A stretch of 64,000 nt of DNA from an uncultured candidate division WWE3 bacterium. Lineage in GTDB: Bacteria; Patescibacteriota; WWE3; UBA101185; UBA10185. The notes beneath the pieces are model-generated. The model was not told the DNA's origin. It saw only the letters and a list, made by a program, of their open reading frames with translations, and searched no databases. Numbering within the stretch: the first letter of the stretch is position 1; every line of letters begins with the position of its first letter. The stretch lies in NCBI GenBank assembly GCA_963765125.1, contig CAVXUZ010000005.1, positions 263,837 to 327,836 of the forward strand. Direction: 5' to 3'. A program made the translations under genes and the position numbers. Below are positions 1 through 64,000 of the stretch, one piece after another.

Positions 1-1184
1 TTATCTATAGCGATGCCTAATGCGTCTTCATCTGATATTTTATTATTATCCTCACTAAGCATTGTGATTATTTGCGTCTCAGTCAGATCGCGAATTTCTT
101 TTTTATTTATGAATGTATTAAGTACTTTTTTTGCATCACTAGCTTTTGCAACAATTAATTTTGCTTTTTTTATATCTTCTAGTGTTAAAGCCTCAATTGC
201 TCTATTTTTTAGTTCGTTACCTATCTCAAAACTATTTAATATTTCTAATTTTTTGAATGAGTCGGTGTTTTTACTAAGCGCGTTAAACTCCTTTGAAAGT
301 TCTTTAAAATAAGCTTGATCAAACTCCATTGGCGGGATATCGGGTTCTGGAAAGTATCTATAATCTTGTGCGTTTTCTTTTGTTCTCTGGCTTACTGTAC
401 TATTTGTTGACTCTGTAAACCCTCTATTTTCTTGTATAGGCATTTCTCCTTTTTCGAGTAGTTCTCTTTGTCTTTTAATCTCTGCCAATACGGCCTTTTC
501 CATAAATTTAAATGAGTTAATGTTTTTTATTTCAACCTTGTATTTTGGAAGTTCGTTTTTAGCCCTCTGCTCGTCGGTTCTCAGCGAAATGTTTGGTTCT
601 AGCCTAAGTTGGCCCTTTTCCATGTCTGCTTCGCCAACACCGTATTCACGAACTACTTTTTGGACGTACTTTGCAAACTCTACCGCTTCGTCAATATCTT
701 CAAATATTGGTTTTGTTACAACCTCTATTAACGGCATCGAGCTCATATTGAAATCGATAAGAGTTTTGCCACCTTCGTGAATTGACTTAGCTGTGTCTTC
801 TTCTAAATGAATTCTGTCTAATAAAGCCTCTTTTCCAGAAGTTAACAGCATCTTGCCGCCTACACAAAACGGCTGTTTATATTGGCTGATTTGATATCCT
901 TTTGGCAAATCTGGGTAAAAATAATGTTTACGATCAAATTTTGAGTTCTCATTCAAATGACAACCAAAAACCATTCCCAAAAGTTGTGTTTTTCTTACAG
1001 CCTCTTCGTTAGGCACCGGCAACGCACCCGGCAAACCTAAACAAATAGGGCAAGTTACGGTATTTGGCTTTGCGTTATAAATATCTGTGCTACATCTGCA
1101 AAACATTTTTTTTGATGTATCAACATGCACGTGAATCTCTAAACCTAAAACTAAATTGTATTTACCTAATATCTCTTTATTCAT
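1..1184 (-). CDS. gatB: Asp-tRNA(Asn)/Glu-tRNA(Gln) amidotransferase subunit B (GatB), C-terminally truncated by the window edge
   Basis: Hand translation from the ATG at 1184..1182 gives MNKEILGKYNLVLGLEIHVHVDTSKKMFCRCS...HYFYPDLPKGYQISQ...YRYFPEPDIPPMEF. These are GatB hallmark motifs. The frame is still open at position 1. The start overlaps the upstream ORF by 8 nt. Confidence 0.85.
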   Translation of the reverse strand, partial: MNKEILGKYNLVLGLEIHVHVDTSKKMFCRCSTDIYNAKPNTVTCPICLGLPGALPVPNEEAVRKTQLLGMVFGCHLNENSKFDRKHYFYPDLPKGYQISQYKQPFCVGGKMLLTSGKEALLDRIHLEEDTAKSIHEGGKTLIDFNMSSMPLIEVVTKPIFEDIDEAVEFAKYVQKVVREYGVGEADMEKGQLRLEPNISLRTDEQRAKNELPKYKVEIKNINSFKFMEKAVLAEIKRQRELLEKGEMPIQENRGFTESTNSTVSQRTKENAQDYRYFPEPDIPPMEFDQAYFKELSKEFNALSKNTDSFKKLEILNSFEIGNELKNRAIEALTLEDIKKAKLIVAKASDAKKVLNTFINKKEIRDLTETQIITMLSEDNNKISDEDALGIAID

Positions 1185-1455
1185 CTTGCTTATCCTTTAT
1201 TATTTGAAGATCTTTACAGTCATAGGGCATTCCTAAACAATACGAGTCACCAACGCCTATTGCATTAGTACCTTTGGGAGTTGCCATTACCCCACCGCAT
1301 TTACATTCACGCAGGGTTCCTTCACGATATATTCGCGCAGGTTTAGGAAATATAAACGCCGCGATGGCAATAAAAGCAAATAATGCCAACAGTGGTCCGA
1401 TCAGATAAGTAAAATCAGACTTTCTATACTTTTTTATTTCTTGCGGTGTAATCAT
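1177..1455 (-). CDS. hypothetical small membrane protein (92 aa), one TM helix plus a Cys-rich C-terminus, inside the gat operon
   Basis: ORF-track ORF with a hydrophobic segment LIGPLLALFAFIAIAAFIF and a CKCGG...C...C motif. Its start shares 1 nt with the upstream ORF stop and its end overlaps the gatB start. Confidence 0.4.
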   Translation of the reverse strand: MITPQEIKKYRKSDFTYLIGPLLALFAFIAIAAFIFPKPARIYREGTLRECKCGGVMATPKGTNAIGVGDSYCLGMPYDCKDLQIIKDKQDE

Positions 1456-1847
1456 TAAACTCTTACTCCTAAAGTATTTACTGCTTTTCTAAACACTTCT
1501 ATTCCCGTAATTAGCATTGATTGGATTGGCTCGTAACCGCTTTCGTGTACTAACGCGTTTCTCATCTTGTGAGCCGCCCAAATTCTATCGTAATCTTCTT
1601 TTGTAAAAAGATCTTTTGCGTTTTTTAGTCTTTCTCCCATATTTTCACCAAAAACCTTGTCTCGTAATACGTTATCTAACGTTTTATCGGCAGATAAAAG
1701 AGCCTGTCTTAACTGGCTTGGACCTTTGCTTCTCACTAAAATTCCGATGTTATTCCACTCTTGTATAACGTTATCTCTAGTTGCGGGTTTTACTATCGAG
1801 CCGTTGGCGCCAATATTCTCAAATAACTTAAACAAATTAAAAACCAT
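1455..1847 (-). CDS. hypothetical 130-aa protein with an HEPN-like Rx4H motif (AAHKMRNALVHESGY), inside the gat operon
   Basis: The ORF is translationally coupled between gatA and gatB. The C-proximal R-N-A-L-V-H motif resembles the HEPN/HepT Rx4HxY signature. There is no other recognisable similarity. Confidence 0.4.
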   Translation of the reverse strand: MVFNLFKLFENIGANGSIVKPATRDNVIQEWNNIGILVRSKGPSQLRQALLSADKTLDNVLRDKVFGENMGERLKNAKDLFTKEDYDRIWAAHKMRNALVHESGYEPIQSMLITGIEVFRKAVNTLGVRV

Positions 1848-1848
1848 T

Positions 1849-2046
1849 TTATTTAAATATCTTTCTTACAATTAAGACTATTAACAAGCCTCCTAATGCG
1901 TGAGATAAGAACTGCACAAACGCGGGAAGCTCCGATGGTTTCATTCCAAACATTGCTGCAATTAAATAATTTCCAAGCGACACTGCTGCGATTATAAATA
2001 ATGCCAGCATTACTAACCCAAATATACTTGCAGGATTCATTTTCAT
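1849..2046 (-). CDS. hypothetical small membrane protein (65 aa, two predicted TM helices)
   Basis: Hydrophobic ORF whose start overlaps the gatA stop by 4 nt (ATGA-type overlap). Confidence 0.35.
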   Translation of the reverse strand: MKMNPASIFGLVMLALFIIAAVSLGNYLIAAMFGMKPSELPAFVQFLSHALGGLLIVLIVRKIFK

Positions 2047-3509
2047 ATTTTTATTTTATATATCTCCTTATGATATTTTGTAACTTTTTGATAGGCCATC
2101 GCTGCTGCGATTACCTTTGCTTCGTCAAACATATTTCCCATTATTTGTACACCTACCGGCAAACCATTTGAAAAACCGCAAGGTACTGAAGCACCGGTAA
2201 TTCCTGCTATTGAGCTTTGCTCTGCTAACACGTCCATTAATTCACCAAACATAGACGATTTCTGCGATTCTCCTAACGGTAACGCTACACACGGCATAGT
2301 GGGTCCAATTATTAGATCGACTTTTTTAAATGCGTTTTTCAAATCATCAATCAAAAGTGTTCTTACCTTTTGAGCTTTTGAATAATATGCGTCGTAGTAA
2401 CCAGAACTTAGAGTATACGCTCCCAGCATCATACGTTTTTTTGCTTCGTATCCAAAGTCTGTTCGTGGCCCGCCATACCTTATACCGTCAAGGCGAGAAA
2501 GATTAGAAGAAACTTCGGATCTTTGTAAGATTGTGTACACAGCTATTGAATATTTTGGGTCAATGAGATCTATGTCTATTATTTCTGCGCCGAGGTCTTT
2601 AAATACCTCTAAACTTTCTTCTACGTAACGTTTTACATCGTACTCTAGTTCGATTTCAAAATATGACTTCGGTTTGCCAATTTTTATACCCTTCATACTA
2701 ATTTTTTCTGCGTCTTTTAGATAATTCTTTACGGGTTCTTCTGAACTTGTAGCATCTCTAAAATCTTTACCTGCCACAACTTCTAAAACTAATGCTGCGT
2801 CCCTCATGGTTTTTGTAAGTGGACCTGGAGAATCAGTTGATGAAGCCATAGCAACAACACCATAACGGCTAACTCTGCCGTAAGTTGGTTTTAAGCCAGA
2901 AATACCAGACCATGCAGCGGGACCCCTAATACTCCCTGCGGTTTCACTTCCCATTGCGAAAATGCACATATTTGCTGCAACAGCGGCGGCTGAACCTCCT
3001 GAAGAGCCTCCCGGAGATCTTTTTAAATCAAAAGGATTTGCTGTTTTGAAAAAGTCTGATGTTTCTGTGCTCGAACCATGCGCAAATGCATCCATGTTTG
3101 TCTTTCCTAGAAGAACCGCGCCTGCTAGGTTTAACCTGTCAGTTACAGTCGATTCAAACGGAGGAACATAATCTTTTAATATTTTTGAGGACGCTGTTGT
3201 TTTAATACCTTTTGTAGAATAGTTATCTTTTGCTGCATAGGGCAAACCAAGAAGCGGGTATTTATCCCAAGCTTTTTCTTTTAATGACTTTATTACTGAG
3301 TCTGCCCACGAAGCTCTTTCTAAGGCAAATTCGTCGGTTACAGTGACAAAAGCTTTTACTTTGCTGTCTAATGCTTTTATGGTGTCTAAACAGGCGATTG
3401 TTAGCTCTGTCGAGGTGAATTTGCCCTCTTTGAGACCTTTTATTGATTCTTCGATTGTTAATTCATTAAGCTTTTTCATACTATCTTTCAAAAACTGCTT
3501 TTGTACCAA
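2043..3509 (-). CDS. gatA: Glu-tRNA(Gln) amidotransferase subunit A (GatA, amidase family)
   Basis: Amidase signature GGSSGGSAAAVAA. The length and position after gatC fit. The real start may be the internal MKKLNELTIEE at 3479. Confidence 0.9.
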   Translation of the reverse strand: MVQKQFLKDSMKKLNELTIEESIKGLKEGKFTSTELTIACLDTIKALDSKVKAFVTVTDEFALERASWADSVIKSLKEKAWDKYPLLGLPYAAKDNYSTKGIKTTASSKILKDYVPPFESTVTDRLNLAGAVLLGKTNMDAFAHGSSTETSDFFKTANPFDLKRSPGGSSGGSAAAVAANMCIFAMGSETAGSIRGPAAWSGISGLKPTYGRVSRYGVVAMASSTDSPGPLTKTMRDAALVLEVVAGKDFRDATSSEEPVKNYLKDAEKISMKGIKIGKPKSYFEIELEYDVKRYVEESLEVFKDLGAEIIDIDLIDPKYSIAVYTILQRSEVSSNLSRLDGIRYGGPRTDFGYEAKKRMMLGAYTLSSGYYDAYYSKAQKVRTLLIDDLKNAFKKVDLIIGPTMPCVALPLGESQKSSMFGELMDVLAEQSSIAGITGASVPCGFSNGLPVGVQIMGNMFDEAKVIAAAMAYQKVTKYHKEIYKIKI

Positions 3510-3783
3510 AATAATCTTTAATTCTCTCCCCCGTGCTAGATAAAGCCTCTTCTTTTGTTAAAGTCTCACTTTTTTCTTCTTCTTTTTGGAAAACGTTGGT
3601 TAAACCTGTAACTTGAAATGTTTCGGTAACTTTTGATGTGTCTAACTCTTCTAAAACCTTGATGTAGTCAATCGTCTCAGTTAATTTTTCACCAAGAGAG
3701 TCTTGCTCATCCTCAGAAAGCTTTAAATTACTTAGATTTGCTATGTATAAAACCTCTTCTCTTGATAATTTCTTAGTATTCAT
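3481..3783 (-). CDS. gatC: Glu-tRNA(Gln) amidotransferase subunit C (GatC)
   Basis: 100-aa acidic protein immediately upstream of gatA. The N-terminal LSREEVLYIANLSNLKLSEDE is typical of GatC. Confidence 0.8.
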   Translation of the reverse strand: MNTKKLSREEVLYIANLSNLKLSEDEQDSLGEKLTETIDYIKVLEELDTSKVTETFQVTGLTNVFQKEEEKSETLTKEEALSSTGERIKDYFGTKAVFER

Positions 3784-3804
3784 CTTATGTAATATAGCAC
3801 ACAG

Positions 3805-4689
3805 CTACATCGACTCTAAACGCCTTATGCGCTCTTCTATCGGTGGGTGCGTGTCAAAAAGTTTAAAAAACGACTGCATACGCAGGGGGTGGACAATGTA
3901 CATATGGGCTGTCGCACCATTAGCCTCTTCTAGGATCTGTGTGTCGTGGGCTAACTTTCTTAAAGCGTCAGCTAAACCCTCTGGATACCTTGTTAACAGC
4001 GCGGCGGTAGAATCAGCGAGAAATTCCCTTTTTCGACTAATTAGTGCCTTAATTAGAGCCGCAACTAGTGGACTTAGGATGATTAGGACTATACCTATAA
4101 GCACAAATGATCCGCCAAAGCTTGATCTTCTATCTCTACGCCCAAAAAATAATCCACGGGTAAAAAAATCGGCCACAAGAGTAATGGTACCTACCATAAC
4201 AGCCACAACAGTCATAACTAGTACATCGTAATTTTGTATATGCGATAGCTCGTGTGCAACTACACCCTCAAGTTCTCTTTTTTCTAGATGTTCAACTATT
4301 CCTCTAGTAAAGCAAATTACGCTGTGTTCAGGGTTTCGCCCCGTTGCAAATGCGTTCATTGCAGAATCATCAATCATATAAATCTGAGGTTTCTTTAAGC
4401 CAGAAGCGATGCATAGGTTGTCTACCAAATTGTGAAGTTCGGGATTTGCCTCATACTCCACCTTCTTTGCGCTTGAAATCATGAGAACAATTTTGTCTGA
4501 GTAATAGTAAGAAACAACGCTAGAAATGACTGCGTACACTGCTGCTACTACAATAAAATAATAGCCAGCTCCTGGTTCATACCATTCACCAATAAAATAT
4601 CCTAAAAATGAGATAAATATAATTGTCAAAAAGATGATAACTGCCGTATCGCGCTTATTGTTACTAATATGATTGTAGATATTTGGCAT
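3805..4689 (-). CDS. htpX: M48-family zinc metalloprotease HtpX
   Basis: HELSH zinc-binding motif, multiple TM helices, and adjacency to lemA. Confidence 0.85.
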   Translation of the reverse strand: MPNIYNHISNNKRDTAVIIFLTIIFISFLGYFIGEWYEPGAGYYFIVVAAVYAVISSVVSYYYSDKIVLMISSAKKVEYEANPELHNLVDNLCIASGLKKPQIYMIDDSAMNAFATGRNPEHSVICFTRGIVEHLEKRELEGVVAHELSHIQNYDVLVMTVVAVMVGTITLVADFFTRGLFFGRRDRRSSFGGSFVLIGIVLIILSPLVAALIKALISRKREFLADSTAALLTRYPEGLADALRKLAHDTQILEEANGATAHMYIVHPLRMQSFFKLFDTHPPIEERIRRLESM

Positions 4690-4779
4690 AACTGTATTTT
4701 AGCCTTTTATGCCTAAAGTTGTAAGGTTAAAAAAAGGACCCGCCGAAACGAGCCCTTTCTTTTTCATTTACTAATGATT

Positions 4780-5343
4780 TTATTGTTTTGCAGAAAAATC
4801 GACTTTGACGGCTTCTCTTTCTTCAGGAGCAGCTTCAAAAAATTCTTTTTCTTTAAATCCCATAATCATTGCAACCAAGTTTGATGGAACCATCACAATT
4901 TTTTGGTTGAAATCTCTGACCACGCTGTTATAAAACTGTCTTGAATAAGCGACCTTATCTTCAGTGTCTGAGAGCTCTCTTTGCAGGTTTAAAAATCCCT
5001 CTTGAGCTTTAAGATCTGGATAAGCCTCGGCAATAGCAAAAAGGCTCTTTAACGCGCCTGTTAGCATAGTATCAGCATCACCAGCCTCTTTTGGACTGTT
5101 TGCACTCATTAAAGCTGATCTTGCTTTTGTAACATTTTCGAAGACCTCTTTCTCATGAGTTGCGTAACCTTTAACGGTTTCCACAATGTTCGGTATCAAA
5201 TCAACTCTTCTTTTTAATTGAACGTCGATCTGACTCCACGCCTCTTGAATTTTTACTTTAAGAGATTGTAGAGCGTTAAAGATGCCTACTGCGTAAAGTA
5301 AAATTCCCGCAATAACTAAAATTGGTAAAAGTGTAAGATTCAT
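4780..5343 (-). CDS. lemA: LemA family protein
   Basis: N-terminal TM helix plus the conserved LemA core (QEAWSQIDVQLKRRVDLIPN), in the classic lemA-htpX pairing. Confidence 0.8.
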   Translation of the reverse strand: MNLTLLPILVIAGILLYAVGIFNALQSLKVKIQEAWSQIDVQLKRRVDLIPNIVETVKGYATHEKEVFENVTKARSALMSANSPKEAGDADTMLTGALKSLFAIAEAYPDLKAQEGFLNLQRELSDTEDKVAYSRQFYNSVVRDFNQKIVMVPSNLVAMIMGFKEKEFFEAAPEEREAVKVDFSAKQ

Positions 5344-5388
5344 AAATAATTCCTTTCTAAATAACTACGCTAATAGTATCAAAAAAAC

Positions 5389-7155
5389 TTACCTTGCAGA
5401 ACTCTTTTTTAGCTTTAAAAGAAAATCTTTAAGAGTAAGCGTGTTTACAATGTTAGAGGGCAAACACCAACCTCTACGGGCAACGTCAATTGCGTACTTC
5501 ATCAAATCTAGTTGTTCAATTGCGTGTGCGTCAGTACTGACCAGTAAGTCGATGCCTCTCTCTAACGCCTCTTCAACTAAATCCTCAGGTAAGTCTAGCC
5601 TGTTTGGTTGTCCGTTTATTTCTATAATCTTGTTGTTTTCTTTTGCAGCAACAAAAACCTCGCGCCAGTTTACATCGCAAGCCTCTCTTTCGTTTATTAG
5701 TCGCCCAGCCGGATGCGCGATTATATTAATATAGGGATTTTCTAGTGCAGAGATCAATCTTTTTGTTATAGTGTCGCGGTCTTGGTTAAAAGAAGTGTGA
5801 ATTCCACCTATCGCATAATCTAATTTTTTAAGGAGCTCGTCTGGTAACGCCATTTCTTTATCGGCTAGAATATTGACCTCATACCCATAAAGTACTTTTA
5901 TTTTATTTTGTGAGTGATTGAATTGGTCTATCGTCTCTCTAGTTTCGGTAATAATCTTTTCAACTTCTTCAAAACCTCTGCTTTGAATACTTGGTGAATG
6001 ATCAGAAACGCCGTAGTACTCGTAGTCTAGCGCGTTTGCGGCGCTTATCATTTCATGAAGTGTATTAATACCATCAGACGCAATGGTGTGCGTGTGAATA
6101 TCACCTTTTATATCACTACGCGAAATAAGATTGGGCAGTTCATTCTTTGACGCGAGTTCAACCTCGTTTTTACCTTGGCGAAGTTCTGGTGGAACATACT
6201 GTAAATCGAGAAATTTGTAAAAAGCGTCTTCTTCACCAAACTCGTGAAGAACGTTACCTTTTTTAATTCCATATTCTGAGAGAGAACACTTCTTTTTTTC
6301 TATCGCGTAGGTTCGTAGCGAAATGTTATGTGCCTTCGATCCGGTAAAATACTGCATCATGGAGCCATAATTTGAACTTGTGCATACTCTAATATCTACT
6401 TGAACATCATCACCCATAACAACTGACGCCCTCTGCTCACCTTTAACAAGAACTTCTTCTATTTCTTCGAATTTTAGAAAATAATTTATTGCTGCTTCAG
6501 GATTTGTTGTCTTTATAGCAATATCTAAATCACCCACCGTTGCACTTCGACGTCTTAATGACCCTAGTGCAATAGCATCCTCAATCTCTGGATGCCTCTC
6601 TAAATACGAAATAACGCGATCGGCAATTGTTTCAGCAGAAATAAGTAGCATTCTCTGTTTTTCACTTTTCGTCATTTTTATTTCTGAAATCGACTCGAGG
6701 ATTAATTTTTCAGACTTTTCAGCAAAACCAGGAAGAATTCGAATTCTACCCCCTTCTGCTGCCTTTTTTACTTCATCTAAAGCAGTTTCTCTTTTCTTTA
6801 AATTAAACGCCTGCGACAATTTATAAGCTTTTTTGGCTCCAATACCCCTTAGACCAATTAGAGCAAACATGCCCTGTGGTAAATCGTGCTTAATTGCTTC
6901 AAACTCAGTTACTTTTCCTGTGGTAAATAATTCTGTAAGATGCGCAATTAACGTACCTCCAACGCCTGGTATTTCGTCTAGTTTATTATTTTCCCAAAGG
7001 TTATAGACACTTCTTGTAAGACCTTCTATGGCACCAATTGCGTTTTGATATGCGCGAATTCTAAAAAAGTTAAACTCCTTAACCTCCATAGCCGCTAGAA
7101 CTTCTTTTAGCTGGGATACTATTTCTGAATTAGTAATTTTGAATGTTTTAGTCAC
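5389..7155 (-). CDS. polX: DNA polymerase X family protein with a C-terminal PHP phosphoesterase domain (PolX)
   Basis: Helix-hairpin-helix / pol-beta-like N-terminal region and a PHP domain with HTHTIASDG and histidine clusters. Length is about 588 aa. Confidence 0.85.
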   Translation of the reverse strand: MTKTFKITNSEIVSQLKEVLAAMEVKEFNFFRIRAYQNAIGAIEGLTRSVYNLWENNKLDEIPGVGGTLIAHLTELFTTGKVTEFEAIKHDLPQGMFALIGLRGIGAKKAYKLSQAFNLKKRETALDEVKKAAEGGRIRILPGFAEKSEKLILESISEIKMTKSEKQRMLLISAETIADRVISYLERHPEIEDAIALGSLRRRSATVGDLDIAIKTTNPEAAINYFLKFEEIEEVLVKGEQRASVVMGDDVQVDIRVCTSSNYGSMMQYFTGSKAHNISLRTYAIEKKKCSLSEYGIKKGNVLHEFGEEDAFYKFLDLQYVPPELRQGKNEVELASKNELPNLISRSDIKGDIHTHTIASDGINTLHEMISAANALDYEYYGVSDHSPSIQSRGFEEVEKIITETRETIDQFNHSQNKIKVLYGYEVNILADKEMALPDELLKKLDYAIGGIHTSFNQDRDTITKRLISALENPYINIIAHPAGRLINEREACDVNWREVFVAAKENNKIIEINGQPNRLDLPEDLVEEALERGIDLLVSTDAHAIEQLDLMKYAIDVARRGWCLPSNIVNTLTLKDFLLKLKKSSAR

Positions 7156-7158
7156 TGT

Positions 7159-7530
7159 TTAAAATTCAGTAACGCTTTCTTGAGCAGATCTTGATTGACC
7201 GTACGCGTCAAGCTTAGTTTGAAAGGAACTCAAAGTCATAAGTGTTGCAGTAGCAATGATAAGTGAAAGAAGCCAGATATTATTTTTTTTATGAGGTGTG
7301 AATTGGGTAATGCCTACAAATACGTTTAGAACGGCTAAAAACAGTATGGGTATAATATATGTGAATAGGTCAAAAGTAAGAATGTCTTGTATTGGGTAGT
7401 TTTGAAGTGACACCGAGAGCCTAAAGATCGTGATAAGTACCCATAAAACGATTATAAAATTAAATCCACCAAACAGTTTTCTTTCATCACCATGTTTCAT
7501 ATTAATTAAGTATATATTTGCTTTTAACAA
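7159..7530 (-). CDS. hypothetical membrane protein (123 aa), co-directional with and 4 nt upstream of polX
   Basis: ORF with 3-4 predicted TM segments and no recognisable motif. Confidence 0.4.
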   Translation of the reverse strand: MLKANIYLINMKHGDERKLFGGFNFIIVLWVLITIFRLSVSLQNYPIQDILTFDLFTYIIPILFLAVLNVFVGITQFTPHKKNNIWLLSLIIATATLMTLSSFQTKLDAYGQSRSAQESVTEF

Positions 7531-7550
7531 TTATCAATCATGCTAATTAA

Positions 7551-7580
7551 TTGACGCGTTAGCGCTTTATTTGTTAAGAT
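7551..7580 (+). promoter_or_regulatory. candidate sigma70-type promoter for tRNA-Asp (TTGACG, 17-18 nt spacer, TAAGAT)
   Basis: The hexamers sit about 30 nt upstream of the mature tRNA 5' end. Confidence 0.4.
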
Positions 7581-7608
7581 ATCAACGCGCCATTTAGGCA
7601 TATAACTG

Positions 7609-7685
7609 GGGGTGGTAGCTCAGCTGGTTAGAGCGCCTGCCTGTCACGTAGGAGGTCGCGGGTTCGAGTCCCGTCCATCCCGCCA
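7609..7685 (+). tRNA. tRNA-Asp (anticodon GTC), CCA encoded
   Basis: Hand-folded cloverleaf: acceptor GGGGTGG/CCATCCC, anticodon stem CCTGC/GTAGG, loop CTGTCAC, T-arm GCGGG-TTCGAGT-CCCGT. Length 77 nt. Confidence 0.85.
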
Positions 7686-7857
7686 GATTATTCTCATCTC
7701 ATATCTATAAAAGTCCTTGAAAAGGTTATTTCAAAAATGTAATACTATAACTGGTAGAACAAAACTATAAAGTTGTTACTGCTTTGTACTCTGCTCTACT
7801 CTGGATACTTTAAGAAGTATCAATAACGCCCCCACGCATAAGAGTATTTGGTTATGG

Positions 7858-7876
7858 GTTAAAACCTAGTTTTAAC
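7858..7876 (+). promoter_or_regulatory. perfect 8-bp inverted repeat (GTTAAAAC-cta-GTTTTAAC) in the 5' leader of the LysM gene, 4 nt before the SD sequence
   Basis: Read directly from the sequence. It could be a hairpin or a palindromic operator. Confidence 0.3.
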
Positions 7877-7888
7877 ACAGGAGAAAAA

Positions 7889-8428
7889 ATGACAAATTTT
7901 AAAAATAATAATAAGGGTTCTACCAATGACGGTTTGGCACTTATTGTTGGTGGGCTTTTTGTACTTGCTTTAGTATTCGCTACGTATTCATATTTCAATA
8001 GAACTCCTTCACAGGATAAAAATATTAAAGAAGATGCGGTATCAAAAAACGACAGCGCTGAAAAAGAGACTCTAAGTTTAGGTGAAAGAATCAAAGAATT
8101 ATTTAATACAGATTCCAAAAAAGGTGATATTAACGGCACAGGCGGTGCTATGGACGATAAATCAGTAGATAAATCACAGGTATTAGGAACAGGCGGTCCA
8201 AAAGTACTCTACAGCGTTTGGGAAGCAACAGACTATCAAAAGGGTGATATATCTGGCGGTTCTTACGTTGTTAAATCAGGCGACACCTTGTGGGAAATTG
8301 CTGAAGCAGTCTATGGTAATGGCGCAGAATGGACAAAGATATTAGAAGCAAATAGCTCAAGCGTTGGATATCTTCCAAGTGGCGAACAAGCACTCATAAT
8401 GGTTGGTCAAACAATAGTATTACCTTAA
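7889..8428 (+). CDS. membrane-anchored LysM (peptidoglycan-binding) domain protein
   Basis: N-terminal TM anchor. The C-terminal YVVKSGDTLWEIAEAVYGNGAEWTKILEAN matches the LysM consensus. Strong SD sequence AGGAGAAAAAATG. Confidence 0.7.
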   Translation: MTNFKNNNKGSTNDGLALIVGGLFVLALVFATYSYFNRTPSQDKNIKEDAVSKNDSAEKETLSLGERIKELFNTDSKKGDINGTGGAMDDKSVDKSQVLGTGGPKVLYSVWEATDYQKGDISGGSYVVKSGDTLWEIAEAVYGNGAEWTKILEANSSSVGYLPSGEQALIMVGQTIVLP

Positions 8429-8459
8429 TATAGGCTTTATTTTTAATAGAATAACTTGA

Positions 8460-8487
8460 AAACCCTCGTTTCGGTACGGGGGTTTTT
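8460..8487 (+). terminator. rho-independent terminator after the LysM gene, followed directly by a TATAAT box (8489..8494) for tRNA-Gly
   Basis: 9-bp stem (AAACCCTCG / CGGGGGTTT), 8-nt loop, then a T-run. Confidence 0.6.
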
Positions 8488-8521
8488 GTATAATAAAGGG
8501 CGCGCAACGGTAAAAACGTAT

Positions 8522-8596
8522 GCGGGTGTGGCTTAGTGGTAAAGCGTCTCCTTCCCAAGGAGAAGACCGCGGGTTCGAGTCCCGTCACCCGCTCCA
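8522..8596 (+). tRNA. tRNA-Gly (anticodon CCC), CCA encoded
   Basis: Hand-folded: acceptor GCGGGTG/CACCCGC, anticodon stem TCTCC/GGAGA, loop TTCCCAA, T-arm GCGGG-TTCGAGT-CCCGT. Length 75 nt. Confidence 0.85.
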
Positions 8597-8745
8597 TGAA
8601 GATGCACAGTAACCCGAAGGGTTAGTGGGCATATTCATAGGGAATAAGGGACGAGAATGCCGGAAGGCGCGTAAGCGACTGAGGCGGGGTCGAATGCTTT
8701 CAAATCTTAATGAGCTTGCGAATTTAGAGTTGAAAGACATGTGAC

Positions 8746-8766
8746 CGAGTCCCGTCACCCGCTCCA
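8746..8766 (+). repeat. 21-nt exact direct repeat of the tRNA-Gly 3' end (CGAGTCCCGTCACCCGCTCCA; first copy 8576..8596), an att-site-like duplication
   Basis: Identical 21-mer 149 bp downstream of the tRNA. The upstream context does not fold as a tRNA. Confidence 0.7.
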
Positions 8767-8772
8767 GCAAAT

Positions 8773-9195
8773 ATGTGTCCATTTTGCAATATAGACAAAG
8801 AAAAAAATAGAATTATAAAATCAGGAAAATATGTATGGGTTATTATGAGCAATCCACGTCTTGTTGAAGGACACCTCTTAGTAGTTCCAAAAAGACATGT
8901 GGAGAAACTTTCTGAATTGAATAACAAAGAAAAAGATGAACTGATAAACACCACAATTGAGTTTCAAGAACTAATACTAAAGAAGTATGCATCAGGGTGT
9001 GATATAAGACAGAACTGTAGACCCTTCCAAAAAGAAAGCAAATTAAAAGTAAATCATCTTCACCTACACCTACAGCCCAGAGAGCTATTTGACGAACTTT
9101 ACAAAGTATCACAGATTTATGAAAAAGAACTATTTAAGGATTTGGATGGTGGGGAGATTAAGAAATTCACTAAGTTATTCTCGAATATTAAGTAG
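8773..9195 (+). CDS. HIT (histidine triad) family nucleotide hydrolase/transferase
   Basis: Histidine-triad motif VNHLHLHLQP. N-terminal CPFC and the VVPKRH region are typical of HIT-fold proteins. 140 aa. Confidence 0.75.
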   Translation: MCPFCNIDKEKNRIIKSGKYVWVIMSNPRLVEGHLLVVPKRHVEKLSELNNKEKDELINTTIEFQELILKKYASGCDIRQNCRPFQKESKLKVNHLHLHLQPRELFDELYKVSQIYEKELFKDLDGGEIKKFTKLFSNIK

Positions 9196-9200
9196 GATTT

Positions 9201-9221
9201 CCCGACGCGGCTAACGCTCCA
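9201..9221 (+). repeat. degenerate third copy of the tRNA-Gly 3'-end repeat (CCCGACGCGGCTAACGCTCCA) directly after the HIT gene
   Basis: It shares the TCCCG...CGCTCCA ends with the 21-mer but has an internal insertion. Weak. Confidence 0.25.
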
Positions 9222-9354
9222 AATGTAGAAAATGAACTTGACGGTCACAAATCGTAGGTGGTGGGGTTACTCAATTTTGCTCAGACTAAGCATCAGGATG
9301 GGGTGAGATTAGAAAAACAGAAACACAAATGTTTGAATTTTTAGAAGCGACTGA

Positions 9355-10983
9355 CTACTGAGTAAACTTCACACTTTCCACAATAGGTTCCAAATCAATA
9401 TTTATAATATCAGGATAGTAATCTTCGTTTAACATGGTGCCGTATTCAATAATCAAAATATATTTTCGGTTTGGATCAAGAATATAGTAGCCCTGGCTTG
9501 AAAAGCCGCCCTCACTATAGCCAAATTTACAAACATGATTTATACCAATTTTTTGGGGAGCTGATATATTTTCCTTCTCATAGTTATAACAACCATTTTT
9601 GTTGGCATCATAACCCCCACCTCCCATAACATTTACCTCTCCCACTGATCCGAATGAAATAAGCTTAAGTAGTAGCTGAGATGGTTGATAAATTTGTGAG
9701 TTGATAAAAGTTATATCTAGGAACTCAGCCACTATATCGTTTGGTTCTTTCTCTTTAGGCTGGTGCTCGATTACGTTACCAGGAACTTGCAATGTAACAA
9801 TGTTAGATAGTGAGATAGAGTTAGTTTGGGTGGTTATAGTTTCAGCGTCTTTAATAGCTGGTGTTTCAATATATTTTATTGATGCAAAAATATTATCAAT
9901 TTCTTTCAAATTATTTTCTGAGGTAAGTGGAGAGTACAATGCATAATTTCTGCCTTTATCTACGTTTATTAGTGTACTTGATGCAAAGATAGCTCCTCCA
10001 ACATTGTTTACCTCATAGGGTTCTGTCCTATAATAAAACACACCAAGCTCTTGCGAGTTAGATTCACCACCAAGCCAATATCTTGAAAGGTAAGTGCCAT
10101 CCGATAATCTTAAGAAAACCATTCTTCGTGCTAAACCAGGTAAACGGCCACCAGATGCGTTGATATGTTCACGAGCAGTCTCAATTTCAAAAAGTGTTTG
10201 ATTGTTTCTTTTAGCCGTTACGATGGTTATAAAATCGTTGTAAATTTCATAAGTCTTTTCTATAACTTGAACATCTGGAGGGTAATTAAAACTTATTCCG
10301 CCTTTTTTGCTACTGTATTCTGGCCAATTGGCGTTATTGTTAAACAAAACAACATGGGCATCAACATCCCTGTAATATCCAATACCATCTTTCTGGTAGC
10401 GGAGGGTAGTAAAATATTCTTGCTCAGAATCGGAACAATCCAAGGTAACACGTCCTATCGCCAAATCATAAAATGAGCACAATTCCACTCCATCAAGTTT
10501 TTCGATTAAGGTAAAATCGTTATAACTATCAGTATAATAATCAAACTCTGTTCCGTCGCGTAGCCAAGTACTAAAACGGTAATTTGCATCTTGATAGGGC
10601 GTAAGTTTCAAAAAGCCCAACACATCTTGATCTCCATCGCCGTCAATATCGAAAAATCGCAAGGTATTTTCAACAATCTCAGGTTTAGAAAACTCGGTTT
10701 TTCCCATTAAATCTTGAAGTTGGAGGTATGTTGCGTGATCTACTGAAGAGCCAGTGTTATTTAAGGCTACAGGGTTTTGTTCAGATTCATCATTTATCGA
10801 AACCAAAGGAGCGGTTGTACCTTCTTTATTTATATTTGAGATAATAAAATAACCAGCCATAGTCATTATAAGTACAGCTATAAAAACACTTAATGGAAAC
10901 CAGAGTATTTTTTGTTTTTCGGCTGCAGGTTCTGGTGGTATATTTTGAGCGGAATCGACCATATTCCTTATTTCTTCATCCAC
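9355..10983 (-). CDS. hypothetical membrane-anchored extracytoplasmic protein (542 aa) with a DxDxDG-like motif (FDIDGDGDQD)
   Basis: Long ORF with an N-terminal TM anchor (ILWFPLSVFIAVLIMTMAGYFII). No catalytic motif recognised. Confidence 0.5.
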   Translation of the reverse strand: MDEEIRNMVDSAQNIPPEPAAEKQKILWFPLSVFIAVLIMTMAGYFIISNINKEGTTAPLVSINDESEQNPVALNNTGSSVDHATYLQLQDLMGKTEFSKPEIVENTLRFFDIDGDGDQDVLGFLKLTPYQDANYRFSTWLRDGTEFDYYTDSYNDFTLIEKLDGVELCSFYDLAIGRVTLDCSDSEQEYFTTLRYQKDGIGYYRDVDAHVVLFNNNANWPEYSSKKGGISFNYPPDVQVIEKTYEIYNDFITIVTAKRNNQTLFEIETAREHINASGGRLPGLARRMVFLRLSDGTYLSRYWLGGESNSQELGVFYYRTEPYEVNNVGGAIFASSTLINVDKGRNYALYSPLTSENNLKEIDNIFASIKYIETPAIKDAETITTQTNSISLSNIVTLQVPGNVIEHQPKEKEPNDIVAEFLDITFINSQIYQPSQLLLKLISFGSVGEVNVMGGGGYDANKNGCYNYEKENISAPQKIGINHVCKFGYSEGGFSSQGYYILDPNRKYILIIEYGTMLNEDYYPDIINIDLEPIVESVKFTQ

Positions 10984-11131
10984 AACTCTATTCTAACAAG
11001 TTTTACTATTTGTGAATATCCAACTGCTATAAAATCTCAAGATGGCATTGGCACTAAAGCCCGCTCCAAATATTTTAAACTCCAATACACGCCATACTAA
11101 TTAAAAATCTACTATAATATTAAGTATAAAC

Positions 11132-11602
11132 ATGCACCCAAAACCAGAAGAAATAAAAAATCAACTTAGAAAATTTAACCTAATGGGTTATTCAGATGAA
11201 ACTGTAAGGTATGAGGATAACGGTAAAAATGGAAAAATTCTAACAAGAGCAGATGGCGATTGGAAATACGAAGATGAATACTACGGAGGAGAGCCTTATT
11301 CAGGCAACGAAACACTTTGGTTCAATAAAAAAGACGTTTTTAGGTGTGTTTATATGGGAAAGGTAGCGCCCGGTGTTAATTTTTCGGATATTTATTCTTT
11401 TTTAAGAAAAGCATTCAAAGAAGAGCCAAACGGAAATTGTGTTCATAGAGGTCCAGAAAAGTATACAGAAGATAACTTAACCTATACAAATGAGTGTAAG
11501 GGAACTATTGAAGAGTTTTTACAAACCGAAAGAATCTTTCTTGATGGAAAGGAAGTTTATACAGCGTATTTTATGGGCGGAAGAGTGAACGTTCAAAAAT
11601 AG
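11132..11602 (+). CDS. hypothetical protein (156 aa)
   Basis: ORF with its own TATAAT box upstream and a convergent terminator downstream. No motif recognised. Confidence 0.45.
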   Translation: MHPKPEEIKNQLRKFNLMGYSDETVRYEDNGKNGKILTRADGDWKYEDEYYGGEPYSGNETLWFNKKDVFRCVYMGKVAPGVNFSDIYSFLRKAFKEEPNGNCVHRGPEKYTEDNLTYTNECKGTIEEFLQTERIFLDGKEVYTAYFMGGRVNVQK

Positions 11603-11646
11603 GTAGATTTTTCCAAATTCAATTGACACCCCAAAACGCCAAAGAA

Positions 11647-11680
11647 AAAGCCTCATATTATTTTTATGAGGCTTTGTTTG
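11647..11680. terminator. bidirectional rho-independent terminator between convergent genes
   Basis: 10-bp stem AAAGCCTCAT / ATGAGGCTTT with T-rich tracts on both sides. Confidence 0.6.
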
Positions 11681-11695
11681 TTACAAGCAAAATCG

Positions 11696-13078
11696 TTATT
11701 TTGTACTAGACCCATTACTTTCTGTTAGCTTTGCAATGTAGGTCGTATCCTTTTCGTTAATTATCTTTTGACCGTTTGTCGGGCGACCCATGGCAAAGTA
11801 GATAAATCCAGCTTCTTGAACAGTCTTTGGATCTAACATGTTGCGACCATCAAAAATCACCGGTTTTTTAAGCAATGACTTTACTCGGGTTAAGTCCAGG
11901 TTTTTAAACTCAGGCCAGTCTGTCAAAATTACTAACGCATCCACGCCGTCAATTGCTTCGTAAGGGTCATCGCAATATGTGATAGACGTTTCACCTAGAT
12001 CTTCCTTTGCTTTCTGTGTAGCTTCTGGGTCGTACGCATTAATATATGCACCACTTCCGCGCAAACGCATGATTACCTTTTTTGCCGGCGACTCGCGGGT
12101 GTCGTCAGTTCCAGCTTTGAACGCTAGACCTAACGCAGCAAATCTTTTTCCGTCAAGGTGGCCACCATAGAACTTCGCGATTTTACTCACAAAACGTTTG
12201 TGTACACGACGATTGGTATCCAAGGTTCCTTTTAGCAGTGGCAAAGGCAAAGACCTTTTTTCTGCCTCATAAGCTAGAGCCTGCACATCTTTAGGAAAGC
12301 ACGAACCGCCCCATCCTAAGCCTGCTTTTAAGAAGTAGGGTCCAATGCGGGGGTCTTTACCAACGGCGTACATCACGTTGAGCACATCAGCGCCAATGTC
12401 TTCGCAAAAATCAGCAATGAAATCTGCAAAAGAGATCTTTGTTGCCAGTAATGCGTTTGACGCGTACTTAATCAGTTCAGCCTCTGCCAAGTTACAACGT
12501 ACAATCTCGGCGGGCAAGTGCTCAAAGATCTTCGCTACGATATTTATAGCCTCTGCTGAATCAGAACCAATCACTGTGCGAGCGGAATGCTCCATGTCGT
12601 GGACCGACGTACCTTGCGCCAAAAATTCTGGACACGAAGCTACATCAAACTGTACACCCGGTTTCACTGTATCGTGTAATATTTTCTTTACACGCAGGTT
12701 GGTTCCCACCGGTACAGTACTTTTTGTTGTCACAACTGCATAGTGCTCGAGATGTAATCCAATTTGCCTAGCAACTTCCAGAACCGATGATAGATCTGCA
12801 TCGCCTGCTGCTCCTTGAGGGGTGCCTACACAGGTAAAAATCACTTCGGCGTCTTTAATCCCGTCTGCGAGTGAGTCTGTGAACCTTAAACTGCCGTTTT
12901 TCAAGCCTTCTTCAACTAAATCTTTTAAACCCGGCTCGTAAATCGGCATTACACCCGACTGGATCATATCCAACTTTGCTCGATCAACGTCAATGCCTAC
13001 AACTTTGTTTCCCCATTTTGAGAAAACAGCTGCGCCTACTAATCCAACATACCCTGTACCTATAACAGCGATTTTCAT
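11696..13078 (-). CDS. ugd: UDP-glucose 6-dehydrogenase family (UDP-glucose/GDP-mannose dehydrogenase)
   Basis: N-terminal Rossmann motif MKIAVIGTGYVGLV, the catalytic Cys region GGSCFPKD, and a length of about 460 aa. Confidence 0.85.
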   Translation of the reverse strand: MKIAVIGTGYVGLVGAAVFSKWGNKVVGIDVDRAKLDMIQSGVMPIYEPGLKDLVEEGLKNGSLRFTDSLADGIKDAEVIFTCVGTPQGAAGDADLSSVLEVARQIGLHLEHYAVVTTKSTVPVGTNLRVKKILHDTVKPGVQFDVASCPEFLAQGTSVHDMEHSARTVIGSDSAEAINIVAKIFEHLPAEIVRCNLAEAELIKYASNALLATKISFADFIADFCEDIGADVLNVMYAVGKDPRIGPYFLKAGLGWGGSCFPKDVQALAYEAEKRSLPLPLLKGTLDTNRRVHKRFVSKIAKFYGGHLDGKRFAALGLAFKAGTDDTRESPAKKVIMRLRGSGAYINAYDPEATQKAKEDLGETSITYCDDPYEAIDGVDALVILTDWPEFKNLDLTRVKSLLKKPVIFDGRNMLDPKTVQEAGFIYFAMGRPTNGQKIINEKDTTYIAKLTESNGSSTK

Positions 13079-13264
13079 TGTCTCTCCTTTTCTTTTTGTT
13101 CTATTTTAAAAGCATTTTAAGCAGTATTAGGCTCAAAATGACATTATTTTGTCTTTCCTCTAGCGCATAACGATTTTGCGAATGTCACTATACCAATTTA
13201 AAGTTAGGTGGTCAAAATCAGAAAGCCCCACAAGCTACTACGTACAAATAAAGCCTTTAATAGG

Positions 13265-13293
13265 TTGCCTAAAATTTGTCATCCCTATATAAT
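13265..13293 (+). promoter_or_regulatory. sigma70-type promoter (TTGCCT-17-TATAAT) for the 126-aa ORF
   Basis: Hexamers with 17-nt spacing, followed by the SD sequence AAAGGAG. Confidence 0.5.
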
Positions 13294-13321
13294 CACACAA
13301 AACACCTTAAAGGAGACTGTT

Positions 13322-13699
13322 ATGGACGGTGGTGAAACCAATATTCTTGAAGATGAGCATCAAGGTGAAGAGCAAGTAAAAAAATGGCAGGATTCCGTAG
13401 AAAGAGAAATTAGGAGAGAAGCTGCGGAATACAATCAATTGATTCGTAACGGTGTTATCTTTTCTGAGTTTGTAAGTCGATCAAACGGTCGCGGACGTAA
13501 AAAAAGAAAAAGACCACGCGAAGTTAGACTAGTTACTTTTTGTAACCATACTTACGCTATAGGAACTAGACTTACACGCAAACTTGAGTGGCTAATGAAA
13601 GACGTTTTTCCTGAGGAAGCTAATCGATTTGAGGAGTTGAGTTGGCTCGAAGCATTTGTTGTTGAGCTTAGACACAGCGAAAGATTAAAGAATGAATAA
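13322..13699 (+). CDS. hypothetical acidic/basic protein (126 aa from the ATG at 13322; the ORF track extends to 13208) with an RGRKKRKRPR basic patch
   Basis: SD sequence AAAGGAGACTGTT before the ATG, a terminator right after the stop, and somewhat higher GC than neighbours. Confidence 0.4.
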   Translation: MDGGETNILEDEHQGEEQVKKWQDSVEREIRREAAEYNQLIRNGVIFSEFVSRSNGRGRKKRKRPREVRLVTFCNHTYAIGTRLTRKLEWLMKDVFPEEANRFEELSWLEAFVVELRHSERLKNE

Positions 13700-13732
13700 T
13701 ACCCAGTTACTGCAACCGCTGGGTATTTTTTT
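13700..13732 (+). terminator. rho-independent terminator (TACCCAG...CTGGGTA + T7)
   Basis: 7-bp stem followed by TTTTTTT. Confidence 0.6.
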
Positions 13733-13777
13733 ATCTTGTCTGGCTTGACTAGCAAAGAGTATACTTTCAATTACAGT

Positions 13778-13853
13778 GCCAGTGTAGCTCAGTCGGTAGA
13801 GCAAGCCCTTCGTAAGGGTTAGGTCGACGGTTCGATTCCGTCCACTGGCTCCA
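13778..13853 (+). tRNA. tRNA-Thr (anticodon CGT), CCA encoded
   Basis: Hand-folded: acceptor GCCAGTG/CACTGGC, anticodon stem AGCCC/GGGTT, loop TTCGTAA, T-arm GACGG-TTCGATT-CCGTC. Length 76 nt. Confidence 0.85.
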
Positions 13854-13874
13854 TAAATTTGATAGAATTCTATT

Positions 13875-14603
13875 GTGACTACATACAGACCACGCAAAAA
13901 ATCTATAGATTCCGAAACATTAGAGATGCGAAGAAAGCTTTCTCTTTCTTTGGTAGGAATTTTTGGCTTTATAATTATTTCTCTAGTATCGCTTAGTTTC
14001 TTTGGGCCACAGATAGGCTCAATCTTCGGTTTTATTTCTATTAATAGAAATCAGCAAGTACCTGAAGCAAAAGCTACTATTGCACCACCTTCATTTGTGG
14101 CACTACCTAAAGCAACAAAAGAAAAGACACTTAAACTTGAAGGTTACTCAAACTCCGGCTCAACTGTAAAATTATTTGTTAACGGCCCTGAAAAAGGTTC
14201 TGTTCTTACTGCGGCTGATGGAAAGTTTGTCTTTGATTCAGTAGACCTTATTGACGGAAGAAACACTATATTTGCAAAGGCCGTTGACGAAAAGGGTAAC
14301 GAGAGTGAACGTTCGGAAACTCACACGATTACCATTGATACGAAAATTCCAAAGGTTACTATTACCGCACCGTCGAACGGTGAAACTGTTAAAAATCTTA
14401 ATGAGCGCGTTCTTGTTAAAGGTGAGGTAAGTGAAAAAGCAAAAATAACCGTCAATGGAAAACTCGCGGTGCAGCGTGCTGACCAATCATTTGAATATTT
14501 ACTAGGGGTAGACGATGGCGATGTAGAAATCAGCGTAGAGGCGGTCGATGAGGCTGGTAATTCATCAAAAGAAAAAATATTCATAAAGTACGAAAAAAAC
14601 TAA
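13875..14603 (+). CDS. signal-anchored cell-surface protein with bacterial Ig-like repeats
   Basis: N-terminal TM (LVGIFGFIIISLVSL) followed by beta-rich repeats of the BIg type. The start is probably the internal Met at about 13923. Confidence 0.45.
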   Translation: MTTYRPRKKSIDSETLEMRRKLSLSLVGIFGFIIISLVSLSFFGPQIGSIFGFISINRNQQVPEAKATIAPPSFVALPKATKEKTLKLEGYSNSGSTVKLFVNGPEKGSVLTAADGKFVFDSVDLIDGRNTIFAKAVDEKGNESERSETHTITIDTKIPKVTITAPSNGETVKNLNERVLVKGEVSEKAKITVNGKLAVQRADQSFEYLLGVDDGDVEISVEAVDEAGNSSKEKIFIKYEKN

Positions 14604-15793
14604 GAGTCTATTAACGCATACAAACTAATCCAAAAAAACATAATTTGCGGAAAAAACAGCGAATTGATGAATTGCGATTCTAAGATAAAGCTAAAAATAA
14701 TTGCTGCTGTAAAATAACTTGGGGCAGAAAGCAGCGGAAAGAAGAAGGCTAATATAAATATTATAAAACCAATGATTCCCGTAGTAGCCAGAACAAGCAG
14801 AAAGCTCGAGTCTGAGCCTGAAGCGCTGTGGTCCTCGAGGGTGTCTGGGGTTAAATAACCATAATTTACCTTCTCTGCCTTTAAATTGTTAAATCCCACC
14901 CCAAGTATTAAATTATCTTCTACTATCTCAAAAGTATTTCTCCAAGATATTAATCGAAAATGCGCTGAATCTGCGGGGTCAGTTAAGCCCGCCAACCTTG
15001 TTTGAATTCGTGGAATTGCAAAGTAAGCAGAAAAAATCAAAATTAAAGCCGCAAAGATAATAAACACTGATTTTTTCAACCCGTAAATAAATATTACAAC
15101 CGCAAACATCCCCCAAGCACTTCGTGAATATGTTAAGAACAATGCTAAAAGAGAAATTGCAAAAACAGCCCTAAAAAGTCTCTTTGAAAATATTTCTCTT
15201 TTGAATAATAAAACAGTAATGCAAAGCACTAAGTAGGCACCTAGAAAATTTGGGTCAAAAAAAGTACTAGCTAGTCGGTTTTTATGAGGATCCCAACCCA
15301 AGGACGGATCTAAGACCGTAAAATCGGGCAAAATAATCAGCTGTGCAAAACCTAAAACGCTTAAAATAACGCCTGAAATCACAAAGTATTTAAATAACTT
15401 AGCTACATCCAGATACTTATTTTTAACTGCAGAGAAAGTAACAACACCAGAAAGTAAATAAACTACCCATCGCACAAGATAAAAGAAAGCAAATAGTAAG
15501 TCTTCGCCAGAATTTTTAGAATATACGGGAATCAGAGATGCTGCAGCAATTATCGTAAACACTAGAAATAAAACAATATTTCTAGGAATTACTATTTTTT
15601 CCTTTTTTATCAAATATTGAAATATTCCTACAAAAGTGTACAAACCAACCAATAAATCAAAAAGATAGATTTTCTGCACTCCCCCGCCAAAAAGAAATGA
15701 AATATCAGAAAATTGGCTGAGAGTTAATGAGGCAAGAACAATAATAAATAACTTATTTAGCATAGTATGCTCGCCATGCCTTTCTGGCAGCAA
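14600..15793 (-). CDS. O-antigen ligase / polymerase-like (Wzy_C family) polytopic membrane protein
   Basis: About 10 predicted TM helices with a large periplasmic loop. It sits in the glycan cluster next to the flippase. Confidence 0.55.
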   Translation of the reverse strand: MLPERHGEHTMLNKLFIIVLASLTLSQFSDISFLFGGGVQKIYLFDLLVGLYTFVGIFQYLIKKEKIVIPRNIVLFLVFTIIAAASLIPVYSKNSGEDLLFAFFYLVRWVVYLLSGVVTFSAVKNKYLDVAKLFKYFVISGVILSVLGFAQLIILPDFTVLDPSLGWDPHKNRLASTFFDPNFLGAYLVLCITVLLFKREIFSKRLFRAVFAISLLALFLTYSRSAWGMFAVVIFIYGLKKSVFIIFAALILIFSAYFAIPRIQTRLAGLTDPADSAHFRLISWRNTFEIVEDNLILGVGFNNLKAEKVNYGYLTPDTLEDHSASGSDSSFLLVLATTGIIGFIIFILAFFFPLLSAPSYFTAAIIFSFILESQFINSLFFPQIMFFWISLYALIDS

Positions 15794-17030
15794 AGATTAG
15801 CATAAAAAATACTAGCAATTCTGAAATGTGGGTGGTTACAGTCGCACCATAAAGTGAATATCTTGGTATAACAACTAAATTAACTGCCAAGTTAAAAACA
15901 GCAGCAATAAAATATACCCAAGGAAGATATTTCTGCTTTTCTAGGGTTACAATAAGCCATGATAGTGGCTGGGTGAGGTAATAAATCACCAAACCACCTA
16001 AAAGAATTTGTAAGACTAAAACTGACTTTGTAAACTCCGCGCCGCCAAGAAACGAAATTGCAAAAGGTGACGCTACTATACCCACCATACCTGCAACAAT
16101 TCCCGCTGAAAAAAGAAACAAAAACACATTTTTTAACGTCTTTTTAATCTTGTCTTTACCTTCGAACAAATGCCTGACCATTACTGGGTAAACTGAATTC
16201 ATAAAAAAGGTCGGTACAACCAACGCAACTTCAAATATTTTGTATGGTAAAGAATAAACTGCGACAGTCTCGGTGTTATTAAGACCATACTTAGTTGGTA
16301 GTTTTAACACTGATAAAAGAATTTCGTCTTCTTTAAAGTTGAGCTGACTAAACACAAACATAATGCCTAGTGGTAAAGTCTGCGCCAAAAGATACCCAAT
16401 CAGCTTTTTATCGATTTCAAATTTAATTTGTACATCTAGGCGCTTCAACATCTTTAAAGCAATTAAAAATGTGAGAAAACCACCGAGAACATAGCTAAAG
16501 CTAATCCACAAGACATTTAGATTTAAGTATGAAAAAAGCAGCAATCCGGCAAGAACAATAATGTAACCCGCAACAAGAGCAACGGTTGATAGGTCATAAC
16601 GCATCTTTGTTTGAAACGCTATGTTTGTCGTAGTAAATAGAGATTGGGTTAAAATTAAAAATAGACTTAGTCGAATTCCAAATTTTAAACCCTCACTGTA
16701 TGGAAAAAACGTAAGAGCTCCCCACAATAGCGCAATAAAAAATACAGAAAATGCAATTCTGAGAAAAAGAATATTACCGAGGTATTTTCCTGCTTTAGAA
16801 AAATCTTTTGATAGTTCTCGGGTAGCAATTGCGTTTAATCCAAAGTCTGCAATTATAAATACTAGCGCCGGCCAACTTTGCATAAGACTAAATTCTCCAT
16901 ACGATTCCCTACCATAAAATCTCGTAATGAGAATTGTACCTAATACAGTAATTGACATTGTTGTCACCTTACCAATGATTTGGTAGATAGTATTACTGGC
17001 TATTTTTATTGTAGTGGCGCTTTTAATCAT
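15753..17030 (-). CDS. polysaccharide biosynthesis protein / Wzx-like flippase (MOP superfamily)
   Basis: 425-aa polytopic membrane protein with the typical Wzx N-terminal region (IYQIIGKVTTMSITVLGTILITRFYG). Confidence 0.6.
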   Translation of the reverse strand: MIKSATTIKIASNTIYQIIGKVTTMSITVLGTILITRFYGRESYGEFSLMQSWPALVFIIADFGLNAIATRELSKDFSKAGKYLGNILFLRIAFSVFFIALLWGALTFFPYSEGLKFGIRLSLFLILTQSLFTTTNIAFQTKMRYDLSTVALVAGYIIVLAGLLLFSYLNLNVLWISFSYVLGGFLTFLIALKMLKRLDVQIKFEIDKKLIGYLLAQTLPLGIMFVFSQLNFKEDEILLSVLKLPTKYGLNNTETVAVYSLPYKIFEVALVVPTFFMNSVYPVMVRHLFEGKDKIKKTLKNVFLFLFSAGIVAGMVGIVASPFAISFLGGAEFTKSVLVLQILLGGLVIYYLTQPLSWLIVTLEKQKYLPWVYFIAAVFNLAVNLVVIPRYSLYGATVTTHISELLVFFMLIFAARKAWRAYYAK

Positions 17031-17032
17031 GT

Positions 17033-18262
17033 TTATTCGCAGGACGAGAAATCTATATTCTCCACCGTTAAATGCGGAGGATTCCCGCTTATTTTATCAA
17101 GGGATTTCACTGCGTCAAAATGCTCATAAGGTACATTATCTTCGTTAATCCACGAAAAATGATCATAGGGAGCTTCATATTTTATAGTAAACGGTGTTAC
17201 TGCTCTTACACGATCATCTTTAAGCCACACTTCTTCGAATGCAATCTTTATATATTCAGAAACTGTCTTCGCATTTAAAAATGCTGAGCTGTAGTTTTTT
17301 CCTTCGGCGTGCGCCCAACCAGTCTCTGTAATAAATACTGGAAGTTCTTTTTTAACACCTAATTCGTTTTTTAGAAAATTAAGTTCATCTTCGTATGCGC
17401 GAATGCTCCATCTTCCTGTTGCCCTCGGACCACCACTAAAGTTTGGTTGAGGATAAGGGTGCGATGCCCAGCCATCAAGCCTGTTAAATATTCCTGGAAC
17501 TTTTTCATCCATTTTTTTCATGTATTCAAATGCATCCATATGTCTGTCGTCTGTTGGCGCAGTAATATTGAAAGCACCATTAATCATAAAGTACGTCGAA
17601 TTAGTATTTTTAAATGTTGTAATTGTGTAATCAAGAATTTCTGCGTACTCGCCTGGATAAACTCTGTCATACCAAAACCTCGAATCATTCATTTCGTTAT
17701 AAACGCTTACATATCTGTCTCGAATCGGCCAGGCAAACTTATTTAAAAACTCTGCGGCGTCTCTCGTTTGTTTTTCATATTCTTCAGTGTCAATATCCCA
17801 GAGCTGAATAATCGGTATAAGATGCTTGTTCCTAAGCTGATCAAACACTCTAAACCACTTAGAAAAATCTCTATCTTTAACGTTATAAGGTATTAAAACG
17901 TATCCCCAATCGCCTCCATTTGAATTAACAAGATTTTGTGCGGTTTCAAAGAAATCTTTATTTTCTGCGTAAATATACAACCCAAACTTATTATTTTTAT
18001 CCCAAGGGCTGTCTACATAAAAAGAATAATTAATACCTTGCGTAATGCCACAGTCTTGCTCTATAGGTGGCAAGCTATTATCTGACGCGGTAGGAGGCAG
18101 CGGCATAGGTTTTTCAAGCATACGTGAATCATCTCTCTTGTAGATTTGCGAAATCAGTTTTCTTCCCTTATCTGACGTAAGTAAACTATGCAGCCCTAAA
18201 AGTAGTCCAAAAACAACAATAAAGGACAATAAAATGTGCATAAGTTTAATCCTGTGCATCAA
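17033..18262 (-). CDS. signal-anchored putative clan GH-A (TIM-barrel) glycoside hydrolase
   Basis: N-terminal TM. A YNEMN acid/base-like motif and an ITETGW nucleophile-like motif are characteristic of GH-A-clan hydrolases. Family not assignable. Confidence 0.45.
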   Translation of the reverse strand: MMHRIKLMHILLSFIVVFGLLLGLHSLLTSDKGRKLISQIYKRDDSRMLEKPMPLPPTASDNSLPPIEQDCGITQGINYSFYVDSPWDKNNKFGLYIYAENKDFFETAQNLVNSNGGDWGYVLIPYNVKDRDFSKWFRVFDQLRNKHLIPIIQLWDIDTEEYEKQTRDAAEFLNKFAWPIRDRYVSVYNEMNDSRFWYDRVYPGEYAEILDYTITTFKNTNSTYFMINGAFNITAPTDDRHMDAFEYMKKMDEKVPGIFNRLDGWASHPYPQPNFSGGPRATGRWSIRAYEDELNFLKNELGVKKELPVFITETGWAHAEGKNYSSAFLNAKTVSEYIKIAFEEVWLKDDRVRAVTPFTIKYEAPYDHFSWINEDNVPYEHFDAVKSLDKISGNPPHLTVENIDFSSCE

Positions 18263-18319
18263 ATAATTTTATCATTTAATCATTAACCGATGTGGCTATG
18301 ATTACAAAATGAAGGTAAA

Positions 18320-19555
18320 ATGACTCCTGTGAATAAATCGGCATTTATTAAAATCGGTATTTCCGTTATAGCGTTAGCTCTTGTTATAACTGGTTTGGTG
18401 ATTTTTACAAAAAAACATAACGGAAACCTGAGTATTTTATCCCCACTTAGTAAAACCTTCAGTATCTTTTCATTCGCAGGCACCGGAGAGCCACCTATAA
18501 AAGAGGTTTACGGCTACCTTCCATACTGGACGATTATTGACTCGAAATACTTACAAATGGATAAGCTTACTGATATTGCCTATTTTGGGCTCCATATCAA
18601 CGAGGACGGTTCGTTTTTAAAAGTTGAAGATGGCGAACTTAATCCTGGGTACAACAACTGGAAAAACAATAAAGAACTACTTGAAGTAATCAAAAATGCA
18701 AAAAAACACAATGTAAAATTTGCCTTAACAGTAATTTCACACAGAGACGACGTTTCGGACAAATTTTTAGACTGTCGTGAATGTTGGGTTACCCTAACCG
18801 ATAATATAATCGCTGAGCTTTTAGACAAAGGGATCAAAGATGTAAATCTAAACTTTGAGTATGCAGAGTACACACCGATTGAAAAAGCAAAACAATTTAC
18901 GGAATTTACCAAATATATAAACGAAAGGCTCGATGAAACATTCGGCGACTCTAAAATCGTAGTATCATCTTTTGCCGACTCTATTGTAAAAGAAAGAGTG
19001 TCAGAAATTGAAGGGTTGAGTAAAGTTGCAGACCGAATATTTATCATGGCGTATGATTTTCACCGCCCAACTTCAGACACAGCAGGACCAGTTGCACCAA
19101 TGGGCGGAAAGGGAGTGCACGCAGAATACGATATCGAAACAATGATGAATGATTACCTATCAAAAGTCCCGCCAAATAAGCTACTACTCGGCGTACCTTA
19201 TTACGGATACAACTGGGTAGTTGAGAGCGAAGATCAATATTCAAAACGTATTGAAGGCACAGATGACAACGGCTTTTCACAATCGCAAACATACCAAAAT
19301 GTAATGGAAACAATACTCAAAGTTAAACCAGAACTAAGATGGGACGACCTAGCAAAAACTCCTTACTTTACATACATCAGCCCCGACACCGGATACACAC
19401 GTGAAGTCTATTTTGACAACGTCGAATCATTATCATTTAAATACAATATGGTAATTGAAAAAGATTTAGCGGGTATTGGTATTTGGGCACTGGGCTACGA
19501 TGGGGGTTACGACGATTTATGGAATCTGATTGATAGGTTTTTTAAAAGAAACTAA
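18320..19555 (+). CDS. signal-anchored GH18 family (chitinase-like) protein with a degenerate catalytic motif
   Basis: GH18 landmarks are present: YGYLPYW, MAYDFH and AGIGIWALGYDG. The DxxDxDxE box reads DVNLNFE. Confidence 0.55.
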   Translation: MTPVNKSAFIKIGISVIALALVITGLVIFTKKHNGNLSILSPLSKTFSIFSFAGTGEPPIKEVYGYLPYWTIIDSKYLQMDKLTDIAYFGLHINEDGSFLKVEDGELNPGYNNWKNNKELLEVIKNAKKHNVKFALTVISHRDDVSDKFLDCRECWVTLTDNIIAELLDKGIKDVNLNFEYAEYTPIEKAKQFTEFTKYINERLDETFGDSKIVVSSFADSIVKERVSEIEGLSKVADRIFIMAYDFHRPTSDTAGPVAPMGGKGVHAEYDIETMMNDYLSKVPPNKLLLGVPYYGYNWVVESEDQYSKRIEGTDDNGFSQSQTYQNVMETILKVKPELRWDDLAKTPYFTYISPDTGYTREVYFDNVESLSFKYNMVIEKDLAGIGIWALGYDGGYDDLWNLIDRFFKRN

Positions 19556-19733
19556 AAAAAATATGCAGAGATAAAAATAGATTGTTGGTATATAGATTTT
19601 GCAAAAACCAATCTCTTAATCGCATTTTCTAAGTATAATTTTTGTTATACAATTTTTATTTATTCTACAAGTAATTACACCTTAATACCTCGATATATCA
19701 AGCCTATTATAACTTCTCAAAAGTCAGTAGCAA

Positions 19734-19762
19734 TTGACACTATAGGTTATTTGTGTTAAAAT
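19734..19762 (+). promoter_or_regulatory. near-consensus sigma70 promoter (TTGACA-17-TAAAAT) driving the GC-rich cassette ORF
   Basis: Exact TTGACA at 19734..19739 and TAAAAT at 19757..19762. Confidence 0.6.
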
Positions 19763-19767
19763 ACTCA

Positions 19768-19780
19768 GGTTTGAGAGTTC
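19768..19780 (+). repeat. left arm of a 13-bp perfect inverted repeat (GGTTTGAGAGTTC) at the predicted transcription start
   Basis: Reverse complement of 20232..20244. Confidence 0.7.
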
Positions 19781-19843
19781 ATTAGGCCGTTTAATCAATA
19801 GGGACCTAAAATAAAGGACCCAACTACCAAATAAGGAGTTAGA

Positions 19844-20224
19844 ATGGCTACCTATATAAAAGGAAGCAATAACGGCGTAGTAGCAATCGTTACTGCGCGG
19901 ACTTACGATAAAATGGAGGTTCGCAATCAGCTTGTAGCTGAATGTGAAAAGAAGGGCATACCCCTTCCGCAACTCCCCCCGGTAACACCAGTATTCACCT
20001 TTTCGTCCGAGGAGCATCCAGCTTTCAAGTTTATGACCGGCAGCTTCGCATTACTCGAAAAGTTACTTAATGGGCATGACGTAAAGAACGGAAGTATTTG
20101 GGTGCCTTTTTCAAATGGTACTCAATGGGGGCACGATCCGGCGGCTCGTTGGGAACTTGATTTTATGACTTCCCTCGACGAGGTATTCGAAGCATTCGAT
20201 ATCAATGTAGCAATTAATCGCTAA
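19844..20224 (+). CDS. hypothetical protein (126 aa) in a GC-rich IR-flanked cassette
   Basis: SD sequence AAGGAGTTAGA before the ATG. Coding GC is visibly higher than surrounding DNA. Own promoter and terminator. No recognisable motif. Confidence 0.5.
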   Translation: MATYIKGSNNGVVAIVTARTYDKMEVRNQLVAECEKKGIPLPQLPPVTPVFTFSSEEHPAFKFMTGSFALLEKLLNGHDVKNGSIWVPFSNGTQWGHDPAARWELDFMTSLDEVFEAFDINVAINR

Positions 20225-20231
20225 TCTGATC

Positions 20232-20244
20232 GAACTCTCAAACC
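20232..20244 (+). repeat. right arm of the 13-bp perfect inverted repeat (GAACTCTCAAACC), 8 nt after the stop codon
   Basis: Exact reverse complement of 19768..19780. Confidence 0.7.
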
Positions 20245-20247
20245 AAG

Positions 20248-20296
20248 CGCCGTAAGCTATGGAATTTTACAATTCCCTCTATCTTACGGCGTTTTT
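20248..20296 (+). terminator. rho-independent terminator (nested double hairpin GCGCCGTAAG...CTTACGGCG + T5)
   Basis: 9-bp outer stem, inner GGAATT/AATTCC palindrome, and a T-run. Confidence 0.65.
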
Positions 20297-20340
20297 CGTT
20301 TTAACAAAAAGGTCCGCTTACCACCGTTGATGATAATCGG

Positions 20341-20417
20341 ACTTTTTGGTGGGCTCAACAGGATTCGAACCTGTGACCTCTCGAATGTGAATCGAACGCT
20401 CTAACCGGCTGAGCTAT
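20341..20417 (-). tRNA. tRNA-Val (anticodon CAC), CCA encoded
   Basis: The reverse complement folds: acceptor GGGCTCA/TGAGCCC, anticodon stem TTCGA/TCGAG, loop TTCACAT, T-arm ACAGG-TTCGAAT-CCTGT. Length 77 nt. Confidence 0.8.
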
Positions 20418-20529
20418 GAGCCCAAACATTGAACCAAAACAAATTTTACCCCATCACCAAACAAAAAACACTCTGTCTTGGCCTAAAAAACGTAATGCTA
20501 TTTTACATCATTTGCTCTAAAATTATTCT

Positions 20530-21084
20530 ATGCCTAAAGTTAAATTTAAAAAGTTTTCGGAGGCACTACTAGATTTTATTGAAATCTCGATTATCGGGGC
20601 AACTATTTTTATTCTTGTTTATCTTTTTGTCGGTCAGCTGCTGGAGGTTTCGGGAGATTCTATGCACCCTACGCTGGTTGACGGCGAGCAGATTATCGCC
20701 GAAAAGGTTTCTATGGCTGTAAAACCTCTTGAACGTGATGAGATTGTGATTTTTAGGCACCCTGAGAAGCAGGATAGATTGTTGATTAAACGCGTTATAG
20801 GACTGCCTGGCGATGTATTTAGGTTTGAAGATGGAATAGTAGTATTAAACGGTGAACCCCTCTTAGAACCCTATTTGGTTGACGCAGGGCATACATTTGG
20901 TAGTGATGTTTACAATAACGGTGAAGACTACTCTATCCAAGACGGGTCGTATCTATTACTAGGAGATAATCGTGAGGAAAGCGCAGATTCAAGATCTTTT
21001 GGTACTATAAAACAGGATTTGATTTTGGGAAGAGCTTTATTGGTATATCACCCAATTAAAAACTTTAGGGTAATCGAACATTAA
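20530..21084 (+). CDS. lepB: signal peptidase I
   Basis: S26 boxes: GDSMHPTL (catalytic Ser), the KRVIGLPGD region, and LLGDNREESADSRSFG. Confidence 0.85.
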   Translation: MPKVKFKKFSEALLDFIEISIIGATIFILVYLFVGQLLEVSGDSMHPTLVDGEQIIAEKVSMAVKPLERDEIVIFRHPEKQDRLLIKRVIGLPGDVFRFEDGIVVLNGEPLLEPYLVDAGHTFGSDVYNNGEDYSIQDGSYLLLGDNREESADSRSFGTIKQDLILGRALLVYHPIKNFRVIEH

Positions 21085-21322
21085 CCTTTTTCTTGGTCTT
21101 GTTTTTGAAAGCAAATTCAACTATTCCAGCGATTTTTGAAAATATTGTGAAGTCCTTGCCCATTGCAACGTTTTCACCAGGAAGATATTTCTGACCAATT
21201 TGTCTAACGATAATCTGACCAGGTTTTACCACTTCTCCACCGAAGGCTTTAATACCTCTTCTTTTTCCTGCTACATTCCCACCTTGTTTAGCCGATGCAC
21301 CACCGGCCTTTTTATGTGCCAT
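21065..21322 (-). CDS. rpmA: 50S ribosomal protein L27
   Basis: MAHKKAGGAS...GKRRGIKAFGGE...IIVRQIGQK is the canonical L27 N-terminus. Confidence 0.85.
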   Translation of the reverse strand: MAHKKAGGASAKQGGNVAGKRRGIKAFGGEVVKPGQIIVRQIGQKYLPGENVAMGKDFTIFSKIAGIVEFAFKNKTKKKVNVRLP

Positions 21323-21325
21323 ATA

Positions 21326-21838
21326 TTATTCTTGAACTTTCTTGGGTCGTCCCCTCTTTTTTGGTGATTCGACGGCCTCTTTAACTTTAACTTTAACGGG
21401 TTTTGCTTCTTTTTTTGGTGATGCTTTTGCAACAACCTTTTTCTCAACTTTTTCTGTTTTTACTGGCTTTTCAGCTTTTTCAGCTTTAATAGGTTTTTCT
21501 TTAACAATTGGCTGTTCTTTAGCAACTTCAACCTTTTTAGCACCTTTAAAAATACCTTTGACTTCGATTATGCTAATTGGTTGTTTGTGACCTTTTACTT
21601 TTCTGTAACGTGATTTTGCTCTAAATCTTCCTATTCTTATTTTTCTATCTCTTGTGTCTTCGAGCTTCTCTAACTGTACTGTGTAATCAGTTAAAACAGG
21701 TGTACCTACAACTACTTCTCCGTTTAAAGAGACAAGTACAACATCGGCATTAAGCTCTTGCTGCCTTTCAATTTTGATTTTAGTACCTTCCTGTACTTTA
21801 AATTGTCTTCCGCCAAGGCGGATTACTGCATAGTCCAT
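21326..21838 (-). CDS. rplU: 50S ribosomal protein L21 with a 65-aa Lys/Ala/Pro/Glu-rich C-terminal extension containing an AT-hook (PKKRGRPKK)
   Basis: MDYAVIRLGGRQFKVQEG is the L21 N-terminus. The C-terminal tail is a low-complexity KxEK repeat ending in an RGRP motif. Confidence 0.85.
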   Translation of the reverse strand: MDYAVIRLGGRQFKVQEGTKIKIERQQELNADVVLVSLNGEVVVGTPVLTDYTVQLEKLEDTRDRKIRIGRFRAKSRYRKVKGHKQPISIIEVKGIFKGAKKVEVAKEQPIVKEKPIKAEKAEKPVKTEKVEKKVVAKASPKKEAKPVKVKVKEAVESPKKRGRPKKVQE

Positions 21839-21882
21839 AGGAAACAGAATGAATAGTACTATATATGAGCCTTTGTTTCAAG

Positions 21883-22203
21883 CTAAAAGTAGTCAAATAC
21901 CTGTAGTTGTTCGACAAGGGGAAAACTGTCATCTCCTGCGATCCTGTTTTTCCTTATAAAACCGCACTTTTCACACTCATTAACAAGAACTTCTTCGCCG
22001 TCTGGTTTATAAATTTTACCCTTCGGACGCATTAAACCGTTACATTTTGACTTTCTATCGCCTGGCTCCTCATCAACATGCACTGAATATAGACAAAACG
22101 GACAATGATTACGATTTTTTGTTCCCGGTGCTTCTTGAGGAACTTTTTTGTTACATTTTTTGCAGGTAAAATACTTAGAGTTTTGCATCAGAACCAACAA
22201 CAA
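21883..22203 (-). CDS. zinc-ribbon protein with an RNHCPFC motif (RNHCP-domain-like)
   Basis: CKKC...RNHCPFC...CEKCG pattern with four Cys pairs. The likely start is the internal MQNSKYF. Confidence 0.45.
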   Translation of the reverse strand: MLLVLMQNSKYFTCKKCNKKVPQEAPGTKNRNHCPFCLYSVHVDEEPGDRKSKCNGLMRPKGKIYKPDGEEVLVNECEKCGFIRKNRIAGDDSFPLVEQLQVFDYF

Positions 22204-23524
22204 TTATTACATCGTATTGCGAGGTTTCTTCAAGGTCTGTTTGCACTACAACTGTAAAGGTGTCTTTCATACTTTCGGTAAGTATGGTTTGATAATCTTT
22301 CTTACTTCCTTTAAGTTTAATAAGCGTATCGGTACGTGCAGAATCTGTAGAATTGCCAATGGCTTCAACTTTGTAACCAGCTTTTTCTAAAAACTCTTGT
22401 GTTTTTGCAGCAATACCTGCAACGCCTGCACCATTCTCAACGCTGATTTTTAAATCTTCTTTTTTCAATTCTGATTTTGGCGCCTCAACTTGTGGCTCTG
22501 GTGTATTATTTGTTGCGTCTTGACTTAGAACCTCATTTTGTGCTGGTTGGGTTGGTGATTTATCAGGTTCGTTTGAACCCTTATTAAGCATGTTTAACCC
22601 AAATATTCCTGCAAATACAATGGCAAGAACGCCTCCCCCGATATATATGGGCACCAAGCTCTTATCTTTCTTAATTACTGGCACGGGCAAATGCGTAAGT
22701 AAGTTAATTTTTGAAAATACAGCTGCTGAGTCCTTTCCTACAGTCTGGCTAACTAAAAGGTGTAATTCGTAGCCTTTTGCCTCGGCTAAATCACTATTTG
22801 GAATCTCAACCTTTAGTACCTCATAACCTGGGTTAAGAGAAAAGCTATCATAGTTGTAAACGTATACTTTATTTATTGGCGAATTTCTTTTATAGATTGA
22901 GAGGTCGGTAATTAATTTTTGTAATTCTTCAGTTGATTTTTCTTTTTCGTATACTCCTGAGAAAAATACACCATTAAATTCTGACAGCGCGACGATTTGC
23001 TTGTCTGCAGATTTCGATATAAAGATTGCCGGGTCATTAATGCCAACCGTCTTTGGTAAAAATAATATCCAAGGGTAAACACCGCGCAAACCAATCCCCA
23101 ATTTATTTGAAACATCAATATACTTTTCTAAAATCTCTTTTCTTATCCCAATAAACTGATAGACAAATGGGGCAACCTTAAGATATGAAAAATACATTTC
23201 TTCGAGTGTTGTTTCTTTTACTTTTTCTCTTGTCTCCAAAGTTAGCTGGTCTTCTAAACTACCACCGTTTTTATTTACTGTTACGAACTTGAGAATCACG
23301 TCCTGGGGTTCAACAATAAAATTTAAACCTAAAGAACCAGTACCCTTTTTTGTGATCGTGGAGATTAAATCCCTCATCGCGGAGGTGAATTCTTCGATAT
23401 TAATAATCTCATGTCCCTTTACTACGTCAGTAGCAACACTGGCCGAAACGCCTTTAAATTCACCGTTTTCTACAGTGCTTATCTTTAGGGTGTTTTCGCT
23501 TACTGAGACTATTAAATCTTGCAT
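22175..23524 (-). CDS. bitopic protein with a LytR_C-type C-terminal domain and a cytoplasmic N-terminal domain of unknown function
   Basis: A single mid-protein TM (IYIGGGVLAIVFAGIFGL), a P/Q/E-rich linker, and a C-terminal VENGAGVAGIAAKTQEFLEKAGY...VVVQTD segment matching the LytR_C pattern. Confidence 0.5.
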   Translation of the reverse strand: MQDLIVSVSENTLKISTVENGEFKGVSASVATDVVKGHEIINIEEFTSAMRDLISTITKKGTGSLGLNFIVEPQDVILKFVTVNKNGGSLEDQLTLETREKVKETTLEEMYFSYLKVAPFVYQFIGIRKEILEKYIDVSNKLGIGLRGVYPWILFLPKTVGINDPAIFISKSADKQIVALSEFNGVFFSGVYEKEKSTEELQKLITDLSIYKRNSPINKVYVYNYDSFSLNPGYEVLKVEIPNSDLAEAKGYELHLLVSQTVGKDSAAVFSKINLLTHLPVPVIKKDKSLVPIYIGGGVLAIVFAGIFGLNMLNKGSNEPDKSPTQPAQNEVLSQDATNNTPEPQVEAPKSELKKEDLKISVENGAGVAGIAAKTQEFLEKAGYKVEAIGNSTDSARTDTLIKLKGSKKDYQTILTESMKDTFTVVVQTDLEETSQYDVIIVVGSDAKL

Positions 23525-23560
23525 GTTCTTAATATATCACACTAACATTGTTTGATAAAT

Positions 23561-24610
23561 TTATCTGGATTGCCAAATATTCTGGATAATACCGATACAA
23601 ATCATTGAAAGCAGCATCGAACTTCCGCCGTACGACACAAGCGGAAGTGTAACTCCCGTAACGGGCATGATCCCCATATTCATTCCAACATTCACCAAAA
23701 ATTGAATAAAGAAAATAAAAAATATTCCGATGCAAAGTAATCTTGCAAAACGATCTTCATTTCGATGAGCAATATAAAGAATCGTACTAAGCAAAACAAT
23801 AAAAAGAATTATGAGTGTGATTACGCCTAATAGTCCCCACTCTTCTGCAAATGCTGCAAATATAAAGTCCGTCCAATGCGCGGGGAGAAATTCTAAGCTT
23901 GCCTGGGTACCTCGACCAAAGCCTTTACCCAGTAATCCTCCTGAGCCAATTGCAATCATAGATTGAATAACGTTATAACCAGAACCCAAAACGTCTAATT
24001 CTGGATTTAAAAATACTAAGATTCTTTGTTTTTGGTAATCGTGAAGAATGCTCCAAATTGGCGCCGAAAATATACCAAATCCAAGAAACGCTGTTAAAAA
24101 ATAAAATATGCTCAAACCGGCAATAAACAGCATACCCACAAAAGTTCCTGCAATTACTATACCTGTACCCAAGTCTGGTTGAACTAAAACTAACCCTAAT
24201 ATAGGCATCAGCAAAGCAATCATCAAACCAAGTGTTTTTGGACTATTAACATTAATTTTTTCGTCAGAAAGCAATGAAGCAACAGCAATTATTAATGCCA
24301 GCTTAGCAAATTCAGACGGTTGCAGATTTAAAGACCCTATTTCTATCCAACGTGCTGAACCAAAACGTAATTCTGCAAATGCAAAAGTCACAATAAGCAA
24401 CAGCACAGCTACTCCAAAAATGTACTTCCAAATATATTTGTAAATTGAGTAGTCAATCTGTGAAAAAATGAAGTAAGCGACAAGACCCAGCACAAAAAAT
24501 ATTAATTGGGTTTTTACAAGATCTTTTGATGTCGAAAGCAAAGTTATAAATCCAATACAAAATAGTGCAAAAGTTATTATTAGTAATGATGGATTAAACT
24601 TTTTGATCAT
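23561..24610 (-). CDS. SEDS family peptidoglycan glycosyltransferase (RodA/FtsW-like)
   Basis: Ten-TM protein with a conserved C-terminal PLVSYGGSS motif. It is the second SEDS gene in the window. Confidence 0.8.
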   Translation of the reverse strand: MIKKFNPSLLIITFALFCIGFITLLSTSKDLVKTQLIFFVLGLVAYFIFSQIDYSIYKYIWKYIFGVAVLLLIVTFAFAELRFGSARWIEIGSLNLQPSEFAKLALIIAVASLLSDEKINVNSPKTLGLMIALLMPILGLVLVQPDLGTGIVIAGTFVGMLFIAGLSIFYFLTAFLGFGIFSAPIWSILHDYQKQRILVFLNPELDVLGSGYNVIQSMIAIGSGGLLGKGFGRGTQASLEFLPAHWTDFIFAAFAEEWGLLGVITLIILFIVLLSTILYIAHRNEDRFARLLCIGIFFIFFIQFLVNVGMNMGIMPVTGVTLPLVSYGGSSMLLSMICIGIIQNIWQSR

Positions 24611-24785
24611 TAAGATTAGCCAGTCTTAAATCGTGTTATACGTTGTTATAATAGCAATTTATCGGTCTGAAGTTAAGGAGTTTTGGTATACAAAATATTT
24701 ATCAGTCTGGTAGGCTCTTTTCACTAAAACACCGACACCAACAATTACGAATGCAACTAAAAAGATAAATAGGAATGTGCTTATT

Positions 24786-25322
24786 TTATTCGTCATTTTT
24801 CCAAATAATTTCCTTATGACCAGATTTAAAATTAACATACCGTGCGAGCACAAACAATAAATCTGAAAGCCTGTTCACATACTTGCCAACTTTATGGTAT
24901 TGCAGATGCATCTTTTCAGTTTTAAAAAGCTTAACTAGTTCACGTTCTAATCTTCTACAAATTACTCTGGCTGTATGTAAATAGTTTGCTTCTTGTGTTC
25001 CACCTTGCAAAATAAAGTTGCTCAGCTTTGGAAGTTTACTTTCATAGCTATCGATAATATTTTCAAGTTCTGTAGTCTTTTCTTCAAAGTCTAAACTTAC
25101 CTTAGCACCAGCAATTAGCGAGCCTAACCCCATTAAATCTTTTTGGAGGTTAATCACAAGTGTAACTAGCTTTTTTTCCTTATAGTTATGCAAAAACCCA
25201 AGTGACGCGTTAAGTTCATCCAGCGTACCTATAACCCAAAGTATTTGAGAAGACTTTTTTATTTTTTTACCCGTGGCGATAGTAGTTGACCCATTATCAC
25301 CATTTTTTGTATATATTTTCAT
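24786..25322 (-). CDS. PduO-type ATP:cob(I)alamin adenosyltransferase (the ORF track starts at 25361; the likely start is MKIYTKNGDNG at 25322)
   Basis: MKIYTKNGDNGST is the PduO/MMAB N-terminal signature, and the length is about 180 aa. Confidence 0.7.
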   Translation of the reverse strand: MKIYTKNGDNGSTTIATGKKIKKSSQILWVIGTLDELNASLGFLHNYKEKKLVTLVINLQKDLMGLGSLIAGAKVSLDFEEKTTELENIIDSYESKLPKLSNFILQGGTQEANYLHTARVICRRLERELVKLFKTEKMHLQYHKVGKYVNRLSDLLFVLARYVNFKSGHKEIIWKNDE

Positions 25323-25323
25323 C

Positions 25324-27816
25324 TCAGCATCTGCTATAGCCACACGAATAGCATTTTGCACAGCCTTCTTCTAAAACCAACGAGGCATTACCGCAGTCAG
25401 GACACATATCCGTGTGTGAAAAATAAGATACTTCATTCTTTTCCTCATGGACTACGTTTGCACCGTTTGATTTAACTGCGATTGAAAATTCTTCTGCAAG
25501 CTTCTTTGCGACGGCATCAGGTAGTGAACTTACTCTATTTTTACCAAATCCTACGGAAGTTGCACCGCCGATACCGATAAGTTGAACGATTATATCCTTG
25601 ACGGTATGGTTTCTATTTACTGACGATCTTAGCCACCCAGAAAGCATTCTACCTAGCGCTTCGGAAAGAGCTGCAACGTCTGAGCCTGCTTTACCAACGT
25701 TAATAAAAATTTCCAATGGATTACCAACATCGTCTTTATTTATTGTAATAAAGGCTTTTCCTTGAGGTGTTGCAACTCGATACGTTGTACCAGACAGTTT
25801 GTATCCGCGATCGCTTTCAGTTGACCCATTGCTTGTACCTTCAACGATTTGGACTTGAACGTCTTTTTGATCTTGTGTTTTGCTGTCTCTTGTTTCTTTT
25901 GTTTCAAGTACCACCTCTTGTCTGCTACCAGTTACGTATACTGTCAGACCCTTAACTTTGTGCTCCCATCCAAGCATATACACATCGGCGACATCTTTTT
26001 CTGTTGCAGTAGCGGGTAAGTTACAGGTTTTTGAAATTGAGTTATCAATAAATGCTTGTATCGCTGATTGCATTTTTATATGTTCAACGGCGGTAATGTC
26101 GGCAGAGACAACAAATACATCTCTTATAGATTTTGGAAGCTCCTCAATGTTTTGGCATGTGCCTGTTTCGATTATTTTATCGATTATTCGTTTTCTTATA
26201 TCACCAACAATACCTGCATTATCTAGAGCTTTCAAAAACGCTGGGCTTGTGTACGTTAGAGTTAAACCACCGTCATTACCAGCGGCTTGATAAACATTTC
26301 TATAGTAAGCCAATGCAAAAACAGGCTCGCACCCATAACCCTCGATACCGGCTACAGTCGAAATTGTTCCAGTTGGAGCGACTGTGGTTTGAGCTGCATT
26401 TCTAAGACCGTGATTTTTAATTCCAGAAACTACCAAATCCCAGTCTAATTCAGGCCTATCAAAATTGTGTGTATAGGCTTCAAATGGTTTAGGAGGTTCC
26501 CACACAAGGTTTTCTGGATCGTAAATACTACCTGTGATTTTTCTAAATGATCCACGTTCTTCAGCTAGTTTGATTGAGGTAAGCAAGCTGTGATAACGAA
26601 TAAACTCTGTTACCTGAGCTGCAAACTCTTGACCCTTTTTACTTCCGTATCTAATTCCCATTGTGTACATCAAATCAGCAAGACCCATAAAACCTAATCC
26701 AATTCTACGTGCATCCATCGCCGCCTCTCTTAATTGAGGTACAGCAGGTACATATTTGTTTGCTGTTACAACATTGTCTAAAAACCTTGTAGATAGCTCG
26801 ATTGTTTCCTGGAGCAGTTCCCAGTCAAGGTTACCATCAGCGTCACTGTGCTCTCCTAGATTTATTGAGCCTAAACAACAGTTCTCATAAGGGCCAAGCC
26901 ACTGCTCACCGCACGGGTTTGTTGCTTTTAGCTCGTAGAGGTGTGGTACTGGGTTATAACGATTTGCTTCGTCAACGAAAAGCACACCCGGTTCGCCGTT
27001 TTTATATGCATATTTTACTATCATATCGAATATTTCTCTGGCTCTTGGGCTTTCCACTGGCTCCTTTGTTCTCGGGTCAATGAGGTCGTAAGTAGTATCG
27101 TTCTTAACGGCTTCCATAAATTTGTCAGTAATCGCAACAGAGACATTAAAGTTTGATACCTTTCCTTCGTCAGATTTACATTTAATAAATTCACGTACAT
27201 CCGGATGGTCCACTTTTAATACTGCCATGTTTGCACCGCGTCTAACTCCACCCTGTGCAATCTCACCAAACGCTTTATCATATACTGACAAAAATCCTAC
27301 TGGTCCGGTTGCTCTTCCGTTGCTACTTGATACCAAGGCTCCGCACGATCGTAGATCTGAAAAAGAAAAACCATTACCACCCCCAACCTGCTGAATCAAA
27401 GCGGCATCTCTGAGAGTAGAAAATATACCGTCAGAGCGCTTACCCATATCGTCGGCAATAGGCAAAACAAAACAGGCGGCTAGTTGACCTAGTGGTGTAC
27501 CTGCTCCTGTAAATGTCGGTGAATTAGGAAAAAATCTTTTTGTAGAAAGTAAATTATAAAATTCGGTTTTTGTACGTTCTGAGTCTCTATAGGGCGCATC
27601 TGGTTCTGCCACAACATGCGCAACCCTTTCAAACATCTCCTCGGGTGTTTCCAATAATTCTCCGTCCTTATCTTTTCTGAGATACCTTTTTTCCAAAATA
27701 ACTCTTGAGTTATCGCTTAGGTCAAGCTTTGAGTTTTTGGAGCCCATATCACGAATTTTCTTACTTCGCACTCTAAGAGAAACATCAACGTTCTCATTGT
27801 CAGCTCTATCGGCCAT
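25324..27816 (-). CDS. nrdJ: class II (adenosylcobalamin-dependent) ribonucleotide reductase NrdJ with a C-terminal Zn-ribbon
   Basis: RNR barrel motifs ACFVLP and NPCGEQ. The C-terminus is CPDCG...CAKCYSCG. The ORF track starts at a TTG (27843); the first ATG is at 27816. Confidence 0.85.
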   Translation of the reverse strand: MADRADNENVDVSLRVRSKKIRDMGSKNSKLDLSDNSRVILEKRYLRKDKDGELLETPEEMFERVAHVVAEPDAPYRDSERTKTEFYNLLSTKRFFPNSPTFTGAGTPLGQLAACFVLPIADDMGKRSDGIFSTLRDAALIQQVGGGNGFSFSDLRSCGALVSSSNGRATGPVGFLSVYDKAFGEIAQGGVRRGANMAVLKVDHPDVREFIKCKSDEGKVSNFNVSVAITDKFMEAVKNDTTYDLIDPRTKEPVESPRAREIFDMIVKYAYKNGEPGVLFVDEANRYNPVPHLYELKATNPCGEQWLGPYENCCLGSINLGEHSDADGNLDWELLQETIELSTRFLDNVVTANKYVPAVPQLREAAMDARRIGLGFMGLADLMYTMGIRYGSKKGQEFAAQVTEFIRYHSLLTSIKLAEERGSFRKITGSIYDPENLVWEPPKPFEAYTHNFDRPELDWDLVVSGIKNHGLRNAAQTTVAPTGTISTVAGIEGYGCEPVFALAYYRNVYQAAGNDGGLTLTYTSPAFLKALDNAGIVGDIRKRIIDKIIETGTCQNIEELPKSIRDVFVVSADITAVEHIKMQSAIQAFIDNSISKTCNLPATATEKDVADVYMLGWEHKVKGLTVYVTGSRQEVVLETKETRDSKTQDQKDVQVQIVEGTSNGSTESDRGYKLSGTTYRVATPQGKAFITINKDDVGNPLEIFINVGKAGSDVAALSEALGRMLSGWLRSSVNRNHTVKDIIVQLIGIGGATSVGFGKNRVSSLPDAVAKKLAEEFSIAVKSNGANVVHEEKNEVSYFSHTDMCPDCGNASLVLEEGCAKCYSCGYSRC

Positions 27817-28072
27817 AATATATTCCAATGGCTTTTTGTTCAAAAACCTTACAACCTTGGCTAAATAAGGTTTCTACAACAAAAAAAACACATAAATTTT
27901 TTAACTAGAAAAATGCCTGGGCAGCGTACTTCTATAAGAACATATTTTTAAAAATAATACAATGAAATTTAGGTTAGAGTGTAATATTATGTATTTTTGC
28001 CACTACAACAACGTTATTAATAACAATAACGATTGCTATTAACCAATATTATACAAACTGCGTTAGTGTGAT

Positions 28073-29272
28073 TTATCTTCCTCTAAGAAAAGCTGGTATA
28101 TCGTACTTGCTGTCTGGGCCATCGTCGATGTTTGGAGTGCCCCAAGAATCGTTCTTTGGCTCCTCTTTATCGTTATCTTCTTCTTTGTCTAGGTCAACAA
28201 AGTCATCATCATCTTCGGCGAATGCTGGTTTTGTTGTGTCAACTCTTGCTGAAGGCATAACAAAAGAGTCTCTTCGATAAGCGTCATCTTTTGGATATCC
28301 GAGTTTTGTTCTAATGTCATCAGAGTCAAAACCTGTGGCGATAACTGTAATCTTTAATTGATCGGTCATTGACTCATCGATTGTCGTACCAAAGATTGTG
28401 TTTGCATCTGGGCTTGCGGCTTCAACAATAATCTTTGCGGCAATATCAACTTCTCTCATACTCAAGTCAGGTCCACCTGTTACATTGAATAAGATTCCGG
28501 TCGCGCCCTCGATTGAGATATCTAAGAGAGGCGAGGTAATAGCTGCTTTTGCTGCTAATGTTGCTCTTTCTTCACCTGTTCCAATACCTATTCCCATTAA
28601 AGCGGTCCCTGCGTTCTTCATAATAGTTTTAACATCGGCAAAATCGACGTTTATAAGTCCTGGCATGACGATTAGGTCAGAGATTCCTTGTACACCTTGG
28701 TTTAATACACTATCGCTAAGTTTAAACGCTTCAAGAACAGACATTTTTTCATCTGTAATTTCAAGCAGTCTTTGATTTGGTATGGTGATTAGCGCGTCTA
28801 CTTCTTTACTCAACTCTGCGATACCTTTTTCGGCGTTTTGCATTCGTTTGGCGCCTTCAAAAGCAAATGGTTTTGTAACAACGCCGATAGTCAATGCGCC
28901 TAATTCTCTCGCTAGTTTTGCAACAACTGGTGCTGCGCCTGTTCCCGTACCACCACCCATTCCTGCTGTAATGAAGACCATATCTGCACCTTCGAGGTTT
29001 GATTTTATTATGTCTAAATCCTCCTCAGCAGCTTTACGACCGACCTCAGGTTCAGCTCCAGCGCCTAAGCCACCGGTTAGTTTTTGTCCAATAGGGAGTT
29101 TTATATATGATTTGCTTATTGATAAATCTTGAGCGTCCGTGTTTACAGCAATAAATTCAACACCTTGTATCTGTTGTGACTCAATCATTGTGTTAATGAC
29201 GTTGCACCCGGCACCGCCAATTCCAACGACGCGAATTTTTGCAAATCTTTCAATTTCAGGCTTTATATGCAT
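28073..29272 (-). CDS. ftsZ: cell division GTPase FtsZ
   Basis: Tubulin signature [13 protein letters not shown] and the N-terminal [12 protein letters not shown]. Confidence 0.95.
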
Positions 29273-29285
29273 TTCTTATTATATT

Positions 29286-30542
29286 TTAGGGCAGGAAGTT
29301 TTTTAACTTACTAAAGAATCCACCAAACTTACTTGATATATTACCTCGACTTCTGTCAAAAGACAATAAGGAACCTGTCCTATATAATTCTGCTCCATAC
29401 AGGACTGCTCCTACAGTTGCGGCTGACTGAGGACCTTGTATTTCATCAATAAGGCCGGTGACTCCGGTAGGTTTACCAACTCTCACAGGTGCTTTTAAGA
29501 TATTTTGTACAACCTTTTCTACACCCGCAGTCATTGCACCACCACCAGTTACTACAACACCCGCTGGTAGTTTTCCTTTGAGGTTTGCTTTAGTAATTTC
29601 TAAGGCTATAAGACTAAATATTTCTTCCATTCTTGAGTCAATAATTCTGTAAAGAACTTTTGCTGGAATTTTATCAACGTCAAGATTAAATTCTGAAACA
29701 TCAAAATCTTCTTCACGATTATCTGTTTTTGATTTTTGTTGTAATTGGTAATCGTTGCTTAGTTTAATTTTTATATTTTCCGCATCTTCCATTCTCACTC
29801 TCAAACCAAATGCTAAATCGTTTGTTATATATTTTGCGCCGATTGGTATTACAGAAGCATGAATAGGGCTGCCTTCTAAGTATGCGATTATTGAAGTGGT
29901 ACCGCCACCAATATCTACAAGAAGTGTACCGAGCTCTCTCTCAGTATCAGTGAGCACAGACTCTGCAGATGCTATTCCTGTGTAAATCATATCTTCCACA
30001 GTTACACCAACTTGTTCTATACACTTTTTAAGATTTATCATTGCGGTAGCTGAGCCATGAATAATGTTTGTTTCAACCTCAAGCCTGTTTCCTGTCATTC
30101 CTACTGGATCTTTAATACCGTCTTGTGAGTCAACAACGAAGTCTCTCGGTATAACGTGTATTATTTCTCTCGTTGAAGGTAAAGATATTGCCTGGGCTGC
30201 CTCTATAACGCGCGCAACGTCGTCGCCTGAAATTTCAGAACTAAGGTGCGGTGATACAGCAACAACTCCGTGTGAGTTTCTTGTCTCTATGTGTGTTCCG
30301 TTAATTGTTGCAAATGCTGAGGATACTGAAACGCCTGCCATTCTTTCAGCTCTTTCGAGACTTGACGAAATAGCTTCAACTGCTTCGTCTATTTTAACAA
30401 CATTACCCTTCTTTATCCCTTTAGACTCAACATTTCCAGATACTCCTATGACGGATACCTTTTTGTCGCTAACTACTGCTACTGTTGTTGATATTTTTGT
30501 TGAACCGACATCGATTCCTGTAATAATTCTATCTTTAGCCAT
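29286..30542 (-). CDS. ftsA: cell division protein FtsA (actin-like ATPase)
   Basis: The GIDVGSTKISTTVA phosphate-1 motif, actin fold length, and its position upstream of ftsZ. Confidence 0.9.
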   Translation of the reverse strand: MAKDRIITGIDVGSTKISTTVAVVSDKKVSVIGVSGNVESKGIKKGNVVKIDEAVEAISSSLERAERMAGVSVSSAFATINGTHIETRNSHGVVAVSPHLSSEISGDDVARVIEAAQAISLPSTREIIHVIPRDFVVDSQDGIKDPVGMTGNRLEVETNIIHGSATAMINLKKCIEQVGVTVEDMIYTGIASAESVLTDTERELGTLLVDIGGGTTSIIAYLEGSPIHASVIPIGAKYITNDLAFGLRVRMEDAENIKIKLSNDYQLQQKSKTDNREEDFDVSEFNLDVDKIPAKVLYRIIDSRMEEIFSLIALEITKANLKGKLPAGVVVTGGGAMTAGVEKVVQNILKAPVRVGKPTGVTGLIDEIQGPQSAATVGAVLYGAELYRTGSLLSFDRSRGNISSKFGGFFSKLKNFLP

Positions 30543-30546
30543 ATAA

Positions 30547-31335
30547 TCACTTAAATAATACTATTACTTTATCATATCTTAAATCTATTTTCTGTATGTC
30601 TTTGTTTTCAACCTTTGCCTGCTTCATCAAAGCAGAAAGCGCTTTAACAGCCTCTAATTTGTTTTTCATCAAGCCTATAAGAACATTTTCTCCCCTGTCT
30701 AGATAAAAACTTACGTAATCAGGCTGAAAACTTACACTACTTACTTTGATATCCTCCGCGCTAAGCAGTTCGGTTAATTCCTGATACACGGGTACAATAT
30801 TTTTGTCGATAAATAATCCAACCGATATCTCTTTTTGGTAGTTAATTCTTGGCAATTCGTTATTTTCAGCGGATACGTAACCTAATACATACCCCTCCTT
30901 ATCAACCAGAAATTGATTTTCTTCATTTTTATAAACTATCGCAATCGGAACTCTCTCTTTTACAATGACTTTTATCGTTCGTGGAATCTTTTTTTCTAGC
31001 TCAATCGCATCTGCGCCTAAAAAATTGTCCTTTAATTTTTTCTCTAGTTCAAATTTTTTTAGAGTAAATATGTTTTTATCCATAATATTTGCTGACGCAA
31101 CTTCTCTAAGGTCAAGTGAACTTACAAATTTATCTGCACCGACTATATTAATATTTTTTACATTAAAAAATCCTGAATAGATAAATAGGTATGCTAGTCC
31201 AACTAATATAGCGAGCGCTGCAGTTATTTTTACAACCTTTAAAAAGTACTTTATGAATTTTCTTAAGAACACCTTTAGGTTAAAAGGTTCTTTTCTTCTA
31301 GTGACTTTTTGCCCTATAGGTTTTTTCGATTTCAT
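30547..31335 (-). CDS. ftsQ: FtsQ/DivIB-like cell division protein (bitopic, POTRA-type)
   Basis: Single N-terminal TM, about 260 aa, and synteny between murG and ftsA. Confidence 0.55.
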   Translation of the reverse strand: MKSKKPIGQKVTRRKEPFNLKVFLRKFIKYFLKVVKITAALAILVGLAYLFIYSGFFNVKNINIVGADKFVSSLDLREVASANIMDKNIFTLKKFELEKKLKDNFLGADAIELEKKIPRTIKVIVKERVPIAIVYKNEENQFLVDKEGYVLGYVSAENNELPRINYQKEISVGLFIDKNIVPVYQELTELLSAEDIKVSSVSFQPDYVSFYLDRGENVLIGLMKNKLEAVKALSALMKQAKVENKDIQKIDLRYDKVIVLFK

Positions 31336-32404
31336 CCACGATAATCTTTTTAGAATTTAATAGTTGTCTCTCTGTATTTTTTTGATATTTGGTTATGTTT
31401 AGAAGCATATTTTTAATCTCGGAGACTAAACGCGCAGAATTAAGTTCTGCCTCGTTTATAATGACTGCAAGACCTTCTTTAACCAACATTTCAGCATTTT
31501 TCTGCTGCTCTTTATGTGACACCCATGGAATTGGAATTAATACTGACGGTTTATTTAAATATAATAATTCTCCGCAAGTGTGTGCTCCAGCTCGTGCTAC
31601 TACTATTGAGGCTTTTGCATAAACCTCTCCTATTTCATCAGAATATATAAATTTTTTTGGAAAATATTTTCCATACGAGGAATCTTTAATCTTTAAATAT
31701 CTTTCTTCTAGTTTTTGGATATCGTTATAGATTGAATGGTCTCCGGTTTGGTGAATAGCATTACATATTTTTAATAATTCATCTAAACCATTAACAATTA
31801 CTTCGTTTATTATGTGAGAACCGGTTTTACCTGCAGTAATGTAAATGGTTGGAAGTGTCTCGTTAACAACAAAATTATTTGTTTTTTGTAATGAAATTTC
31901 CTCTCTCAACGGCAAACCCGAAAATACTACATTTTTATTTTTTAAAAACTCTCTCGATGACTCCCATGAAATTAAAACCTTATCTGCAACTTGCGCAATT
32001 AATTTGTTTGCATAACCCAAGACGGCTGTCTGCTCGTGCGTGATTGAAGGAATGCCTAATACTTTTGCAGCTAATACAGTAGGCACAGCTAGGTACCCTC
32101 CAAAAGACAGTACTATTTCTGGCTTTAACTTTATTAATAGGGCTAAAGCTTGAAAATATCCGTATGGGATTTTTAGCAATCTTATCGGATCGTAGGTTTT
32201 ATAGAATTTCCCAGCTTTTAAATCAAAGAATGGAATATTTAAATCTGTAATCTCCTTATACTCTAAAGTGTCATTCTTATCGCCCTTAACGCTGTGTTTA
32301 TGACCAAACCAATACAACTCAATTTCAGGGTAACGACTTTTTAACTCGTTTATTACTGGAAGTGCTGAGCTATGGTGACCACCTGTTATTACAACTTTTT
32401 TCAT
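31298..32404 (-). CDS. murG: undecaprenyldiphospho-muramoylpentapeptide beta-N-acetylglucosaminyltransferase MurG
   Basis: N-terminal ITGGHHSSALPV (GT28 G-loop), length and synteny. Confidence 0.85.
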   Translation of the reverse strand: MKKVVITGGHHSSALPVINELKSRYPEIELYWFGHKHSVKGDKNDTLEYKEITDLNIPFFDLKAGKFYKTYDPIRLLKIPYGYFQALALLIKLKPEIVLSFGGYLAVPTVLAAKVLGIPSITHEQTAVLGYANKLIAQVADKVLISWESSREFLKNKNVVFSGLPLREEISLQKTNNFVVNETLPTIYITAGKTGSHIINEVIVNGLDELLKICNAIHQTGDHSIYNDIQKLEERYLKIKDSSYGKYFPKKFIYSDEIGEVYAKASIVVARAGAHTCGELLYLNKPSVLIPIPWVSHKEQQKNAEMLVKEGLAVIINEAELNSARLVSEIKNMLLNITKYQKNTERQLLNSKKIIVDEIEKTYRAKSH

Positions 32405-32431
32405 GTACTTAGATTTTAGCAGAATTTAGTT

Positions 32432-33604
32432 TTAGCTTTGCCTTTTAATGTTATTAAGAATACCTAACGAGATTAGTGTAAAAACAATACTTGAGCCACC
32501 GTAGGAAATGAGAGGTATGGGCACCCCTGTAAGCGGTATGATTCTCGTCATTGCAGATACGTTGATAAAAAACTGAATGGCTATCCACGACGTAATACCA
32601 GTTGCAAGCATTCTCCCAAGTAAATCTGGTGCACCTCTAGCTATTTTAAACCCAAGATAGATTAGATAACCAAAAGCTAATATAACAACAGTAGTTCCAA
32701 CAAATCCAAATTCTTCGCCAATTATTGCAAATATGGAATCAGATGAAACTTCTGGCAAATATTGATATTTTTGTCGAGACTGTCCAAATCCAACACCAAA
32801 TAAACCACCTGATCCTAACGCAATCATTATTTGCCTAATGTGATAACCAGCTTCTTGTGCGGCGTTTGATTCAAAACCCAAAAGAGTTAATAATCTGGCG
32901 CGTCTATAGACAGAGCTTAAAATTATTCCAAGACTGAGTAGCCCCATCACCGGTGCTGATAGGTAGAGCGGTAGAAGCGTGAATCCTGACACAAAGTAAA
33001 CAACCGTGGCAATCGTTAAAACTAGAATAGCCGTTGACATATTTGGTTGTAATATCAACAAAATAACCATTAGTATCGATGTAACAATGTATACAAAGAA
33101 AGGGTCATTTTTGGACTTTAACCCCTTTTCAAACTTTGATAGCTGTGTGGCAAGATATATGATAATCGCTAACTTAGCTAACTCTGCGGGCTGAAATCCA
33201 ACTACACCAATTAACGGAAGGGGTGGCAACGGAGCTGGATTTAAATAAAGCCATCGGCTTGCTCCGTTAATACAGGGTGCAAAAATAATACCTACATCCT
33301 GAGTGTTTCTGCATAAAAATACACCTACGAATGCGAGTAAGAATAAAAATACAATGCTTGTCACGTATAATAAAAAACCAACATGTTTAAGTTTCTGATA
33401 AGGTAGTTTCGAAAAAACACTGAAAGCAAAAAGTCCAATTACTATCCAAAGAACTTGCAAAACAACAAATCTAAAAGGATTACCAAATGTAAATTGTGAG
33501 TAGTACGCAGTCGCATTATAAATTATTAACAACCCAATGGTTATTAGGGCTAAAATAACAATGATTAATGATTTGTCACCAATTTTATTTGTATTGTTAG
33601 ACAT
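32432..33604 (-). CDS. ftsW: SEDS family protein FtsW
   Basis: Polytopic; conserved PLISYGGSS; located in the dcw block upstream of murG. Confidence 0.85.
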   Translation of the reverse strand: MSNNTNKIGDKSLIIVILALITIGLLIIYNATAYYSQFTFGNPFRFVVLQVLWIVIGLFAFSVFSKLPYQKLKHVGFLLYVTSIVFLFLLAFVGVFLCRNTQDVGIIFAPCINGASRWLYLNPAPLPPLPLIGVVGFQPAELAKLAIIIYLATQLSKFEKGLKSKNDPFFVYIVTSILMVILLILQPNMSTAILVLTIATVVYFVSGFTLLPLYLSAPVMGLLSLGIILSSVYRRARLLTLLGFESNAAQEAGYHIRQIMIALGSGGLFGVGFGQSRQKYQYLPEVSSDSIFAIIGEEFGFVGTTVVILAFGYLIYLGFKIARGAPDLLGRMLATGITSWIAIQFFINVSAMTRIIPLTGVPIPLISYGGSSIVFTLISLGILNNIKRQS

Positions 33605-33615
33605 AATTATTTATT

Positions 33616-34944
33616 TTACGAAGGGTTAATTATTCTTGCACCAAGTTTGCTTAGTTTTTCAAAAAACCTTTCGTGTGTAACAATCATGTTGTCTACTCCA
33701 ATCAATTCACTTTTTCCGTCTGCGCTCAGCGCGGCGATCACCAAAGTTGAATCAAATCTGCAGTCATCCATATTTAACCTTGCGCCTTTAAGCTTTGAAG
33801 GACCTTTTACTACAGCCAGCGTTTTAGGTTCACCTAGGTTAGCGTAATCATACGTTTCGTCACTTATTGCACACTGAATTCCTTCTTCTGACGGTCTAAC
33901 TAGCTCTATGTCGGCGCCCATTCTGTTGAAGTCTTGTATATATCCGAAGCGGTCAACATAGACTGTATTGTGAACTTTACTTCTACCGTTTGTGTAAACT
34001 AACAGTAAAGTTGCATACGGTAGCCAATCGGCTAAAAATCCTGGGGCAGGCGAACTCTCGATTATTGCTGGGCTAAATTCTTCGCCTCCATACCACACAT
34101 TGAGAGAGTCTCTATTGTATTCGTATCTCGCACCAATCTTGGTCAGAAAATTAACGTATGAGGTAAGTTGCAATTTTTTTATGCCATTAATTGTTACATT
34201 ACCCTTTGTAATTAACGCCCCCGTTACAAAAGCAATTGCCTCAATATTGTCAGGCTGAACTTCAAAATAACATCCCTTAAAAATGTTTTTACCAACAATT
34301 CTTATTCTCCTCGGCTCAACCCTCTCAGCCTCACCACCAATTAAATTTATAAAATCTAATAAATCATCGACCTCTGTCTCCTCGGCAGCGTTATTTATAA
34401 AAGTCTCTTCTGGTATTATCGTCGCGGTTAAAATCGCGTTTGCTGTTCCTGTATGTGTACTGATTTTAAAATTTATGTTTGCACCCTTGAAATTCTCCGC
34501 TTCTAAAATAATTTTTGTCTTTTCATTAACTACTTTTATTCCCATTGCTTCCCAGCTATCAACCCATCTATTTACAGGCTGTACTGGAACATCTTTAACA
34601 ATTTTTTTTGGTAGCTCAGCTTTTCTAAAACGAAACAACAGCGGTCCAGCAAGCAATAACGTAAATCTAGATTTTCCACCAATTTCATCAGGAACAATGT
34701 GTGTATTTATTCCCTGACCGTTTATTAACAATTTGTTATCAGCGATCCATTTTATTGAACCACCAATAGACGTCACAATATCAATCATTGTTTCTATATC
34801 ATTAGTTTTTGGAATATTTTCTAATACGACGTCTTCGTTTGAAAACAAAGATGCGATTATTACTTTTATAGCGGAGTCTTTGCTCCCTGAAGGTTTAACA
34901 ACCCCCTCTAAGGGATGCCCACCCTCAATATACATAACTGACAT
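33616..34944 (-). CDS. murA: MurA-like enolpyruvyl transferase (UDP-GlcNAc 1-carboxyvinyltransferase family), divergent catalytic loop
   Basis: EPSP-synthase-fold length. The N-terminus SGSKDSAIKVIIASL resembles the MurA SGAKNAALPILFAAL better than the AroA equivalent. No Cys is seen in the expected active-site loop. Confidence 0.55.
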   Translation of the reverse strand: MSVMYIEGGHPLEGVVKPSGSKDSAIKVIIASLFSNEDVVLENIPKTNDIETMIDIVTSIGGSIKWIADNKLLINGQGINTHIVPDEIGGKSRFTLLLAGPLLFRFRKAELPKKIVKDVPVQPVNRWVDSWEAMGIKVVNEKTKIILEAENFKGANINFKISTHTGTANAILTATIIPEETFINNAAEETEVDDLLDFINLIGGEAERVEPRRIRIVGKNIFKGCYFEVQPDNIEAIAFVTGALITKGNVTINGIKKLQLTSYVNFLTKIGARYEYNRDSLNVWYGGEEFSPAIIESSPAPGFLADWLPYATLLLVYTNGRSKVHNTVYVDRFGYIQDFNRMGADIELVRPSEEGIQCAISDETYDYANLGEPKTLAVVKGPSKLKGARLNMDDCRFDSTLVIAALSADGKSELIGVDNMIVTHERFFEKLSKLGARIINPS

Positions 34945-34945
34945 A

Positions 34946-35164
34946 CTATCCTAAAAAGACAAGAACTAGTGAATTTACTACTAGTACGACTGAAAGGATT
35001 ATTGTAATTATAAATATTATTTTTTCTAAACCACGTCTTGAACGGTAAAAGCTAATTGAACTACCAATTCCAGATGCGAGTCCGCCACCCTTTGACTGTA
35101 TAAGTACAAGAATAACAAGCAGAATTGAGACGATTATTTGTAATGACTGTAATAGTACTTTCAT
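34946..35164 (-). CDS. secG: preprotein translocase subunit SecG
   Basis: 72-aa two-TM protein with a central GGG-rich loop (QSKGGGLASGIGSS) typical of SecG. Confidence 0.6.
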   Translation of the reverse strand: MKVLLQSLQIIVSILLVILVLIQSKGGGLASGIGSSISFYRSRRGLEKIIFIITIILSVVLVVNSLVLVFLG

Positions 35165-35165
35165 A

Positions 35166-35579
35166 TTATTTCTTCTTTATTTCACAAAGCCAATTGAAAA
35201 ACATCATTAAAACCGAAATTAGTAACGCCGAAAATGTAGCCGACCAAATGACGTTTAAATGTTTTGATGGTAGCACAAACCCGAAAATTATCAACTCTGA
35301 TATCGTTGTAGCTCTAAGTGAAAACAAAGGAATAAAGAGCGTAAGTACATAGGTTAACACACCGGTAACGACAAAGCTCATAAATAGGTATCCAACTCCA
35401 TGATCAGGCATTCCCACAAGAGCCAGCAAAGGACGCATAAAAAAATACAAAATAGTCATGGCCACAAGAAAAAGCGTCATTGATGAAATATGTCCAAAAA
35501 AGTAACTGCCAATTACGTACTGTGCTAAGTTGAGTGAAATCGCACTAAATATTGCGAGTCGAATTAAAGTTTTGAACAC
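35166..35579 (-). CDS. hypothetical membrane protein (137 aa, 4 TM)
   Basis: ORF adjacent to and co-directional with secG. Confidence 0.4.
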   Translation of the reverse strand: MFKTLIRLAIFSAISLNLAQYVIGSYFFGHISSMTLFLVAMTILYFFMRPLLALVGMPDHGVGYLFMSFVVTGVLTYVLTLFIPLFSLRATTISELIIFGFVLPSKHLNVIWSATFSALLISVLMMFFNWLCEIKKK

Positions 35580-35621
35580 ACTATTATTATATAGTAACCA
35601 AGTGATAATTTTCCAAGCAAT

Positions 35622-36962
35622 CTACTTTATATTTTTAAGTCTCAGCTTGTGGTGATAACTCTGAGCAAACCTATGTGCCTCGTCTCGTAGAGTTATTAAA
35701 AGTTTAAGTCCAGAATTATTCTTTGGTAATTTCAAGCTAACAAACTCGTTGTCCTGAAGAAATATTATCGTTTCTTCTTTTTTTGCTAAACCTATTAGCG
35801 GTATGTCTATACTCTGCGCATTTAATTCATCTAGGACTGCAGAGACCTGCCCTTTGCCGCCGTCAATCACCAACAAGGCTGGAATTTCCCAACCCCCATC
35901 CTCATTACCATAACTATTTAATAGTCTGCGTCTAGTTACCTCTTTAAGCATAAAATAGTCGTCAGGTGTGTTTTTTGTTTTTATTTTAAATCTTCTATAC
36001 TCTTTCTTTTCCAAAAGGCCGTTAACAGCCACAACCATTGATCCTACAGCGTCAGCGCCAGAAATGTTTGAAATGTCGTAACATTCAATCCTCTTTGGCT
36101 TTTTAACTATCGATGGAATATTTTTTACAAGCTCATCGAGCGCCTGTTCTGCTAAATCTTCAACTAGATTTGGGTTGTCGATATATTGACTCGCGCTTTT
36201 ATAGTTTTCTCTAACATATTGTAATTTTCTCAAAATATCTCTGTATTCTGCAGCCAGTTCATAATTTTGCGATTTTGAAGCGGCTTGCATTTTTTTCTGA
36301 TATTCGTTTACGAGCTTCTCACCAAGTCCACTCAAGAATTTTGATAGCTGCTTGATCTCTTTTTTGTATAAATTAGGATCGTAATTATTTATGCACGGTG
36401 CTTGACATAAACCAATGTGCCCAAAAAGACACGACTTATTTAATTTCGAGTACTTATTGAACTTTTGAGTGGAACAATCTCTAAACGGAAATATTTTTCT
36501 CAAAAGCTTTAAAACAGTGCGAGTGTCGTTTGTACTTGGGTAAGGACCAAAAGTAATATCATTTGGTTTAAGATCGGAATTTCTTGCTGTAAATATTTTT
36601 GGTAAATCAACTTTTTTTTCGTTACGTGTCACAACTTCATTACGAATTACAATATATAGGTAAGATCTATCGTCCTTAAGCGCAATATTATATTTTGGAC
36701 GATATTTCTTAATTAATTCCGCCTCAAGAATTAAAGCGTCGATCTCTGAGTTGGTTTTTATCGTTTCAAGACTGCGAATTCGTGATACTAACGCCTGTGT
36801 CTTTGTTCCAAGCTTTATGTCGTCTTGAAAATAGGAAGATACTCGGATTTTTAGTAATTTGGCTTTTCCTACGTAAATAACGCTTTTTTGTGCATTTCGG
36901 AATATGTATACCCCTGGGCTTAAAGGTAATTCTTTTGCTTGCTGTCGCGCATCCTCTTTCAT
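35622..36962 (-). CDS. uvrC: excinuclease ABC subunit C (short form lacking the C-terminal HhH region)
   Basis: GIY-YIG N-terminus (GVYIFRN...VIYVGKAKLLKIRVSSYF), the UvrC Cys box CLFGHIGLCQAPC, and an RNaseH-like endonuclease region. Only 446 aa. Confidence 0.75.
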   Translation of the reverse strand: MKEDARQQAKELPLSPGVYIFRNAQKSVIYVGKAKLLKIRVSSYFQDDIKLGTKTQALVSRIRSLETIKTNSEIDALILEAELIKKYRPKYNIALKDDRSYLYIVIRNEVVTRNEKKVDLPKIFTARNSDLKPNDITFGPYPSTNDTRTVLKLLRKIFPFRDCSTQKFNKYSKLNKSCLFGHIGLCQAPCINNYDPNLYKKEIKQLSKFLSGLGEKLVNEYQKKMQAASKSQNYELAAEYRDILRKLQYVRENYKSASQYIDNPNLVEDLAEQALDELVKNIPSIVKKPKRIECYDISNISGADAVGSMVVAVNGLLEKKEYRRFKIKTKNTPDDYFMLKEVTRRRLLNSYGNEDGGWEIPALLVIDGGKGQVSAVLDELNAQSIDIPLIGLAKKEETIIFLQDNEFVSLKLPKNNSGLKLLITLRDEAHRFAQSYHHKLRLKNIK

Positions 36963-37009
36963 GCGGTAATTTTAACACTCAAACCTTGGTATTCGTGTAA
37001 AATAGTCAT

Positions 37010-38896
37010 ATGTTTAAAAAGTTACTTGTGTTTATTTTCATCTGCTTTATTTGGGTTGGTGATACATACGCGCTCGATGAGTTTAAGACTTCTTACTTTG
37101 TAACTTACGATAACAATGTCGACGGAGAGTCTACTGTTATACAAAAAATTCAATTAACTAATCTAAAAGATGACGTCGTCGCCACAAACTACTCAATCTC
37201 ACTAAAACAACTTCAAATTTACGATGTCGAGGCTACCGACGAAAAGGGCGCGATGGAAGTGGAACAAACTACTGCTGAAGACACAACCACAGTTATTGCA
37301 ACTTTTAATGAAAATATGGTTGGCAGAGGCAGGGTAAGCGAATTTACAATAAAATATAAAACAAAAAATATTGTTACTAAACTGGGAGAAATTTACACAA
37401 TAAAAATTCCAAAAGTTGCAGGGCTCATAAACGTCAGAGATTACAATGTAGAACTAATTATTCCTGATACCTTCGGACCACGTGTTTTTATAACACCTGA
37501 GCCAACAAAATTAAGAGAAGAGAGCAGTAAAACAGCGTATGTTTTCGAAAAAGAGCAGCTTGAAGATAGCGGTATTTCCGCAAGTTTTGGAAAATACCAA
37601 GTATTAAACTACAAGCTTATATATCAACTAGAAAATAAATATCCAATATCAACACTTCAAGAAATTGCTCTTCCTCCTGATATACAAGAAAGGCAGTATG
37701 TAAGCCACAAACAAATTACTCCTGAACCGAAAAGAATCTACACAGATGACGACGGTAACCTGGTTGCGCAGTACATTGTCAAACCAAATAATAATTTAGA
37801 AATTGAACTCGTCGGATCAGTAAGAATTCTTGGCAAACAGATTAATCCAGATCTCGGAGGAAGATTCACAGACATCGATACAAAACTTGTTAAAAAATAT
37901 ACAAAAGAAAAAATATTCTGGGAAACAAAATCACCTGAAATTCAAGCTGTAAAAAATAAATTATTCGAACCAGATTCAAATGTTACAAAAAATGCAAAAA
38001 ATATTTATAACTATGTTGTAGGAGAATTGAATTACGACCGCACAGTCATTGAAAAAGATTACGTTGAAAGATACGGCGCCACAAAAACACTCAGCCCAGA
38101 CACACCTGCCGCCTGTATGGAATTTACTGACCTTTTTATTGCCCTAGCAAGATCTATGGGAATACCAGCACGCGAGCTTAACGGCTATGCTATCAATGTT
38201 TATCAAAAGGTGTCATTACCGCTCTCTATCAAATTGAAATCGGGTGATCTGCTCCACTCTTGGCCCGAATTCTATGATCCAAACTTTGGCTGGGTTCCTG
38301 TCGATCCAACCTGGGGAAACACCTCAAAACTTGATTTCTTTTCAAAACTTGATAACAGTCATTTTGTTTTTGCAATCAAGGGTAACTCCTCCGAATATCC
38401 CCTACCAGCTGGTCTCTACAGAAAAGACAGCGATGCGCAGCTTGTGTCAGTCGAAGTATCACAAATTGATTCTGAAAATGATTTTCAACATTACGCTGCA
38501 TTTTATAAAAGATTAAATCTTAATCCTATAAAACTAATTATGGGTAAGGATAAATACTATGTAAAAAATCTTGGGGGTACCTATATTTATAATCTAAGTG
38601 GAAATACAATTTTACCTTACGAAGTTAAAACGATTTTCCTCGACAAGAACCTCGATGAAATTCAATATCAAGATGGAAACGGAAAAATTCATTCACAAAG
38701 TATTATTTTGTTGGATAAAAATCCTAAAACGTTTATTGTTAATCCCTTTTCTGTAATCTTTTCAACTCTCTTAGGGCTTCTGCTGTGTAGCTTGTCTTAT
38801 TATTTACTAATTCTGAAAGGCTACCTGAAAAAACTACCTCTCCTCCACCTGCGCCACCCTCAAGACCAAGATCAAAAACAAAGTCAGAATTCTTGA
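37010..38896 (+). CDS. secreted/anchored transglutaminase-like (papain-fold Cys-His-Asp) domain protein
   Basis: N-terminal signal, a TGase core with the Cys in TPAACMEFTDLFIALARSMGIPAR, and a C-terminal TM helix. Confidence 0.65.
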   Translation: MFKKLLVFIFICFIWVGDTYALDEFKTSYFVTYDNNVDGESTVIQKIQLTNLKDDVVATNYSISLKQLQIYDVEATDEKGAMEVEQTTAEDTTTVIATFNENMVGRGRVSEFTIKYKTKNIVTKLGEIYTIKIPKVAGLINVRDYNVELIIPDTFGPRVFITPEPTKLREESSKTAYVFEKEQLEDSGISASFGKYQVLNYKLIYQLENKYPISTLQEIALPPDIQERQYVSHKQITPEPKRIYTDDDGNLVAQYIVKPNNNLEIELVGSVRILGKQINPDLGGRFTDIDTKLVKKYTKEKIFWETKSPEIQAVKNKLFEPDSNVTKNAKNIYNYVVGELNYDRTVIEKDYVERYGATKTLSPDTPAACMEFTDLFIALARSMGIPARELNGYAINVYQKVSLPLSIKLKSGDLLHSWPEFYDPNFGWVPVDPTWGNTSKLDFFSKLDNSHFVFAIKGNSSEYPLPAGLYRKDSDAQLVSVEVSQIDSENDFQHYAAFYKRLNLNPIKLIMGKDKYYVKNLGGTYIYNLSGNTILPYEVKTIFLDKNLDEIQYQDGNGKIHSQSIILLDKNPKTFIVNPFSVIFSTLLGLLLCSLSYYLLILKGYLKKLPLLHLRHPQDQDQKQSQNS

Positions 38897-41747
38897 TTAT
38901 ATCAAGGTTGTGCTCAATAACCACGACAGTATTTCCTCTAGCAGTAAGTCTTTTTATTATGGTTATAAGCCTTTCTAGGTCAGCAAAATGTAAACCAGTA
39001 GTAGGCTCATCTAGAATATAAAGTGTTGAGCCTGTTGACCGTTTTGATAACTCTAGCGCAAGCTTTACTCTTTGTGCTTCTCCTCCAGAAAGTGTTGGAG
39101 CAGGTTGTCCTAGTCTAATGTAACTTAATCCTACATCATGAAGTGTTTGTATTTTTCTTCTAAGGATCGGGATATTTTCAAAAAACTGCAGTGCCTCGTC
39201 AACGGTCATATCTAAAACATCGCTAATATTTTTTCCTTTATATAATATTTCCAAAGCTTCTCTGTTATATCTTTTACCTCCACATACTTCACAGCTCACG
39301 TATACATCCGGCATGAACTGCATTTCTATCTTTATTTGCCCCTCCCCACCACAAGATTCACACCTACCGCCTTTAACATTAAAACTGAATCTACCCATTT
39401 TATAGCCGCGTATCTTTGCCTCCTCTGTTTTTGAAAATAGCTCTCTTATGTGGTCAAACGTTTTTGTATATGTTGCTGGATTTGATTTTGGAGTTCTCCC
39501 AATAGGACTTTGGTCTATCGCGATTAGTTTGTCGAGATTATTTGCTCCAATAATATCTACGTACGGTTCTGGTCTTTCATCATTTTTAAGGCCGAAATGC
39601 TGCCTCAAAGCGCGGTAAAACGTATCCATCACAAGTGTTGATTTTCCGCTTCCTGATACGCCAGTAACACAAATAAATTTACCGAGTGGAATCTCAAAAT
39701 CTATATTTTTAAGGTTTCTACCCGAAGCTCCAACAAGTTTTATACTTTTGCCATCCAACTTCTTTGATAACTTATGGTTCATCTCATCGTCTAGTAATTC
39801 ATCTATGCTTTGTTGAATTTTAATATCATTTTTTCCTACAACTTTCTTACCGGATAAATATTGTCCAGTTATAGAAATTTTATTTTTTATTATCTCTTCA
39901 GGCGTACCTTCGGCAATTACTTGACCGCCGTGCTCGCCAGCGCCAGGGCCAAAATCAAAAATATAATCACACTCCAACATAGTATCCATATCGTGTTCAA
40001 CAACTACGACTGTATTTCCTAAATCGCGCAAATATTTTAATGTTCTGATTAATTTTCCTTGGTCGCGCTGATGCAAACCAATTGAAGGCTCGTCTAAAAC
40101 GTACAAAACTCCAGAAAGACCAGAACCGATTTGTGAGGCAAGTCTAATTCTTTGGGCCTCTCCTCCTGATAGTTGTGACGATGATCTGGATAAAGTTAAA
40201 TAGCCTAGCCCGACATCCATCAAAAACTTTACTCTATAATTAATTTCTTTTAACAACGCGTCGGCTATCTGTTTCTCTCTAATAGTTAGTTTGTCTGGAA
40301 GTTCAATAAACCAGCTTTGTAGCACAGTTATAGGCAATTCTGATATTTCATAAATATTCTTTTTATCAATTACTACAGAGAGTGGTTCCCTTTTTAATCT
40401 CGTGCCTTTACACTCTGGGCATTCATCACGAACCATGTATTTCTCAATTTCACGCCTTATAAAATCAGATTTTGTTTCTTTGTATCTACGTTCAAGATTT
40501 GGAATAACCCCCTCAAATCTAGCTTTAAATTTGTGGTCATTTCCATCACCATCCCGATAACCAACTGTAAATCTTTGATTTTCTGGAGCACCGTAGAGAA
40601 TTATTTCTACTTCTTCTTTCTTTAAATCTTTTATTGGCGTGTTTACTGAAAAGTTATATTCCTTTGTTACTGCATCGACTACTTTTGAAATCCATGTTGT
40701 GTGTTCAAAGATTCTTGTCCAAGGAAATATTCCACCTTCTGAAATTGAGAGCTCAGGATTATAAATTGTGTTTTTATCAATTTCGAGCTGTGTACCTAAA
40801 CCGTCACACTTTAAACACGCTCCATGAGGCGAGTTAAATGAAAAAGTCCTCGGCTCTATGTCAGCAAGTGAGATGTTACAAACTGGGCATGCAAAATTTT
40901 CTGAAAAAAGATGATCTTCAACATTTTTAGGATTCTCCGAAAATTCAAATTCCTTATCTTTTACAATCGATAAGACTATGTTTCCGTTAGCCAGTCGCAG
41001 CGCTGTTTCAATATTCTGATATAGCGTACTACGAAACTCAGCGGCGTATTCTTTCACGCTCATTCTTTTTTTATTTACTACAGACCTTGTTATAAGAGCC
41101 TCAATCGTATGTTTATTTGTCTTTAGTAACGCAATATCTTCACCAACTCCCCTAATTACGTTGTCTATTCTTGCCCTTATGATTCCTTGTTTTTTGAGAT
41201 TATCAAATAGGCTTGAATATTCACCTTTTCGGTCTCTTATAATTGGCGCCAAAATTATAAATCTAACGCCTCTCTCACTAGAGTAGTCTTCGTCTTGGAT
41301 TAGTAATTTTTCTGTTTGTTCGGCGATCTCTTGCGCTGATTGTCTTTGAATCTCTCTTCCGCACTCAGGACAATGTGGATGACCAACTCGTGCAAAAAGT
41401 AATCTCATAAAATCGTAAATTTCTGTAATTGTACCAACCGTTGATCTTGGATTTCTTGAGGTTGTTTTTTGATCTATGGCAATTGCGGGTGATAATCCTT
41501 CTATCGTATCTACATCGGGTTTATCCATCACGCCTAAAAATTGACGAGCGTAAGCAGATAAACTTTCTACATAGCGTCTTTGCCCATCGGCGTATATTGT
41601 ATCCATCGCAAGTGAAGACTTACCAGATCCTGAAACACCGGTAAAAACGATAAATTTATTTTTTGGAATCTCAATATCAACATTTTTTAAATTATGCTGT
41701 CTTGCTCCTTTTACGATAATGTGGCTTAGCGCTGATTTATCAATCAT
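38739..41747 (-). CDS. uvrA: excinuclease ABC subunit A
   Basis: Two ABC ATPase modules (GVSGSGKSSLA and GVSGSGKSTL) and Zn-finger Cys pairs. 1002 aa. Confidence 0.95.
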   Translation of the reverse strand: MIDKSALSHIIVKGARQHNLKNVDIEIPKNKFIVFTGVSGSGKSSLAMDTIYADGQRRYVESLSAYARQFLGVMDKPDVDTIEGLSPAIAIDQKTTSRNPRSTVGTITEIYDFMRLLFARVGHPHCPECGREIQRQSAQEIAEQTEKLLIQDEDYSSERGVRFIILAPIIRDRKGEYSSLFDNLKKQGIIRARIDNVIRGVGEDIALLKTNKHTIEALITRSVVNKKRMSVKEYAAEFRSTLYQNIETALRLANGNIVLSIVKDKEFEFSENPKNVEDHLFSENFACPVCNISLADIEPRTFSFNSPHGACLKCDGLGTQLEIDKNTIYNPELSISEGGIFPWTRIFEHTTWISKVVDAVTKEYNFSVNTPIKDLKKEEVEIILYGAPENQRFTVGYRDGDGNDHKFKARFEGVIPNLERRYKETKSDFIRREIEKYMVRDECPECKGTRLKREPLSVVIDKKNIYEISELPITVLQSWFIELPDKLTIREKQIADALLKEINYRVKFLMDVGLGYLTLSRSSSQLSGGEAQRIRLASQIGSGLSGVLYVLDEPSIGLHQRDQGKLIRTLKYLRDLGNTVVVVEHDMDTMLECDYIFDFGPGAGEHGGQVIAEGTPEEIIKNKISITGQYLSGKKVVGKNDIKIQQSIDELLDDEMNHKLSKKLDGKSIKLVGASGRNLKNIDFEIPLGKFICVTGVSGSGKSTLVMDTFYRALRQHFGLKNDERPEPYVDIIGANNLDKLIAIDQSPIGRTPKSNPATYTKTFDHIRELFSKTEEAKIRGYKMGRFSFNVKGGRCESCGGEGQIKIEMQFMPDVYVSCEVCGGKRYNREALEILYKGKNISDVLDMTVDEALQFFENIPILRRKIQTLHDVGLSYIRLGQPAPTLSGGEAQRVKLALELSKRSTGSTLYILDEPTTGLHFADLERLITIIKRLTARGNTVVVIEHNLDIIKNSDFVFDLGLEGGAGGGEVVFSGSLSELVNNKTSYTAEALRELKRLQKRD

Positions 41748-41782
41748 CTTTCTTTTCTATATAAAAATAACAAAATACATAA

Positions 41783-41801
41783 TACGGGATTTATTCGGGT
41801 T
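41783..41801 (-). promoter_or_regulatory. candidate operator: GGGAT-N6-GGGTT direct repeat (TACGGGATTTATTCGGGTT) 36-54 nt upstream of the uvrA ATG
   Basis: 16/19 identity to a motif upstream of uvrB/lexA. Confidence 0.4.
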
Positions 41802-41827
41802 TGTGAAGTGTGAGAGTAATCTTAGCC

Positions 41828-44050
41828 CTAGTCTCTGTCCGCTTCGTCTTTTTTCTCTTCTGGGCATAGTCTTTCTGGTATTTTAGTCCCTTTCGCGAAA
41901 ATGTCGCCTCTTCCACACTTTTCATCATATTTCTCAAATATGCTGTCAGGTTTTTGCATTAGTTCATCCTGCTTATCCTTCAAAACTGCGGTCATAATCT
42001 TATTCCAGATTGGAGCTGCGCCGCTTAACCCTGATGCAAGATTACGATGCAATGGCGAGTTATCATTGTTTCCAACCCATACTCCAACAACATAACTCGG
42101 CGTGTAACCCATCGTAAAATTATCACGTATGTTGTCGGTCGTTCCCGTCTTTACAGCTACTTTTTTTCCATTAATTACCAAAGAATTGTGTGTACCAAAC
42201 GCAGGAACTCTTGCATTATTATCAGATAAAATATGCCAGATCATATACGCTGACTCCGGAGAAACAATTTTCTGCTCCTGATTGTTGTTGCGGTAAAGTT
42301 CAAAGCCTTTGTTGTCTTTAATAGAAATGAATGGTGTCGTAGGTTTATATTTACCTAGTCGTGCTAATGAAGCATAAAAGTTTGTATGGTCTAACAACCT
42401 TACTTCTTTTCCGCCCAGCGTAATTGACAAACCATAACTTCCATCAACTTTCCAATTTGATAATCCAAATTCCTGACCAAGTTTAACAATATTGTCTGGC
42501 CCAAGACGATGCGCCAACCTCACTGCAGGAATGTTATAAGAGTTTGCAAGTGCAGTTCTAAGTGTTACGTCACCGTGATCTTTTCCATCATAGTTTTTAG
42601 GTGTGTAAGGTGCTTGTCCTGAAAATTTGTACGTAATTGGTTCATCTTTTAAAATCGATGAGGTTGTAAAACCCTTCTCTAAAGCTAAAACGTAGGTTAG
42701 CGGTTTAATTGAAGATCCGGGCTGTCTGTATGCGCTCGCAACGTCAAAAGCGCCCCAACCCTCTTTGAAATAGTCAGTCGAGCCGACATAAGCAAGAATT
42801 TCTCTATTTACCGCGTCTAAGACAACGGCGGCACCGTTTGAGATTAGTAAACCCGAGCTAGCGGCAACTTCTTCTGTTACGATCTTCTGTGCCTCGTCTT
42901 GAAGATCCAAATCTAAAGTTGTGTGAATCGTCAAACCGCCAAGTTCAACAAATCTTTTTCCATATGTTTTTTCAAGCTCGCTCCTTACATACGCAACAAA
43001 ATGTGGAGCTCTTATATATTCTACCTGCGTTACAAAATTTAATTTTTTATTAAACGCTTCATCAGCCTCGTTAGTTGTTATGTAACCAAGCTGCTGCATT
43101 CTTTCTAATACATATTTTTGTCTAGATTTAGCTAACGACTGATCTCCTGAAAGAGGTGAATAGGTTGAGGGGGAAGACGGTAACCCGGCGAGAAGTGCTG
43201 ATTCTGCAAGGTCTAAATCCCAAACATTTTTTCCAAAGAATTTTTGTGAAGCTGACTGCACACCCCACGCAGTTCCACCATAAGAAATGTTGTTTAGATA
43301 CATTTCGAGAATCTCCTCTTTTGAATATTTTGCTTCTGCTAAAACTGAGAGAATTAGCTCCTTTATTTTTCTTGAAACTGTTCTTTCTGGTGATAACAAC
43401 ACATTTTTTATTAATTGTTGGGTGATTGTTGAACCGCCTTCTAACTTATCTTCGATAAATATTGATTTAGCAGCCCTGATCATACTAAGCGGATCAAACC
43501 CCGCATGTTTATAGAATTTGTCATCTTCGACAGCGATTGTTGCATTAACAAAATGTTTAGGAATTACCTCCAGTTTTACAGGCTCATATCGTTTATCAAT
43601 AAATATCTCAAATAAAAGTCTGCCCTTTCTATCAAGAATTTTACTTGGAGTAGGTACGTCTTTCGTCACGAGCAGCTCTGGGCTTGGTAATGTTTCTAAC
43701 CACAGTATTATTTGTAACGGGATGCCAATAAAAACTACGCAGCACACTACCCCTAGAAGAAATATTCTTACTTTTGAAAATGACGCACGCTTTATTCTTC
43801 TTACTGATGTTTCTGCATATTTTGGACGCCATTTTTGATTTTCTTTTTCTTCGTAAACTTCTGGTTTGTCTTTATTTTTAATTTTATTGTTAATAAATTC
43901 AGCAATTAAGCAATATTTTTGCTTTAGCTCAGACAGACCAGTATTACTAATAAGTTTTCTAAAATAATGGATAACGCTTTTAGTGTAGTGGATTAGAAAG
44001 TTACCAATTATTATAAATACCCTTTTTATAAGGTTTACTATGTTTTTCAC
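41828..44050 (-). CDS. class A penicillin-binding protein (GT51 transglycosylase + transpeptidase), PBP1A-like
   Basis: GT51 motifs EDDKFYKHAGFD and GGSTITQQL, and the transpeptidase SxxK region. Confidence 0.85.
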   Translation of the reverse strand: MKNIVNLIKRVFIIIGNFLIHYTKSVIHYFRKLISNTGLSELKQKYCLIAEFINNKIKNKDKPEVYEEKENQKWRPKYAETSVRRIKRASFSKVRIFLLGVVCCVVFIGIPLQIILWLETLPSPELLVTKDVPTPSKILDRKGRLLFEIFIDKRYEPVKLEVIPKHFVNATIAVEDDKFYKHAGFDPLSMIRAAKSIFIEDKLEGGSTITQQLIKNVLLSPERTVSRKIKELILSVLAEAKYSKEEILEMYLNNISYGGTAWGVQSASQKFFGKNVWDLDLAESALLAGLPSSPSTYSPLSGDQSLAKSRQKYVLERMQQLGYITTNEADEAFNKKLNFVTQVEYIRAPHFVAYVRSELEKTYGKRFVELGGLTIHTTLDLDLQDEAQKIVTEEVAASSGLLISNGAAVVLDAVNREILAYVGSTDYFKEGWGAFDVASAYRQPGSSIKPLTYVLALEKGFTTSSILKDEPITYKFSGQAPYTPKNYDGKDHGDVTLRTALANSYNIPAVRLAHRLGPDNIVKLGQEFGLSNWKVDGSYGLSITLGGKEVRLLDHTNFYASLARLGKYKPTTPFISIKDNKGFELYRNNNQEQKIVSPESAYMIWHILSDNNARVPAFGTHNSLVINGKKVAVKTGTTDNIRDNFTMGYTPSYVVGVWVGNNDNSPLHRNLASGLSGAAPIWNKIMTAVLKDKQDELMQKPDSIFEKYDEKCGRGDIFAKGTKIPERLCPEEKKDEADRD

Positions 44051-44123
44051 AAAATTCTTAAAAATAAATAAATGTGGCAGGTGATTTAGCTGATTCTAAC
44101 GCCAAAAAACGAGGTCGTCAAGA

Positions 44124-46208
44124 CTAATTCAAATTAGCTATTTTTTTAATTGCACGAATTCTATCTCGTAATTCAGCGGCTGTTTCGAAATTTAGCATCT
44201 CCGCCTCTTCCTTCATCGCCTGTTCAAGAGCTTTAATTTCTTTTTTCAACTCAATCGGGGGTAGAAGATAATAGTCTGTTTCGGACTTAAATTTGTGTTT
44301 TCCTTTGCCCGCTGTTAGATGCTCCTCAATTACTTCATCAATTAACTTTTCTCGAATTGGTTTAATAATTTGCTGTGGCGTAATATTGTGATCCTGATTG
44401 TATTTTAACTGTACCTCACGCCTTCTTGTCACCTCACCTATTGCCCTTTGCATACTTCCTGTTATAACGTCAGCGTACATTATAACTTCTCCATGTACGT
44501 GTCTTGATGCTCTTCCCATTGTTTGAATAAGCGCCGATTCGGAACGTAAAAATCCCTCCTTGTCTGCGTCTAAAATGGCGACAAGCGATACTTCTGGAAG
44601 ATCCAATCCTTCTCTGAGAAGGTTAATTCCCACTAATACATCATAGTTTCCTTTGCGTAGATCGTCTAAAATATTGGTCCTTTCGAGTGTGTCAATGTCA
44701 GAATGAAGATACGTAACTTTTAAACCTTGCTCAATCAGGTATGACGCAAGCTCCTCTGCCATTCTCTTTGTTAGTGTTGTTACCAAAACCCTTTGCTTTA
44801 GAGCAATTTTTTCGTTTATACGCTTTGTAAGGTCGCCTATTTGCCCATCTGTCGGCTTTATCTCAACCAATGGATCAACAATTCCGGTTGGTCTGAGAAG
44901 CTGTTCGACCACTTTACCTTCGGACATACTCAGTTCCCAATCAGTCGGTGTTGCACTTACAAAAATATCCTGATTAATTCGGCGCATAAACTCTTCAAAA
45001 TTTAACGGCCTATTATCTAGCGCTGAAGGCAGCCTAAAACCATAATCGATTAAAGTCTGCTTTCTTGTCCTATCGCCGTTGTACATTCCTCTTACTTGCG
45101 GAATTGTTATATGTGATTCGTCTATAACAAGAAGGTAGCCTTTCGGAAAAAACTCCATTAATGAATACGGTGCATCACCTGGTTGCCTACCATCAAAATA
45201 TCTCGAATAATTTTCGATTCCTTTACAATAACCAATCTCTTTAAGCATCTCTAAGTCATACTTCGTTCTTTGCTGCAGCCTGTATGCTTCAATCGCTTTT
45301 CCAACATCTTTCAATTCTTTTAATCTTTTTTCTAGGTCTTCTTCAATCTGCTTTATTGCATCTTCATGTTTTTCTTGCGCGGTAACATAGTGTTTTGCAG
45401 GAAATATTGAAATCGGTCCGTTGTTCTTGATACTTGAAATAATAAAATCTTGTTCTTTTTGGGTTAGTGATTTTGAGCTACTGCCTTGCCTTTGCTCAGG
45501 AAGTCCATCATAGCTTAGTGTATTACCTGTTAACGGATCGAAACAAGTCACATCAACAAGCACATCGTCCAAAAACTCCAATCTAAGTGCAAAATCGACG
45601 TATGCAGGGTAAATATCAACGACATCTCCTCGCACTCTATACGTTGCGCGTTTAAATTCAAACTCGGACCTTTCGTAATAGATTTGACTCAGCCTCTTCA
45701 TTAAATCGACTTTTCTCAACTTCATCCCTTTTCTGATTTCTATTGCAAATTTTGAATATTCAGCGGGTGAACCTAGATTGTATATACACGAAACAGACGA
45801 AACTACGATCACGTCTTTTCTCGTCATTAACGATGTTGTGGCAGAAAGTCTTAAACGATCAATTTGTTCGTTTATATCAGCATCTTTTTCTATATAAGTG
45901 TCCGTCGAAGGAAGATAACTTTCTGGTTGATAATAATCATAATAGCTGACAAAATACTCAACAGCGTTATCCGGAAAAAATTCTTTAAACTCTTGGTATA
46001 GTTGCGCAGCTAGAGTTTTGTTGTGTGAAAGTATAAGCGTAGGTTTATCAATATTTTTTATAACATTAGCAACTGTGAAGGTCTTACCGCTTCCAGTCAC
46101 TCCTAATAGTGTTTGGTGCTTTGCACCCTTTACAATATTTTCTGTTAGCTTTTCGATTGCTTGTGGTTGATCACCGGTAGGTGAAAAGTCCGCTTTCAGA
46201 TTAAACAT
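44124..46208 (-). CDS. uvrB: excinuclease ABC subunit B
   Basis: PTGDQPQAI, the helicase motif I GVTGSGKTF, and a C-terminal UvrB/UvrC interaction motif. Confidence 0.95.
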   Translation of the reverse strand: MFNLKADFSPTGDQPQAIEKLTENIVKGAKHQTLLGVTGSGKTFTVANVIKNIDKPTLILSHNKTLAAQLYQEFKEFFPDNAVEYFVSYYDYYQPESYLPSTDTYIEKDADINEQIDRLRLSATTSLMTRKDVIVVSSVSCIYNLGSPAEYSKFAIEIRKGMKLRKVDLMKRLSQIYYERSEFEFKRATYRVRGDVVDIYPAYVDFALRLEFLDDVLVDVTCFDPLTGNTLSYDGLPEQRQGSSSKSLTQKEQDFIISSIKNNGPISIFPAKHYVTAQEKHEDAIKQIEEDLEKRLKELKDVGKAIEAYRLQQRTKYDLEMLKEIGYCKGIENYSRYFDGRQPGDAPYSLMEFFPKGYLLVIDESHITIPQVRGMYNGDRTRKQTLIDYGFRLPSALDNRPLNFEEFMRRINQDIFVSATPTDWELSMSEGKVVEQLLRPTGIVDPLVEIKPTDGQIGDLTKRINEKIALKQRVLVTTLTKRMAEELASYLIEQGLKVTYLHSDIDTLERTNILDDLRKGNYDVLVGINLLREGLDLPEVSLVAILDADKEGFLRSESALIQTMGRASRHVHGEVIMYADVITGSMQRAIGEVTRRREVQLKYNQDHNITPQQIIKPIREKLIDEVIEEHLTAGKGKHKFKSETDYYLLPPIELKKEIKALEQAMKEEAEMLNFETAAELRDRIRAIKKIANLN

Positions 46209-46228
46209 TATTCGATTGTATCACGCGT

Positions 46229-46247
46229 TACGGGTTTTGTATGGGTT
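46229..46247 (-). promoter_or_regulatory. candidate operator: GGGTT-N6-GGGTT direct repeat (TACGGGTTTTGTATGGGTT) 21-39 nt upstream of the uvrB ATG, in the uvrB-lexA divergent region
   Basis: Read from the sequence. It overlaps the -35 region of a TGnTACAAT extended -10 box for uvrB. Confidence 0.4.
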
Positions 46248-46348
46248 ATTTAGAAATCGTAGCTATTGACATCTTCGGTTAATATTCGTTAACATATAAA
46301 TACCCAAAGAAAATACAAAGTAGCAAATTCTTTGGTAGAAAGAATAAA

Positions 46349-46978
46349 ATGAGCCCTATCACCTTATATAGAAAGCAAAGACAGATTTTAGATTATATTT
46401 CACAATATATACAACTTAACGGCACTTCTCCTACCCTACAAGAAATTGCTAACGCAATGGGCCTTTCTTCTCTTGCTACAGTCCATGAGCATCTTCAAAC
46501 ACTTCAAAAAAAAGGTGTAATTAAGAGATTTGAGGGCATGGTACGTGGAATTGAGATAGTTGATGACGCTTTTAGCACCGAACTTCACGCAATAGAACTC
46601 CCTGTAATAGGTTTCATTGCCGCAGGAGAGCCAATTGACGCCATTGAAAATCCAATTGATTCGGTCCTTGTATCAGCTGATTTGGTTTCAAAATCGAAAA
46701 GATGCTACGTTTTACAGGTCAGAGGCGACTCAATGATTTTAGAAGGTATTTTTGATGGTGATAATGTTGTAATACAGCAACAAGACACAGCTAATGATGG
46801 AGATATTATCGTGGCGTTACTAGACAACGGTTTTGCAACATTAAAAAAATTCTACAGAGAAAGCCCAACACAGGTGAGGCTGCAGCCAGCAAACGACTCT
46901 ATGGATCCAATCTACGTGCACCCAAAGGATTTAAAAATTCAAGGCAAGGTTTCAGGAATTATCAGACGATATAACTAG
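46349..46978 (+). CDS. lexA: LexA repressor (wHTH + S24 peptidase)
   Basis: The N-terminal wHTH segment LTxRQxQILDYISQYIQLNGTSPTLQEIANAMGL and the S24 catalytic region VRGDSMI...Lys. Confidence 0.85.
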   Translation: MSPITLYRKQRQILDYISQYIQLNGTSPTLQEIANAMGLSSLATVHEHLQTLQKKGVIKRFEGMVRGIEIVDDAFSTELHAIELPVIGFIAAGEPIDAIENPIDSVLVSADLVSKSKRCYVLQVRGDSMILEGIFDGDNVVIQQQDTANDGDIIVALLDNGFATLKKFYRESPTQVRLQPANDSMDPIYVHPKDLKIQGKVSGIIRRYN

Positions 46979-47742
46979 ACTTTATACTTAAAGAATATTT
47001 TTAGTCTTTCCAATATCTTTTCATGAATACTCTTTTTGTTTTCTTTGTAAATATGCCAAATCGGTGGTGCAACTGAAACAATTATTATCAATAGTACTAT
47101 TGGTAGTAAATATTTATCGACATTAGGAATTACGCTTCCCAGGTAGTACCCCGCCCAAGTCATTCCCCATGTCCATAAAGTACCACCAAGAAAATTATAA
47201 AAAGTAAACTTCTTATGATCCATCTTACCTATGCCCGCGACAATTGGAACAAAGGTACGTACCACAGGTATAAACCTCGCCAACGTAATAGCCTTTCCAC
47301 CATGCTTTTCATAAAATTCTTGCGCCTTAATAACGTTTTTCGGATTAAACAAAAATGATTCTTTTTTTCTAAATAGCTGACTTCCAACTCTTTTTCCAAA
47401 TTCATAACCTACATTGTCACCTACAACTGCAGCTATCCATGCGCCAATTACAAGTGGCCAGATTTTAAATAGAGAAAAAGCCGGTGATGATAAAAGCCCA
47501 GCAGTAAAAAGAAGGCTGTCGCCAGGTAAAAAGAAACCTACTAAAAGTCCGGATTCAGCGAAAACAACTCCCCAAACACCAAAAATACCTATCAACTCAA
47601 CAAAAGCCATAATATCGTGGCTAATAAAAGCGTTTATGATTTCTTGCATAAGATTGATGATATCATATCTTATGCTAATATTTAGACATGGATTTAACTG
47701 CCCTCTATCAACAATACTCCAAAGAAAAAGTAGATGACGCAT
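46975..47742 (-). CDS. DedA/SNARE-associated family membrane protein
   Basis: DedA core GVWGVVFAESGLLVGFFLPGDSLLFTAG. The real start is probably the internal MQEIINAF at about 47649. Confidence 0.7.
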   Translation of the reverse strand: MRHLLFLWSIVDRGQLNPCLNISIRYDIINLMQEIINAFISHDIMAFVELIGIFGVWGVVFAESGLLVGFFLPGDSLLFTAGLLSSPAFSLFKIWPLVIGAWIAAVVGDNVGYEFGKRVGSQLFRKKESFLFNPKNVIKAQEFYEKHGGKAITLARFIPVVRTFVPIVAGIGKMDHKKFTFYNFLGGTLWTWGMTWAGYYLGSVIPNVDKYLLPIVLLIIIVSVAPPIWHIYKENKKSIHEKILERLKIFFKYKV

Positions 47743-48377
47743 TAGAAATTTTAAATTATAAAAAGCCCATCGACCCTTTACCTAAAGACGAAGATGACAA
47801 TCTGCCTACTATCTATATATTTCGACATGGCCAATCTGAAGATAACCTTGAAATGAAATTTAGCGGGTGGAGAGACCCCGGCCTCACAGATAAAGGTCGA
47901 GAGGGTGCTGAGGCACTTGCTGAATTATTAAAAGATAAAAAGTTTGGAATGTTAATTTCGTCTACTCAAAAAAGAGCAATTGAAACTATGCAAATTGCAG
48001 TTTCAAAAAACGCATTAGCGAAGGATTTAGAAATAGTTAAAGACGAGCGACTCCGTGAAAGAAATTACGGAGTTCTTAACGGCTACAGCAAACTTGAACT
48101 ATTTTTATGGAATGAAAAACTTCTTGAGGCATTTCGCCGTGGTTTTGATATTATTCCGCCAGAAGGGGAAAGTTTAAAAATGGTGTGTGAAAGAGTTGCA
48201 AATTTTTGTGACGAAATTGTACCTCTAATTAAATCTAATGGGTTTGATGTTGCTATATCGTGCCACGGTAATTCAATAAGAGGATTTAGAAAATATTTTG
48301 AGAAGTTAAGCGACGATGAGGTTACAGAATTCGAAACACCACTAGCAAAAGATTATCTTGCATATACATTAAGATAA
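47688..48377 (+). CDS. histidine phosphatase superfamily (phosphoglycerate mutase-like) protein
   Basis: Catalytic RHG motif (IYIFRHGQSEDN) and the downstream His of branch 1. Confidence 0.65.
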   Translation: MDLTALYQQYSKEKVDDALEILNYKKPIDPLPKDEDDNLPTIYIFRHGQSEDNLEMKFSGWRDPGLTDKGREGAEALAELLKDKKFGMLISSTQKRAIETMQIAVSKNALAKDLEIVKDERLRERNYGVLNGYSKLELFLWNEKLLEAFRRGFDIIPPEGESLKMVCERVANFCDEIVPLIKSNGFDVAISCHGNSIRGFRKYFEKLSDDEVTEFETPLAKDYLAYTLR

Positions 48378-48438
48378 TTTTATTTTTCTTTTAATTGGTG
48401 TAGAATACCCCATATCTTACGTAAAAGGAGAGTGAAGT

Positions 48439-48696
48439 ATGGGTGAATTTTGTAAGCAGTGCGGAAAAGAGCTTTTTACAGACTTTTCTGAGATTAACAA
48501 GGCTATTAAGCGTATGCAAAATCGCAGAACCAGCAACGACTCAACGTTGCCAAAGGGCGCTAAAATTTATGCTTACCCTTGCCGCTATCATAAAGGAGCA
48601 AAGCATTTAACCAGCAAACCACCGCGAGCTAAAAGAACAAAGGGAAGAAAAGAAGACGCTGTTAAAAAAACAATTATGGAAGAGTTATCAATCTAA
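48439..48696 (+). CDS. hypothetical small basic Cys-containing protein (85 aa; CKQCG...YPCRYH)
   Basis: Strong SD sequence AAAAGGAGAGTGAAGT before the ATG and a terminator hairpin directly after the stop. Confidence 0.4.
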   Translation: MGEFCKQCGKELFTDFSEINKAIKRMQNRRTSNDSTLPKGAKIYAYPCRYHKGAKHLTSKPPRAKRTKGRKEDAVKKTIMEELSI

Positions 48697-48723
48697 GGAC
48701 CATTTTAAAAAGTGGTCCTTTTT
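48696..48723 (+). terminator. rho-independent terminator (AGGACCA...TGGTCCT + T-run), shared with the convergent eno
   Basis: 7-bp stem with a T5 tail. Confidence 0.6.
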
Positions 48724-48724
48724 C

Positions 48725-49957
48725 TTAACCAAAAATCTCAGCAAAGATATCAAGAAGTCTATTGTATTTAACTACACGTTCACCTCTTACCGGTGCGCCA
48801 GCTTTCAAAAACTCTGCGCCGACTGCTAACGCTAAATCACTTATGAATGTATCTTCGGCGTTATCACCACTTCTATGAGATACAACTATTTGCATTCTGT
48901 TCTTCTGTGCCATTCTAATAAAGTCGAATGTTTCTGTTAGTGACCCAACTTGATTTGGTTTTACAATGACAGCGTTTGCCAATTTTTTTTCAACTGCTTT
49001 TTCAAGATATTTCACATTTGTCACAACAAGATCATCCGCAACAACCATTAGCTTGTTTGAAAATCTATTAAAAAACATTTCCCAACCGTCGAAGTCACGT
49101 TCATAGAAAGGGTCTTCAACATAAATAAGCGGGTATTTCTTTATCAACTCATTATAGTAATCGGTAAATTGTGAATCGTTAAGTTCAAGATCCTCTTCAG
49201 AAATCTTGTATAGTTCGTGCTCTACAAAAGACTCAGCCGCTACGTCCATACCCAAAAACACCTCTTCGCCTACTTTATAGTTCTTTGAAGCTGCTGCGAC
49301 AATAGAATCAAGCGCCTTGTGCGCGTTGAAATTTGAGGGTGCAAAACCCCCCTCATCACCAACACCAACACCATAACCCTCATTAAAAAGCTGCTCTTTT
49401 AGAGCAAGGTAGGTGTTTACTCCCATCTCCATCTGTTTCATAAAATTTAAATTCGGCGCAGGTATGATCATAAATTCCTGAAACGATAGATTGTTAGCTG
49501 CGTGTTTACCGCCATTTAAAATATTAAAAACGGGTGTCGGAAATTTTAGATTGCGATCCTTTTTTACGTTAGAACCGTACAATTCCCCCAAATATTCAAA
49601 AAGTTGTATTCCCCTGCTCATCGCGCTCACTTGAGCTACACACATTGAAACCGACAAAATTGTATTTCCTCCGAGATTTTTCTTTGTGGGTGTTCCATCC
49701 ATATCCAGTAGGATTTTATCTATTTTTGCCTGATCGTAACAGTCCTCACCAACCAACGCATCATTAACTGCTGTCGATAACAATGAAATAGCTTTTTCCA
49801 CAGGAACATAAACTGCCTCATTTTCACCTCTCGATGCACCACCAGGGACTGTCTGTTCATAGTAAATGCCGTTATCGAGAGTTACACGAGTGTCAACCGT
49901 CCATGTTCCACGGGAATTGATTATCTTATGAGCCTTTATTTCTTGTATTTTAGGCAT
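48725..49957 (-). CDS. eno: enolase (phosphopyruvate hydratase)
   Basis: N-terminal IxAxxILxSRG-type start and the enolase C-terminal signature region (SHRSGDNAEDTFISDLAVA). 410 aa. Confidence 0.9.
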   Translation of the reverse strand: MPKIQEIKAHKIINSRGTWTVDTRVTLDNGIYYEQTVPGGASRGENEAVYVPVEKAISLLSTAVNDALVGEDCYDQAKIDKILLDMDGTPTKKNLGGNTILSVSMCVAQVSAMSRGIQLFEYLGELYGSNVKKDRNLKFPTPVFNILNGGKHAANNLSFQEFMIIPAPNLNFMKQMEMGVNTYLALKEQLFNEGYGVGVGDEGGFAPSNFNAHKALDSIVAAASKNYKVGEEVFLGMDVAAESFVEHELYKISEEDLELNDSQFTDYYNELIKKYPLIYVEDPFYERDFDGWEMFFNRFSNKLMVVADDLVVTNVKYLEKAVEKKLANAVIVKPNQVGSLTETFDFIRMAQKNRMQIVVSHRSGDNAEDTFISDLALAVGAEFLKAGAPVRGERVVKYNRLLDIFAEIFG

Positions 49958-49970
49958 GGGCAGCCTTCTT

Positions 49971-52262
49971 CTACTTTTTCTTAGAAGTGTGCTTTGTTTT
50001 GTGGTTTACACCCAAAACTTTTTTCTCCATTTCGTAAACAATCATTCTTGTTTTATCGATAACATCGGGACTGAGCGAAACTGACGTAATACCCCAATCT
50101 ACAAGCTTTTCTACGAGTTCCGGATAGACAGATGGCGCCTGACCGCAAATTGACGAGGTAATACCACGTTTTTTTGCTGTCTTTACTATTTTTTCAAGAC
50201 TGTTGAGTACTGCAGGATCCATTTCTGAGTAAAATCCAGCTATTCTTTCGTTGTCTCGATCAACACCTAGTGTAAGCATTGTGAGATCATTCGTACCAAC
50301 CGATACGCCGTCAATTCCAATATCGATGAATTCATCTAGCAAAATTACATTCGCAGGAATTTCGACCATCATCCAAACTTTAAACGAACCGCTTCTCTTT
50401 AGACCATATGATGCCATTAATTTTTTAACGTTAATGAGCTCGTCTAAGGTTCTAACAAATGGGAACATCACATGCAGATTTTTATAACCTTTTTTGTTTC
50501 TTACATTCTGAATTGCCTCAATCTCTAGTTTAAAAACTTCTGCGTCTTCTAGGTAACGTCCGGTTCCTCTAAAACCAATCATCGGATTTGCTTCATCCAT
50601 TTCGAATTCTTCGCCGCCTTTTAATCCTTTGTACTCGTTAGATCTAAAATCTGTAAAACGATAGACAACTGGTCTAGGACTAAATGCAGCTACAAAGGTT
50701 TCTAAACCCTCAGTCAGCTGATTGATAAAATCTTTTTCTTTACCTTCTTTTATAAACGCCCTTGGATGTTTACCAATGTTTGCAATCATAAACTCAGCTC
50801 TTAACAAACCAATTCCGTCGACGTTTAATGCCGCCATCTCGCCTGCCAACTGAGGTTCTGCAAGGTTCATATAGATCTTTGTGGCTGTTTTAATGTTTGA
50901 GGTATCAATTTTCTCTGCCTTTACAGTCATTGTTAAATCACCCTCATATACCTTGCCAGATTCGCCATCAACCGTGATTAACTCATCATTTTTTAACATT
51001 TTTGTCGCGTGCAACGACCCTACTATCGCTGGAACACCTAATTCTCTGGATACAATAGCTGCGTGGCTCGTTCTTCCACCCTCGTCGGTTACAATTGCAG
51101 CTGCTCTTTTCATTGCAGGTACAAAGTCAGGGTTGGTCATAACAGCAACCAAAATATCACCCTCTTTTACTTTGTCGATTTCTTCAGAACTTTGAAGAAT
51201 CTTTACCGGTCCGTGTGTAACACCTGGGGATGCGCCTAATCCTTCAAGAATTAATTTACCCTTCTTAGCGGGGTCGACTTTTTCAACCGTATCTCTGTTG
51301 TTGGCTGATACTTTAAGGGTTGTTACAGGTCTTGATTGAACAATATAGAGCTTTCCATCTTCCATACCCCATTCAATATCTTGTGGGTGCTTATAATGCT
51401 CCTCGATCTTCATACCAATTTTGGCGAGCTCAACAACAAGACTATTTTTCATCTTTTGAACCTTCTGATATTTCTTTGAGATGGGTACTTTCTTTTCAAT
51501 TGTAAACTGCCATGTTTGCGTAGAAATATTTTTTGACGTTATCTCTTGTGATTTTTTGTTGACGATGTACTGATCTGGGGTTAACTCTCCTGATACAACT
51601 GGTTGACCAAGACCAAAAGCAGCTTCGACAGACACTTCTGCTGGATTGTTTGTCATCGGATTTACTGTAAACATAATTCCAGAGATTTCTGATTGAACCA
51701 TCATCTGTACTGGAACCGCAATACCAACTTTAAAATGATCAAAACCCTTTTCTGTTCTATAGAATATTGCTCTTGAGGTAAACAAAGACGCCCAACACAT
51801 TTGAACGTGTTTAACAACGTCTTGCCATCCTGATACGTTAAGGTAAGTGTCTTGCTGACCCGCAAATGACGCGTCTGGCAAGTCTTCTGCTGTTGCTGAT
51901 GATCTTACTGCAACATATCTATCATGCTCGCCACATAAATTGTGGTAAGCCTCTTTAATTTGTCCAGCCAACTCATCTGGCATGTCAGCAGCGAGTATTG
52001 CTGTTTGAATATTTTTTGATGCTTCTTGAAGTTTTTTTGAATCGTTCATATCCAAACCAGTAAGCTCGGTTAATATTTTTTGACGAAGCGAGGTGAGATC
52101 TAAAAAGTCATAATACGCTTTTGCGGTGACTATAAATCCATCAGGTACAGGTATTCCGGCATTAATCATCTCACCGAGATTTGCGCCTTTGCCGCCAACG
52201 AGCGGGATATCAGTTTTTCCAACTTGATCGAAACGGAGTATTTGGGCAGTTTGTTTATTCAT
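49971..52262 (-). CDS. ppsA: phosphoenolpyruvate synthase (pyruvate, water dikinase)
   Basis: An ATP-grasp N-terminus, the phospho-His mobile domain GGRTSHAAIVSRELGVPAIVG, and a PEP-utilising TIM-barrel C-terminus. 763 aa. Confidence 0.85.
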   Translation of the reverse strand: MNKQTAQILRFDQVGKTDIPLVGGKGANLGEMINAGIPVPDGFIVTAKAYYDFLDLTSLRQKILTELTGLDMNDSKKLQEASKNIQTAILAADMPDELAGQIKEAYHNLCGEHDRYVAVRSSATAEDLPDASFAGQQDTYLNVSGWQDVVKHVQMCWASLFTSRAIFYRTEKGFDHFKVGIAVPVQMMVQSEISGIMFTVNPMTNNPAEVSVEAAFGLGQPVVSGELTPDQYIVNKKSQEITSKNISTQTWQFTIEKKVPISKKYQKVQKMKNSLVVELAKIGMKIEEHYKHPQDIEWGMEDGKLYIVQSRPVTTLKVSANNRDTVEKVDPAKKGKLILEGLGASPGVTHGPVKILQSSEEIDKVKEGDILVAVMTNPDFVPAMKRAAAIVTDEGGRTSHAAIVSRELGVPAIVGSLHATKMLKNDELITVDGESGKVYEGDLTMTVKAEKIDTSNIKTATKIYMNLAEPQLAGEMAALNVDGIGLLRAEFMIANIGKHPRAFIKEGKEKDFINQLTEGLETFVAAFSPRPVVYRFTDFRSNEYKGLKGGEEFEMDEANPMIGFRGTGRYLEDAEVFKLEIEAIQNVRNKKGYKNLHVMFPFVRTLDELINVKKLMASYGLKRSGSFKVWMMVEIPANVILLDEFIDIGIDGVSVGTNDLTMLTLGVDRDNERIAGFYSEMDPAVLNSLEKIVKTAKKRGITSSICGQAPSVYPELVEKLVDWGITSVSLSPDVIDKTRMIVYEMEKKVLGVNHKTKHTSKKK

Positions 52263-52278
52263 GTTTATTTTAAAAATC

Positions 52279-53667
52279 CTAAAAATTTATATTTAACTTA
52301 ACTATACTAACATTTTTTATTGCGTCACGTACTATCTGAAGTAAGTGATTTTTCTCTTCTTCATCCTTACCTTCGACTCTAATACTAAGGTATGGTGATG
52401 TATTTGACGCCCGAATTAGAAACCAACCTGTCTTGGTCACGAGCACTCTAATTCCATCGATATCAACCATTTTTTGGTACTTATGGTTATTCATAACGTC
52501 AATTTTTATGAGATTAATGACCTTAAACTTATCCTCATCAGGACAATCTACCTTAATTTCATTCGTAGAGTACCTTTTTGGATATTCAGCCATCATTTCT
52601 GAAAGCTTTTTCTTAGATTTGTCGAGTATTTCGACAAGTCTTAACGACGCATAGAGTCCGTCATCATAGCCAAAATACCTGTCGGAGAAATAAATATGGC
52701 CAGAATATTCGGCTCCGAGAATCGCGTTATCTTCAACCTCATCGGCAAAGTAAGGATGACCTGTACGCATTACTTTTGGTATACCTTTGTATTTAGTTAT
52801 ATACTCATCAACAATAGATGAACACTTAACATCGTACACGACTGTTTTTCCGGGATTTTTTTGAAGAACGTGCTTCGCGTAAAGCAAAAGTAATATGTCG
52901 GTATCATAAACTACGCCTTTATCGTCTACCATTCCAAAGCGATCACCGTCAGTATCGTATGCAAGACCAACGTCGGCACCATTTTCTAATACGTAATGCC
53001 TTAAATCTTCCATGTATAATTTATTTTCCGGATCAGGGACACCTTTTGGAAAATTACTATCATATCTACAGTAAACTGGAAAAATATGACAATTCATATT
53101 TTCAAACAACTTTGTTGCAATTTCACTCGTTGCGCCGCTTCCACAATCGATTACTACCTTAAGATTTTTTTTAAAACTAAACTGCTTTTTCAAATACTCA
53201 ATATATTTTTTATTAAGGTCTGCTACCTCAAGATCTCCTGTGCCATATGTGTAATCCCCGTGGTCAACTATAAACCTAATCATCAGTAAAAGGTCGCCGT
53301 AAAATGATCTTGCGTTACGATAATCGATTCTAAACCCATTAAATTCTTTAGGATTATGACTCGCAGTAACGTTAATACCCATATCAAAATCTTCTTTGAT
53401 CGTAAAAAAGTGCATAGCTGGAGTGACAGATATTCCTGTGTCAGTAACGTGGCAACCAGCGCTCAACAAGCCTTTTATTAAATGCTCAGATAGCGATGGA
53501 GAACTTTCACGGTCATCTCTACAAACAACAACTCTAGGAAACTCAAATTTTTTTCTTAGAAGCGTGCCAAAAGCTCTTCCTAGATGCAAAGCTACATCTT
53601 CGTTAATCTCCGTAGGGTATACCCCTCTAATATCGTAATTTCTAAATATATTTTTTGAAACCTGCAT
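52279..53667 (-). CDS. alpha-D-phosphohexomutase (phosphoglucomutase/phosphomannomutase family)
   Basis: Active-site Ser loop VTASHNPKEFNGF and a metal-binding DTDGDR loop. Confidence 0.8.
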   Translation of the reverse strand: MQVSKNIFRNYDIRGVYPTEINEDVALHLGRAFGTLLRKKFEFPRVVVCRDDRESSPSLSEHLIKGLLSAGCHVTDTGISVTPAMHFFTIKEDFDMGINVTASHNPKEFNGFRIDYRNARSFYGDLLLMIRFIVDHGDYTYGTGDLEVADLNKKYIEYLKKQFSFKKNLKVVIDCGSGATSEIATKLFENMNCHIFPVYCRYDSNFPKGVPDPENKLYMEDLRHYVLENGADVGLAYDTDGDRFGMVDDKGVVYDTDILLLLYAKHVLQKNPGKTVVYDVKCSSIVDEYITKYKGIPKVMRTGHPYFADEVEDNAILGAEYSGHIYFSDRYFGYDDGLYASLRLVEILDKSKKKLSEMMAEYPKRYSTNEIKVDCPDEDKFKVINLIKIDVMNNHKYQKMVDIDGIRVLVTKTGWFLIRASNTSPYLSIRVEGKDEEEKNHLLQIVRDAIKNVSIVKLNINF

Positions 53668-53675
53668 AACTTACC

Positions 53676-54521
53676 TCAATTTGTTGGCAGCGTGAAGGCA
53701 AACGTCGCCCCATAGGGCTTGGTGTCCTCAATCCAAATTCCACCACCGTGCGCCTCAATAATTGCTTTAGCAATAAATAGACCTAAACCGGTACCTTTTT
53801 GTTCAGTTTTTCTTTTTGATTCAACTTGAACATATTTGTTAAATAATTTTTCTTTCATTGGGTCAGGTATACCATCACCAGTGTCTGCAACACTCACTTG
53901 CACGTTTCCATCAGCCATAAGTTTTGACGATATTTTTACTGATTCGCCTTTAGGAGTAAATTTCAACGCATTAGATAAAAGATTATTCATAACGTGTTTA
54001 ATTCTGTCATCGTCAAATTCGAATTGTTTAATATTTTCATCAAGCTCTGTCTCAACTTTTAGTTCTTTCTCAAGTGCCAGAGTTGTATAGTAGGTGGTTT
54101 CGTTTTTCAATAAGGTATTTAAATCACCAACCCTTTTATGAAGCTCGAATCTTCCGGATTCAATTTTTGAGACATCCAAAATATCGTTTACAATAGCTAG
54201 CAAATCGGACGCCGACTCTTTAATTTGCGAAAGCATTGTAAACTTTTGGTCAGGACTCAACGCCTTTTCTTCACGAATTACGAGATCTGCTGAACCTTTA
54301 ATTACTGACAACGGCGACCTTAACTCGTGCACCATCATCGCTACGTAGTCATCTCTTTGTTTACCAATCTTGAATTGCTCTGACTCAGTCTTCAACAAAT
54401 GCTCAAATCTACCTTTAAGCTCAGAATTTTCTTTTTCTTTTATAAAATAGAGGATAATAAAAATCACTAAAATTAGAGCCATTATGCCTATTAGTGTTGT
54501 AACAAGGGCAGTACTTATCAT
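53676..54521 (-). CDS. sensor histidine kinase (single TM, HisKA + HATPase_c)
   Basis: H-box MVHELRSPLSVI, N-box LLSNALKFT, and G-boxes DTGDGI / GTGLGL. Confidence 0.8.
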   Translation of the reverse strand: MISTALVTTLIGIMALILVIFIILYFIKEKENSELKGRFEHLLKTESEQFKIGKQRDDYVAMMVHELRSPLSVIKGSADLVIREEKALSPDQKFTMLSQIKESASDLLAIVNDILDVSKIESGRFELHKRVGDLNTLLKNETTYYTTLALEKELKVETELDENIKQFEFDDDRIKHVMNNLLSNALKFTPKGESVKISSKLMADGNVQVSVADTGDGIPDPMKEKLFNKYVQVESKRKTEQKGTGLGLFIAKAIIEAHGGGIWIEDTKPYGATFAFTLPTN

Positions 54522-54531
54522 ATTTGGTGAT

Positions 54532-54933
54532 TTATCCGGTTAGCGATACTCCGGATTCTGATGCCTCGCCAATGTAAGAAGCGATCTTCTCCGGGAGCTC
54601 AGAGGGAACAAGATTATATTTCATCAGATAATCATCGGCGCCAAGCTCAACTGCTTTAGATATATTGTCGTCTGTTCCAAAGTTTGTAAGCATAATCACC
54701 GGTATTGAAACTGTCTCTTCTGCCTCTTTAAGCTCTTTTAAAATGTCTAAACCATTAATTCCTGGGAGAATAATATCAAGCAGAATAAGGTCAGGGTTTT
54801 CTTCTCTTATTCTTGATACAGCCATATTACCGTCTGCAACGTGAACAACGTTATGCCCCTTTAATTTCAACTCTGTTGCGCATAAATTAAAAAATGATTG
54901 GTCATCTTCAACAATAAGTATCTTTTTCGCCAT
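54532..54933 (-). CDS. single-domain response regulator (CheY-like receiver only)
   Basis: Receiver motifs KILIVEDD, LILLDIILPG and conserved Lys. No output domain. 133 aa. Confidence 0.8.
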   Translation of the reverse strand: MAKKILIVEDDQSFFNLCATELKLKGHNVVHVADGNMAVSRIREENPDLILLDIILPGINGLDILKELKEAEETVSIPVIMLTNFGTDDNISKAVELGADDYLMKYNLVPSELPEKIASYIGEASESGVSLTG

Positions 54934-55022
54934 AGGTTAATGTTACAAGAACAACAGCCAATCTTCAAGGGGAACACAAATATATATTGTTAAATCATTC
55001 TAAATAAACTATTCTTCACTTT

Positions 55023-56042
55023 ATGTGGAAATTTGTTGTTACAGCGCTAATAGTGTTATCAGTATTCACTATGGGGTTTGTTGTAATTAAAACCAACAGG
55101 TCATTGACCGAGGCTGGTATGGAAAAAATCGAGCTAAGTCCGTTTATTAAAAAGGCTGATGAGGCAGGGGGAAAAATAGAAGAGGATACCCAGCCGAGCA
55201 ATATTGACGCTAAAAGTCTAGATCTGATGTTATTTGGTATTGACCGCAGAAGTAGAGAAGAATTTGGCTACAGAACTGACATTATGGTACTTGTCTCAAT
55301 CGATCTCACAACAAAGCAAACAACCTTGACGTCACTCCCACGTGACTTATGGTGGGACGGAGGCAGATTAAATGCAGTTTTTCTTGGAAGTGGCTGGGAG
55401 AGCATGCAAAACGCAGTAGAAACTATAACGGGCAGAAGACCGGAGAAATATATACTTACAGATTTTAAAGACTTTTCTTGGATTGTTGACGCTATGGGTG
55501 GAGTTCCAGTTGAAGTTGAAACAACATTCTCTGATTCAGAATACCCAATAGATGAAACATTTGAGTATCAAACAGTTACATTCAACCAAGGCGCCGAATT
55601 GCTTACTGGAGAACGAGCACTTATATTTTCTAGATCAAGAAAAGGAACTAACGGAGAAGGAAGCGATTGGATGAGAATGCGTCGCCAACACAAAATTTTA
55701 AAGGGTATGCTTACGGCTGTACTTTCACCTAAAAGTATTTTTAATCCAATGGTAATCGAAAACGCATTCAAAACCGTGACAACAGCAAAAATGGACACAA
55801 ACCTTTCGCTAGAAGACGCAAAATACATTTGGGACCTATACAAAAATAGAGAGCTGTACAACATCTCGTCACTTTTTCTCGACAGCGCCTATCTGCACTC
55901 ACCACCGATGGAAGAATACGGAGGTGCGTGGGTTCTTGTACCGACCACTGGTTCGTATACTGAATTTCAAAATGTGTTGTCAGCCACTTTAAAAGGCCAG
56001 GTTTTAGAAACCCCTATTACAGAAACCGCACCACAAGAGTAA
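55023..56042 (+). CDS. LytR-CpsA-Psr (LCP) family protein
   Basis: N-terminal TM and the LCP core (RTDIMVLVSID...SLPRDLWW). Confidence 0.75.
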   Translation: MWKFVVTALIVLSVFTMGFVVIKTNRSLTEAGMEKIELSPFIKKADEAGGKIEEDTQPSNIDAKSLDLMLFGIDRRSREEFGYRTDIMVLVSIDLTTKQTTLTSLPRDLWWDGGRLNAVFLGSGWESMQNAVETITGRRPEKYILTDFKDFSWIVDAMGGVPVEVETTFSDSEYPIDETFEYQTVTFNQGAELLTGERALIFSRSRKGTNGEGSDWMRMRRQHKILKGMLTAVLSPKSIFNPMVIENAFKTVTTAKMDTNLSLEDAKYIWDLYKNRELYNISSLFLDSAYLHSPPMEEYGGAWVLVPTTGSYTEFQNVLSATLKGQVLETPITETAPQE

Positions 56043-56045
56043 ATG

Positions 56046-56393
56046 CTAGCTAATTAAACAAAATTTGACTCTTATTCCAGAATCTAGTTTGTAGATATAT
56101 AATGCCGCAATTTTCCAACCGCAGTGCTCACCTGTAAAGCTGTCTAAAAATTGGTAAATTGTTCTTCTCAATTTTCTTAGTTTATATTTTGATATTATCG
56201 GGTACTTTTTTCGAAAACCGTTTAAGACCCTGTACTTTACCTCAACAAAAACTAAAATATCATTCTTTTTTGTAACTAGATCAATTTCCCCAAATCTGCA
56301 TCTCCAATTTCTGTCGATTACATCGTAACCACATGACGTCAAAATCCTTGAAGCGATCTTCTCACCATAAATCCCTTTTTCAGTCGTACTCAT
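56046..56393 (-). CDS. YraN/UPF0102 family endonuclease-like protein
   Basis: GExIAxxxLxxxGYxIIxRNWRCRxGEIDLV...VFVEVKYR pattern. Confidence 0.7.
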   Translation of the reverse strand: MSTTEKGIYGEKIASRILTSCGYDVIDRNWRCRFGEIDLVTKKNDILVFVEVKYRVLNGFRKKYPIISKYKLRKLRRTIYQFLDSFTGEHCGWKIAALYIYKLDSGIRVKFCLIS

Positions 56394-56439
56394 AAGGGAA
56401 ATATATTTAATATAATTGAAGAATTAAAGATTGAATATT

Positions 56440-58251
56440 CTAATGAGAAGAGACTTCTCTATCGGGAGCAATGCCGTAGTACTTAACAAGCTCTGATGCG
56501 ATCTCCATCCAAAGTGGTACAGCAGTTTCAGCAGCAAAAATACTGGACTGTGGCTCCTCTAATCGGACTATCATTGAAAACTTCTTTGTTCCAGCTAAAA
56601 ATCCCACAAACGTTGCATTAGTCTTTTCTGGGTCGTATTTACCTCCTACTGGTATCTGAGCTGTCCCTGTTTTTCCTGCAATTCTATAGTTTTTTAAGAC
56701 AAAATACTTCGCCTCACCGCTGCTGGCTGCATTTTCTAAAAGGTTAACCATTGTTTCAGATGTTCCTTTAGAAATTACGCGTTTTACTTGTTTTGTCGGC
56801 GTCTCAATTACCTTTTCCCCATCAATAACCTTATTTACGATTTTTGGCTGTAAAAGAAACCCACCATTCGCAATCGCGTTAAAAGAGTTTAAAACTTGAA
56901 GTGGTGTTGCAGAAACTCCCTGACCAAATGATATGTTTGCAACGTCGATATCTGTGAGTGTTGCTGCTTCTCTAAGCGAACCCGTGTCCTCTCCTTCGAG
57001 CTCAATGTCGGTTTTTCTTCCTATACCAAACTCGCTAAAAAACTTTGAAAGTTGGTTTCCGCCAACCTGATGACCAACCCAAGCAGCTCCAATGTTGTTT
57101 GATTTCTCTAACAATTGAGTGACCGTTTGAATTCCATGATGTTTTCCATCCCAGTTATCAATAATATAATCTGAATACTGTACGGGACCACGATCGTCGA
57201 ATGTAGTTTCTGGTGTCACTTTTCCAAGCTCAATCGCAGATGAAACGGTAAGAGGTTTTATAACTGAACCTGGTTCGTAAGTTTCAGTTATACATAAATT
57301 CTTTCTCTCTTGGTTCTTTCTTTCTGTATTTTCTGCTATTACCTCTTCGAAATTAAAATTATCGGGGTCGTAGGATGGATAATTAGCCATTGCAACAATT
57401 TCCCCAGTAAATGGATCCATCACAATAACTGAACCTGATTTTGCATTGTAGTTCTCAACACCATTTTTCAGACTTTTTTCAACAATAAATTGAACCGATC
57501 TGTTTATCGAAAGTACTATGTCTCTTCCTTTAATAGACTCTGATTTTTTGTAAGAACCTACGAGAATCGGGTTACCTAAAGCGTCTCTTTCTTCTAAAAC
57601 CCTGCCCGGTTTACCTTTGAGGTCGTCGTTGAATTTTCCCTCTATACCAAAGTAACCTTGTTTTTCTCCTTGCTCATTAAACGCCACAAATCCGAGTACA
57701 TGCGATGCGAGAGAGCCTTCAGGGTAATACCTCACCGGCTCTTCTTCAAAACCAATCCCCGCAAGTTGCAGTTCCTCAATCTCCTCCTTTTGAACAGGCG
57801 TAATGTTATGCTGTAAAACTGTCCAGTAAAGATTTGAATTAACACCTTCGTAAATATCGTCGTAAATTAATTTATAAATGCTGTCTTTTTTCTCTTGGAG
57901 CTCTTCAGGTTTAATATCATTAATTCTTTCAATTTCATATTTGGTTAGAACTTCGGATAGTCTGTGTGCTACCTCATATGTATTGGCTACTTTTTTTGGT
58001 TCAGCAAAAAGTAAATAGTGCGTTTGAGTACCTGCTAAAATAAAATTATCTGCGCTGATAACATCACCTCTTTTTGCAGGGATTACTGAGAGATTCCAAT
58101 ATTGATCCTGCGCCTGAGCAGTGTACTTGCCGTGGTTTAGAACTTGTATTGAAAATAATCTAGCAATAAAAATCATCAACACAATAAAAAAAGTAATAAA
58201 AAGGGTATTTAAGCGTAAATTTTGTTTTGCGTGTACTTTTTGTAAAACCAT
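56440..58251 (-). CDS. ftsI: class B penicillin-binding protein (FtsI/PBP2-like transpeptidase)
   Basis: N-terminal TM, a dimerisation domain, transpeptidase SxxK/SxN/KTG motifs (KTGTA present), and its position after ftsL. Confidence 0.85.
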   Translation of the reverse strand: MVLQKVHAKQNLRLNTLFITFFIVLMIFIARLFSIQVLNHGKYTAQAQDQYWNLSVIPAKRGDVISADNFILAGTQTHYLLFAEPKKVANTYEVAHRLSEVLTKYEIERINDIKPEELQEKKDSIYKLIYDDIYEGVNSNLYWTVLQHNITPVQKEEIEELQLAGIGFEEEPVRYYPEGSLASHVLGFVAFNEQGEKQGYFGIEGKFNDDLKGKPGRVLEERDALGNPILVGSYKKSESIKGRDIVLSINRSVQFIVEKSLKNGVENYNAKSGSVIVMDPFTGEIVAMANYPSYDPDNFNFEEVIAENTERKNQERKNLCITETYEPGSVIKPLTVSSAIELGKVTPETTFDDRGPVQYSDYIIDNWDGKHHGIQTVTQLLEKSNNIGAAWVGHQVGGNQLSKFFSEFGIGRKTDIELEGEDTGSLREAATLTDIDVANISFGQGVSATPLQVLNSFNAIANGGFLLQPKIVNKVIDGEKVIETPTKQVKRVISKGTSETMVNLLENAASSGEAKYFVLKNYRIAGKTGTAQIPVGGKYDPEKTNATFVGFLAGTKKFSMIVRLEEPQSSIFAAETAVPLWMEIASELVKYYGIAPDREVSSH

Positions 58252-58265
58252 CTTAATTACGTAAC

Positions 58266-58592
58266 TTACTGTCTATAAAGTGAAGCTAGTGATGGTGTGG
58301 TGATGAGTGTTAATGGCTCTTTCATTTCAACAAATCCTAATTGGCGAGCTCTAGCTTCTACATTAGTGAGAGACGAAAGATTTGAATCTTCAAACTGAAG
58401 ATACGCGATATCCTTTTCAAGCTGCTGCTTACGCTCATTAAGTTCTCTAAAGTCTTTTCCTTTAAGCGCCGTGGTATTTGATACGTACATTTGTACAACA
58501 AGGCTCGTTATAAAACCGCAAAAGCAGAAAAAACACGCATATTTATAGATTTTTATTATTTTATATTCGTTCATAAACTCGTAACTTGGCAC
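58266..58592 (-). CDS. ftsL: FtsL/DivIC-like septum formation protein
   Basis: Small bitopic protein with a coiled-coil and the conserved NVEARARQLGFVEMKEP-type motif, in the mraZ-rsmH-ftsL-ftsI order. Confidence 0.5.
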   Translation of the reverse strand: MPSYEFMNEYKIIKIYKYACFFCFCGFITSLVVQMYVSNTTALKGKDFRELNERKQQLEKDIAYLQFEDSNLSSLTNVEARARQLGFVEMKEPLTLITTPSLASLYRQ

Positions 58593-59439
58593 TACGAGAT
58601 CTAGAATTTTGTCTTACCTCTTGCTCTGATGGCACAATCGGCTTCTTTGTTACTGCCCTTAAACTAGGCTGCGCGCTTTTAGCAAAATCTTTTACAATTT
58701 TGTCTTCTAACGAATGAAAGGTTATAACCAGTATTCGTCCACCAGGCTGTAAGAGGCGCGCAGCCTGAGGCAGTGCATTACTTAAATTTTCAAGTTCATC
58801 GTTCACAGCGATTCGCAACGCTTGAAACGTTCTCGTCGCAGGATTAATCCTGCCATTCTCATAATTTGAAGGAGCTACACCAGCTAAAAGATCTGATAAA
58901 TCTTTAGTTGTTTGAAACCTCTTCACCCCACGAGCTTTTACAATTGCTGCTGTAAAAGATTTTGCCATTCTCTCACCGCCGTATGCCCCAATAATCTGCG
59001 CAAGTTGTGTTTCCGGTAAGCTATTTACCAGATCTGCTGCGGTTACGCTAAGATTTTTGTCAAGCCTCATATCGAGAGGTCCGTCGCTTTGAAATGACAA
59101 ACCTATACCTGCGTCTTCTAGTTCATATGAGCTGTAACCAAGATCGAGTAATATTCCATTGACCTTGTTAAATCCGCTCTCATTTACTATTTTTTCTAAA
59201 TTTTTAAAGTTCCCTATCTTGCCTACAAAATTCTGCGTAACTAGCTCGGCGGCAAATCTTTCTTCTGCTCTATGAATTGCAGCCTCATATACATCTATTC
59301 CCAGCACCCTTGAACCTTTTTTCAAAAGTTCTAATGAATGCCCACCATCTCCTAGTGTGCAATCAACAAAACTTTTGCCCTCCTCAGGCTGCATAAACTC
59401 CACAGTCTCCTTAAGCATTACAGGTTCGTGGTATTTCAT
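58561..59439 (-). CDS. rsmH: 16S rRNA (cytosine1402-N4)-methyltransferase RsmH (MraW)
   Basis: HEPVMLKE start, a SAM-binding GxGxH motif (DCTLGDGGHS), and the MraW C-terminal region. Confidence 0.9.
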   Translation of the reverse strand: MKYHEPVMLKETVEFMQPEEGKSFVDCTLGDGGHSLELLKKGSRVLGIDVYEAAIHRAEERFAAELVTQNFVGKIGNFKNLEKIVNESGFNKVNGILLDLGYSSYELEDAGIGLSFQSDGPLDMRLDKNLSVTAADLVNSLPETQLAQIIGAYGGERMAKSFTAAIVKARGVKRFQTTKDLSDLLAGVAPSNYENGRINPATRTFQALRIAVNDELENLSNALPQAARLLQPGGRILVITFHSLEDKIVKDFAKSAQPSLRAVTKKPIVPSEQEVRQNSRSRSAKLRVYERI

Positions 59440-59855
59440 TCAGAAAGTTCTTTAGTAATTTTTTCTAAATGTAAATTCCAATTGTCAAAATTCCATATTT
59501 CTACACGGTTACCGACTCCTACTAAAGACGTTTTGCCGTCTATTTGGGCATACGCCAATAAACCTGCAGGAATTACAATACGCCCCTGTGTATCGATAGA
59601 GACTTCTAACGCCGAAGCATAAACAAAACGCTCAAGATCCCTAATCTTTGATTCTTGAGAGTCTACTTTTGAACTGTCAATGTACTTCTGAGCTTGTTCC
59701 GCCCAATCATTTCTATCGTAAATATAAACGCACTTTTCAAAACCTTTTGTTAAAACAACAGAGTCTCCGTCTATTTGCTCCCTAATTCTCTTAGGTAGCG
59801 CCAGTCGGCTGCCCTCAGTTATATTCGGATTGTATTCTCCTAAAAACATTTTCAT
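59436..59855 (-). CDS. mraZ: transcriptional regulator MraZ
   Basis: Duplicated SpoVT/AbrB-like halves, MFLGEYNPNITEGSRLALPKRIR and the second-half RIVIPAGL. Confidence 0.85.
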   Translation of the reverse strand: MKMFLGEYNPNITEGSRLALPKRIREQIDGDSVVLTKGFEKCVYIYDRNDWAEQAQKYIDSSKVDSQESKIRDLERFVYASALEVSIDTQGRIVIPAGLLAYAQIDGKTSLVGVGNRVEIWNFDNWNLHLEKITKELSE

Positions 59856-59862
59856 ATACCCA

Positions 59863-59897
59863 GAGAAATGGTGAAGGGGCAGTTTTCACCATTTCTC
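59863..59897 (-). promoter_or_regulatory. 13-bp perfect inverted repeat (GAGAAATGGTGAA-N9-TTCACCATTTCTC) abutting the mraZ start codon in its 5' leader
   Basis: Read from the sequence. It lies downstream of a TTGACG-17-CAAAAT candidate promoter (59912..59940) and ends 8 nt before the ATG. Confidence 0.5.
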
Positions 59898-59942
59898 ACC
59901 ATTCTATGTACATTTTGCTCCATAGGGAATCCAGCGTCAAGA

Positions 59943-59970
59943 CAAATAAAACCCGAAGTCCTATTCAGGT
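59943..59970 (-). terminator. rho-independent terminator for glyQS (ACCTGAA...TTCGGGT + TTTATTTG)
   Basis: 7-bp stem including one G-U pair, followed by a T-rich tract on the minus strand. Confidence 0.45.
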
Positions 59971-59995
59971 TACTGTTAAATGCTTTTTTGGATGG

Positions 59996-61357
59996 TTATT
60001 TTATAAGAACGTTATATAGGTCATCTATTGATACACGAATTTGCGCCATTGTATCTCTATCCCTGATTGTAACCGTACCGTCATCAAGTGTTTGAAAATC
60101 AATAGTTATACAATTCGGCGTCCCCACCTCGTCTTGTGAAAGATATCTTTTACCTATATTGCCGCGATCGTCCCAAGCCGTCGATATGCCCTTACCAACC
60201 AACATCTTAAACACTTCGTCGGCTTTTTCTACCAATTGTGGTTTGTTCTTAAGTAATGGAAATACTGCAGCTCGGTAAGGCGCGATGTTCTTATCAAGTT
60301 TAAGCACAACCCTCTCATCTTCTTCGGTATAGGCGTTATCTAACAGGCTGTAGACGATACGGTCGATACCCATTGAAATCTCTATTACGTTGGGTATGAA
60401 TTCCTCGTTAGTGAATGGGTCTCTATAGACCATACTTTGACCGCTGTGATTTTGATGGCTTAGTAAATCCCAGTCGCCTCTGTGATTTAAAGGAGAAAGC
60501 TCAAACCATTTACCACTAGATGATTTAAATTCAAAATCTTTTTGAATTTTTGCATAATGTGACATTTCTTCTTTTGGTATTTCACGATAGCGAAAGTTAT
60601 TTTTAGATAAACCAAGTTCTGTAGTTATCCAATTGAGCATTTCGTCTTCAAAATGTTTGTACCATTTATCTGCTTCGTTAGGATTTACAAAAAACTCCAA
60701 CTCCATCTGTGAAAATTCCCTCATGCGATAAATAAAATCTTTTGTGGTGATTTCGTTTCTGAACACCTTACCGATTTGAGCAATACCAAATGGTATTTTT
60801 GCTCTCATAGAATCCATAACGTTAAGGTATTGTAAAAATATTATCTGGCAGGTCTCTCCTCGCAAGTACGCTTTTTCTTTGTTTTGATCTGTAGACCCAA
60901 GCTCTGCCTCAACTAACAAATTGAATGATTTTAGCTCTGTAAGCTCGTTTCCTTCTGGACTTTTGATATTGTGCTCTTTAAGCAACTTTGCCATCTCATC
61001 AAAACTCATTTTAGATGTGTCAATCTTGAGGTTTTCTTCTAATAAATGATCAGCGCGGTATCTAACATGGCTTACCCTATCCTCTACCAAAGGGTCATTA
61101 AATGAGCCCACGTGACCGCTTGCTACCCAAGTCTGGGGATGACAAAATATTGCACCTTCTAACCCGTAAACGTCTTGCCTTTTTTCAACAAAGTATCTCC
61201 ACCAAGAATCTTTAATGTTTTTTATTAATTGAGCACCTAATGGGCCGTAATCGTATGTAGAAGAAAATCCACCATATATTTCGCTTGAAGGATAAACAAA
61301 TCCTCGTCTTTTTGCTAAACTGATGATTTTTTGCTGAAGATTCTCTGCCATATGCAT
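59996..61357 (-). CDS. glyQS: glycine--tRNA ligase, single-chain (alpha2) type
   Basis: Class II aaRS motifs plus the GlyRS-specific N-terminus (RRGFVYPSSEIYGG...YDYGPLG). The ORF track starts at 61423; the likely start is M(H)MAENL at 61357 or 61351. Confidence 0.85.
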   Translation of the reverse strand: MHMAENLQQKIISLAKRRGFVYPSSEIYGGFSSTYDYGPLGAQLIKNIKDSWWRYFVEKRQDVYGLEGAIFCHPQTWVASGHVGSFNDPLVEDRVSHVRYRADHLLEENLKIDTSKMSFDEMAKLLKEHNIKSPEGNELTELKSFNLLVEAELGSTDQNKEKAYLRGETCQIIFLQYLNVMDSMRAKIPFGIAQIGKVFRNEITTKDFIYRMREFSQMELEFFVNPNEADKWYKHFEDEMLNWITTELGLSKNNFRYREIPKEEMSHYAKIQKDFEFKSSSGKWFELSPLNHRGDWDLLSHQNHSGQSMVYRDPFTNEEFIPNVIEISMGIDRIVYSLLDNAYTEEDERVVLKLDKNIAPYRAAVFPLLKNKPQLVEKADEVFKMLVGKGISTAWDDRGNIGKRYLSQDEVGTPNCITIDFQTLDDGTVTIRDRDTMAQIRVSIDDLYNVLIK

Positions 61358-61373
61358 TGAGTATACTTGTTTT

Positions 61374-61964
61374 TTACACGAGCTCCAAGCTCTTGATCTC
61401 TTCACCAACCATCTCACGCACAAAATTTTTTATCAACCTATTTGCCGAATTGATATCTTTATTTCTCATATTTTCTTGCCACAGATTTAGAAGTGAGGTT
61501 GGCGGCTGATAACCAAGTAGTTGCATAAATTTAATTTCAAAACGGTTTTCAATAACAATTATATTTTCCTTTGCTATATCTAGTTTTTCTAAAGTCTCGC
61601 TCACTAGTTGAAAGATCTCCTGCGCATGCTCATCTTCTTTAGTCATTTTTGATATTAGCTCCGCAATATAAAATCCATGTTTTACGCTATCGTAATTATT
61701 TTTAAGATTTTTGAATGGATTTATTAATACAACCTCGGAAAGGTACAGTTGCCCGCTTTCGTGCTCAGATGCTTTTATACTCACCGAATTAAAACTATCC
61801 ATACTGCCGCTGCGCCGTGAGCTTATTTTTCTCACTCCAGCCCCAATTACAGAAATTTTACCTCGATCTTGCGAGTACAAAGTATATATTTTATCGGAAT
61901 CTTTATATTTAATATTTTTTAAAACTATAGCAGTAGTATTAAAGCTGCGTTGAGAATTTCTCAT
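61374..61964 (-). CDS. recO: DNA repair protein RecO
   Basis: The N-terminal OB-fold pattern (TAIVLKNIKYKDSDKIYTLYSQDRGK) and a length of about 196 aa. Confidence 0.7.
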   Translation of the reverse strand: MRNSQRSFNTTAIVLKNIKYKDSDKIYTLYSQDRGKISVIGAGVRKISSRRSGSMDSFNSVSIKASEHESGQLYLSEVVLINPFKNLKNNYDSVKHGFYIAELISKMTKEDEHAQEIFQLVSETLEKLDIAKENIIVIENRFEIKFMQLLGYQPPTSLLNLWQENMRNKDINSANRLIKNFVREMVGEEIKSLELV

Positions 61965-63852
61965 CTTTAGTTAATTCTATTGTGGTGGTTGTACCGCCTA
62001 CAATTATAGTGTGTTGCTCCGCGTCAATTCCGGATTGTTTTTGAATTAACAAATTGTATCTGTTGTCTTTGATTACATCATCGGGCAAATAATATTTATA
62101 AACAATTTTCTTTGTTTCTGTTGGTGCTAGTTCAACATAAGCTTCGAATACTTTTTTTCCAAGATCCTCAGATTGATTTGTTCCGTCTTCGCTACCCTCA
62201 ATTGAAATCAACTCAGAACCTGCGGGAACATAAAGGCGAGCCCAATCCCTAAACCTTTTTACAAAAGGGCTAAACTCTTCACCTGGTTGTGGGTACATGT
62301 AAGTTGCGGTTACTGTTCTCATCCATCTTCCATCAACCTTCTCAAGCTTATGTTCAACTGTTTTATCAACAAACCAGTTTGTTTTGTCACCACCTAAGTT
62401 TGTAGAAACATAAAGAGCATAATCGCCGGCAACCTCTTGATTCACTTTTCCTCCCAGTCCATACCTCTCAACAAGCTGCTGAGCCTCTGGATCGAATAAA
62501 TAAACTTGTATATGCTTTCTTACCCCAAGATCAACTGCCTTATCAATTAGCTTGCTCCAGACTGCAACCTCTGACTCAAACACGTTAATGAGCATCTCCT
62601 CCATCAAATCACCAAGCACACCCTTTCTATTAATCTGGTCTTGTACATTAAGTGAAGCAATCCTCTCAAGTTCTAGAACAACGTTGCTGGAATCGTAAGT
62701 GACGCCGTTTACCGTAACTGGACCTGTAATTTCCATCAACTCTTCAATAACTCTAGTATCGATAGTAATAATACCGTCGACTGGTTTTATATCGTAAGGC
62801 GAATATTTCTGAGCCATATCGTAATAGAATTTAAAATTATTGATTGATGATGGTAAATCGGGTGAACTGTTGGTATCGCGCGCATACCACCTCTCAACTT
62901 TCAAGTATTTTGTATATGCTGGTGGCGCGTCAGGAAAATCATAATATGCGTCAACAATATCAATTGCGTAGTCAACGCTGTAGAAATCTTTTGATGTGAA
63001 GTCTGACTGCAATAACCCGTTAAGTATTTTAAATGTCGCATAGTTTGTCCAAAAACCACCTGTAGGCCTTAACTCTTTGTCATTCTGCATAATAACCATA
63101 TATCTTTTTGCGATTGAGCTATCAGTTCCAAGGAGTCTGGGTACTATTGTAAGGGCTCTTTTTATGTCTGGCGCGTAAACGTCGGCGTCGCCTAGATTTG
63201 TTTTAACAAATATAACTGAGTCTCTAAGTGGAAACCCTCTAACATTTTCAGGGTATTTTGATGCATCTATCGGCTCCAACTCGTCACCTATTTGAGATAT
63301 TATTGCAATAACACCGTCCATTTGGTCTGCTACTTGAGGCATTATTGACACCCAAGATTGAAACGCTTCCATTAGACCTTCGTGCTGAACTACTTCCTGA
63401 TCAGCAGAAACCCTTAAACCTGCTGCGTCAGAGAATGGCGTAACTATACGGGAAGTTTCTCTTAATGCATCTATTGAGAGCTGCGCTGCTTTCATAAACC
63501 TGTCTGAATCTGAATAAAATTCGCTGATTTTAAATAGTTTAAGATTTCTTGCCCATCCAAATTTCTCTTCCCTCGTATTTCTTAAGGCTGACAGGTCTCT
63601 CTCGGTTTCCTTTAGCGTTTCTTCGAGAGTAACAAGATCTCTTGCCGTAAGTGCTTCGGAAATGTTTGTCGCGTCAGCTTTTAATGCTTTTACTCTTGAG
63701 GCTACGGATATAGCTGGGTTTACAATAAAAATATAGAGTATAAGAGCGAACAAGCTTGCTGCTGCAAGCGATACAACGCCTGTTATTCCAAATCCTTTAA
63801 GAAGTCCTAGTTTTTTGTCGTTTTTTGGTAAGTTAAAGTTATCTTTCATCAT
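61939..63852 (-). CDS. hypothetical membrane-anchored extracytoplasmic protein (637 aa), DUF4012-like
   Basis: N-terminal TM, then a large domain with a conserved LRPTGGFWTNYA block as seen in DUF4012-type proteins. Assignment is from memory, not searched. Confidence 0.45.
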   Translation of the reverse strand: MMKDNFNLPKNDKKLGLLKGFGITGVVSLAAASLFALILYIFIVNPAISVASRVKALKADATNISEALTARDLVTLEETLKETERDLSALRNTREEKFGWARNLKLFKISEFYSDSDRFMKAAQLSIDALRETSRIVTPFSDAAGLRVSADQEVVQHEGLMEAFQSWVSIMPQVADQMDGVIAIISQIGDELEPIDASKYPENVRGFPLRDSVIFVKTNLGDADVYAPDIKRALTIVPRLLGTDSSIAKRYMVIMQNDKELRPTGGFWTNYATFKILNGLLQSDFTSKDFYSVDYAIDIVDAYYDFPDAPPAYTKYLKVERWYARDTNSSPDLPSSINNFKFYYDMAQKYSPYDIKPVDGIITIDTRVIEELMEITGPVTVNGVTYDSSNVVLELERIASLNVQDQINRKGVLGDLMEEMLINVFESEVAVWSKLIDKAVDLGVRKHIQVYLFDPEAQQLVERYGLGGKVNQEVAGDYALYVSTNLGGDKTNWFVDKTVEHKLEKVDGRWMRTVTATYMYPQPGEEFSPFVKRFRDWARLYVPAGSELISIEGSEDGTNQSEDLGKKVFEAYVELAPTETKKIVYKYYLPDDVIKDNRYNLLIQKQSGIDAEQHTIIVGGTTTTIELTKDEKFSTQL

Positions 63853-64000
63853 ATTTTGCTATCGCTAGTGAGGGCAGAGGTTCAGAGCCTATATTTAACT
63901 CAAAACTTACTCTTTTGTCAAACTTGAAAAGCAGCTTCATCTTTATATTCAGCAATCAAATATTATACAGAGCCTTTCTGAGAAATCACAGCGAACGGAG

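Follow-up and report, generated by a model that had tools for sequence, protein, structure and literature searches.

LexA boxes built as direct repeats have already been reported in bacteria. The LexA box of the Alphaproteobacteria is the direct repeat GTTC-N7-GTTC (PMC8565304), and the LexA direct repeat of the Balneolaeota, TTACACATATTTTWTACATA, evolved independently and has been validated by EMSA (PMC7739468). The latter paper also cites Sanchez-Osuna, Barbe & Erill 2017 (Environ Microbiol 19:3465) among reports of a LexA that recognizes a direct repeat. The Patescibacteria motif of that study, as far as the citing paper shows, comes from the superphylum of the case described below and belongs to the same regulator. 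However, NCBI taxonomy places WWE3 outside its 'Patescibacteria group', so WWE3 may lie outside the 2017 study.

We analyzed a 64-kb stretch of DNA (the window) from a candidate division WWE3 bacterium (Patescibacteria/CPR), in which lexA is divergent from uvrB (Table 1). The gene order uvrA-pbp1A-uvrB<>lexA is kept in ~40 related genomes. This synteny block contains no second conserved regulator gene, and recA, the gene most telling for an SOS regulon, is absent from the window and from every related locus collected. A first-pass annotation had noticed two similar 19-mers, TACGGGATTTATTCGGGTT (41783-41801) and TACGGGTTTTGTATGGGTT (46229-46247), and proposed them as a candidate SOS-type operator, with control by a different regulator as the alternative. 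Re-reading of the sequence placed both at these coordinates, each upstream of a minus-strand gene, at 36-54 nt from the uvrA and 21-39 nt from the uvrB start codon, with an 11-bp spacing between pentamers, as described. The two 19-mers are identical at 15 of 19 positions (mismatches at 7, 11, 13, and 14), rather than the 16 that had been counted. Exactly two matches to GGGWT-N6-GGGWT occur in the window, against 0.26 expected, and a search with the 19-mer consensus allowing up to three mismatches returned the uvrA and uvrB sites plus one weak match (0.21 expected). The lexA promoter contains two further copies of the direct repeat, lexA operators 1 and 2 (Op1 and Op2), which had been missed in the first pass.

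Table 1. Genes, promoters, and candidate operators of the uvrA-uvrB-lexA region (window coordinates).
Feature	Position	Strand	Description
uvrA	38739-41747	minus	1002 aa; NCBIfam NF001503, 1379 bits
uvrA promoter	41779-41807	minus	-35 TTCACA (41807-41802), 17-nt spacer, -10 TATTAT (41784-41779); scan 10/12 matches
uvrA operator (candidate) AACCCGAATAAATCCCGTATT	41781-41801	minus	half-sites CCGAA, CCGTA, 11 bp apart; PWM 20.9 bits, top match in the window
uvrB	44124-46208	minus	694 aa; NCBIfam NF003673, 997 bits
uvrB extended -10 TGATACAAT	46215-46223	minus	read from sequence
uvrB operator (candidate) AACCCATACAAAACCCGTAAC	46227-46247	minus	half-sites CCATA, CCGTA, 11 bp apart; PWM 18.2 bits
lexA promoter	46266-46295	plus	-35 TTGACA (46266-46271), 18-nt spacer, -10 TAACAT (46290-46295); scan 10/12 matches
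lexA operator 1 (Op1, candidate)	46272-46292	minus	TTCGG (46274-46278) and TTCGT (46285-46289); PWM 15.4 bits
lexA operator 2 (Op2, candidate) TACCCAAAGAAAATACAAAGT	46301-46321	plus	direct repeat just downstream of -10 (TSS/5'UTR region); PWM 20.2 bits
lexA	46349-46978	plus, divergent from uvrB	209 aa; NCBIfam TIGR00498, 191 bits

The specificity of the motif was assessed with a position weight matrix (PWM) built from 71 sites, all of them from other genomes. Read in gene direction, the core is CC(G/A)(A/T)A-N6-CC(G/A)(A/T)A, or T(T/A)(C/T)GG-N6-T(T/A)(C/T)GG on the other strand, although the apparent invariance of CC..A is inflated by the regular expressions used to collect sites, which fix some positions by construction. 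The 11-bp period of the direct repeat, present in all four window sites as well as in the 71 sites from relatives, stands as first described; the GGGTT pentamers taken as its unit do not, the conserved core being T-W-Y-G-G, offset from GGGTT. Exactly four PWM matches in the window exceed 15 bits, namely the four candidate operators at the uvrA, uvrB, and lexA promoters, and the next best reaches 9.9 bits. Considering that Markov simulations predict 0.295 matches of at least 15 bits per 64 kb, the motif is not similarly frequent elsewhere. In 510 kb of related loci, matches of at least 13 bits likewise fall almost all at lexA, uvrA, and uvrB promoters.

In ~40 genomes whose LexA proteins are 54-81% identical, the promoters of uvrA, uvrB, and lexA keep the element in a fixed place, while the flanks are not conserved. 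This conservation across orthologous promoters, the PWM specificity, and the presence of the motif in lexA's own promoter all support the earlier proposal of a direct-repeat, SOS-type operator. From these sequence comparisons, we consider that the motif, a head-to-tail direct repeat for which LexA is the likely binder, probably serves this WWE3/Patescibacteria lineage as its LexA (SOS) operator. The window's LexA is intact: helix 3 of its wHTH reads SSLATVHEHLQ, an Ala-Gly cleavage site lies in IAAGEP, and the Ser/Lys dyad is present in GDSM and TLKKF. The protein aligns with Thermotoga maritima LexA (3k2z; E 9e-32) and E. coli LexA.

A direct repeat lies between the -35 and -10 elements of lexA in every relative, also where lexA is not beside uvrB. 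The repeat further occurs at lexA of a 66% GC MAG (L042), in which the gene is divergent from trpC. Such presence at lexA whatever the neighbours is the classical signature of LexA autoregulation. The arrangement TTGACA-nn-TTCGG-N6-TTCGGTA-nTAT is kept in the lexA promoters of ~35 relatives. Op1, the repeat that fills this spacer, is oriented relative to its gene opposite to the uvrA and uvrB sites. The uniform orientation relative to the gene noted in the first pass therefore holds for uvrA and uvrB of the window, but Op1 is inverted, as is the uvrB site of one relative (L023). Op2 is conserved as ATACCAAAGAAAATACAAAG in ~20 relatives.

At uvrA, the repeat fills the 17-bp spacer of the promoter; both hexamers are conserved in relatives, and 15 uvrA promoters keep TTCACA-AACCCGAAnAAATACCG-TAnAAT. 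At uvrB, the repeat spans about -39 to -22, directly upstream of the extended -10, and ~20 relatives keep wwACCmAAnmAAAACCCAAA at 4-6 nt upstream of TGnTAnAAT. The end of TGATACAAT lies 6 nt from the uvrB ATG with no SD sequence, as had been reported, and relatives conserve a TGnTAnAAT-N6-8-ATG/GTG geometry. The leaderless geometry suggested for uvrB is real; however, it is found genome-wide and is not specific to this gene.

The overlap of the repeat with core promoter elements at uvrA, lexA, and uvrB is consistent with repression. The period of 11 bp places the two half-sites on one face of the helix, and a LexA dimer would bind each repeat and block RNA polymerase. Occlusion would affect the sequence between -35 and -10 at uvrA and, through Op1, at lexA, the region upstream of the extended -10 at uvrB, and the transcription start region at lexA Op2. 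Upon DNA damage, RecA-stimulated self-cleavage of LexA at Ala-Gly would then derepress lexA, uvrA, and uvrB. Where the spacer between lexA and uvrB is short (L009, L019, L020, L025, L027, and L029), the two promoters have only one site between them. Since this common site stands ~10 bp farther away from the -10 box of uvrB, repression of uvrB is less certain there.

Compared with the alphaproteobacterial box, the WWE3 element is likewise head-to-tail, repeats every 11 bp, and contains TTC in its half-site, both occur in lexA and DNA-repair promoters, and the alphaproteobacterial LexA is also able to self-cleave. However, the WWE3 half-site T(T/A)(C/T)GG lacks a conserved G before TTC, its invariant part being the following GG, and GTTC-N7-GTTC has no match in the 64-kb window. 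There is no sign of common descent of the WWE3 and alphaproteobacterial LexA proteins. WWE3 LexA is closest by sequence to Gram-positive-type LexA (42-48% identity; helix 3 TVHxHL). The Gram-positive Cheo box, (C)GAAC-N4-GTTC(G), resembles the WWE3 element in the protein family involved, whose recognition helices are closely similar (STVHGHL versus ATVHEHL), in having half-sites with TTCG, and in its autoregulatory placement in lexA promoters. It differs in being an inverted repeat; the half-sites of the WWE3 element run head to tail and are more widely spaced. As the first-pass annotation had stated for the uvrB-lexA region, neither GAAC-N4-GTTC nor CTGT-N8-ACAG occurs; both have zero matches anywhere in the window. 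In loci L033-L044, the part of the Patescibacteria/WWE3-type set covered by the search, none has a Cheo box upstream of lexA, while the Firmicutes and Actinobacteria/Coriobacteriia lexA promoters from the same search have Cheo boxes and no direct repeat. The Balneolaeota motif shares with the WWE3 element its nature as a direct-repeat LexA box, but half-site sequence and phylum are unrelated. The WWE3 case would be a further example of direct-repeat LexA boxes and no new kind of regulatory system.

Half-site sequences could also be compared with the LexA recognition helix. Helix 3 of the form SLATVHEH(L/I) occurs with TTCGG, STVCGHL (L041) with TTCGTG, ATVAQHI of Saccharibacteria with GTTCGT-N5-GTTCGT, and STVH(G/S)HL of Firmicutes and Actinobacteria with the Cheo box. 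Three Saccharibacteria loci (L043, L044, and L046) have a literal GTTC-N7-GTTC between the lexA -35 and -10, and two loci labelled Microgenomates (L039 and L040) have the WWE3-type LexA helix and promoter architecture. These sequence pairings are suggestive of a motif that changes together with the recognition helix across lineages, with few independent events.

A different factor, such as an OmpR/PhoB-type winged-helix response regulator, might instead control lexA, uvrA, and uvrB, with LexA binding elsewhere or being one of the targets. Sites of the OmpR/PhoB family are typically head-to-tail repeats with a 10-11 bp period. The WWE3 repeat shares this arrangement at 11 bp and, like OmpR/PhoB boxes, overlaps the -35 region; moreover, the link between LexA and the site is sequence-based and recA lies outside the examined sequence. 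However, OmpR/PhoB boxes usually serve activation and are centred at -35 or further upstream, and the WWE3 loci have no linked cognate regulator. The window encodes a single response regulator (54532-54933), a receiver-only protein with no DNA-binding domain, and the conserved synteny block offers no other regulator gene. Instead, the motif tracks lexA, being tied to its promoter in every genome regardless of neighbours, and half-site changes follow changes in LexA helix 3. Neither these promoters nor the rest of the window contain another candidate LexA box. Control by a different factor is therefore unlikely.

The repeat could also be an element of promoter architecture, i.e., a spacer, an UP-like element, or a sequence recognized by an alternative sigma factor, rather than a repressor operator. 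Indeed, it always overlaps the core promoter, lying either between -35 and -10 or, in extended -10 promoters, over the -35 region. However, relative to transcription it runs one way at uvrA and uvrB and the other way at lexA Op1, and it is inverted at uvrB of L023. In addition, the lexA promoter has another copy downstream of its -10 box, and ~12 other TGnTAnAAT promoters in the window, including that of uvrC, are without the repeat. In L019, a TACCGAA-type site at uvrA stands in place of the ACCCGAA-type. Such interchangeable variants, together with the single sites common to two promoters and the inversion in L023, point to a separate DNA-binding protein and not to a polymerase element, making this explanation very improbable. 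Chance resemblance of two A/T-rich intergenic regions was refuted by the comparative data and has a negligible probability, for although only two copies of the loose GGGWT-N6-GGGWT pattern occur in the window and two or more matches arose in 4 of 100 shuffles as well, orthologous positions in ~40 genomes conserve the motif and an independent PWM recovers exactly both sites plus the two lexA sites.

As a LexA operator, the consensus with its four mapped sites would give a concrete predicted operator for the SOS repressor in a lineage that is uncultured and genome-reduced, and a Gram-positive-like LexA recognition helix would appear to be re-usable on head-to-tail half-sites. Both could serve CPR regulon reconstruction and studies of LexA motif evolution. 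Should the 2017 study have missed either this consensus or WWE3, a more far-reaching interpretation is conceivable, though we consider it rather unlikely: helix 3 SLATVHEHL and T(T/A)(C/T)GG-N6-T(T/A)(C/T)GG could define a distinct LexA specificity class with a pared-down regulon. Such a class would be common to WWE3, Microgenomates-like lineages, and at least one 66% GC MAG not labelled CPR (L042). Its SOS regulon would comprise lexA, uvrA, and uvrB, without uvrC, polX, or ribonucleotide reductase. The promoters are for the most part leaderless, and one operator would serve two divergent promoters in some genomes.

Regarding the extent of the regulon, uvrC and polX had been named among the genes whose upstream regions should be checked for the motif, but the PWM scan found a site at neither, nor at the class II ribonucleotide reductase gene in the window. 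The genes found so far suggest that the damage response in this lineage controls excision repair rather than mutagenic polymerases. Upstream of recA, a single metagenome scan found a candidate copy of the motif on one high-GC contig (L077), as ACCGAA-N6-CCGAA located 24 nt before the ATG.

We searched the LexA of the window against species-representative genomes and obtained 76 loci (L-numbers denote loci from other genomes or contigs, most of them found by this search). The nearest LexA relatives (54-81% identity) came from MAGs of candidate division WWE3 and related Patescibacteria/CPR, and since the order uvrA-pbp1A-uvrB<>lexA is kept in most of the closest-relative genomes, direct phylogenetic footprinting was possible. 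The two 19-mers proposed in the first-pass annotation as a candidate SOS-type operator lie upstream of uvrA and uvrB where it had placed them, but agree at 15 of 19 positions rather than at the 16 it had counted. Footprinting across the related genomes showed that the repeat is kept at the orthologous uvrA, uvrB, and lexA promoters, with a common core, CC(G/A)(A/T)A-N6-CC(G/A)(A/T)A, of 11-bp period. The GGGTT pentamers originally described are these same half-sites on the other strand, but they are offset from the conserved core by three bases. In ~20 relatives, wwACC(A/C)AAn(A/C)AAAACCCAAA stands before uvrB and is separated by 4-6 nt from the extended -10 box TGnTAnAAT downstream of it. The uvrA promoter reads TTCACA-AACCCGAAnAAATACCG-TAnAAT in 15 genomes and, therefore, the repeat itself is the 17-bp spacer. 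In ~35 genomes the lexA promoter is TTGACA-nn-TTCGG-N6-TTCGGTA-nTAT, and in relatives a second lexA repeat (ATACCAAAGAAAATACAAAG), in the opposite orientation, directly follows the -10 box. The corresponding repeats in the window, Op1 and Op2, are two copies beyond those first reported.

Genes, promoters, and repeat copies in the window
Feature	Position	Strand	Remarks
uvrA	38739-41747	minus	NCBIfam
PBP1A gene (pbp1A)	41828-44050	minus	NCBIfam
uvrB	44124-46208	minus	NCBIfam
lexA	46349-46978	plus	divergent from uvrB; NCBIfam
uvrC	35622-36962		nearby; NCBIfam
uvrA promoter, TTCACA-17-TATTAT	41807-41779		promoter scan
uvrB extended -10, TGATACAAT	46215-46223		ends 6 nt before ATG
lexA promoter, TTGACA-18-TAACAT	46266-46295		promoter scan
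lexA Op1	46272-46292		
lexA Op2	46301-46321		
polX (PolX-PHP)	5389-7155	minus	
Class II ribonucleotide reductase	25324-27843	minus	cobalamin adenosyltransferase adjoining
recO	61374-61964	minus	
TGnTAnAAT-N5-8-ATG/GTG promoter	36963-36990		uvrC; no SD
TGnTAnAAT-N5-8-ATG/GTG promoter	10984-11010		no SD
TGnTAnAAT-N5-8-ATG/GTG promoter	13850-13874		no SD
TGnTAnAAT-N5-8-ATG/GTG promoter	23525-23550		no SD
TGnTAnAAT-N5-8-ATG/GTG promoter	32405-32430		no SD
TGnTAnAAT-N5-8-ATG/GTG promoter	47660-47687		no SD

GGGWT-N6-GGGWT matched twice in the 64 kb (0.26 matches expected), and a search with the degenerate 19-mer that tolerated three mismatches or fewer gave only one further, weak match in the window. 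Motif enrichment was also assessed with a weight matrix (PWM) built from 71 sites, all from other genomes and with the window's own sites left out; since these were gathered by a regular expression that fixes part of the core, the invariance of the core is partly by construction. Only four matches in the window exceeded 15 bits, i.e., the sites at the uvrA (20.9), lexA (Op2, 20.2; Op1, 15.4), and uvrB (18.2) promoters, while the next best reached 9.9 bits and fell within coding sequence. By first-order Markov simulation, 0.295 matches scoring 15 bits or more would be expected in 64 kb. When related loci totalling 510 kb were scanned, matches of 13 bits or more fell, with few exceptions, at lexA, uvrA, or uvrB promoters; some of these were at a locus end that truncates uvrA. 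Three in-phase half-sites (CCAAA-N6-CCGAA-N6-CCAAA; 24053-24079, plus strand) lie inside an FtsW/RodA-family gene (23561-24610, minus strand); they score below 9.5 bits because their flanks are poor, and are probably due to chance. Viral contigs yielded 14 matches to TTGACA-NN-TTCGG-N6-TTCGG, six of them one repeated sequence; these were without a -10 box or LexA, in sequence that looks coding or unrelated, and are consistent with chance.

The arrangement of the sites fits a repeat that would be bound by a separate DNA-binding protein occluding RNA polymerase, and does not fit a recognition element of the polymerase itself, since its orientation relative to transcription varies. The first-pass annotation had noted one orientation relative to the gene, which is correct for uvrA and uvrB in the window; however, lexA Op1 is inverted relative to these two sites (Op2 is not), and so is the uvrB-proximal site of relative L023. 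A polymerase element is also at odds with the interchangeability of sequence variants (a TACCGAA-type site stands at uvrA in L019), with the single site found between both divergent promoters where the lexA-uvrB spacer is short (L009, L019, L020, L025, L027, and L029), and with the absence of the repeat from about a dozen further promoters of the TGnTAnAAT type in the window, uvrC's included. A hidden palindrome was rejected since no half-site shows self-complementarity; opposed half-sites occur only as the inner pair of Op1 and Op2, ~18 bp apart. RDRM/DdrO-type and PafBC-type motifs, which the sequence does not resemble, were rejected too.

Circumstantial but convergent evidence points to LexA as the protein that would bind the repeat, and the initial reading of a direct-repeat SOS-type operator is supported by conservation, specificity, and the copies in the lexA promoter. 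Indeed, every relative has the repeat in the promoter of lexA itself, irrespective of the adjoining gene. In a 66% GC MAG (L042), the lexA gene is divergent from trpC and has four TTCGG half-sites, arranged as two direct repeats, in its upstream region (6880-6940). This MAG is labelled Gemmatimonadales and its LexA helix, SLATVHEHL, is of the WWE3 type; the motif and LexA type may also occur outside CPR, or misbinning or horizontal transfer may account for the contig. WWE3-type lexA, uvrA, and uvrB promoters contained none of the other LexA box types, the Cheo-box search upstream of lexA covering L033-L044, part of the WWE3-type set. Across the whole window there were 0 matches to the Cheo box or CTGT-N8-ACAG, whose absence the first-pass annotation had noted for the lexA-uvrB divergent region, and 0 to GTTC-N7-GTTC. 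All Firmicutes and Coriobacteriia lexA loci from the LexA search had Cheo boxes and none had the direct repeat, which serves the argument from autoregulation as a positive control. The window's LexA is intact, with a wHTH domain, an Ala-Gly site, and a Ser/Lys dyad.

Circumstantially, half-site and LexA recognition helix also appear to change together across lineages: SLATVHEH(L/I) accompanies TTCGG (WWE3, Microgenomates-like loci, and L042), STVCGHL accompanies TTCGTG (L041), ATVAQHI accompanies GTTCGT-N5-GTTCGT, i.e., GTTC-N7-GTTC (Saccharibacteria), and STVH(G/S)HL accompanies the Cheo box. The lexA promoters of three Saccharibacteria loci (L043, 6920-6960; L044; L046) read TTGACA-C-GTTCGT-N5-GTTCGT-TATTAT, the spacer repeat being of the alphaproteobacterial type. 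L047 comes from an uncultured bacterium with a LexA of 44% identity; TTGACA-ACTGTATTTTTATACAGT-ATAAT occurs ~60 nt upstream of its lexA, and the spacer site is the E. coli-type CTGT-N8-ACAG palindrome. Here the type of box changes freely while its placement in the promoter stays. Many MAGs with WWE3-like LexA, UvrB, and synteny (among L001-L036) are titled 'uncultured Candidatus Saccharibacteria', and L033 and L041 'Gammaproteobacteria'; the labels given to these TPA assemblies do not look like a reliable guide to taxonomy.

LexA proteins with direct-repeat boxes are known to have a flexible tether between their DNA-binding domains and the dimerisation domain, and it is therefore plausible that a LexA dimer could occupy a direct repeat, contacting both head-to-tail half-sites from one side of the helix. 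Bound LexA would sit over the -35/-10 spacer in the case of uvrA and lexA Op1, over about -39 to -22 in the case of uvrB, whose extended -10 promoter has no -35 box, and over the start region in the case of lexA Op2; RecA-stimulated LexA self-cleavage would relieve repression. The motif is well documented and is best read as a direct-repeat LexA operator, a kind already known. The GTTC-N7-GTTC box of Alphaproteobacteria appears in a list in PMC8565304, and PMC7739468 describes an EMSA-validated direct-repeat box in Balneolaeota and cites a 2017 Patescibacteria study (Sanchez-Osuna, Barbe & Erill) among cases of LexA evolving direct-repeat recognition. A direct-repeat LexA operator has very probably been described already for this superphylum; WWE3 is placed outside the 'Patescibacteria group' in NCBI taxonomy. 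The first-pass reading needs extending on three points: the operators at lexA, the correction of the core, and variable orientation.

Since the PWM scan of the window found no operator at uvrC, polX, or the class II ribonucleotide reductase gene (nor at recO), the visible regulon in the window is predicted to comprise lexA, uvrA, and uvrB only. A 47-bp region (36963-37009) separates uvrC from a divergent transglutaminase-like gene (37010-38896), and the extended -10 promoters of the two point away from each other; since this region is without a LexA-type repeat, uvrC, unlike uvrA and uvrB, is apparently not a member of the regulon. Between uvrB and uvrA, pbp1A has its own promoter-like TTGACG-17-TAGAAT (44093-44121, minus strand), and its expression solely by co-transcription with uvrB was therefore rejected. 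This promoter has no operator, and no terminator was found after uvrB; the uvrA-pbp1A-uvrB synteny is clade-wide, for no obvious functional reason. A tblastn search with an approximate E. coli RecA query found no recA in the window or the 76 lexA loci. A metagenome scan for the operator together with the RecA Walker A motif gave one match, in a high-GC contig (L077), where TTCGGTGCCGAACCGAAGATTTCCCGAA (5010-5050, minus strand), comprising a TTCGG/CCGAA palindrome and a CCGAA-N6-CCGAA direct repeat, lies 24 nt before the recA ATG. This match, on a single high-GC contig, is weakly suggestive of an operator before recA.

The leaderless geometry claimed for uvrB, i.e., a -10 box with the start codon shortly after it and no SD sequence, was borne out in the window and is kept in relatives, where TGnTAnAAT is followed after 6-8 nt by ATG/GTG. 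In the window, the same geometry was found at many other genes, including uvrC and those at 9355-10983, 13875-14603, 22175-23524, 31298-32404, and 47688-48377. Since many genes share it and SD-like sequences are rare in the window, leaderless initiation looks like a genome-wide habit that is not specific to SOS genes. The uvrA leader is ~30 nt in the window and of the leaderless type in many relatives.
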